DNA from: Pseudodesulfovibrio mercurii | GTDB lineage: Bacteria > Desulfobacterota > Desulfovibrionia > Desulfovibrionales > Desulfovibrionaceae | Direction: 5' to 3' | Assembly (NCBI RefSeq): GCF_000189295.2 | Contig: NC_016803.1 | Location: forward strand, 3,270,001-3,302,000 | DNA: 32,000 bases | Shown here: in pieces, positions 1 to 32,000 of the stretch | Layout of the letters: each line of letters begins with the position of its first letter | Numbering within the stretch: position 1 is the first letter of the stretch | Notes under the pieces: model-generated | What the model was told of the DNA's origin: nothing | What the model saw: the letters and a program-made list of their open reading frames with translations, nothing else | Database searches by the model: none | Translations under genes and position numbers: made by a program

Positions 1-535
1 CCAGGGTGGACTTGCCCGCGCCCGAGAATCCGGCCAGGGAGATGCCGCGTTCGCCCGAACGCACCCCGGCGGCGTGGCCCAGGAACCCGCCCCTGTTGAG
101 CTTCCACTCGATGAACCGGTTGTTGACGAAATTGATGACCTGGTTGGGGTTGTCCAGGCACGGCCCCACGGCCACGTTCTCGCCCCGGCCGAAGAGGAAG
201 TGCATGCCGGTCAGCCGCTTGCGGACCACGCGGCCGTCGGGCAGGTCGATCCACTCCTCCTTGATCCTGGTCTTGCCGGGATCGGGCTCCTTGACGTTGA
301 AGGCGAGGTCCGTGTCCACGGCCGGGACCTCGTGGGCCGAGAGGGTGATCTCCGGCTCGCCGTCCCCGGTCAGGAACTCCTTGAAATAGTCGGCCAGGAC
401 GTCGTGCAGGGCGTCCGTGGAGCTGTCCACCCGGATGCGGCAGCCGCCGAGGTCCAGGTGGAGGGTGTGCCCGGCCGGGCAGGCCGTCTTCACGGCCTCG
501 GCCAGTTCCCTGCGGGTGGTGCCGGTCAGCTTCAT
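1..535 (-). CDS. HprK-related P-loop kinase (GAK-system 'kinase B'-like), partial; C-terminus lies beyond the left edge
   Basis: Absent from the ORF track because there is no stop in the window. Manual minus-strand translation from ATG 535-533 gives MKLTGTTRRELAEAVKTACPAGHTLHLDLGGCRIRVDSS...NRGGFLGHAAGVRSGERGISLAGFSGAGKSTL. There is an HprK-style P-loop GFSGAGKST at the window edge. The ATG overlaps the stop of the upstream ATP-grasp gene (ATGA at 532-535). Confidence 0.6.
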   Translation of the reverse strand, partial: MKLTGTTRRELAEAVKTACPAGHTLHLDLGGCRIRVDSSTDALHDVLADYFKEFLTGDGEPEITLSAHEVPAVDTDLAFNVKEPDPGKTRIKEEWIDLPDGRVVRKRLTGMHFLFGRGENVAVGPCLDNPNQVINFVNNRFIEWKLNRGGFLGHAAGVRSGERGISLAGFSGAGKSTL

Positions 536-1404
536 TTGAGTTTCTCCATGACGTAGTCCACGTAGCGCGCGGCGGCGTCGATGCCGCTGGTCTCCTGGAT
601 GCCCCGGAAGCCCCCGAACACGGAGACCTCGAAGACGTAGGGGCCGTCGTCGGTGATGGCCACGTCCACGCAGGTGAAGTCGAGGTTGAAGTCGGCCTGG
701 GCCTTGCGGGCCAGCTCGATGATCTCGGGCGCGGGCTCGTAGGGCCGGTATTTGCCGCCCGAGGCCGTGGTCGTGTTCCAGGCCCCGTTGGTCTTGCACC
801 GGGCGTAGGTGGTCAGGTACTCGCCGCCCAGGAAGGCGATGCCCAGGTCCAGATCGCCCAGCTCGATGGTCTTCTGGATGTACAGGATCGGGTTCTCGGC
901 CTTGTACTCCTCGATGGCCGCCCGGGCGTCCGGGCCGTTCCTCAGCACGAACATGCCGCGCGCCTTGGAGGTGTACAGCGGCTTGAACACGGCCTCGCCG
1001 TATTGCTCCAGCGCCGTCAGGGCCTGGTCCACGGACTCCGTGACGGTCGTGGGCGGCATGGGGATGTCCTTGAGTTGCAGCGAGATGGTGCAGGACAGCC
1101 GGTCCAGGGCGCGCAGGATGGCGTAGGGCGCGCTGAATATCCTGAGCCCCCGCTCGTGCAGGTAGCGCAGGACCTCCAGCCGGTCCAGGAGGTCCGGGGA
1201 ATAGCGCGCGCCGATCTTCTTGATGATCAGGGCGTCGAAATCGTTCAGGGTGTGCCCGTCGTAGAAGGCCCGGCCCGAGGGTAGGTCCAGGCGCACGTCC
1301 TCCATGTCGATGAGCACGCGCTCCCCGCCGGTCTTCTCGGCCACGGTGTCCGCCAGTTTTTCGGAGGACCAGCCGCCCTCGATGCCAATGACTCCTATCT
1401 TCAC
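532..1404 (-). CDS. ATP-grasp enzyme (RimK-like; GAK-system ATP-grasp-like)
   Basis: 290 aa with RimK-like ATP-grasp architecture (EAVFKPLYTSKARGMFVL, ILYIQKTIE, FTCVDVAITDDGPYVFEVSVFGGFRG). GTG start at 1404 is preceded by AAGGAG. Confidence 0.85.
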   Translation of the reverse strand: MKIGVIGIEGGWSSEKLADTVAEKTGGERVLIDMEDVRLDLPSGRAFYDGHTLNDFDALIIKKIGARYSPDLLDRLEVLRYLHERGLRIFSAPYAILRALDRLSCTISLQLKDIPMPPTTVTESVDQALTALEQYGEAVFKPLYTSKARGMFVLRNGPDARAAIEEYKAENPILYIQKTIELGDLDLGIAFLGGEYLTTYARCKTNGAWNTTTASGGKYRPYEPAPEIIELARKAQADFNLDFTCVDVAITDDGPYVFEVSVFGGFRGIQETSGIDAAARYVDYVMEKLK

Positions 1405-1423
1405 GAAACGGCTCCTTGCTTGC

Positions 1424-3076
1424 CTAGTAGTAGAGGACGTCCTCGGGCAGGGAGAAAAGCTCCCAGTCCCCGCCCCGGTATTGATGAATCTTTTCCAGCA
1501 GGAACATGGACCGGTTGTACATCTCCTTGGCGAACTTGAAGTTCAGCTCGAACCGGGTGGAGGTGTAGAAGCTGCGCGCCAGGGCGAAGGCCAGCCGGGC
1601 CTGGACCGTGGGGTCCTCGTGCCGCTGGGCGAACTCCAGGATGAACCCGTAGAACTGCCGGATGACCGAGTTGATGCGTTTGCGGTGGTCCGAATCGAAC
1701 AGGGGCACGCGGAAGTTGGAGACCAGGAAGACCGAGGCGTCCTGGACGTAGTCGAAGTCCCGCGAGCGGTACAGGTCGATGTAGTGGATCTGCTGGGCCT
1801 CGTGGTTGTAGACCACGTTGTTGATGTTGAAGTCGCCGTGGATGAAGACCGAGAAGGGGGCTTCCAGCTCGTCCTCGATGTCCGCGCAGGCCGACAGCAG
1901 GGCCTCGGTGGACCGGACCTCCGACGGCCCCAGGCTCTTGGGGTCGCGCCAGAACTCGGGGTGGGTCTGGAGCACGCCTTCCAGGCGGGACTGGATCTGC
2001 CGGATGTAGTTGGTCTTGACCGGCAGCCGGACCATGGTGGTGGACCAGGTCTCGAGCACGGTGTTCTCCAGGATGAACAGGGCGTTGCGGACCAGCTCGT
2101 CGTCCCCGGACAGGATCACCTCGTCCAGGGTGCAGCCGTTCAGGAACTCCACCAGCATGGACCCCTTGTCCGCGTCCTCGTGGAAGCCGTAGATGTCGGC
2201 CACCAGGTGCGGGAAGAGCTGCTTCCAGCGCTGGATGGACTCCCGCTCCTTGCGGATCTTCTCCAGGTTTCCTTCCTTGTAGATGGACCCCTGCTTCTTC
2301 TCCTCGGCGGTCAGCTCGGCCTCGCGCGGCTCGACCTTGCCGATGCGGCAGCCCGAGCGCGTGCCCCAGATGGCGCTGAAGTCTATGTCCGAGAAGGAGT
2401 CGCTGAACCCGGACTTGGTCAGGGTCTGCTGCAACGCCTCGAACTGCTCGATCTTGATGCGCTCGCCGAGCAGGGAGAAGATGACCGCCTCGCCGATGTT
2501 CAGCAGGGCGTCGCCCACCCGTTCGAAATAGCGGAAGATGAACAGCACCGTGACCAGGGATTGCGCGTCGCGGCCCATGCCCATCTCGTTCATGACCCGG
2601 TCGAAGCGGACCTTGTACACGTCGTCGAGCATGGGCTCGGCCTTGCAGATGTACAGGGCCTTGGACATGTCCTCGTCGTGGTAGGCGTCGAGGATGGCCT
2701 CCAGCCGGGAGAGCATGATCTCGAAGACCTCGGTGTAGTCGTAGCGCTGCACGAAGGACTGGTCGTCGAGGTACTGCATCTGCTTGACGATGTTGACGAA
2801 ATAGTCGGCGATCTTTTCGAGGTTCACGCAGATGACCTGGATGGCCCTGATCTTGTTCAGGGCCCGCTTGTCCAGGGACCGATCCGCGTGGATGCGCGAG
2901 TAGCACTTGTTCTCGATGATCGTCTTGAGGTTGTCGATGTAGTCGTCGCGCGAGGTGATCTTGGCGTACCGCTTGCGGGAAGGGGCATCCATGAACCTCT
3001 GCGTGGACCGGGCCTGGTTCTCCACCTCGTAGACGATGAACTTGAAGTTCTCGTCCAGTCCTTCGAAGGTCATCAT
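1424..3076 (-). CDS. Fusion protein: two PhoU-like repeats (N-terminal ~215 aa) plus an aminoglycoside-phosphotransferase/choline-kinase-fold kinase
   Basis: 550 aa. PhoU-type signatures LEKIADYFVNIVKQ and FERVGDALLNIGEAV. APH-fold catalytic loop FIHGDFNINNVVY followed by IHYIDLYRS. The start overlaps the stop of the upstream small gene (TGATG at 3074-3078). Confidence 0.8.
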   Translation of the reverse strand: MMTFEGLDENFKFIVYEVENQARSTQRFMDAPSRKRYAKITSRDDYIDNLKTIIENKCYSRIHADRSLDKRALNKIRAIQVICVNLEKIADYFVNIVKQMQYLDDQSFVQRYDYTEVFEIMLSRLEAILDAYHDEDMSKALYICKAEPMLDDVYKVRFDRVMNEMGMGRDAQSLVTVLFIFRYFERVGDALLNIGEAVIFSLLGERIKIEQFEALQQTLTKSGFSDSFSDIDFSAIWGTRSGCRIGKVEPREAELTAEEKKQGSIYKEGNLEKIRKERESIQRWKQLFPHLVADIYGFHEDADKGSMLVEFLNGCTLDEVILSGDDELVRNALFILENTVLETWSTTMVRLPVKTNYIRQIQSRLEGVLQTHPEFWRDPKSLGPSEVRSTEALLSACADIEDELEAPFSVFIHGDFNINNVVYNHEAQQIHYIDLYRSRDFDYVQDASVFLVSNFRVPLFDSDHRKRINSVIRQFYGFILEFAQRHEDPTVQARLAFALARSFYTSTRFELNFKFAKEMYNRSMFLLEKIHQYRGGDWELFSLPEDVLYY

Positions 3077-3342
3077 CAGCGGACCTTGAGGAAGGCGTCT
3101 TCCGACGCCTGGATGGAGGGCGCGTCCTTCCAGGACACCTTGATGGAGATCTTGTTCTCGGTTCCCTTTTTCCTGGCCTTGACCGTGAAGTTGAGCAGTC
3201 CCTGGGGTTCGAGGTGAATCTCGTTGCCGTTGGTGGAGAGGTCGATGGAGTGCTTCTCGAACCCCTCGATCAGGGATTCCAGGAACTCCTTGATGGACCC
3301 GCAGTCCTGGAGCGAATCGAATACGAATTTTTCTTCTGCCAT
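3076..3342 (-). CDS. Small amphi-Trp-domain-like protein (88 aa)
   Basis: MAEEKFVFDSLQDCGSIKEFLESLIEGFEKH...NKISIKVSWKDAP. It shares an N-terminal pattern with the 4544-5068 protein (D.G.i..F...L....E ... ISxKxxxK). Translationally coupled to the kinase gene. Confidence 0.6.
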   Translation of the reverse strand: MAEEKFVFDSLQDCGSIKEFLESLIEGFEKHSIDLSTNGNEIHLEPQGLLNFTVKARKKGTENKISIKVSWKDAPSIQASEDAFLKVR

Positions 3343-3358
3343 GGGTGTCCTTGCCTGC

Positions 3359-4519
3359 CTATCCCGCCAGGCGGGCCTTGTACTCCTGAATGACCGTGCG
3401 TCGGGAGATGTTGTTGACGATGAGCCGCTTGCGCACGCCCAGGTCGTCCCAGGCGGGCTGGTAGCCGATCTCGCGGGCCGACTTCTCCGGGTCCTGCTGG
3501 TCCGCGGGCTTGGTCTTCTCGCCCATGTGGCAGTCGTCGCCCATGAAGATGAGCTTGTCCCTGCCGGAGGTGCGCCGCTCGTTCTGCTCGTTGACCACGG
3601 AGATCAGAAACTCCGTGTATTCCCTGGACTGGGGGTTCCAGACCTCGATGCCGTCCACGTCGTAGTTGCGCAGCAGGATGGGCCAGAACTGTTCCGGGTG
3701 GGGGATGACCACGCAGCCGCCCAGGGACCGGACCTCCTCGATGACCTCGCTGGCCCGGTAGAAGAACGACAGGTCGAACCCCTCCTTGACCAACTGCTTG
3801 ACCGCCTTGAGGTAGGCCTGGACGCGGTCCGTCACGTTGTCGCCGAGATCGGAACGCATGGCGTTGAACCAGTCGCGCAACAGCTTGTTCTTGACCGACA
3901 GGCGCGGCACGTCGGCCCAGTGTTCGTCCAGCAGTCGTTCGACCTTGGCCACGTTGACGCGGACGAACTCGATCAGCTCGCGGTCCGCGCCCGTGGCCCT
4001 GGCCGCGCGGGCCACGCGCGCCTCGTCGGGCCTGGTGATGGTGTGCATGAACTCGAACAGCTGGCCCGAGCGGTACTTGAAGGTGTGGGCCAGCATGGAC
4101 TTGAGCACGCCCGCGTCCTCCACCCGCTCGTCGGCGAAGTGCAGCAGGAGCTGGACCTTGCGGTTGAAGCCGGAGGAGAAGCAGTCCACCTCAACCCCGG
4201 AATAGCCGTCCCAGCTCATGAGCTGGTTGTGCTGGGTGGGGATGAGCAGTTCGTCCGTGCGGTTGGGGAACATGGCCTCCACCCTGGCGCGGATGTGCTC
4301 GAAGGGCACGAATTCCGGGTGCCAGTGCGCGGCCAGGACGACCTCCTGCCGGGCGTGCACCGTGGAGGGGGTGACCACCTGCTCCACCTGCCACGGTTCG
4401 AGGTCCGTGGAGACCACGGCGAAGAACCGTTCGACGTCGGCCTCGGAGATTTCCTCGTCGGTCTCAAACGGCAGGGTCCGGCAGTCGCGGTCCTTGGGGT
4501 CGGTCTGGATCAGTTTCAT
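3359..4519 (-). CDS. Hypothetical protein, tentatively a PHP-like metal-dependent phosphoesterase with a large insertion
   Basis: 386 aa. Motifs resemble the PHP fold: LAAHWHPEF (HxH), GGCVVIPHPEQF...DVDGIEVWNPQS, FMGDDCHMGE (D.H). No confident family call is possible without an HMM search. Confidence 0.5.
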   Translation of the reverse strand: MKLIQTDPKDRDCRTLPFETDEEISEADVERFFAVVSTDLEPWQVEQVVTPSTVHARQEVVLAAHWHPEFVPFEHIRARVEAMFPNRTDELLIPTQHNQLMSWDGYSGVEVDCFSSGFNRKVQLLLHFADERVEDAGVLKSMLAHTFKYRSGQLFEFMHTITRPDEARVARAARATGADRELIEFVRVNVAKVERLLDEHWADVPRLSVKNKLLRDWFNAMRSDLGDNVTDRVQAYLKAVKQLVKEGFDLSFFYRASEVIEEVRSLGGCVVIPHPEQFWPILLRNYDVDGIEVWNPQSREYTEFLISVVNEQNERRTSGRDKLIFMGDDCHMGEKTKPADQQDPEKSAREIGYQPAWDDLGVRKRLIVNNISRRTVIQEYKARLAG

Positions 4520-4543
4520 GGGCGTTGTCCGGGGTCGGGTGTT

Positions 4544-5068
4544 TCAATCGTACTTGGCGTGGCAGCGGCTCTTCTCGTGGACCAGTCCGTCCACGGCCGC
4601 GTGCATCCGCTCCAGGTCGCCGGACTCGTAGGCGGCCTTGAACTCCGCGCAGACCTGCGTGAAGCTCTCGTAATATTCGTCCCCGTAGCCGGGGTAGCCG
4701 ACCATCAGGGCCGCGTCGGCCAGGAAGGCGTCCACCGCCTCCCTGGGCGGTTCGACGCCGTCGTGGACCATCTTGACCAGAATCTTGAAGCTGCCGCGCA
4801 TGCGCTTCTTGAGGTCCTTGTACTTGGGCCTGGCGGGCTCGCCGTCCGCGCCGACGGCCTCCGGGGCGCACGGCTTGGCCGCCTTGAATTTGGCCTTGAG
4901 GCTGATCTGGCCGAACTCGTTCTTCACGCCGATCTTGATCTTGCGGAAGTCGTCCACGCAGGCGAATTCGTCGTGCCCGCCGTTCTCCACGGCGTCGGCC
5001 AGGGCGCGGAAAAAGGCGGCCAGTTCCCCGGCGTCGAGATATTTGCTGATGGTCATGTCGTCGCTCAT
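4544..5068 (-). CDS. Amphi-Trp-like N-terminal domain protein with a C-terminal 'XXXCH'-type motif
   Basis: Start chosen at ATG 5068 (MSDDMTISKYLDAGELAAFF...), preceded by AGGGAGA. The track ORF extends to 5104. C-terminus reads ...GLVHEKSRCHAKYD. The N-terminal ~60 aa are paralogous to the 3076-3342 protein. Confidence 0.6.
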   Translation of the reverse strand: MSDDMTISKYLDAGELAAFFRALADAVENGGHDEFACVDDFRKIKIGVKNEFGQISLKAKFKAAKPCAPEAVGADGEPARPKYKDLKKRMRGSFKILVKMVHDGVEPPREAVDAFLADAALMVGYPGYGDEYYESFTQVCAEFKAAYESGDLERMHAAVDGLVHEKSRCHAKYD

Positions 5069-5262
5069 GCAGGTCTCCCTATGAAAAATGATTGTGACGA
5101 CCATACCGGGAAAAAACGCTCCAAGACAATGCGCGGCGTGGAATTGTCACAATTGTTCACACAGCCCCGCGTTATCCGGTCCGCGCCCGCGCGGGGCGGC
5201 GGTCAATCATTTCCATTTCCCCGGAATGCTGCTATTCAGGCCACAATAGCCGGAGGTTACCC

Positions 5263-6990
5263 ATGCTGCGCCATCTCGCCCGTTTCGTCCTTGCCGCCGT
5301 CATCCTTGCCTATCCCGTTGCGGCCCGCGCCTTCGACGTGACCCTGCTGCACGTCAACGACTCCCACTCCTATCTGGACGCCACGGCCGACAAGATCGCC
5401 CCCAGGGGCGTGGCCACCTACGTGCGCATGGGCGGCTGGGCGCGCCTTGAGCGGGCGGTCGAGGACGCCCGCGCCGAAAAGGACAACGTCATCCTGCTGC
5501 ATGCGGGCGACGCGGTACAGGGCGGCCTCTATTTCATGAAGTACGGCGGCAGGCCCGAGATGGAACTGCTGGACCGGCTCGGCTTCGACGCCTTCGAGCT
5601 GGGCAACCACGAGTTCGACCGGGGCGCGCCCTTCCTGGCCGGGTTCCTCAAGTACACGCGGGTCCCGGTGCTCTGCGCCAACCTGCACGCCCCGGACGAG
5701 CCGGTCCTGGCCTCGCGGGTCAGGCCCTACGTCATCCTTGAGCGGGGCGGCCAGCGGATCGGCGTCATCGGCCTGCTCACCCCGGAGACCAAGGTCATCT
5801 CCAGCCCCGGCCATGTGGACTTCACCGACGAGACCCACGCGGCCACCCTGCTGGTGCGCGAACTTCAGGCGCGCGGCGTGAACAAGATCGTGCTTCTGAC
5901 CCACGTGGGCTTCGAGGAGGACAAGCGCCTGGCCGCGACCATCCCCGGCGTGGACGTCATCGTGGGCGGCCACTCCCACACCCTGCTCGGCAGCCCCGAC
6001 GGCGTGGGCGCGCTGGGCCTGCGCCCCGAGGCCGCCTATCCCACGGTGATCAAGGGCGCGGACGGCGACGACGTGTACGTGGTCACCGCCTGGAAATGGG
6101 GCCGCGTGCTCGGCCGCCTGGACCTGACCTTCGACGACCAGGGGCGCGTCACCCGCGCCGAACCCCGGCCCACCCTGATCCTGGCCGACACCTTCAAGCG
6201 CCGTAACGACGCCGGGCAGAAGATCGAACTCAAGGGACCAGAGCGCGAAGACCTGCTCGCCCTCATCAAAGCCGATCCCGAGGCCGCCGTGGTGGAGGCC
6301 GACCCGGCCGTCCGGACCTTCCTCGGTCCGTTCAGCCAGGGCGTGGAGGCCATGGGCACCGAGGTCATCGGCGAGGCAGTCCTGCCCCTGCCGCACATCC
6401 GCGTGCCCGGCACCACCGACACGGGCGAGTCCCTGCCGCGCGGCAGCCTCATCGCCCCCCTGGTCTGCCGGTCCATGCTCGCCCAGCTTCAGGATACCGG
6501 CGAACCCGCCGACCTGGCCCTGCTCAACGCGGGCGGGGTGCGCGAGTCCGTGGAGCAGGGGCCGGTGACCATGAGCACCGCCTACACCCTGCTGCCGTTC
6601 AACAACAGCCTGGTGCTCCTCGAACTGACCGGCGAACAGATCCGCCAGGCCCTGGAAACCGGCGTGGACCGGGGCGGGGGCGCCTTCCCCTACGTGGGCG
6701 ACGCCCGCTTCACCGCCGACATGCGCCGACCCGCCGGGAGCCGCGTCCTGGCCATCGACACCCTGGACCACGACGGCAACTGGACCCCGCTCAACCCGGC
6801 CCGCGTCTACCGCGTGGTCACCAACGCCTACCTCGCCTCGGGCGGCGACGGCTACGAGGTCCTCAAGGCGGCCAAGTCCAGCTACGACACCGGCTTCGTC
6901 GACGCCCAGGCCTTCATCCGCTACGTCCGGCAACAACGCATGCTCAAACCCCTGCCCACCACGGGCGTGACCTACATCCCCGCGAAGTAG
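5263..6990 (+). CDS. Secreted bifunctional metallophosphatase/5'-nucleotidase (UshA family)
   Basis: 575 aa. Signal peptide MLRHLARFVLAAVILAYPVAARA. Calcineurin-like motifs LLHVNDSHSYLD, HAGDAVQG, GNHEFD, THVG, GGHSH. C-terminal 5'-nucleotidase domain. GGAGG RBS. Confidence 0.9.
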   Translation: MLRHLARFVLAAVILAYPVAARAFDVTLLHVNDSHSYLDATADKIAPRGVATYVRMGGWARLERAVEDARAEKDNVILLHAGDAVQGGLYFMKYGGRPEMELLDRLGFDAFELGNHEFDRGAPFLAGFLKYTRVPVLCANLHAPDEPVLASRVRPYVILERGGQRIGVIGLLTPETKVISSPGHVDFTDETHAATLLVRELQARGVNKIVLLTHVGFEEDKRLAATIPGVDVIVGGHSHTLLGSPDGVGALGLRPEAAYPTVIKGADGDDVYVVTAWKWGRVLGRLDLTFDDQGRVTRAEPRPTLILADTFKRRNDAGQKIELKGPEREDLLALIKADPEAAVVEADPAVRTFLGPFSQGVEAMGTEVIGEAVLPLPHIRVPGTTDTGESLPRGSLIAPLVCRSMLAQLQDTGEPADLALLNAGGVRESVEQGPVTMSTAYTLLPFNNSLVLLELTGEQIRQALETGVDRGGGAFPYVGDARFTADMRRPAGSRVLAIDTLDHDGNWTPLNPARVYRVVTNAYLASGGDGYEVLKAAKSSYDTGFVDAQAFIRYVRQQRMLKPLPTTGVTYIPAK

Positions 6991-6999
6991 GCGGAGGAT

Positions 7000-7088
7000 G
7001 CCTCCGGCGGCCCTACCGGGGGTCGCCTTCGGCGGGACCAGAGAACCCTTTGGAAAGGGTTCTCTGGACTCTCCCAAACTTTTTGTGC
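7000..7088. repeat. REP-like palindromic element, copy A (orientation opposite to copies B and C)
   Basis: Ends are gcctccggcggcc (7000-7012) and aaactttttgtgc (7076-7088). Central hairpin ccagagaacccttt/aaagggttctctgg at 7038-7067. Confidence 0.7.
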
Positions 7089-7268
7089 GCCTTCGGCAGG
7101 GACGTGCGGGAGCGGGGTGGCGGAGGGTTGGGGTCGTGTCGGGGTGGAGAGGGTGCGTCGGTTTGTGCGGAGGGCTTGGCGGGGCGCGGGTCAAGCCGAA
7201 GCATCAGGGCGGCGTGCCCGAACTTGTAAAAAAATGAAATCCACCGGTCCCGCACCATCCGCAAAGCG

Positions 7269-7374
7269 GCACAAAAAGTTTAGGAAGGAAGAGGGGATGG
7301 GGGTTCGGGGGAAGGGGAGAAGGGAAGCCCTTTTCAAAGGGTTCCCTTCTCCTCTTCCCCCGGCCGCCGGAGGC
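7269..7374. repeat. REP-like palindromic element, copy B
   Basis: Ends are gcacaaaaagttt (7269-7281) and ggccgccggaggc (7362-7374), exact reverse complements of the copy A ends. Central hairpin at 7316-7352 around the core cccttttcaaaggg. Confidence 0.7.
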
Positions 7375-7386
7375 GCCGTCTTACTG

Positions 7387-8376
7387 TCAGCAGTTTTCCC
7401 AGCGGTCGGCCTCGGCGCTTTTGAACAGGGCGTCCACGGTGTGTTGGTTGGCGAAGGTGTCCATGATGGAGATGGGGACGGACGTGTCTTCGAGCACGGC
7501 CCGGGCGAAGGCTTCGGCCTGGAGGGTGTACTGGTCGCAGGGGTCGAAGGTGATGGTGTGCGTTTCGCGGTCCTGCTGGAGCAGGATTTCGGTGGGGGCG
7601 TCGGGCGGGGCGTTGAACGGGATGATGATCTCGATGCGGCCCTTTTCGCCCAGAACGTTGACCCGCTGGTAGGGGGCCAGCTGGGTGGAGCAGGTGAAGG
7701 CGGACAGTCTGCCGCCGAAGTCGAGCAGGCCGGAGAAGGTCCGGTCCGTGCCGAACTCGGGGTCCCTGTCCATCCAGCCGAGCACGCGCCGGGGCTGGGC
7801 GTCGAACAGCAGGCGGGACAGGGAGACCTGGTAGCAGCCGATGTCCATGAGTCCGCCGCCGCCCATGTCCGCCTTGTTGCGGATGTTGCCGGGGTCGGCG
7901 TTGAAATAGGAGAAGAAGGACTGGATCGAGGTCGGCCTGCCGATGGCGCCCCGGTCGATGAGCCGCTTGGTTTCCACCCACTGGGGGTGGAAGCGGTACA
8001 TGAACGCCTCCATGACCTTGACCTCCGGGTGGACGGCCATGGCGTTGATCAGGCGGTTGACCTCGCCGTCGTTCAGGCCCAGGGGCTTTTCGCAGAGCAC
8101 GTGCTTGTTCCGGGCCATGGCCTTGAGGGTCCATTCCACGTGCAGGTGGTTGGGCAGGGGGTTGTAGACCGCGTCGATGCCCGGGTCGGCCAGCAGGGCC
8201 TCGTAGCTGCCGTAGGCCTTGGGGATGTTCAGGGCCTCGGCGGTCCGGCGGGCGGCCGATTCGTCGCGCGAGCAGATGGCCTCGACGGTGCAGTTGCGGG
8301 CCTTCTGCATGCCGGGAATGACCTTGGTGCGGCCGATCCTGGCCGTGGACAGCACGCCGATGCGGATGGTCTTCAT
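7387..8376 (-). CDS. Gfo/Idh/MocA family NAD(P)-dependent oxidoreductase
   Basis: Start chosen at the internal ATG 8376 (MKTIRIGVLSTARIGR..., Rossmann N-terminus) with a GGGGGAG RBS. LCEKPL motif present. The track ORF extends to 8493. Confidence 0.9.
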   Translation of the reverse strand: MKTIRIGVLSTARIGRTKVIPGMQKARNCTVEAICSRDESAARRTAEALNIPKAYGSYEALLADPGIDAVYNPLPNHLHVEWTLKAMARNKHVLCEKPLGLNDGEVNRLINAMAVHPEVKVMEAFMYRFHPQWVETKRLIDRGAIGRPTSIQSFFSYFNADPGNIRNKADMGGGGLMDIGCYQVSLSRLLFDAQPRRVLGWMDRDPEFGTDRTFSGLLDFGGRLSAFTCSTQLAPYQRVNVLGEKGRIEIIIPFNAPPDAPTEILLQQDRETHTITFDPCDQYTLQAEAFARAVLEDTSVPISIMDTFANQHTVDALFKSAEADRWENC

Positions 8377-8483
8377 GGGCTCCCCCAGGGTTGACGGTGA
8401 TTGCCGCCTCCCAGTATAACCGGAATCCGTCACCACGCAAGCGCGGATATCCCCGCGAACCAGCCAACAACATCGGAGAGAGC

Positions 8484-8798
8484 ATGACCGCATTCGCCAA
8501 CGCGACCATCAAGAAACAGGCAAACATCTATTTCGACGGCAAGGTAACCAGCCGGACCATCACCCTGAACGACGGCAGCGTCGTCACGCTCGGCATAATG
8601 CTGCCCGGCGAGTACGAGTTCGGCACCGAGAAGCCGGAGTTCATGGAGATCACCTCCGGCGAGCTGTCCGTGCAGCTGCCGGGCATCGACGACTGGGTGG
8701 CCGTGACCTCGGGCCAGAGCTTCAACGTTCCGGGCGAGGCCAAGTTCCGTCTCAAGGTCAGCACCGTGACCGACTACTGCTGTTCCTACCTGGACTAG
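8484..8798 (+). CDS. ppnP: Pyrimidine/purine nucleoside phosphorylase PpnP (DUF1255/YaiE family)
   Basis: 104 aa, MTAFANATIKKQANIYFDGKVTSRTI...GEYEFGTEKPEFMEITSGELSVQLPG...FNVPGEAKFRLKV...YCCSYLD. Collinear with E. coli YaiE/PpnP as I recall it. The track ORF starts earlier, at 8391. Confidence 0.85.
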   Translation: MTAFANATIKKQANIYFDGKVTSRTITLNDGSVVTLGIMLPGEYEFGTEKPEFMEITSGELSVQLPGIDDWVAVTSGQSFNVPGEAKFRLKVSTVTDYCCSYLD

Positions 8799-8806
8799 GA
8801 GGAAGG

Positions 8807-9217
8807 ATGACCGATCAAGGCCAGAGAATCGAATTTGACGGCAAGGGCCCCTATCTGTTTCAGGTGTTGGCCGATCCGCCCGAGGCCACGCTGCTGGAGG
8901 ACCACGAGGTCTGTCTGTTCCGCTTCAACCAGCTCTTCCTGCCCGTGGCCCTGACCGCCTGCGGCCCCATGGCCGAGGCGCTGACCGAGATGTCCCAGGC
9001 CGCCGTGGGCCCCGAGCGCGAGGGCATGATTCCCCTTGAGTTCGACCTGTCGGAGCCCCTGGAGCTGCCGCTGTTGACCGGCGTGGCCGGTGGCAGCCAC
9101 CAGCACGGCGAGACGGTCTATCTGGACGTGCGCTTCGGCGAGACCGAGGCGCGGCTGTGCCTGTCCATCCTGGCAGCGGCGGTCGTCGGCCAGATCCTTT
9201 CCCAGGTCGCCGCCTGA
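8807..9217 (+). CDS. Hypothetical acidic protein (136 aa)
   Basis: Strong RBS (AGGAGGAAGG immediately before the ATG). No recognisable motif. Confidence 0.55.
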   Translation: MTDQGQRIEFDGKGPYLFQVLADPPEATLLEDHEVCLFRFNQLFLPVALTACGPMAEALTEMSQAAVGPEREGMIPLEFDLSEPLELPLLTGVAGGSHQHGETVYLDVRFGETEARLCLSILAAAVVGQILSQVAA

Positions 9218-9368
9218 CCGGCCGCCTGAGCGTTGTCCCGGCCGGGCATGGACCGGCGGGACCGCTCGGGTGCCTCCCGGCAAAGCCTGCCGGTCCCCGC
9301 GTCCGGGGATCCTTTTCCGTGACACCCTGTTGACAAAACAGCCTTTCTGTGTTTTTTTGGTGCGTGTA

Positions 9369-9396
9369 CCGCAAACGTTTGCGGCAACGTTTGCGG
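9369..9396. promoter_or_regulatory. LacI-family-type operator: perfect 16-bp palindrome plus a duplicated half-site
   Basis: ccgcaaacgtttgcgg (9369-9384) is an exact palindrome with the AAnCGnTT core typical of LacI/GalR operators. It is immediately followed by caacgtttgcgg (9385-9396). It lies 73-100 bp upstream of the galT ATG, and a TTGACA hexamer sits at 9330-9335. Confidence 0.6.
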
Positions 9397-9468
9397 CACG
9401 ACCCGGAGGGCGCGGAAGTCTTGGGAAGGACCTCCCTCCGGCGCGATCACGAGAGCCGAGGGGAAGGC

Positions 9469-10527
9469 ATGTTTTTCGAGGACCATCCGCACAGGCGGCT
9501 GAACCGGCTCACCGGCGAATGGGTGCTGGTTTCGCCCCAGCGCACCAAGCGGCCCTGGCAGGGCCAGCAGGAACCGCCCGACCGGGCGGCCCTGCCGCCG
9601 TATGACGAGCACTGCTACCTCTGTCCCGGCAACGGCCGGGCGGGCGGGGCGGTCAATCCCGACTACACCGGCACCTTCGTCTTCACCAACGACTTCGCGG
9701 CCCTGCTGCCCGAGCCGCCCGCGCAGGGGCTCGCCCCGCAGACGGACGGGCTGCTGGTGGCCGAGCCCGAGACCGGCACCTGCCGGGTGATCTGCTATTC
9801 CCCGCGCCACGACCTGACCATGGCCCGGCTGGGCGTGGACCGGGCGGCAGCCGTGGTGGACGTGTGGTGCGAGGAGTTCCGGCAGCTCGGGGGGCGCGAG
9901 GACATCGGCTACGTCCAGATCTTCGAGAACCGTGGCGCGGCCATGGGCTGCTCCAACCCGCATCCCCACGGCCAGATCTGGGCCACCCGGTCCGTCCCCA
10001 TGTACCCGGCCGCCGAGGACCGCCACCAGGCCGCGCACCTGCGCGACCACGGCCAGTGCCTGCTCTGCGCCTACCTGGAGACCGAACTGGCGCGGGGCGA
10101 GCGGATCGTCTTCGAGAACGACTCGTTCGCGGCCCTGGTGCCGTTCTGGGCCCTGTGGCCCTTCGAGACCATGATCCTGCCCAAGGCGCACCTGACGAAC
10201 ATCCCGGCCATGAGCCCGGCCCAGCGGCGCGACCTGGCCGAGGCCATGGTCCGGCTGAACGTGCGCTACGACAATCTTTTCCGGACCTCGTTCCCCTATT
10301 CCATGGGCATCCACCAGGCCCCGACCGACGGCGGGGACCACCCGCACTGGCATTTCCACCTGCACTACTATCCGCCGCTCCTGCGCTCCCGGTCCGTGAA
10401 GAAGTTCATGGTCGGCTTTGAAATGATGGCCATGCCCCAGCGCGACCTGACCGCCGAGTCCGCGGCGGCCCGGCTGCGCGAACAGTCCGAGGTCCACTAC
10501 CTGGACCTGCCGGGCGAGGGCGCGTGA
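9469..10527 (+). CDS. galT: Galactose-1-phosphate uridylyltransferase
   Basis: MFFEDHPHRRLNRLTGEWVLVSPQRTKRPWQGQ..., CYLCPGN zinc motif, and catalytic HPHGQIWA (HxH). Start chosen at the internal ATG 9469. Confidence 0.9.
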   Translation: MFFEDHPHRRLNRLTGEWVLVSPQRTKRPWQGQQEPPDRAALPPYDEHCYLCPGNGRAGGAVNPDYTGTFVFTNDFAALLPEPPAQGLAPQTDGLLVAEPETGTCRVICYSPRHDLTMARLGVDRAAAVVDVWCEEFRQLGGREDIGYVQIFENRGAAMGCSNPHPHGQIWATRSVPMYPAAEDRHQAAHLRDHGQCLLCAYLETELARGERIVFENDSFAALVPFWALWPFETMILPKAHLTNIPAMSPAQRRDLAEAMVRLNVRYDNLFRTSFPYSMGIHQAPTDGGDHPHWHFHLHYYPPLLRSRSVKKFMVGFEMMAMPQRDLTAESAAARLREQSEVHYLDLPGEGA

Positions 10528-11837
10528 TGACGAGCGCGGCCGCATACGCCGAGGCCCTGCGTCGGGGCGACCTGGACGCTGTCCTGGCCGAGCTGTACCG
10601 GCCCGGCGACGTGGCGGCCCAGCGCGCCCGCTATCTCGATCTCCTGGCCCGTTTCGTGGACTGGCCCGGCCCCGGCCCGGCCGCCCTGGTCCTGTCCCCC
10701 GGCCGGACCGAGCTGGGCGGCAATCACACCGATCACAACCTGGGCGTGGTCCTGGCCGCCGCCGTGCAGTTCGACTGCCTGGCCGCGGCCCGGCCCAACG
10801 GCGGGGACGTGGTGCGCATCCGCTCCAAGGGGTTCGACGGCGAGATCGTCGTGGACCTGAACGACCTGGCGCCCCGGCCCGAGGAGGAGGACACCTCCGC
10901 GGCCCTGGTGCGCGGCGTGGCCGCCGGGCTGGCCGGGAACGGCCGCCGGGTGGCCGGGTTCGACGCCCGCGTGGACGGCGAGGTCCCCCTGGGCGCGGGG
11001 TTGAGCTCGTCGGCGGCCTTCGAGGTCCTGGTGGGGCGGATCTTCAGCGAACTGTTCAACGGGGGGGCATGCACCGCCCTGGAGCTGGCCGTGGCGGGCC
11101 GGGCGGCGGAGAACGTCTATTTCGGCAAGCCGTGCGGGCTCATGGACCAGCTCTCCTGCGCGGCCCAGGGCATCCTGTCCATCGACTTCGCGGACCCGGC
11201 CGCCCCGGCCGTGCGCGAGGTGGACTTCGATTTCGAGCGCACCGGGTACCGGCTGGCCGTGGTCGCCACGGGCGGCAGCCACGCGGACCTGACCCCGGAC
11301 TACGCGGCCATCCCGGACGAGATGGGCCGGGCGGCCCGTGCCCTGGGACGGGAGCACGCGCGCGGCCTGACCGTGGACGCGGTCCTGGCCCATGCCGCAC
11401 GGGTGCGTGAGGCGGCCGGGGACCGGGGGGTGCTCCGGCTGATCCATTTCATCGAGGAGACGGACCGCGCCGCCGAGCAGGCCGAGGTCCTGGCGGCCGG
11501 GCGCATGGACGATTTCCTCGACCTGGTCCGGCGGTCCGGGGACTCCTCCTGGCGGTTGTTGCAGAACTGCATCTCGGCCACCGCGCCCCTGGAGCAGCCC
11601 ATCCCCCTGGCCCTGACCCTGACCGAGCGGTTCCTGGGCGGCCGGGGCGCGTGCCGCATCCAGGGCGGCGGCTTCGCCGGGACCATCCAGGCCTACGTGC
11701 CCGAAGGGCTGTTCGCGGCCTACGCGGCGTTCATGGAGGGCATCTTCGGACCGGGGGCGGTCATGCCGCTCAAGGTCCGCAGGCCGGGCTTCGAACGCAT
11801 CTCCCTCGACGGGATCGGCGGGGAGGCGCGGGCATGA
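10527..11837 (+). CDS. galK: GHMP-family sugar kinase, galactokinase-like
   Basis: PGRTELGGNHTDHN (galactokinase signature region) and the GHMP motif PLGAGLSSSAAFEV. The start is ambiguous between GTG 10524 and ATG 10527; both overlap the galT stop. Confidence 0.8.
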   Translation: MTSAAAYAEALRRGDLDAVLAELYRPGDVAAQRARYLDLLARFVDWPGPGPAALVLSPGRTELGGNHTDHNLGVVLAAAVQFDCLAAARPNGGDVVRIRSKGFDGEIVVDLNDLAPRPEEEDTSAALVRGVAAGLAGNGRRVAGFDARVDGEVPLGAGLSSSAAFEVLVGRIFSELFNGGACTALELAVAGRAAENVYFGKPCGLMDQLSCAAQGILSIDFADPAAPAVREVDFDFERTGYRLAVVATGGSHADLTPDYAAIPDEMGRAARALGREHARGLTVDAVLAHAARVREAAGDRGVLRLIHFIEETDRAAEQAEVLAAGRMDDFLDLVRRSGDSSWRLLQNCISATAPLEQPIPLALTLTERFLGGRGACRIQGGGFAGTIQAYVPEGLFAAYAAFMEGIFGPGAVMPLKVRRPGFERISLDGIGGEARA

Positions 11838-12862
11838 GCCAGTTCACCATCAAGGACCTGGCCCGCAAGCTGGGCGTGTCGCCGTCCACGGTGTCCCGCG
11901 CCCTGCGCGGCCACCCGGACATCAGCCCGGCCACCCGGCAGCGCGTGACCGAGGCGGCCGAGAAGTACCAGTACCACCCGAACCAGCTCGCCCAGTCCCT
12001 GCAGAAGAAACGCTCCAACGTCATCGGGGTCATCGTGCCCGAGATCCGGCACCACTTCTTCTCCCACGTCATCGGCGGCATCGAGGAGGTCGCCTACGAC
12101 AACGGCTACACCATCATGGTCTGCCAATCCAACGAGACCCTGGCCCGCGAGATTCTCAACGTCCAGGCGCTGGTGGCCAACCGCGTGGCCGGGTTGCTCA
12201 TCGCCATCTCTTCGGAGACCACGACCTTCGAGCACCTGTCCAGGGCCATGCGCCAGCACGTGCCCCTGGTCCAGTTCGACCGGGTGGTGGAGGAGCTGGA
12301 CACCGGCAAGGTGGTGGTGGACGACTACGCGGCCGCCTTCGGCGCGGTGGAGCACCTGATCAAATCCGGCTACCGGCGCATCGGGCACATGGCCGGGCGG
12401 GAGGGCATCGCCCTGAACCGCCTGCGTTTCGAGGGGTACCGCGACGCCCTTGCGGCCCACGGCCTGCCGCTGGAAGAGAAATTTCACCTCAGCGGCGGGT
12501 ACCGCGAGGAGGACGGCCGGGCCGGGGCCGAGCGCTATCTGGCCCTGGGCGAGCTGCCCGAGGCCATCCTGGCCATCAACGACCCCGTGGCCGTGGGGCT
12601 GTACACCCGGTTCAAGGAGCTGGGCGTGCGCATCCCGGACGACGTGGCCCTGGTGGGTTTCTCCGACACCCCGGCGGCCGCGCTCATCGACCCGGCCCTG
12701 ACCACGGTCTACCAGCCCGCCGTGGACATGGGGCGGACCGCTGTCTCCCTGCTGCTGCGGCAGTTCGCCGAGGGCGCGGACTTCACGCCCGAGACCGTGG
12801 TTCTGAAGACCGAGCTCCGGGTGCGCGGCACCTCCGCGCCCAGGGGGGGCCTATGCAACTGA
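11834..12862 (+). CDS. LacI family transcriptional regulator
   Basis: MSQFTIKDLARKLGVSPSTVSRALRG HTH followed by a periplasmic-binding-protein-like sugar-binding core. ATGA overlap with the galK stop. The track ORF starts upstream at 11651. Confidence 0.9.
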   Translation: MSQFTIKDLARKLGVSPSTVSRALRGHPDISPATRQRVTEAAEKYQYHPNQLAQSLQKKRSNVIGVIVPEIRHHFFSHVIGGIEEVAYDNGYTIMVCQSNETLAREILNVQALVANRVAGLLIAISSETTTFEHLSRAMRQHVPLVQFDRVVEELDTGKVVVDDYAAAFGAVEHLIKSGYRRIGHMAGREGIALNRLRFEGYRDALAAHGLPLEEKFHLSGGYREEDGRAGAERYLALGELPEAILAINDPVAVGLYTRFKELGVRIPDDVALVGFSDTPAAALIDPALTTVYQPAVDMGRTAVSLLLRQFAEGADFTPETVVLKTELRVRGTSAPRGGLCN

Positions 12863-13905
12863 CCCGGCGACCCTTCGGCGCGATCGACGACGGCACCCCA
12901 GTGGAGCTGTTCACCCTGGCCAACGGAGCGGGCATGGAGGCGGACGTGTGCACCTACGGCTCCGCCCTGGTCCGGCTGACCGCGCCAGACCGCAACGGCA
13001 CACTGGCCGACGTGGTCCTGGGGTACGACGACCTGGGCGGCTACCTGCGGGACGAATGCTATTTCGGGCGGCTGGTGGGCCGGGTGGCCAACCGCATCGG
13101 CGGGGCGCGCCTGGTCCTGGACAGCGAGGAATTTCTTCTGGACCGCAACGACGGCCGCCATCACCTGCACGGCGGGCGGGGCGGGTTCCACAGCCGGGTC
13201 TGGCGCGCGGAGCCCGTCGAGACCGGGGGCGGGCCCGGACTGGTCCTGACCCTGGAGAGCCGCGACGGGGACCAGGGCTACCCCGGCAACCTGGCGGTCA
13301 CGGCCGTCTACACCATGACCGACGACGGGTTGCGCCTCGATTTTTCGGCGGCCACGGACCGGACCACGGCGGTCAACCTGACCGCGCACCCCTATTTCAA
13401 CCTGACCGGGCGGACGGGAACGGACTGCCTGGGCCACATCGTGACCATTCCGGCCCGGCGCTACCTGGCCACGGACCCGGAACTGATCCCCACCGGGAGC
13501 CTGGCCGAGGTGGCCGGCACGCCGATGGATTTCCGGGCCGGGGCGGCCGTGGGCGCGCGCATGGGCGAGGACTTTCCGCCCCTGTCCTTCGCCGGGGGCT
13601 ACGACCATTGTTACGTCCTCGATGGACAGGCCGGGCTGAAGCCCGCCGGGTCGGTGTTCGAGCCCGTATCGGGCCGGGGCCTGGAGGTCCTGGCCACCCA
13701 GCCGTGCGTCCAGTTCTATTCCGGCAATCACATCCCGGAAGGGTTGCCCGGCAAGGGCGGCGCGGTGTATGGTGAGAGGTCGGGACTGTGTCTCGAGCCC
13801 CAGGGATTCGTGGACGCACCGGGGCACGCGCCCTTCCCGCAGGTGACGCTGCGCCCCGGACAGGCATACAACCAGACGATTTTGTACAGGTTTTTCGTGA
13901 AGTAG
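12853..13905 (+). CDS. galM: Aldose 1-epimerase (galactose mutarotase)
   Basis: 350 aa, with typical GRVANRI, HLHGG, GYPG and NLTAHPYFNL motifs. Overlaps the regulator stop by 10 nt. Confidence 0.85.
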   Translation: MQLTRRPFGAIDDGTPVELFTLANGAGMEADVCTYGSALVRLTAPDRNGTLADVVLGYDDLGGYLRDECYFGRLVGRVANRIGGARLVLDSEEFLLDRNDGRHHLHGGRGGFHSRVWRAEPVETGGGPGLVLTLESRDGDQGYPGNLAVTAVYTMTDDGLRLDFSAATDRTTAVNLTAHPYFNLTGRTGTDCLGHIVTIPARRYLATDPELIPTGSLAEVAGTPMDFRAGAAVGARMGEDFPPLSFAGGYDHCYVLDGQAGLKPAGSVFEPVSGRGLEVLATQPCVQFYSGNHIPEGLPGKGGAVYGERSGLCLEPQGFVDAPGHAPFPQVTLRPGQAYNQTILYRFFVK

Positions 13906-13941
13906 CACAGGACTGTGCACAGGCAAAAAGAGACGGTCAAC

Positions 13942-15039
13942 ATGGCAAACGTGCAATTGAAGAAGGTGGTCAAACGGTTCGGCGACGTGGAGGTGGTTCA
14001 CGGCATCGACCTCGACATCCAAGACAACGAATTCATCGTCCTGGTCGGCCCGTCGGGCTGCGGCAAGTCCACGGTCCTGCGCATGATCGCGGGCCTGGAG
14101 CCGATTTCCGGCGGCGAGGTGTTCATCGGCGGCCGGATGGTCAACCAGGTCTCGCCCAAGGACCGCAACGTGGCCATGGTCTTCCAGAACTACGCCCTGT
14201 ACCCGCACATGTCCGTGCGCGAGAACATGGGCTTTTCGCTGAAGATGCGCGGCAAGGGCGTGGACGAGATCGCGGCCAAGGTGGACGAGGCCGCCAGGGT
14301 CCTGGAGCTGACCCCGTACCTGGAGCGCAAGCCGTCGGAGCTGTCCGGCGGGCAGCGCCAGCGCGTGGCCATGGGCCGGGCCATCGTCCGCCAGCCGGAC
14401 GTGTTCCTGTTCGACGAGCCCCTGTCCAACCTGGACGCCCAGCTGCGCACCCAGATGCGCATGGAGTTGAGGAAGATGCACCTGCGGCTGGCGACCACGA
14501 CCATCTACGTGACCCACGACCAGACCGAGGCCATGACCCTGGCCGACCGCATCGTCATCCTCAAGGACGGCCACATCCAGCAGGTGGGCACGCCCATCGA
14601 CGTGTTCGAGCGGCCCGCCAACGTCTTCGTGGCCCGGTTCATCGGCAACCCGCCCATGAACATCCTGGAGGGGACCTTCCGGGTGGAGGACGGCCGCCGC
14701 TACGTCCAGGCCGGTCCCTCGAAATTCCCGGTGTCGGACGGCCAGAGCGACTCCTTCAAGGACGGCGCGTCCGTGCTCGCGGGCATCCGCCCGGACTCCA
14801 TCAAGATGGGCGACGGCATCAAGAAGCTGCCCGAGGCATGGATGTGCCAGGGCGAGGTGGTCGTCTCGGAGATCCTCGGCGGCCACTCCCACCTGGAGAT
14901 CGTGGTGGACGGCGAACACCAGCTCATCGCCGAGGTCGAGGGCAGGGTGGTGGCCCATCCCGGCGAGATCGTGCCCATCGGCTTCGAGTTCGACCGCATG
15001 GTCCTGTTCGACCCGGAGACCAAAGAGGCGGTTTATTAA
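13942..15039 (+). CDS. Sugar ABC transporter ATP-binding protein (MalK/UgpC type)
   Basis: [14 protein letters not shown]..., Walker [10 protein letters not shown], signature LSGGQRQRV, Walker B FLFDEP, and a C-terminal TOBE-like regulatory domain. The track ORF starts at GTG 13915. Confidence 0.9.
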
Positions 15040-15118
15040 ATTTTTGGTTTAACAACAGATTGATTTGATTGACTCTTGATTGGCTGAAGTTGAGTTTGCA
15101 AACCTTTAGGAGGTACGT

Positions 15119-16375
15119 ATGAAAAAGGCTTTTGCGAAAATGTTGATCGTGGTTGCGGCCGCGCTGCTGATCGGCGCTCCGCAGGCCGCCCAGGCGGACG
15201 ATCTGAAGGGCGACCTGGAGATCTTCTCCTGGTGGGCCGGTGACGAGGGTCCGGCTCTGGAAGCGTTGATCGACATCTACAAGAAACAGCATCCCGGCGT
15301 GAACGTGATCAACGCCACCGTGACCGGCGGTTCCGGCGTCAACGCCCAGGCCGTGCTCAAGACCCGCATGCTCGGCGGTGAGCCGCCGGACTCCTTCCAG
15401 GTCCACGCTGGCCAGGAGCTCATCGGCACCTGGGTCAAGGCCGACCGCATGGAAGACCTGACCCCGCTGTTCAAGGAGCAGGGCTGGATGGAAGTCTTCC
15501 CCGAAGGCCTCATCAAGCTCATCGGCACCGACAAGGGCATCTGGTCCGTGCCGGTCAACATCCACCGCTCCAACGTCATGTGGTACGTGCCCGCCAACCT
15601 GCAGAAGTGGGGCGTGGCCGCTCCCAAGACCTGGGACGACTTCTTCGCCGCCGCCGACAAGCTGAAGGCGCAGGGCGTGGTGCCCCTGGCCCTGGCCCAG
15701 AACTGGACCGCCAACCACCTGTGGGAATCCGTGGCCCTGGCCGCCATGGGCGCGGACAATTGGGACGCCCTGTGGGCGGGCAAGCTGTCCTTCGATTCTC
15801 CGGAAGTGGTCAAGGCGTGGGAACTGTTCGGCAAGGTCCTGCAGTACACCAACTCGGACGCCCCCTCCCTGTCCTGGCAGCAGGCCACGGACATGGTCGT
15901 TGACGGCCGCGCGGCCTTCAACGTCATGGGCGACTGGGCGGCCGGCTACATGTCCACCACCAAGAAACTCGCCCCCGGCACCGGCTACGGCTGGATCGCC
16001 TCCCCGGACACCACCGGCACCTTCATGTTCCTGGCCGACTCCTTCGGCCTGCCCAAGGGCGCCCCGCACCGCGACAACGCCGTTGCCTGGCTGAAGGTCC
16101 TGGGCTCCAAGGAGGGCTCCGACGCCTTCAACCCGCTGAAGGGCTCCATCTCGGCCCGCAAGGACTCGGACCTGTCCAAGTACAACGCGTACTCCCAGTC
16201 CGCGGCCAAGGATTGGACCGGTGACCGCGTGGTCGGTTCCCTGGCCCACGGCGTGGCCGCCAACGACACCTTCAAGAACGGTTTCGCCTCCATCATGGAG
16301 ATGTTCCTGAAGACCAAGAACCCCCAGGCCGCTTCCAAGGCGTGCGCGCAGCTCGCCAAGAAGGCCGGCATCTAG
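15119..16375 (+). CDS. CUT1-family sugar ABC transporter substrate-binding protein (glucose/mannose/galactose-binding GtsA-like)
   Basis: 418 aa. Signal peptide [35 protein letters not shown]. Confidence 0.85.
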
Positions 16376-16384
16376 TTTGAGAAT

Positions 16385-17569
16385 ATGAACCAGCCGCGCC
16401 GCGCCGGGAATATCCCCGGCGCGGCCCGGCCCGACACACCGGATTTGCTTATGCGGGAAGCCTCGCTCGACAAGTTGAAAGCGTTCCTGACGCTCCTGCC
16501 GTCCATGATCCTCATCGGCGTCTTCGTCTACGGGTTCATCGGCGACACCATCTGGACCTCCATGACCGACTGGGGCGGAGGGACCGCCATGGCCTTTGCC
16601 CCGGAAAAACATTTCATCGGCCTGGAGAACTATATCGACCTGTTCACCGGGTTCCTGGGCAGCGGATTCCGCCAGGACCTGGTCAACGCGGTCTACTATT
16701 CGATCATGCTCCTGGCCGGGGCCGTGGGACTGGGCATGTTCATCGCCATCCTGCTCGACCAGAAGCCCAGGGGCGAGGACCTGTTGCGGACCATCTTCCT
16801 CTATCCCATGTCCCTGTCGTTCATCGTCTCCGGGACCATCTGGCGCTGGCTGCTCGCCCCCCAGGGCGGGGTCAACGTCCTGCCCAAATATTTCGGCTTC
16901 GAGCCCCTGACCTTCAAGTGGCTGTCCAGCCAGTCGGCCGTCCTGGTCTTCAACTGGCAGGACATCCTGCGCATCCTGCTCTACATCGCGGCCTTCATCC
17001 TGATCCTGGTCGGCGTGTTCATGCTGCGCAAGAACCAGGCCAAGGCCATCAAGCGCTGCCTCCTGCCCGGCATCCTCATCGGGGGATTCGTCTGGCTGTT
17101 CGGCGGGATCATCCCCGACGCCCTGTTCATGGAGGAGGAGCACGGCTTCAACCTGGCCACGCTCGGCATCATCATCGCGACCGTCTGGCAGTATTCCGGC
17201 TACACCATGGCCCTGTACCTGGCCGGATTCAACGGCATTTCCCAGGACCTGCGCGACGCGGCCATGCTCGACGGCGCTTCCAACGTGGCCTACTACCGGC
17301 ACGTGGCCATCCCCATGCTCAAGCCCATCACCATCTCGGCGGTGATCATCCTGTCGCACATCTCGCTGAAGATGTTCGACCTGATCTTCGCCATGACCGG
17401 TCCGGACAACGCGGCCACCGGCCATCCGGCCCTGACCATGTACCTGACCACCTTCCGGGGCAACGAGTTCGCTAGGGGCGCGGCCATCGCCATCGTCCTG
17501 TTCCTGGTGGCGGCCATGTTCATCGTGCCCTACCTCGTCGGCCAGTACCGGCAGCAGGGGAGGCGCTAG
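16385..17569 (+). CDS. Sugar ABC transporter permease
   Basis: 394 aa polytopic membrane protein with a MalF/G-type EAA-like region (DLRDAAMLDGAS). The start is ambiguous between 16385 and 16451. Confidence 0.8.
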   Translation: MNQPRRAGNIPGAARPDTPDLLMREASLDKLKAFLTLLPSMILIGVFVYGFIGDTIWTSMTDWGGGTAMAFAPEKHFIGLENYIDLFTGFLGSGFRQDLVNAVYYSIMLLAGAVGLGMFIAILLDQKPRGEDLLRTIFLYPMSLSFIVSGTIWRWLLAPQGGVNVLPKYFGFEPLTFKWLSSQSAVLVFNWQDILRILLYIAAFILILVGVFMLRKNQAKAIKRCLLPGILIGGFVWLFGGIIPDALFMEEEHGFNLATLGIIIATVWQYSGYTMALYLAGFNGISQDLRDAAMLDGASNVAYYRHVAIPMLKPITISAVIILSHISLKMFDLIFAMTGPDNAATGHPALTMYLTTFRGNEFARGAAIAIVLFLVAAMFIVPYLVGQYRQQGRR

Positions 17570-18397
17570 ATGACCGCCCGCAAGCTCACCCTCGGCAACG
17601 TGTTTCTCTACGGGACCCTGGTCCTGCTGGCGCTCTTCTTCCTCATGCCCGCCTACATGGCGGCCGTGACCGCGCTCAAGATGCCCTCGGAGATCAACCT
17701 GCCCACGGCCTGGGAATGGCCGTCGGTCATCAACTGGTCCAGCTTCTCCCAGGCCGTCGACAAGCTCAGGCCCGACTTCATCAACTCCATCATCCTGACC
17801 ATCTGCGGGACCATCGGCTCGACCATGCTCGGGTCGCTCAACGGCTACGTCTTCTCCAAGTGGAAGTTCAAGGGTTCGGACGTGATCTTCACCCTGTTCC
17901 TGTTCGGCATGTTCATCCCGTACCAGGTCATCCTGATCCCGCTGTTCCAGACCCTGCGGGCCATGCACCTGTACGGCGGCCTGCCCGGCCTGATCCTGGC
18001 CCATATCGTCTACGGGCTGCCCATCACCTCGCTCATCTTCCGCAACTTCTACGCCCAGATACCGACCGCGCTCATCGAGTCGGCCCGGCTGGACGGCGCG
18101 GGCTTCTTCTCCATCTACCTGCGCATCGTCTTTCCCCTGTCCATCCCGGGTTTCGTGGTCACGTCCCTGTGGCAGTTCACCCAGATCTGGAACGAGTTCC
18201 TCTGGGGCATCTGCCTGACCCGGAGTACGGCCAGGCCCATCACCGTGGGGCTGGCCAACCTGGCCGGGGGCCAGGCCGTGACCTGGAACCTGCCCATGGC
18301 CGGTTCCATCCTGGCGGCGCTGCCGGTTTTGGCTATTTACATCTTCCTCGGGAGATACTTCATACGCGGACTTCTTGCGGGCTCTGTGAAGGAGTAG
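17570..18397 (+). CDS. Sugar ABC transporter permease
   Basis: 275 aa with an EAA loop ([22 protein letters not shown]). The ATG directly follows the upstream TAG. Confidence 0.9.
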
Positions 18398-18435
18398 GGC
18401 GTGGGTCGGGAGGCGGCTTCCGATAGCGGCGCATC

Positions 18436-18514
18436 TGCACATTTTTTCCAGGGGGCTTTCATCCTCACGTAGACGGCTACGCTGCGGTGAAAGCCCCCTG
18501 GAAGAAAATGCACA
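18436..18514. repeat. Long imperfect inverted repeat (about 24-bp stem, 26-nt loop)
   Basis: The left arm ...cattttttccagggggctttca (to 18461) pairs with tgaaagccccctggaagaaaatg... (from 18488). A 14-bp core is perfect. The right arm is the start of tandem unit 1. Confidence 0.6.
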
Positions 18515-18625
18515 GCTGCACCACTCTCGAAAGCCTATCCCCAGGACGTTAGAGCGGCAGGGAAGAGAGAGCCGCTGTCGGGTGCCTGCGGCATCCGAAA
18601 CGCTCCAGGAAGAATAGAAAACAAG

Positions 18626-18661
18626 AGTCCTTCGACCCGATGTTGAGTTGGAGGACTTTTT
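18626..18661 (+). terminator. Terminator-like hairpin plus U-tract inside tandem unit 1
   Basis: agtccttcgac / gttggaggact gives an 11-bp stem (2 G.U pairs) with a 10-nt loop, followed by tttt. Confidence 0.35.
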
Positions 18662-18907
18662 CGTGTTCTCATTCCCCGCGAAGCGGCGATAACAAGTTTC
18701 GTAAAGGATGATGATGGGGGAAGAGGTTATGGGAAGCTCTTTTCCTCCTTACGTAGACGGCTACGCTGCGGTGAAAGCCCCCAGGAAGAAAATGCACAGC
18801 TGCACCACTCTCGAAAGCCTATCCCCAGGACGTTAGAGCGGCAGGGAGGAGAGAGCCGCTGTCGGGTGCCTGCGGCACCCGAATCGCTCCAGAAGAATAG
18901 AATAAGA

Positions 18908-18945
18908 GGCCTTCGACCATGGTTGGGTCGGAGGCCATTTTGTTG
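18908..18945 (+). terminator. Terminator-like hairpin plus U-rich tract inside tandem unit 2
   Basis: ggccttcgacc / ggtcggaggcc gives an 11-bp stem (1 G.U pair) with a 7-nt loop, followed by attttgttg. Relative to unit 1, a T-A pair is replaced by G-C (compensatory) and a G.U pair by G-C. Confidence 0.35.
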
Positions 18946-18961
18946 TGAATTGCCCCGCGGA

Positions 18962-19067
18962 GCGGCGATACAAAGTTTAGGAAAGGATGGGGATGGGGGT
19001 CCGGGGGAAGGGGAAGGAAAGCCCTTTTCAAAGGGTTTTCCTTCCCCTTCCTCCGGCCGCCGGAGGC
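18962..19067. repeat. REP-like palindromic element, copy C (same orientation as copy B)
   Basis: caaagtttagga at 18971-18982. Hairpin at 19006-19051 around the core cccttttcaaaggg. Terminal ggccgccggaggc at 19055-19067. Confidence 0.7.
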
Positions 19068-19094
19068 AAAAAAAGACCCGGACGGGGGTCCGGG
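19068..19094 (-). terminator. Rho-independent terminator of the 42-aa microgene
   Basis: On the minus strand: cccggac-cccc-gtccggg (stem 19077-19083 / 19088-19094), followed by tcttttttt (19076-19068). Confidence 0.7.
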
Positions 19095-19124
19095 CCTTGG
19101 GTGTATCTGATTGGTCGGGGCTGG

Positions 19125-19253
19125 TTAGTTGCGATTGCGGTCTTCTTCGTCGTTCGAACGGTCGTCCTTGCTCTCCGAGACGTTTTCGTCCCACAGCCCG
19201 CAGCTGTGATCGATGCAGGAGAGGCACGGTCCGGGATAATCCATGTTGGGCAT
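19125..19253 (-). CDS. Small Cys-containing protein, 42 aa (below the ORF-track threshold)
   Basis: Manual translation gives MPNMDYPGPCLSCIDHSCGLWDENVSESKDDRSNDEEDRNRN. GGAGG RBS 6-7 nt upstream (ccttGGAGGacactATG). It has its own terminator at 19068-19094 and a perfect TATAAT upstream. Confidence 0.55.
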   Translation of the reverse strand: MPNMDYPGPCLSCIDHSCGLWDENVSESKDDRSNDEEDRNRN

Positions 19254-19306
19254 AGTGTCCTCCAAGGTGGTGGTATGGGAATGGCCCGGCATCAATGGTC
19301 GAGCTG

Positions 19307-19312
19307 ATTATA
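19307..19312 (-). promoter_or_regulatory. Candidate sigma-70 -10 box (TATAAT on the minus strand)
   Basis: The plus strand reads attata, so the minus strand reads catgTATAATcagc. It is about 54 nt upstream of the microgene ATG, in an AT-rich island within high-GC DNA. There is no good -35. Confidence 0.4.
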
Positions 19313-19323
19313 CATGAACATAT

Positions 19324-19338
19324 GTGATAAATAATCAC
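19324..19338. promoter_or_regulatory. Inverted repeat GTGAT-N5-ATCAC overlapping the -35 region of the microgene promoter
   Basis: gtgataaataatcac. In wider context it reads tGTGAtaaataaTCACg (CRP/FNR-like half-sites, but with non-canonical spacing). Confidence 0.3.
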
Positions 19339-19342
19339 GGAA

Positions 19343-19361
19343 CCGCCCTTGGCAAGGGCGG
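19343..19361 (-). terminator. Possible terminator hairpin after the TPR gene
   Basis: ccgccctt-ggc-aagggcgg, an 8-bp GC-rich stem. On the minus strand it is followed by uuccgugauuauuuauc, which is only moderately U-rich. Confidence 0.3.
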
Positions 19362-19388
19362 GGCGAAAAAAATGTATGGATCGGACGG

Positions 19389-20126
19389 CTAGGCGTGTTT
19401 CTGACAGTATTTCAAGAACTTCTGGGCCTCGACAAAGGCGGGGTTGATCTTCAGGGCCCGTTCGAGGTTGCTGACGCAACTGTCGCTGTGGCCCTTTTCG
19501 TAGTAGACGCGGGCCAGGTTGAAGTAGACGTTCTCGTCGGTGTCCACGATCTCCAGGGACTTCTCGTAGTAGCGGATGGACTCGTCGTAGTGGCCGTTCT
19601 TGCGCAGGGAGATGCCGAAGGAGTTGAACTTCTGGCGGAACTCGAAGGAGAAGGCCTCGTCCAGGCCGAGCAGGGTGTCCAGGACCTTCTTGAGCTTGTC
19701 GAAGTCCTTTTTCTCGGAATAGACCTCGCCCAGGCCGTAGTTGGCCTCGACGTTCTTGTCGTCGATCATCAGGGCCTTGAGGAACTGCCGTTCCGCCTCG
19801 TCCAGGTCGCCCTTGACGAAGGCCTCCTGGCCCATCTCGATCTTGCGGCGCAGGGTCTCCAGGGCCGGGACCGTGTGCACCCGGTAGTAGGTCGGCTCCG
19901 GGGTGTACTGTCGGAGGAAGTCCAGCTCGGCGAGGATGCTGCGCACGCCCGAGGGCACGTGATGGGCGTTGAGGGGCTGAATCTCGAACTGGTCGGGGGA
20001 AAGCTGGCGAGCGTACCAGTAGGTGATGTTGTCGTGCCGGGCCGCGGTGCCGCCGGTGCCCACTTCGGCCGCGAGTTGCAGTGAGTATACGCCGAGAATG
20101 GCCGGATAATCGTCCAAGACTCCCAT
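19389..20126 (-). CDS. TPR-repeat protein with an unassigned ~100-aa N-terminal domain
   Basis: 245 aa. The C-terminal two-thirds show TPR-like repeats (EAERQFLKALMIDDKNVEANYGLGEVY...; IRYYEKSLEIVDTDENVYFNLARVYYEKGH...NLERALKINP). No signal peptide or lipobox. Confidence 0.8.
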   Translation of the reverse strand: MGVLDDYPAILGVYSLQLAAEVGTGGTAARHDNITYWYARQLSPDQFEIQPLNAHHVPSGVRSILAELDFLRQYTPEPTYYRVHTVPALETLRRKIEMGQEAFVKGDLDEAERQFLKALMIDDKNVEANYGLGEVYSEKKDFDKLKKVLDTLLGLDEAFSFEFRQKFNSFGISLRKNGHYDESIRYYEKSLEIVDTDENVYFNLARVYYEKGHSDSCVSNLERALKINPAFVEAQKFLKYCQKHA

Positions 20127-20230
20127 CTCCCTTGTTGGTCGGTTCCCGTGACGTGTCGTCAGACGTCAAACTAGTGCAGGTCCTGGCATAGATCAATACT
20201 TATTATCCGCCGGGGCCGGTCAACGAGCCG

Positions 20231-20257
20231 AAAAAAGGCCCTTGGGAGGGCCTTTTT
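20231..20257. terminator. Bidirectional rho-independent terminator
   Basis: aaaaaa-ggccct-tggg-agggcc-ttttt. It lies immediately downstream of the minus-strand tadE-like gene (stop at 20277). Confidence 0.7.
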
Positions 20258-20276
20258 GTCGTGGATCCGCACTCGG

Positions 20277-20744
20277 TTAGTCGCAGGGCTTCCAGGGCTC
20301 GTTGACCTTGCGGTCAAACCCCCTGAGCGGGATGTTTTCGGGCAGCAGGGGCGAGACCAGGGGGGTGAAGGGCTCGTAGTTGTAGACCACGGCCACCTCG
20401 GCCAGCTGGCAGGGCGCGCCGGGGTCGTTGTCGATGCCGTCGCCCGAGGCCTGGACGTCGGGCCAGGAGCGCACGGAGATTTCGATGTTGGCCTGGTTCA
20501 GGGTGGTCAGCCCGGCCTCGGTGGCCGCGATGATGTCGTCCAGGCGGGTGCCTTCGTCCGCGCCCCGGCCCGTGGCCGCGAAGCGCGCGCCCATCTGGGC
20601 GGCCTTCTGCACCGTGACCCAGGCGTAGACCGCGTTGCCGCCCTCGATCACGGCCATGACCAGCATGAACAGGATGGGCAGGATCAGGGCCGTTTCCACG
20701 GCGGCCAGCCCTGCGCGGCGGGAGCGCTTTCGGTTCTTCAGCAT
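20277..20744 (-). CDS. TadE/TadG-family Flp pilus assembly protein (pseudopilin-like)
   Basis: 155 aa. TadE-like N-terminus RRAGLAAVETALILPILFMLVMAVIEGG. GGGAGG RBS. Confidence 0.8.
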   Translation of the reverse strand: MLKNRKRSRRAGLAAVETALILPILFMLVMAVIEGGNAVYAWVTVQKAAQMGARFAATGRGADEGTRLDDIIAATEAGLTTLNQANIEISVRSWPDVQASGDGIDNDPGAPCQLAEVAVVYNYEPFTPLVSPLLPENIPLRGFDRKVNEPWKPCD

Positions 20745-20757
20745 GATGAAACCTCCC

Positions 20758-22032
20758 TTAGAGCAGTCGCCAGCCCAGCTGCTTGCCGATCTGCTTGAAG
20801 ATGTCGGGGATGTCGTACACGGACGGGGCGTCGAAGTAGTGGTCGTCGGTGCCCGCCTTGCTTGAGGCGATCTCCTTCATCAGGTTGATGTCGGTGGTGT
20901 CCGAGGAGCCGAAGCGGATGGAGAATATCTCGATGCCCGCGTCCTTGGCCAGTTGCGCCTCGCTGAGCATGTCCGCGTTGAGCACGCCGCCGTCGTTGCA
21001 GTGGGCGGTGTCCACGCCCATGCCGTAGTAGGCGTTGGTCCAGTAGTTGTTGGGCCGGTAGGTGGCGCGGTAGGTGCCGCCGCATTCGCCGTCCTCGGTG
21101 TCGCCGTCGGTCAGCACGATCATGATCTTGCGGAAGTCTTCCTTGCTCCCGGCCTGGGTGAAGGGCGCATCAGGGGTGAGGATGTTCCGCCCCCACTTGA
21201 TGCCCTCGGAGATGACCGTGCCCGAGGCCGCGCCCGTGGCGGTCTGGGAACCTATGGCCGCGATGATCGTGCTCTTGTTCTTGCTCAGGGGCAGGACCGT
21301 CGGGATGTCCGAGCAGGTGTCCAGGGTGATGTAGCGCTTGTAGTAGTAGGGCAGGGCGTTGTACTCGTCCATGAACTCCTCGTTGATGCCGGTGTTCAGG
21401 GAACCGTCCGCGTTGACGCAGCCCTCGGCGTAGCCGTCCACGGCCTCGCCCAGGCGGATCTTGCCGCGGAAGGGCACCAGGCCGACCTTGGTGTCGGGCG
21501 TGGTCCCGTCCGGAATGAGCAGGTCGGTCAGCTCCTCGGAGGCCTGCTTGACCAGGTCGATGGGCGTGCCCTTCATGGAGCCGGAGTTGTCGATGACGAA
21601 GACCACCTCGAGCTTGTTGAAGCCCGCCATGGCGCTGGCCTCCACGGTCTTGTCGGCCATGCCCAGGACCTCCATGAGGAGCATCCTGACCTCGGCCTGG
21701 GCCGTGACCTTGACGCTGCGGATCTCGGTGCCCGCCGAAATTTCCGTGACCACGGCCTCTTCCATGTTGGTCTCGACCATGTCGTTCACGGCCTGGGTGA
21801 CGATGCCCTTGGACAGGTCGGGGTCGTAGGGCAGTTCGAGGCTGCCCGCCAGGGCGCCCGCGTCCACGGCCGCCTGTAGCCGGGTGTGGGTCATGTACAT
21901 GTTGCCCATGTCCACGGCGATGCCCGCCACTCCGAGGAGCACGGGCAGCAGCAGGGCCATGATGGCGCTGGTGGAGCCCCGCCGCCTAGGGGAGCGGCAT
22001 GGTTGTCTGCGCGACGAACGTGAGGGGTTCAT
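20758..22032 (-). CDS. TadG-like pilus assembly protein with a von Willebrand factor A domain
   Basis: TadG_N-like RRGSTSAIMALLLPVLLGVAGIAVDMG, then a vWA domain with the MIDAS motif VVFVIDNSGSMKG and ...LTDGDTEDG. Start is uncertain: ATG 22032 overlaps the upstream gene by 47 nt. The track start 22083 has a GAGG RBS but overlaps by 98 nt. Confidence 0.75.
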   Translation of the reverse strand: MNPSRSSRRQPCRSPRRRGSTSAIMALLLPVLLGVAGIAVDMGNMYMTHTRLQAAVDAGALAGSLELPYDPDLSKGIVTQAVNDMVETNMEEAVVTEISAGTEIRSVKVTAQAEVRMLLMEVLGMADKTVEASAMAGFNKLEVVFVIDNSGSMKGTPIDLVKQASEELTDLLIPDGTTPDTKVGLVPFRGKIRLGEAVDGYAEGCVNADGSLNTGINEEFMDEYNALPYYYKRYITLDTCSDIPTVLPLSKNKSTIIAAIGSQTATGAASGTVISEGIKWGRNILTPDAPFTQAGSKEDFRKIMIVLTDGDTEDGECGGTYRATYRPNNYWTNAYYGMGVDTAHCNDGGVLNADMLSEAQLAKDAGIEIFSIRFGSSDTTDINLMKEIASSKAGTDDHYFDAPSVYDIPDIFKQIGKQLGWRLL

Positions 22033-22375
22033 CGTTGCCGAACAGTCCGTTGCCGTCCTGGGATCCGAAGATGTCGTAAACATAGGAAACCTCTACTGTG
22101 ACGGTGTTGTCTGCGGGGTTGGTGGTCACGTTGGTGGACAGTTTGTCGGGATCGAGATCGGCCACAACGGCGGCCACCAGGGCCGCCACGTCGGAGGACT
22201 CGCCCTGGGTGACCACGCGCCGGGCGCCTTCGCGGCTGGCTTCCACCAGGGAGGAGTATGTGTGCATGGCGTTGCCGCCCTGCATCAGAAGCAGGATCAG
22301 GAGCGCCATGATGGGAACCAGCAGGGCGAACTCCACGGCGGCCATCCCCCGACGCCTTACGTCTCTCTTTCTCAT
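21986..22375 (-). CDS. TadE-like protein
   Basis: Start chosen at ATG 22375 (MRKRDVRRRGMAAVEFALLVPIMALLILLLMQGGN), preceded by AAGGAGA. The track ORF extends to 22498. Confidence 0.8.
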   Translation of the reverse strand: MRKRDVRRRGMAAVEFALLVPIMALLILLLMQGGNAMHTYSSLVEASREGARRVVTQGESSDVAALVAAVVADLDPDKLSTNVTTNPADNTVTVEVSYVYDIFGSQDGNGLFGNDEPLTFVAQTTMPLP

Positions 22376-22433
22376 TCCCGTTCTCCTTGCATTCCAAAAT
22401 TGGTCCGGCGGAAGGCCGGGTACCCCGAAGGAA

Positions 22434-22448
22434 GCATTGTGCGTGCCA
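22434..22448 (-). promoter_or_regulatory. Sigma-54 (-24/-12) promoter candidate for the tadE-tadG operon
   Basis: The minus strand reads TGGCACgcacaATGC, with correct GG-to-GC spacing (12 nt) and one mismatch to TGGCAC-N5-TTGC. It is about 60 nt upstream of the tadE-like ATG. Confidence 0.55.
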
Positions 22449-22559
22449 AGGCGTAATGGGGTGCCCGGAAAGGTGGAAACAACCTCCCGCATCAACAAGA
22501 TAAATTTTTTTTGTGACCCATGTCGGCAAACGTTCGTAATGAAGGTGTGAAACAGGGAA

Positions 22560-22577
22560 TATCTATTTTTTGTGGAT
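22560..22577 (-). promoter_or_regulatory. Shared 18-nt AT-rich motif (minus strand: ATCCACAAAAAATAGATA)
   Basis: Matches 24185-24202 at 17 of 18 positions, in the same orientation relative to the respective sigma-54 promoter. The reverse strand reads TATCTAttttTTG, which resembles the IHF consensus WATCAANNNNTTR with one mismatch. Confidence 0.3.
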
Positions 22578-22640
22578 GGACGGACCCGATTCGTGTAGGG
22601 TGGTCTTCACGCGGGAACAACACGATCAGGGAGCAGACCT

Positions 22641-24026
22641 GTGGCCGAGAAAATACTTGTGGTCGATGACGACCGTGCCTTCCAGGGCATGCTGGTCGAA
22701 GCGCTGGCCGACAAGGGCTATGTGGTGGAGACCGCGGCGAGCGCCGAGGAAGGCATAAAGAAGGCCGGGGCGGGGCGCTTCGATCTCATCCTGCACGACA
22801 TCCAGCTGCCCGGCATGTCCGGGCTCGAGGCGCTCAGGCACCTGGCCGAAGTCTCCCCGGGCGTGGACGTCATCGTCATGACCGGCTACGGCTCCAAGGA
22901 GACAGGGGTCACGGCCATGCAGCAGGGGGCCTACGATTATTTCGAGAAGCCGTTCTCCCTGCGCGAGATGGAGGTGGTGGTCGGCCGGGCCATGGAGAGG
23001 CGCCGCCTCCAGGAGGAGCTGGCCGAGCTGAAACGGCACGGCGGGTCCAGCCCCCTGAACAACATCATCGGCCACAGCGCGCCCATGATGGCGGTCAAGG
23101 AGCGCATCAGCCGGGTGGCCGAACTGAACGCGGACGTGCTCATCATGGGCGAGACCGGTACCGGCAAGGAGCTGGTGGCCGATACCATCCACGTCCTGTC
23201 CGCCCGGGCCAAGGCCCCGTTCGTCAAGATCAACTGCGCGGCCATCCCGGAAAACCTCATCGAGTCGGAGCTGTTCGGCCACGAGAAGGGGGCCTTCACC
23301 GGGGCCACGAGCATGAAGCAGGGCAAGTTCGAGCTGGCCAAGGGCGGCTCGCTCATGCTCGACGAGATCGGCGACATGCCCCTGCACCTGCAACCCAAGC
23401 TGCTGCGCGCCGTGGAGCAGAAGCAGGCCGAGCGCGTGGGCGGGGCCAAGCCCATCCGCTACGACGTGCGCATCATCGCGGCCACCAACCAGGAGCTGGA
23501 GGAGCGGGTCCGGGACGGCGGGTTCCGCAGCGATCTATACTATAGACTGAATGTGGCCACCCTGATCCTGCCCCCCCTGCGCGAGCGCAAGTCCGACCTG
23601 CCGCAGCTGGCCGAGTTCTTCCTGGACCGGGCCAACAGACGGCTCGGCACGGACATCGCCGGGGTCTCGTCCGAGGCCATGGAGATATTCTTCAACTACG
23701 ACTGGCCGGGCAACGTGCGCCAGTTCGCCAATGCCGTGGAGCGCGCGGCCATCTTCTGCACCTCCTCCCGGATCACCCCGGCCGAGGTGGACCAGGCCTT
23801 TTCCAATACCCGGCCCGCTACGGACAGCGGAATCTGCGTGCCCACGGGTGAGGGACTGCCCCTGAAACAGGCCCTGACCGAGTACGAGAAGGCCCTGATC
23901 GAAAACGCCCTCCGGGCCTGCGGCGGGGTCCAGACCGAGGCCGCCACCGCCCTGGGCGTGTCCGCCAAGAACCTCTGGAACAAGCTCAAGAAGCACGACA
24001 TCGACCCGGTATTATTCAAGAAATAG
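22641..24026 (+). CDS. Sigma-54-dependent response regulator (NtrC family: REC + AAA+ + Fis-type HTH)
   Basis: 461 aa. REC domain ILVVDDD...[17 protein letters not shown]+ domain GETGTGKE, with the sigma-54 contact loop GAFTGA (EKGAFTGA). C-terminal HTH ([20 protein letters not shown]). GTG start with an AGGGAG RBS. Confidence 0.9.
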
Positions 24027-24108
24027 CTGTTCGAAGGGCGGTCCGCCCAGCCTTCCCGTCCGCCCGGAAGCGGGAACATGTCCACATTTTATGGTCCTCC
24101 GGGACCCG

Positions 24109-24159
24109 GAAAATCCCCTCAAACAGGGGATTTTCGCGTTTTCAGACCCTGAAAACGCG
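24109..24159 (+). terminator. Two adjacent perfect hairpins downstream of the regulator gene (possible terminator)
   Basis: gaaaatcccct-caaac-aggggattttc (24109-24135), followed by cgcgttttcag-acc-ctgaaaacgcg (24135-24159). The first hairpin runs into a U-rich tract. Confidence 0.4.
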
Positions 24160-24184
24160 TCCCGGCCAGCCCCTGCACAAGACT

Positions 24185-24202
24185 ATCCATAAAAAATAGA
24201 TA
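24185..24202 (+). promoter_or_regulatory. Shared 18-nt AT-rich motif (ATCCATAAAAAATAGATA)
   Basis: Matches the minus-strand motif at 22560-22577 at 17 of 18 positions. It is about 200 bp upstream of the flp -24 box. Confidence 0.3.
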
Positions 24203-24400
24203 CGTATAACAAGCTTGATTTGTTGGCGAAACGAATGCTCATTCCGGAGCGATCGCGCCCAGGCGCTCCACAATTCATGGATTGTAAGCCTCCGGCAGGG
24301 GTGCCGGATCGTGTCTGGCACGGACCGTTTGCCGGAATTTAAATTTTATTTCCAATTATACAGGGATGTTGCAAACTATTTTTCAGATTGTTTTTCGCTG

Positions 24401-24416
24401 TGGCACGCGGGTTGCT
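24401..24416 (+). promoter_or_regulatory. Sigma-54 (-24/-12) promoter of flp
   Basis: TGGCACgcgggTTGCT is a full match to TGGCAC-N5-TTGCW. It is about 75 nt upstream of the flp ATG. An AT-rich tract (24333-24395) lies just upstream. Confidence 0.75.
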
Positions 24417-24490
24417 CAATGGAGGGCGTGGCTGGTGCTGAAAGGCACAAAACAAATTTAGCAGACGAATTTAAACCAAGGAGAACGACA

Positions 24491-24673
24491 ATGACCAAGC
24501 TGATGAACCTCATCCGTGACGAAGAAGGCGCTACCGCCATTGAGTACGGCCTGATCGCCGCCCTGATCGCCGCCGGTATCGTGGCCGCCACCTCCGCCCT
24601 GGGCGACCAGGTTGTGAGCACCTTCGACTACATCACCGGCCAGATGTCCGCCGCGACCACGACCGGTTCCTAG
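24491..24673 (+). CDS. flp: Flp family type IVb pilin
   Basis: 60 aa, MTKLMNLIRDEEGATAIEYGLIAALIAAGIVAATSALG.... Canonical Flp motif and G/A processing site (EEG|ATAIEYGLI). AAGGAGA RBS. The track ORF (24215-) is an upstream in-frame extension. Confidence 0.9.
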   Translation: MTKLMNLIRDEEGATAIEYGLIAALIAAGIVAATSALGDQVVSTFDYITGQMSAATTTGS

Positions 24674-24720
24674 GAAGAAGAGAAGCTAACCGTTTAACGG
24701 AAGCAGCCAGAGCAGCCGAA

Positions 24721-24757
24721 CCGGGGCTTTCGGGATGGTCCCGTAAGCCCCGGTTTT
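24721..24757 (+). terminator. Intrinsic terminator/attenuator between flp and cpaA
   Basis: ccggggctt...aagccccgg (9-bp stem, 24721-24729 / 24745-24753), followed by tttt. A second hairpin, gtctccg/cggagac, lies at 24758-24779. Confidence 0.6.
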
Positions 24758-24812
24758 GTCTCCGGGGGAAAGCGGAGACGACACGCGGCCGGTCCGGCAC
24801 CTCGGGGGAACC

Positions 24813-25361
24813 ATGGATATTCTGATCGTCATCGCACTCGCGACCGCCCTGGTGACGGCCACCGTCACCGACATCCGCAACCAGCGCATCTACAATTGGC
24901 TGACCCTCCCGCTCATCCTGACGGGACTGGTCGCGCACACCGTTTTCGGCGGTTTCGCCGGGCTGAAGTTTTCGGCCGCCGGTTTCGCCCTCGGGTTCGC
25001 GGCCATGGCCCTTCCGTATTTCATGGGCGTCATGGGTGCGGGCGACGTCAAGCTTATGGCCGGCGTCGGCGCATGGCTCGGCGTGGAAGCGACCTTCACC
25101 GCCTTCCTGTTCACCTGCATCGCGGGCGGCGTCTACGCCCTGGCCGTCCTCGCCTTCCATCGGGAGATTCTCAAGCGGGTCCTGCGCAACATCACGGCCA
25201 CCTTTTCCGTGTTCATGGCCAGCCGGAAGTTCGACTTCGCCCCCGTCACTGCGGAAAACGCCATGCCGAGACTGTGCTACGGCGTGGCCATCGCCGTTGG
25301 AACCGTGGTCGCCATGGCCCTCTTCGCCTGGCAGACCGGGTCCGTGTACCCCGGCTATTAA
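24813..25361 (+). CDS. cpaA: A24-family prepilin peptidase CpaA/TadV
   Basis: MDILIVIALATALVTATVTDIRNQRIYN... (first catalytic Asp) and GAGDVKLMAGVGAWLG (second Asp). Polytopic membrane protein. Start chosen at ATG 24813. Confidence 0.85.
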   Translation: MDILIVIALATALVTATVTDIRNQRIYNWLTLPLILTGLVAHTVFGGFAGLKFSAAGFALGFAAMALPYFMGVMGAGDVKLMAGVGAWLGVEATFTAFLFTCIAGGVYALAVLAFHREILKRVLRNITATFSVFMASRKFDFAPVTAENAMPRLCYGVAIAVGTVVAMALFAWQTGSVYPGY

Positions 25362-25373
25362 AGGAGGCCCGGC

Positions 25374-26195
25374 ATGAGCAAGTCCACCAGAGCCCTTGTC
25401 CAGATCACCCTGTCCCTGTTCCTCGCGGTCATCGCGGGCGTGATCATCTTCAAGTGGACCAACGGCGTGAAGCAGGCCGCCCCGACGGCGGTCGTGGAAA
25501 ACACCGTGCCCGTGGTCGTGGCCAAGACCGACCTGGGACGCGGCGTCAAGCTGACCGAGGACATGCTCGAAATCCGCAAGTTCACCCAGGACTCCCGTCC
25601 CTCCGGCGCCTTCGCCGAGGTCAAGCAGGTCGAGGGCCGGGTGCTCAACCAGACCGTGGGCATGGGCGACGCCCTGACCCCCCTCAAGCTTGCCGACAAG
25701 TCCATCATGGGCGGCGGCGTGTCCGCGCTGATCACCCCCGGCAAGCGAGCCATGGCCGTCAAGGGCAACGAGGTCATGGGTCTGTCCGGCTTCGTCCGTC
25801 CCGGCGACCGGGTGGACGTCATCGTCTCCCTGACCGTGGGCCGCAATGAAAAGCCGGTGACCAAGCTGGTCCTGGAACAGATCAAGGTCATCGCCACCGG
25901 CACCCAGCTGACCCCGCCCAACGAGGAAGGCAAGGTCGCGTCCGTGGGCGTGTACACCCTGGAGCTGACCCCGGCCGAGTCCGAACGGCTCGCCCTGGCC
26001 TCCACCCAGGGGACCCTGCATTTCGCCCTGCGCAACGAGCAGGACAACGCCGACGTGCGGACCATCGGGACCACGGTGCCCCAGACGCTGGCCGCCCTGC
26101 GGCCCAAGCAGACGACCCCGAACGTGCGACGGACCCGGCGGAACATCAGCATAGAAATCATCACCGGTACGAACCGCTCGACGGTCAAGTTTTAG
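25374..26195 (+). CDS. cpaB: Flp pilus assembly protein CpaB/RcpC
   Basis: 273 aa. N-terminal TM anchor, then a SAF-like and RcpC-like region (VVVAKTDLGRGVKLTEDML...; GDRVDVIV). AGGAGG RBS. Confidence 0.8.
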   Translation: MSKSTRALVQITLSLFLAVIAGVIIFKWTNGVKQAAPTAVVENTVPVVVAKTDLGRGVKLTEDMLEIRKFTQDSRPSGAFAEVKQVEGRVLNQTVGMGDALTPLKLADKSIMGGGVSALITPGKRAMAVKGNEVMGLSGFVRPGDRVDVIVSLTVGRNEKPVTKLVLEQIKVIATGTQLTPPNEEGKVASVGVYTLELTPAESERLALASTQGTLHFALRNEQDNADVRTIGTTVPQTLAALRPKQTTPNVRRTRRNISIEIITGTNRSTVKF

Positions 26196-26206
26196 GAGCA
26201 GGCGCC

Positions 26207-27637
26207 ATGAAGAACGCAAGAACCATACAGTATACCCTGGTCGTCCTGCTTGCCTGCCTGGTCGTGCTGACCGCCACCGTGGCCTGGGCCCGCGTGGTCA
26301 AGTCCGACAAGCCGGACATGATCTCCATGATCATCGGCGAGTCCACGGTCATCACCACGGACCAGAACGTCAGCCGCATCACGCTGGGCTCGGACACGGT
26401 CTGCTCCATCGTGGTCATCTCCCCGACGCAGATCTACCTGACCGCCAACGAGATCGGCTCCACCACCCTGACCCTGTGGACCGGAGACCGTGTCTCCGAG
26501 ATCTACGACATCGCCGTGGACCCGGACACCACCCGGCTGAAGCGGATGATCTACGAGCTGCTGCCCCAGGAGAACAACGTCCGCGTGCTGACCAGCGGCA
26601 ACTCCATCACCCTGTCCGGGCAGGTGTCCAACGCCACCAGCCTGTCCTCGGTGCTCTCCCTGGCCGAGGCGGCCGCTCCGGGCCGCGTGGTCAACCTGCT
26701 CAGCGTGGACGGCATCCAGCAGGTCATGCTCGAGGTGCGCGTGGCCGAGATGTCCCGCTCCGTGACCAAGCGGCTGGGCCTCAACTTCGCGGCCATCGGC
26801 TCCAACTTTTCCATCTACTCGATCATCAACAACCTGACGAGCTACAACAACGAGGACAACGTCTTCGAGCTGACCGACAACATCAACCTGGCCGGCAGCT
26901 ACGTCAGCGGCAACACCACCATCCACGGCATGGTCGATGCGCTCAAGTCCAACGGCCTGGTGCGCATGCTGGCCGAGCCGAACCTGACCTGCGTGTCCGG
27001 CGAGGCGGCCGAGTTCCTGGTGGGCGGCGAAGTGCCCATCCCCATGCCCAGCGCGCTGGGCACCGTGGGCATCGACTACAAGCCCTTCGGCATCGCGCTG
27101 AAGTTCACGGCCACGGTCATGTCGTCCGGCCGGATCAACCTCCAGGTCAACCCCGAGGTGTCCGAGCTCGACTACTCCAAGGCCCTGTCCGTGTCCGGCT
27201 ACGAGATTCCGACCATCTCCACCCGCCGCGCCAACACCGTGGTGGAGCTGGGCGACGGCCAGTCCTTCGTCATCGCCGGTCTGATCAGCGACTCGCTCAA
27301 GGAAAACGCGCACAAGTTCCCGGGCCTGGGCGAAGTCCCCGTGCTCGGGTCCCTGTTCAGCTCCAAGGATTTCAACTCCAACAAGACCGAACTGGTGGTC
27401 CTGGTCACCGCCCACCTGGCCAAGCCCGTGGACATGGCCACCCAGACCCTGCCCACGGACGGGTTCCGTGAGCCGGACGACCGGGAATTCTACCTCTTCG
27501 GGCTGTTGGAGGGACAGGGAGGTTCCAGCGGGAGCGGAACCCCCAAGACCGTTGCCAAGGGCGCCGCCGATCCGGGTACCGTGATCCGTCCCGAATCCGG
27601 CTTCGACGGGGAATTCGGCCACTCCTGGCCCAACTAG
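26207..27637 (+). CDS. cpaC: Secretin CpaC/RcpA (type II/III secretion system secretin family)
   Basis: 476 aa. Signal peptide. Secretin core LAEPNLTCVSGEAAEFLVGGEVPIP...VELGDGQSFVIAGLI...PGLGEVPVLGSLFSS. Confidence 0.9.
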   Translation: MKNARTIQYTLVVLLACLVVLTATVAWARVVKSDKPDMISMIIGESTVITTDQNVSRITLGSDTVCSIVVISPTQIYLTANEIGSTTLTLWTGDRVSEIYDIAVDPDTTRLKRMIYELLPQENNVRVLTSGNSITLSGQVSNATSLSSVLSLAEAAAPGRVVNLLSVDGIQQVMLEVRVAEMSRSVTKRLGLNFAAIGSNFSIYSIINNLTSYNNEDNVFELTDNINLAGSYVSGNTTIHGMVDALKSNGLVRMLAEPNLTCVSGEAAEFLVGGEVPIPMPSALGTVGIDYKPFGIALKFTATVMSSGRINLQVNPEVSELDYSKALSVSGYEIPTISTRRANTVVELGDGQSFVIAGLISDSLKENAHKFPGLGEVPVLGSLFSSKDFNSNKTELVVLVTAHLAKPVDMATQTLPTDGFREPDDREFYLFGLLEGQGGSSGSGTPKTVAKGAADPGTVIRPESGFDGEFGHSWPN

Positions 27638-27661
27638 AGACCGCAGGTGCGAGGAAACGTC

Positions 27662-27940
27662 ATGCGTAACATTATGATCTGCACCGCCATGCTGGGCGTC
27701 ATGCTCCTGGCCGGATGCGGGACCCTGTTCGAGGGCAAGCAGAGCACGCCGGAATTCGGCAGCTCGGTGCACATGGCCGTGGCCGGTCAGACCGCCAATC
27801 CCGAGGCCGGAGGCGACGCCCCGGTGGTCGGACTGGACGGCAAGTACGCGGCCGAGGCCATGAAGAAGTACCAGAAGGGCCCCAGGGAAAAGAGCGATGC
27901 CAAGACCGAATCCACCTTCGGCGTGGTCGAGGTCCAGTGA
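27662..27940 (+). CDS. Small lipoprotein associated with the Tad locus
   Basis: MRNIMICTAMLGVMLLAGC with lipobox LLAG|C. GAGGAAA RBS. The track start is GTG 27647. Confidence 0.7.
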   Translation: MRNIMICTAMLGVMLLAGCGTLFEGKQSTPEFGSSVHMAVAGQTANPEAGGDAPVVGLDGKYAAEAMKKYQKGPREKSDAKTESTFGVVEVQ

Positions 27941-28096
27941 TGAACGGCCGCGAGCGCCATGCCGTGCGCAGACCCCCGAAGGGGTTGGCGCTTGACCGGA
28001 GAATGTTTGCAACCAACCGGCACGACGGGGAAAACGGCGACCACCTGATCGCCGTTGTCGGGGCCGAATAGCAGGAGACAGGGGAAAGGGGGAACC

Positions 28097-29290
28097 ATGA
28101 ACAACAGAGTGATACCCATATCGCTGGCCGTCATAGACCGGGAGCAGCGGGATCGTCTGGAAAAGATGATCGCGGCCAACCCCATGGTCCGTCTGGTCGG
28201 CGACGACGCCGAAGAGATGGGCGTGCTCATCTACGAGCCCGGCGACTCCGTCGAGGAGGACATGCCGCACATCATCCACGCCCTGGAATCGGGACAGGCC
28301 GAGGACGTCTACCTGGCCGGCGACGTGGCCGACCCCGAGATCCTCATCCGGGCCATGCGCAGCGGCATCCGCGAATATCTCAAGTTCCCCGTGGAGGAGA
28401 ACGACCTGCGCGCCGCGGTCATGCGCACGGCCATGCGCCTGAGCCTGACCGTGGACGACACGGACAAGGGCCGCATCCTCACGGTCCTGGGCTGCAAGTC
28501 CGGCGTGGGCACCACCACCCTGGCCGTGAACCTGGCCTGCGCCCTGAACGAGCGCGAGCCCGGCCGCACCGTGCTCCTGGACCTGCACGCGCCCATGGGC
28601 GAGATTCCCTATTTCCTGGACCTCAAGTACGACTACACCTGGGGCGACCTGGTGGCCGACATCTCCCGGCTGGACGCCACCTACCTGCGCAGCGTCATCG
28701 CCGAGCACGAGTCCGGCCTGCACGTCCTGCCCGCTCCGGGCGCGGGCGAGCGCCCCGACGACCACACCCTGGTCCTGATCCTTGAACAGCTCCGCCAGAG
28801 CTACGACTTCGTGGTCGTGGACGCGGCCACCCCGGACGAGGACGAGCTGCCCAAGGAAGTGGAGCTGGCCGATTCCATCCTCATGGCCATGCAGCTCTCC
28901 CTGCCGTGCCTGGCCCGCGTCACCCGGCTGACCGAGTCCCTCGCGGGGCAGGACCCGGACGCGGACCGGCGCCTGCGCCTGGTCGCCAACCGCGTGGTCC
29001 GCAACGGCTCCATCGGCGTGCCCGAGGCCGCCGAGGTCCTGGGCCGCGAGATCGCCTGGACCCTCCCCGAGGACGGGGAGACCGTGCTTTCCGCCCTGAA
29101 CCAGGGCACCCCCGTGGTCCAGGCCTTTCCCAAGTCCGCCGCGGCCAAGGGGGTGCAGGCCCTGCTCAAGGGGCTGGCTCCCCGTGAGAAGAAGGCCCAC
29201 AAGAAGCTCTCCCTGCCGTTCTCCTCGTTCTTCCGCAAGAAGGGCAAGAATTCGGACACCAACGACAACCTGGCAGGAGCGGCGTTATGA
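28097..29290 (+). CDS. cpaE: CpaE/TadZ: atypical receiver-like domain plus MinD/ParA-type ATPase
   Basis: Start at ATG 28097 (MNNRVIPISLAVID...). Receiver-like N-terminus with Glu at the acceptor position (VLIYEPGD). Deviant Walker A, LGCKSGVGTTTLAVNLA. Confidence 0.85.
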   Translation: MNNRVIPISLAVIDREQRDRLEKMIAANPMVRLVGDDAEEMGVLIYEPGDSVEEDMPHIIHALESGQAEDVYLAGDVADPEILIRAMRSGIREYLKFPVEENDLRAAVMRTAMRLSLTVDDTDKGRILTVLGCKSGVGTTTLAVNLACALNEREPGRTVLLDLHAPMGEIPYFLDLKYDYTWGDLVADISRLDATYLRSVIAEHESGLHVLPAPGAGERPDDHTLVLILEQLRQSYDFVVVDAATPDEDELPKEVELADSILMAMQLSLPCLARVTRLTESLAGQDPDADRRLRLVANRVVRNGSIGVPEAAEVLGREIAWTLPEDGETVLSALNQGTPVVQAFPKSAAAKGVQALLKGLAPREKKAHKKLSLPFSSFFRKKGKNSDTNDNLAGAAL

Positions 29291-30705
29291 ACCTCGCGGA
29301 ACGACTGAATCGAAACGCGGCGCGGCGCTCCGCCCCGGCGGCCCCGGCTCCGGCCCCGGCCCCGGCCAAGCCCAAGGCCAAGGTCCAGCCCAAGGTGGTC
29401 AAGGTCGAGGCGGCGGAACACTATTTCGACATCAAGACGCGCATCCACGACCGGCTCATCGACATGATCGACCTGTCGCTCCTGGACTCCCTGTCCGAGA
29501 CCGAGATGCGCAGCGAAATCTCCAAGGTCACCGAAGGGCTGCTCTGGGGCGAGTTCCGCAATGCGCCCCTGAACCTGGCCGAACGCAAGCGCATGCTCTC
29601 CGAGATCCAGGACGAGGTCATCGGCCTGGGACCGCTCGAACCCTACGTCCAGGACCCCACGGTCAACGATATCCTGGTCAACGGGTACAAGCAGATCTAC
29701 GTGGAGCGTTCGGGCAAACTCGAGCTGACCCCGGCCCGGTTCAAGGACGACGACCACCTGCGCAAGATCATCGACCGCATCGTCTCCCTGGTGGGACGGC
29801 GCATCGACGAGTCGCAGCCCCTGTGCGACGCGCGTCTGCTCGACGGCTCGCGCGTCAACGCGGTCATCCCGCCCCTGGCCATCGACGGGCCCTCGCTGTC
29901 CATCCGTAAGTTTTCCAAGGACCCCCTGGAAGTGGCCGACCTCATCGGCTTCAACTCCCTGACCCCGGAGATGGCCCTGCTCATGAAGGGCATCGTCCAG
30001 TCCCAGCTCAACGTGCTCATCTCCGGCGGCACCGGCTCGGGCAAGACCACGCTGCTCAACTGCCTGTCGCGCAACGTGCCCGAGGACGAGCGCATCGTGA
30101 CCATCGAGGACGCGGCCGAGCTGCAGCTCAAGCAGGATCACGTGGTCCGGCTGGAGACCCGCCCGGCCAACATCGAGGGACGCGGCGAGATCACCATGCG
30201 CGACCTGGTCAAGAACTGCCTGCGTATGCGTCCGGACCGGATCATCGTCGGCGAGGTCCGTTCGGCCGAGGCCCTGGACATGCTCCAGGCCATGAACACC
30301 GGTCACGACGGTTCCCTGACCATCATCCACGCCAACACGCCCCGCGACGCCCTGATGCGTCTGGAGACCATGATCTCCATGGCCGGGCTGAACCTGAATC
30401 CCCTTTCCATGAAGCGCTACATCTCCTCGGCCATCGACGTCATCATCCAGGCCACCCGCCTGGTGGACGGCACCAGAAAGGTCATCTCCATCCAGGAAGT
30501 GACCGGCATGGAAGGGGAGATGATCACCATGCAGGAGATCTTCGCCTTCGAGCAGACCGGCCTGACCCACGACGGCAAGGTGGAGGGCTACTTCACCGCC
30601 CGGGGCATCCGCCCCAAGTTCGCCGAAAAGCTCGAGCGCATGGGCTTCCCGTTCCCCATGGACACCTTCAACGTCACCCCCAGACCCCCGAAGAACAAGG
30701 AGTAG
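29287..30705 (+). CDS. cpaF: CpaF/TadA secretion ATPase
   Basis: 472 aa. Walker [10 protein letters not shown], Asp box, Walker B IIVGEVR, His box. ATGA overlap with cpaE. Ala/Pro/Lys-rich N-terminal linker. Confidence 0.9.
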
Positions 30706-30708
30706 GCC

Positions 30709-31683
30709 ATGTCCATGACACTGATCATCGCGGCAGCGGCCGTGCTCATCGTCTTCCTGCTGGTCATGGGCATCGGTTCGCTCATGCAGTCCGGCTCGGA
30801 CAAGGCCGAGCGCCGGGTCAAGGATCGCCTCCGGGCCATGGCCCTGACCGCGGACATCGACGCCGCCTCCGTGGACCTGGTCCTGCGCGAGGCCGCCATG
30901 AGCGAGGTGCCGCTGTTCAACCGGTTGCTCGAGAGCATGCGCTGGTCCAGCAACCTCAGCCGCCTGCTCTACCAGGCCGACGCCAAGGGTTCGCCGGGCG
31001 TCTACCTCCTGCTGTGCATGCTCCTGGCCGTCATCGGCTTCTACGCCGGGTCCTTTTCCGGCAAGATATGGGTCTCCCTGGCCGGGGCGATCATGCTCGG
31101 CTACCTGCCCATCTGGATACTCCAGGGCAAGAAGCGCAAGCGCATGGACCGCTTCCAGAAGCAGCTGCCCGAGGCCCTGGACCTCATGGCCCGCGCGCTC
31201 AAGGCCGGACACACCTTCGGCGGCGGCATGCGCATGGTGGCCGACGAGTTCGACGGCCCCATCGGCCCCGAGTTCGGCAAGACCCTGGACGAGATCAACT
31301 ACGGCATGGACGTGGACCGCGCCCTGAGCAACCTCCAGTCGCGGGTGGACTGCCCGGACCTGAAGTTCTTCGTGGTCTCGGTGAACATCCAGCGCGAGAC
31401 CGGCGGCAACCTGGCCGAGATCATCGCCAAGATCGCCGCCCTGGTGCGCGAGCGGTTCGCCCTGTTCGGCAAGATCCGCGTCCTGTCCGCCGAGGGCCGG
31501 GTGTCCGCCTACATCCTCATCGCCCTGCCGTTCCTGCTGACCGGCATCCTGTACGTGGTCAACTCGGACTACATCAGCCTGCTGTGGACCCGCGAACTGG
31601 GCCAGAACATGGTCTGGGGCGCGGCCATCTCCATGATCATCGGCGCGGCCATCATCCGCAAGATCATCAAGATCAAGGTGTAG
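30709..31683 (+). CDS. tadB: TadB (type II secretion system F-family inner membrane protein)
   Basis: 324 aa with a T2SSF domain (LPEALDLMARALKAGHTFGGGMRMV...). Confidence 0.85.
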   Translation: MSMTLIIAAAAVLIVFLLVMGIGSLMQSGSDKAERRVKDRLRAMALTADIDAASVDLVLREAAMSEVPLFNRLLESMRWSSNLSRLLYQADAKGSPGVYLLLCMLLAVIGFYAGSFSGKIWVSLAGAIMLGYLPIWILQGKKRKRMDRFQKQLPEALDLMARALKAGHTFGGGMRMVADEFDGPIGPEFGKTLDEINYGMDVDRALSNLQSRVDCPDLKFFVVSVNIQRETGGNLAEIIAKIAALVRERFALFGKIRVLSAEGRVSAYILIALPFLLTGILYVVNSDYISLLWTRELGQNMVWGAAISMIIGAAIIRKIIKIKV

Positions 31684-31693
31684 GGAGGCGACC

Positions 31694-32000
31694 ATGGACA
31701 TCCAGATAGTTCCCCTGTTCGCCGCGGGCATCGGTTTCGTCTCCGTGCTCCTGGCCGGTTACGGCCTCCTCGGCTACCTGAGCGGCGCCAGCGACTCGGC
31801 CAAGCTCAAGGAGCGGGTCTCGGGCACGACCGTCAAGCGGTCCGATGCCCTGACCGCCCCCCTGGGCAACGCGGTCAAGTCCGTCGTGGACTTTTTCGGC
31901 CGGCTGGGCACCAAGATCGGCCCCACCGAGACCGAGGAGATCGACAAGGGCCGCCTGCGCTTGATCCAGGCAGGCATGCGCAAGCCCGATTCCTACAAGA
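31694..32000 (+). CDS. tadC: TadC-like inner membrane protein, partial (runs off the right edge)
   Basis: Not in the track. Manual translation from ATG 31694 gives MDIQIVPLFAAGIGFVSVLLAGYGLLGYLSG...RLRLIQAGMRKPDSYK. GGGAGG RBS. Position after tadB matches tadC. Confidence 0.65.
   Translation, partial: MDIQIVPLFAAGIGFVSVLLAGYGLLGYLSGASDSAKLKERVSGTTVKRSDALTAPLGNAVKSVVDFFGRLGTKIGPTETEEIDKGRLRLIQAGMRKPDSYK

Follow-up and report, generated by a model that had tools for sequence, protein, structure and literature searches.

A GAK operon in Pseudodesulfovibrio mercurii ND132

Six co-directional minus-strand open reading frames (locus tags DND132_2926 to DND132_2931) were verified at positions 1–5104 of the window, i.e., the whole 32,000-nt stretch of P. 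mercurii ND132 DNA analyzed here. They are the promoter-proximal six genes, and thus one end, of a 10–11-gene operon of sulfate-reducing bacteria, the “GAK system”, which is already catalogued in NCBIfam/TIGRFAMs. Direct reading of the junctions bore out the tight packing described in an earlier sequence-only reading; the stop codon of the ATP-grasp gene overlaps the start codon of the HprK-related kinase B (HprK-B) gene in ATGA (532–535), the stop codon of the plain amphi-Trp gene overlaps the start codon of the PhoU-kinase gene, to which it is translationally coupled, in TGATG (3074–3078), and the remaining gaps of 19 nt (1405–1423), 16 nt (3343–3358), and 24 nt (4520–4543) each contain an AGGA-type ribosome binding site. 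While the six genes proposed in that reading are all present in the window, the cluster runs beyond the left edge, where the first gene is truncated. The GC and GC3 content of the cluster is similar to that of neighboring genes, and no mobile-element genes were found among the Pfam-annotated flanking genes.

In an HMM search, four of the six proteins scored above the curated NCBIfam cut-offs for GAK families. The CofD-like member, which the sequence-only reading had proposed to seek leftwards, was found as the next gene downstream in the D. caledoniensis locus, which is 93% identical (TIGR04357, 540 bits; cut-off 340); because of these four scores and this gene, the identification as a GAK system is right. 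As seen in close relatives and, for ND132, by locus-tag numbering, the operon continues past the left edge with, in order, the CofD/YvcK-like gene, a gene for an amphi-Trp protein whose disordered tail is basic, a ParA ATPase gene, and another amphi-Trp gene, whose product has a ParA-partner-type N-terminal peptide. Co-conservation, set beforehand as a test, was strict across families and phyla; gene order (XXXCH, PHP-like, amphi-Trp, PhoU-kinase, ATP-grasp, HprK-B, CofD, and tailed amphi-Trp) is kept in 23 loci from the Desulfobacterota families Desulfovibrionaceae, Desulfomicrobiaceae, Desulfobulbaceae, and Desulfurivibrionaceae and from Coatesbacteria. The cluster occurs in many Desulfovibrionales genera and in other Desulfobacterota families; Desulfoluna carries a rearranged variant, and one locus (L025) a minimal five-gene cluster lacking XXXCH and CofD. 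The minimal core consists of the PHP-like protein, amphi-Trp, PhoU-kinase, ATP-grasp, and HprK-B, the PHP-like protein and PhoU-kinase being equally core with G, A, and K. No characterized homologue or pathway for the GAK system, which would remove its novelty, was found in full-text literature searches.

The intergenic region between the operon and a divergent 5′-nucleotidase gene (5069–5262) is presumed to hold the operon's promoter and regulatory elements; it contains no match to a σ70 consensus and no Rfam family. A direct repeat on the minus strand, TGTGAA-CAAT-TGTGAC (5146–5161; consensus TGTKAM-N4-TGTKAC), lies some 80 nt ahead of the start codon of XXXCH and is probably an operator. 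This consensus matches once in the window (0.01 matches expected) and once at the equivalent upstream position in L001–L004, L006, and L016, with no other match in 26 loci.

Enzymes and XXXCH protein encoded in the operon

The operon encodes five enzymes with intact catalytic motifs, namely an HprK-type P-loop Ser-kinase homologue, a PhoU-fused eukaryotic-like kinase, a RimK-type α-L-glutamate-ligase homologue, a PHP-fold phosphoesterase, and the CofD/YvcK-like protein, which is encoded outside the window; intact active-site motifs were seen in HprK-B, the eukaryotic-like kinase, and the PHP-like protein. The motifs quoted in the sequence-only reading (GFSGAGKST, HGDFNINN, and RCHAKYD) are all present. 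The HprK-B gene (1–535, minus strand; DND132_2926 by tag order) extends past the left end of the window, such that only the N-terminal 178 of approximately 365 codons are present; even so, this portion alone reaches 245.6 bits against TIGR04355 (E = 7.7e-73; cut-off 200), and a full-length orthologue in locus L001 reaches 552 bits. Its Walker A motif (GFSGAGKST, 5–31) and the catalytic Asp that follows align with those of L. casei HprK/P (GxSGxGKS...DRV).

The ATP-grasp gene (532–1404, minus strand, GTG start) encodes a 290-aa RimK-like enzyme that scores 451 bits against TIGR04356 (E = 1e-135; cut-off 300). The runner-up models, MptN (149 bits), rimK_fam (104), LysX (81), and E. coli RimK (63), all score under their own cut-offs; MptN, a tetrahydromethanopterin:α-L-glutamate ligase, is the nearest characterized HMM (E = 1.6e-43). 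Matches to CofF and to a RiPP ATP-grasp maturase (E = 6e-6) are weak, Pfam RimK matches with E = 1e-13, and the relatives with solved structures are RimK and LysX/ArgX, which ligate onto protein C-termini (S6, LysW).

The PhoU-kinase gene (1424–3076, minus strand) encodes a 550-aa PhoU-PhoU::eukaryotic-like (APH/EcKL) kinase fusion that is present in 23 of 23 loci. Pfam identified two PhoU stretches (E = 1.6e-16), EcKL (E = 7e-6), and APH (E = 6.5e-4); PDB matches were to PhoU only, and the kinase half searched alone showed a distant likeness to APH(3′) (E = 1e-3). The catalytic loop HGDFNINN is encoded at 1817–1840, and the metal-binding Asp lies within YIDLYRS (1763–1783). Most APH/EcKL relatives have small-molecule substrates, whose hydroxyls they typically phosphorylate. 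Relatives of CofD also mostly act on small molecules; the CofD family has a phospho-transferase/UDP-sugar-binding fold, and the GAK member is related to YvcK (E = 2.9e-35).

The PHP-like protein (DND132_2930; 3359–4519, minus strand; 386 aa) had been proposed from the sequence; this is supported by predicted fold and motifs but not by sequence HMMs, as no match was found in Pfam or NCBIfam. The best Foldseek matches of its AF2 model (pLDDT 87.9, pTM 0.84) were RNase AM (9etk, E = 5e-5), the PHP phosphoesterase BAD_1165 (3e0f/3o0f), and 2yb1, an amidohydrolase-superfamily structure that contains Mn, AMP, and phosphate as ligands, with TM scores of 0.34–0.50 across these matches. The motifs HWHPE (4313–4327), PTQHN (4226–4240), IPHPE (3692–3706), GIEVWN (3635–3652), and GDDCH (3527–3541) contain His, Asp, and Glu residues that are invariant in 40 orthologues, and a word-indexed search identified 1,559 homologues. 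Because of this predicted fold and these motifs, we assign a protein that appears to resemble RNase AM/TrpH-type PHP phosphoesterases with PHP metal-binding motifs kept; it also has a large helical insert (about residues 137–265).

The XXXCH protein (DND132_2931; 4544–5068, minus strand; 174 aa) scores 115.5 bits against TIGR04358 (E = 1e-33; cut-off 40) and ends in RCHAKYD (4547–4567). While the open reading frame extends mechanically to 5104, the ATG at 5068 is the most likely start codon, because a GGGAG ribosome binding site is present, the annotated product has 174 aa, and orthologues begin there. The protein consists of a degenerate amphi-Trp-like N-domain (β-α-β-β, residues 4–63), a linker, and a four-helix bundle (83–173) with invariant Met90, a GYGDEYY loop, and Cys169-His170. 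As modeled (AF2, pLDDT 82), the bundle looks like those of cytochromes c′/b562; cytochromes c′ represented 28 of the 30 top Foldseek matches, with b562 variants lower in the list (E = 5e-3 to 0.1). hhalign aligned His170 with the heme ligand His102 of E. coli b562, a sub-threshold Pfam Cytochrom_C_2 match covers the same helix, and the invariant Met and Cys-His would occupy expected heme-ligand positions in the model. The proposal that the two small proteins are paralogues holds in part; hhalign matched the N-terminal β-α element of XXXCH to the amphi-Trp profile over 27 columns (P = 8.5e-5), but the characteristic Trp is absent. In another lineage, one protein (P0331) is a fusion of a full amphi-Trp domain with XXXCH.

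Amphi-Trp proteins and the ParA module

The plain amphi-Trp protein (DND132_2929; 3076–3342, minus strand; 88 aa) scores 66 bits against TIGR04354 (E = 2.7e-18; cut-off 31). Its gene is always located between the PHP-like and PhoU-kinase genes and is present in each locus covering that position. The invariant motif F-x-[FYH]-[DE]-S-[LIV]-Q-D reads FVFDSLQD (3304–3327), and the invariant Trp71 is encoded at 3124–3138; F6, S10, Q12, D13, and W71 are invariant among 22 plain orthologues, 12 of which have a C-terminal Ser, while the ND132 protein ends in KVR instead. Three to four of the operon's products share this small domain and differ only in what is joined to it. The 88-aa protein carries nothing further, another has a long, charged, disordered tail that terminates in a basic patch, a third bears the XXXCH bundle, and the one encoded right after ParA has a conserved peptide at its N-terminus, then a disordered linker. 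The basic tails are rich in K, A, and P; tails are acidic or mixed in some lineages. The family includes 2,428 clusters at 50% identity, and the best 150 of these all have 73–223 aa, comprising the domain and a variable tail with no enzyme fusions. In Dissulfuribacter thermophilus, one protein assigned to this family, at family level only, ranks within the 20 most abundant (PMC13490349).

A ParA ATPase gene adjoins the cluster in nine loci, including a differently arranged Desulfobulbaceae cluster, and is missing beside it in more than half of the loci. The amphi-Trp protein encoded right after ParA has a conserved N-terminal peptide, M-S-x-D-[KT]-R-[LM]-G-x-[ND]-P-L-x-W.

Possible functions of the GAK system

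The earlier idea that the cluster modifies proteins or peptides, with amphi-Trp proteins serving as its substrates or carriers, is compatible with these data and is still the leading one. We tentatively favor, by analogy, a version in which the GAK operon would be a self-contained scaffold-plus-modification system, with amphi-Trp proteins forming an abundant, ParA-positioned scaffold that is phosphorylated, glutamylated, and dephosphorylated by the operon enzymes; of this, only the set of parts and its conservation have been shown, and each enzymatic step is inferred. Amphi-Trp domains, assumed to co-assemble, would form an abundant cytoplasmic structure that ParA may position on the nucleoid; the basic tail may bind polyanions or the nucleoid, and the heme-type XXXCH bundle may provide redox, gas, or metal input. 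HprK-B would phosphorylate a Ser of the plain protein (candidates are the invariant Ser10 and the frequent C-terminal Ser), possibly adding several phosphates as lasso-peptide HprK homologues do; the ATP-grasp enzyme would add glutamate onto a carboxylate of the same protein, the CofD-like protein may elaborate the phosphate, the PHP esterase would remove the mark, and the PhoU-kinase may make the modification state depend on the supply of phosphate. Points counted for this scaffold are the operon structure, family assignments, strict synteny, the Desulfoluna and L025 variants, the constant presence of the plain amphi-Trp gene and its coupling to the PhoU-kinase gene, intact motifs, lasso-kinase and RimK/LysX precedents, the domain-plus-tail make-up of the amphi-Trp family, ParA adjacency, the conserved peptide of the protein encoded after ParA, and amphi-Trp abundance. 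Counted against it are the higher score of MptN, a small-molecule ligase, as compared to E. coli RimK (149 vs. 63 bits), the mostly small-molecule substrates of CofD and APH/EcKL relatives, PHP-like nearest folds that act on nucleotides or RNA, the C-terminal Ser missing in ND132, the loci without adjacent ParA, and the lack of XXXCH and CofD in L025.

Somewhat less probable is a small-molecule pathway, in which the five enzymes would synthesize or modify a metabolite or cofactor-like compound that is phosphorylated and glutamylated, free or carried on the plain amphi-Trp protein in the manner of LysW, with the other amphi-Trp proteins accessory (storage, scaffolding, or regulation). This would fit the MptN and CofF matches, the CofD fold, the hydroxyl targets of APH/EcKL kinases, and the ligands of 2yb1, and the combination of an ATP-grasp enzyme with a small protein and a kinase follows the carrier logic of LysX/LysW/LysZ; amphi-Trp proteins, however, have neither the zinc finger nor the EDWGE tail of LysW. 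Across the loci compared, the operon also contains no carbon-skeleton-building enzyme, CofC-type nucleotidyl-transferase, reductase, aminotransferase, or exporter, and three to four amphi-Trp paralogues and a ParA partner would be left unexplained. It also counts against this pathway that, to our knowledge, all characterized HprK relatives act on proteins or peptides. Lasso kinases (PMC9266682) are among these.

It is unlikely that amphi-Trp proteins coat or organize a phosphate-rich storage body, i.e., a granule in the cytoplasm that consists of oligophosphate or of a compound carrying many phosphates; the kinases would build this material, the PHP esterase would mobilize it, the PhoU domain would sense it, and ParA would space the granules. 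Desulfovibrio gigas forms electron-dense granules of glucose pentakis(diphosphate), which counts for this explanation; we know of no biosynthesis route for this compound. The PhoU-kinase fusion, the presence of two kinases and a phosphoesterase, and K/A/P-rich tails with a terminal basic patch that suit polyanion binding also fit, as do the phosphate chains, up to four long, that HprK relatives form on one Ser (PMC9266682) and a ParA module consistent with cargo positioning (PMC10241942). However, this case is circumstantial, with no supporting link found in the literature; tails are not basic in every lineage, the glutamate-ligase homologue and heme-type bundle are left unexplained, and conservation of the flanking 5′-nucleotidase does not reach beyond the two closest relatives.

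We give a lower probability still to an HPr-like phospho-switch, in which the plain amphi-Trp protein would be a small regulator of other proteins that HprK-B, responding to metabolites or Pi, phosphorylates on Ser, the remaining genes being inputs and outputs. HPr and Crh are phosphorylated by HprK/P, and the arrangement parallels yvcJ-yvcK-crh of Bacillus; the conserved P-loop and catalytic Asp of HprK-B, the YvcK-related CofD-like protein, an invariant Ser that lies within a conserved motif of the plain amphi-Trp protein, and PhoU as a known regulatory domain are consistent with it. The amphi-Trp fold order (β-α-β4-5) is unlike the HPr fold, however, no PTS components were found near the cluster, and the ligase, the tailed paralogues, and the very high abundance (PMC13490349, family-level) would be unaccounted for. 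An anti-phage defense system or RiPP cluster is very improbable: defense islands and RiPP clusters likewise combine kinases, ATP-grasp enzymes, and small proteins, lasso clusters contain HprK-like kinases (PMC9266682), and there is the weak RiPP maturase match, but none of the six window proteins matched PADLOC defense models, base composition and flanks are as described above, the cluster is widespread in Desulfobacterota, no protease, leader-peptide machinery, or exporter was found with it, and the small proteins are folded domains of 88–190 aa, one family member being highly abundant (PMC13490349).

Published work on other systems bears on two parts of the scaffold-plus-modification system tentatively favored here. 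In lasso-peptide clusters, HprK-like kinases phosphorylate and polyphosphorylate the C-terminal Ser of the precursor, and the phosphate is then decorated by a second enzyme (PMC9266682). ParA genes also adjoin cargo genes, and in ParA partners a charged disordered N-terminus touches the ATPase while the remainder binds cargo (PMC10241942), a general architecture that the amphi-Trp protein encoded right after ParA, with its conserved N-terminal peptide, fits.

Extent, conservation, and setting of the GAK cluster

Six co-directional genes occupy positions 1–5104 on the minus strand of the window, as the sequence-only reading had it. When ORFs and junctions were read directly, the ATP-grasp and HprK-B genes were found to overlap by ATGA (532–535, minus strand) and the amphi-Trp and PhoU-kinase genes by TGATG (3074–3078, minus strand); the remaining junctions are minus-strand gaps of 19, 16, and 24 nt, with an AGGA-type ribosome-binding site ahead of each. 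In strain ND132, the XXXCH protein corresponds to DND132_2931, the 386-aa protein to DND132_2930 (100% identity), and the 88-aa amphi-Trp protein to DND132_2929. The XXXCH gene is present as first described, but its start most likely lies at 5068 rather than 5104, as indicated by a GGGAG ribosome-binding site, the 174-aa annotated product, and the starts of its orthologues. Two long plus-strand ORFs on the opposite strand (1304–3217, 637 aa; 3224–5341, 705 aa) have Gly/Arg/Val/Asp-rich translations and were rejected as antisense artefacts of a genome with 65% GC. GC and GC3 of the six genes resemble those of neighbouring genes, and horizontal transfer of the cluster was rejected on this ground.

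All four GAK models that could be tested within the window exceed their curated cut-offs, and a fifth does so in L001, the near-identical comparison locus from D. caledoniensis; the locus is a canonical member of the GAK system, in agreement with the initial identification. The cluster does not, however, end with the six genes originally described. The HprK-B gene is truncated by the left edge of the window after 178 codons, and both L001 and the ND132 locus tags indicate that the operon continues past this edge. We read the part to the left of the window from L001, whose ATP-grasp protein shares 93% identity. The CofD-like member sought there was found directly after HprK-B (TIGR04357, 540 bits; cut-off, 340) and is YvcK-related; from the contiguous locus tags DND132_2921–2931, we infer that ND132 itself carries this gene.

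A genome scan with the ATP-grasp protein (17 loci), tblastn of all components, and six more annotated contigs gave a set of 23 loci. The neighbourhood is kept across these loci, in at least five families and two phyla, which confirms the co-conservation expected of the cluster. The conserved order is XXXCH, PHP-like, amphi-Trp (88 aa), PhoU-kinase, ATP-grasp, HprK-B, CofD-like, and a tail-bearing amphi-Trp gene, and was seen in Desulfovibrionaceae, Desulfomicrobiaceae, Desulfobulbaceae, Desulfurivibrionaceae, and one Coatesbacteria MAG. In the Desulfoluna variant, CofD stands at the front and XXXCH is missing. Another locus (L025) consists of the PHP-like, amphi-Trp, PhoU-kinase, ATP-grasp, and HprK-B genes only; this reduced cluster, together with the other variants, therefore defines these five genes as the invariant core. 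The CofD-like gene is present in 22 loci and missing from L025; one further contig (L007, 2.7 kb) ends inside HprK-B. Neither the PHP-like protein nor the PhoU-kinase belongs to the TIGRFAMs set; both are as invariant as G, A, and K.

A direct repeat, TGTGAA-CAAT-TGTGAC (consensus TGTKAM-N4-TGTKAC), is located at 5146–5161 on the minus strand, approximately 80 nt upstream of the first gene of the operon. The consensus has one match in the 32-kb window against 0.01 expected; six related loci have it in the corresponding place, and the 26 loci contain no other copy. This repeat is probably an operator or regulator binding site. No consensus sigma-70 promoter was identified upstream of the operon, and terminator-like matches were at chance level; no Rfam family was found in the window, where one sRNA match was likewise at chance level.

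Divergent from the operon, a UshA-like 5′-nucleotidase gene (5263–6990, plus strand; Metallophos and 5_nucleotid_C domains) was considered as a GAK member and rejected, as it is adjacent to the cluster only in the two closest relatives. It is followed by genes for a GFO/IDH/MocA oxidoreductase (7387–8493, minus strand) and the nucleoside phosphorylase PpnP (8391–8798, plus strand). The plus strand further carries, at 9349–18397, a complete galactose (Leloir) set with a sugar ABC transporter: galT (9349–10527), galK (10524–11837), a LacI-type regulator (11651–12862), aldose 1-epimerase (12853–13905), a MalK-type ABC transporter ATPase (13915–15039), a sugar ABC binding protein (15119–16375), and sugar ABC permeases (16385–18397). 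Such a sugar-uptake locus is probably unusual in a sulfate reducer. A Tad/Flp pilus cluster occupies both strands at 20277–31683, and includes genes for TadE (20277–20744, minus strand), a TadG-like VWA protein (20758–22083, minus strand), a prepilin peptidase (24756–25361), RcpC/CpaB (25374–26195), a secretin (26207–27637), a CpaE-like ParA-family ATPase (28055–29290), and the CpaF ATPase (29287–30705). A gene for a sigma-54 response regulator is located at 22641–24026.

Enzymes of the cluster

The 178-residue fragment of HprK-B scores 245.6 bits against TIGR04355 (cut-off, 200), and its full-length L001 orthologue scores 552 bits. Scores against TIGR00679 (HprK/P; 24.1 bits, cut-off 240) and Pfam Hpr_kinase_C (25.8, cut-off 33.3) fall below threshold, and residues 162–199 alone align. 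The HprK-B stretch GFSGAGKSTLALHLMSRGTTFISNDRV aligns with 1jb1/2qmh over the Walker A motif GxSGxGKS and the catalytic Asp that follows (..DDRV), and the P-loop and this Asp align residue for residue with those of L. casei HprK/P. HprK-like kinases of lasso peptide clusters have been shown to phosphorylate the C-terminal Ser of the precursor and can place several phosphates on it; the phosphate is then decorated by a partner enzyme (PMC9266682). For the HprK-B orthologue of another locus (L024, 6207–7313), a precomputed Pfam list shows a weak match to PF27840 ("ScmC"), which was not reproduced with local Pfam on the L001 orthologue. ScmC is an HprK-like member of a radical-SAM/PqqD peptide-modification cassette; a literature search for the name "ScmC" returned unrelated acronyms only.

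The ATP-grasp enzyme matches TIGR04356 over its full length (residues 1–287 of 287; 451.3 bits, cut-off 300) and passes the Pfam RimK ATP-grasp domain (51.6 vs. 21), but is below every characterised cut-off: MptN (148.9 vs. 350), rimK_fam (104.2 vs. 143.4), LysX (81.2 vs. 275.6), RimK (63 vs. 331), and CofF (17.7 vs. 300). The solved structures related to it are RimK and LysX/ArgX.

The PhoU-kinase (550 aa) comprises two PhoU repeats followed by an APH/EcKL-type kinase, in which the catalytic loop HGDFNINN is intact and the Asp of an IDL motif lies further downstream; taken alone, the kinase half is only remotely APH(3′)-like. The PhoU repeats pass Pfam (60.9 vs. 23.5) but do not reach the PhoU equivalog TIGR02135 (81.3 vs. 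130.25). Unlike stand-alone PhoU (~235 aa, encoded beside pstSCAB), the GAK PhoU is fused to a kinase, and no pst genes are present within the window.

The 386-aa protein had been labelled PHP-like, a label supported by predicted fold and motifs, though not by any match to a sequence family. Searches of Pfam, NCBIfam, and PDB sequences with the single sequence and with a 40-sequence profile gave nothing above noise, and no PHP-family match at E ≤ 10; a word-indexed search found 1,559 homologues of this member. The AlphaFold2 model built on the 40-sequence alignment (pLDDT 87.9, pTM 0.84) has significant Foldseek matches to 9etk, 3e0f, 3o0f, and 2yb1 only, with probability 1.00. These structures represent V. 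cholerae RNase AM (9etk, E = 5e-5), the PHP phosphoesterase BAD_1165 (3e0f and 3o0f), and a Chromobacterium amidohydrolase-superfamily protein with bound Mn, AMP, and phosphate (2yb1). TM-scores against PHP folds are modest (0.34–0.50), in part because of a helical insert of ~130 residues; matches to CorA and CdnE were discarded (TM ~0.1). Among 40 orthologues, the motifs HWHPE, TQHN, E110, H127, IPHPE, GIEVWN, and GDDCH are invariant, and with them residues H65, H67, H97, E110, H127, H274, E292, D329, and H331. In the model, these motifs lie at strand ends and in the order of PHP metal ligands (HxH, H, E, H, HP, E..N, DxH); their residues can presumably be assigned to individual metal sites as in PHP enzymes. 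The protein thus shares a predicted fold and ordered motifs with PHP phosphoesterases of the TrpH/YciV (RNase AM) type, but no detectable sequence similarity.

Amphi-Trp proteins, the XXXCH protein, and the ParA module

The 88-aa protein scores 66 bits against TIGR04354 (cut-off, 31), and two more amphi-Trp proteins are encoded downstream in L001 (65.9 and 60.5 bits). With the amphi-Trp profile, 1.84 billion representatives yielded 2,428 clusters (50% identity) at E ≤ 1e-3. All of the 150 best are 73–223 aa long, and in each the domain is N-terminal; what follows is a tail of varying character (rich in K/A/P and basic, rich in K/E, or acidic) or, in some, another amphi-Trp domain. No enzyme fusion was found among them. 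Amphi-Trp proteins are modular, with one domain and many appendages. In plain 88-aa orthologues, the motif F-x-[FYH]-[DE]-S-[LIV]-Q-D, including its Ser, and the Trp are invariant. A C-terminal Ser is present in 12 of 22 plain orthologues; the ND132 protein ends in KVR. Searched against the PDB, the amphi-Trp profile matched only de novo designed Ig-like beta-proteins (8bl6, 8bl3) and no solved amphi-Trp structure; we read these matches as a resemblance in strand pattern (an idealised beta2–beta5 meander) and not as homology. An amphi-Trp family member has been found among the 20 most abundant proteins in the proteome of Dissulfuribacter thermophilus (PMC13490349). In three metagenome contigs (L018–L020), an acidic 91-aa amphi-Trp protein is encoded beside a universal stress protein and subunit I of cytochrome oxidase, and GAK enzymes are absent, showing that stand-alone amphi-Trp genes occur and that the domain is in use beyond GAK clusters as well.

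The XXXCH protein scores 115.5 bits against TIGR04358 (cut-off, 40), and its 174-aa annotated form 115.8 bits. In its model (pLDDT 82), a beta-alpha-beta-beta domain at the N-terminus is linked by a disordered stretch to a four-helix bundle (residues 83–173). The beta-alpha element of the N-terminal domain aligns with the amphi-Trp profile (hhalign P = 8.5e-5). In P0331, a protein of another lineage, an XXXCH domain is joined to an entire amphi-Trp domain that retains the Trp, and each of the two models scores above its cut-off; the XXXCH protein is therefore an amphi-Trp protein with the bundle as its appendage.

Cytochromes c′ account for 28 of the 30 top Foldseek matches of the XXXCH model, at marginal E = 5e-3 to 0.1 (target-normalised TM, 0.47–0.65); b562 variants and a c′-like pair from Kuenenia are found further down the list. 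Aligned with E. coli cytochrome b562 by hhalign, at a marginal P = 0.055, the last helix is in register, with RCHAKYD opposite AYHKKYR and His170 on the haem ligand His102; Pfam Cytochrom_C_2 falls on the same helix below threshold (E = 0.14). Besides His170, the invariant side chains include its neighbour Cys169 and Met90, which lies near the start of helix 1 at the place of Met7 in b562. The XXXCH-family profile found noise only among PDB sequences (an HPt protein, ScoC, and Tim9, each aligned over the wrong stretch), and a sub-threshold Pfam match to DUF1965 was ignored. The XXXCH protein may resemble class II cytochromes (c′/b562) in its predicted four-helix bundle and in its His and Met positions, but differs in the CXXCH motif and the export signal: the haem-attachment motif is absent, a single Cys (K-S-R-C-H) standing in its place, and no signal peptide is present in the N-terminus, MSDDMTISKYLD. 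Without a signal peptide, the protein could not be acted on by periplasmic haem-attachment machinery, and it is therefore not a conventional c-type cytochrome. The modelled bundle suggests that the protein may bind haem in the cytoplasm; equally possibly, it may form a Met/Cys/His metal site.

A gene for a ParA-type ATPase adjoins the cluster in 9 of the 23 loci, in 8 of these after the tail-bearing amphi-Trp gene. The protein has a deviant Walker A motif (KGGVGKT) and matches ParA_partition at E = 9e-35, below the cut-off. In eight Desulfovibrionaceae loci, the downstream gene that overlaps ParA encodes a conserved N-terminal peptide, a disordered linker, and an amphi-Trp domain. The peptide follows M-S-x-D-[KT]-R-[LM]-G-x-[ND]-P-L-x-W (x after G is A or V; V or M comes next after W) and is carried in ND132 by DND132_2921, which begins MSDERLGTNPLEWV. 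In a Desulfobulbaceae locus (L014), ParA and two amphi-Trp genes lie upstream of XXXCH and no peptide-bearing partner is present; with ParA still adjacent, the linkage between ParA and GAK survives rearrangement. In the same locus, a 103-aa ORF (3730–4041) lies immediately upstream of the leading amphi-Trp gene in the ParA sub-cluster, with no gap between the two, and, by eye, resembles a ribbon-helix-helix (ParG/CopG-like) protein. Partners of ParA/MinD ATPases contact the ATPase through a charged, disordered N-terminal peptide and bind cargo with their remaining part, and the genes for ParA generally lie beside those for its cargo (PMC10241942). The GAK ParA and its partner match this general description, and by analogy may be a cargo-positioning pair.

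Possible roles and comparison with known systems

What has been demonstrated here is a parts list and its conservation, and a mechanism is inferred from these. As a tentative proposal, which we consider possible while rating it below an even chance, GAK may be a scaffold-plus-modification system. Amphi-Trp domains would co-assemble, with appendages that bind polyanions or the nucleoid, serve as a sensor bundle, or offer ParA a handle. HprK-B would phosphorylate a Ser of the plain amphi-Trp subunit, as its lasso-cluster relatives do on the precursor Ser; the RimK-type ligase would add glutamate, and further elaboration of the phosphate would fall to the CofD/YvcK-like protein. Through the PhoU-kinase, the modification state would depend on phosphate supply, and the PHP esterase would reverse the modification. 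Candidates can thus be offered for the substrate (the 88-aa protein with its invariant Ser), for an eraser (the PHP-fold esterase), and for a haem or metal sensor (XXXCH), and the ParA/partner pair predicts a visible, positioned structure. If the scaffold proposal is true, ParA ATPases would gain a new class of cargo, and HprK-type and RimK-type enzymes a new use in bacteria.

The main rival, a pathway acting on a small molecule or on a carrier-tethered compound, is rather doubtful in our judgement. The affinities of the enzymes to MptN, CofD, APH, and nucleotide phosphatases speak for such a pathway, which would point to a phosphorylated and glutamylated metabolite not known so far, but the cluster contains no skeleton-building enzyme or exporter, and its three to four amphi-Trp paralogues and ParA partner are hard to accommodate. 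A bolder extension of the scaffold proposal is unlikely as a whole: GAK would specify a hitherto unrecognised protein-based cellular body of anaerobic Desulfobacterota, an abundant amphi-Trp polymer spaced by ParA along the nucleoid, with polycationic tails that bind nucleic acid or a polyphosphorylated compound and enzymes that write and erase (poly)phosphorylation and glutamylation under PhoU and XXXCH haem-type control. Such a body, if real, would count as a new organelle or condensate that carries a post-translational code of its own. A phosphate-rich storage body is quite unlikely; a literature search for the phosphorylated-sugar granules of D. gigas found nothing.

An HPr-like phospho-switch is unlikely. 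HprK/P with HPr, and the lasso HprK-like kinases PadeK, ThcoK, SyanK, and PsmK, share with GAK the P-loop, the catalytic Asp, and a co-encoded small protein, in GAK a candidate substrate; however, the alignable core of HprK-B with HprK/P is limited to 36 residues around the P-loop, its N-terminal 150 residues are unrelated, and GAK has neither the B or C enzymes of lasso systems nor a PTS. An anti-phage defence or RiPP cluster is highly improbable; no PADLOC defence model matches.

The cluster as such is not new: it belongs to the catalogued GAK system as a canonical member, and in the public UniRef annotation the XXXCH protein of ND132 already bears a GAK system name. A full-text literature search for a characterised homologous cluster found no paper on the function of the GAK system, its TIGR/Pfam accessions, or the ND132 locus tags. 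GAK is widespread and has long been an HMM-defined neighbourhood only: the TIGRFAMs catalogue provides HMMs for this neighbourhood with no function attached, and omits the PHP-like esterase, the PhoU-kinase, and the frequent module of ParA and its partner. New here are the true extent of the cluster, its five-gene core, the predicted PHP fold of an unannotated member, the modularity of amphi-Trp proteins, the ParA/partner module, the predicted cytochrome-like fold of XXXCH, a candidate acceptor Ser, and a conserved putative operator. Expression of GAK is probably high in sulfate reducers of environmental importance, among them ND132, a genetically tractable model for mercury methylation.

Among known systems, the ligases RimK (on S6) and LysX (on LysW), which act on protein C-termini, and MptN and CofF, which act on cofactors, are homologous to the GAK ATP-grasp enzyme over its full length. 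As in the LysW pathway, this enzyme is paired with a small protein and a kinase. Unlike LysW and S6, the small GAK partner has no acidic C-terminus (amphi-Trp C-termini are variable and not EDWGE), the kinases are of the HprK and APH types and not the amino-acid kinase LysZ, and there are no downstream reductase or aminotransferase genes, with no LysY/J/K-type gene in any locus inspected. The GAK ParA module differs from known ParA partner families in that the cargo domain of the partner is amphi-Trp, and in that the module is present in only 9 of 23 loci; its organisation, nevertheless, with a ParA, an overlapping partner made of peptide, linker, and cargo-type domain, and a position beside the presumed cargo genes, is like that of ParA/MinD positioning systems such as McdA/McdB of carboxysomes.
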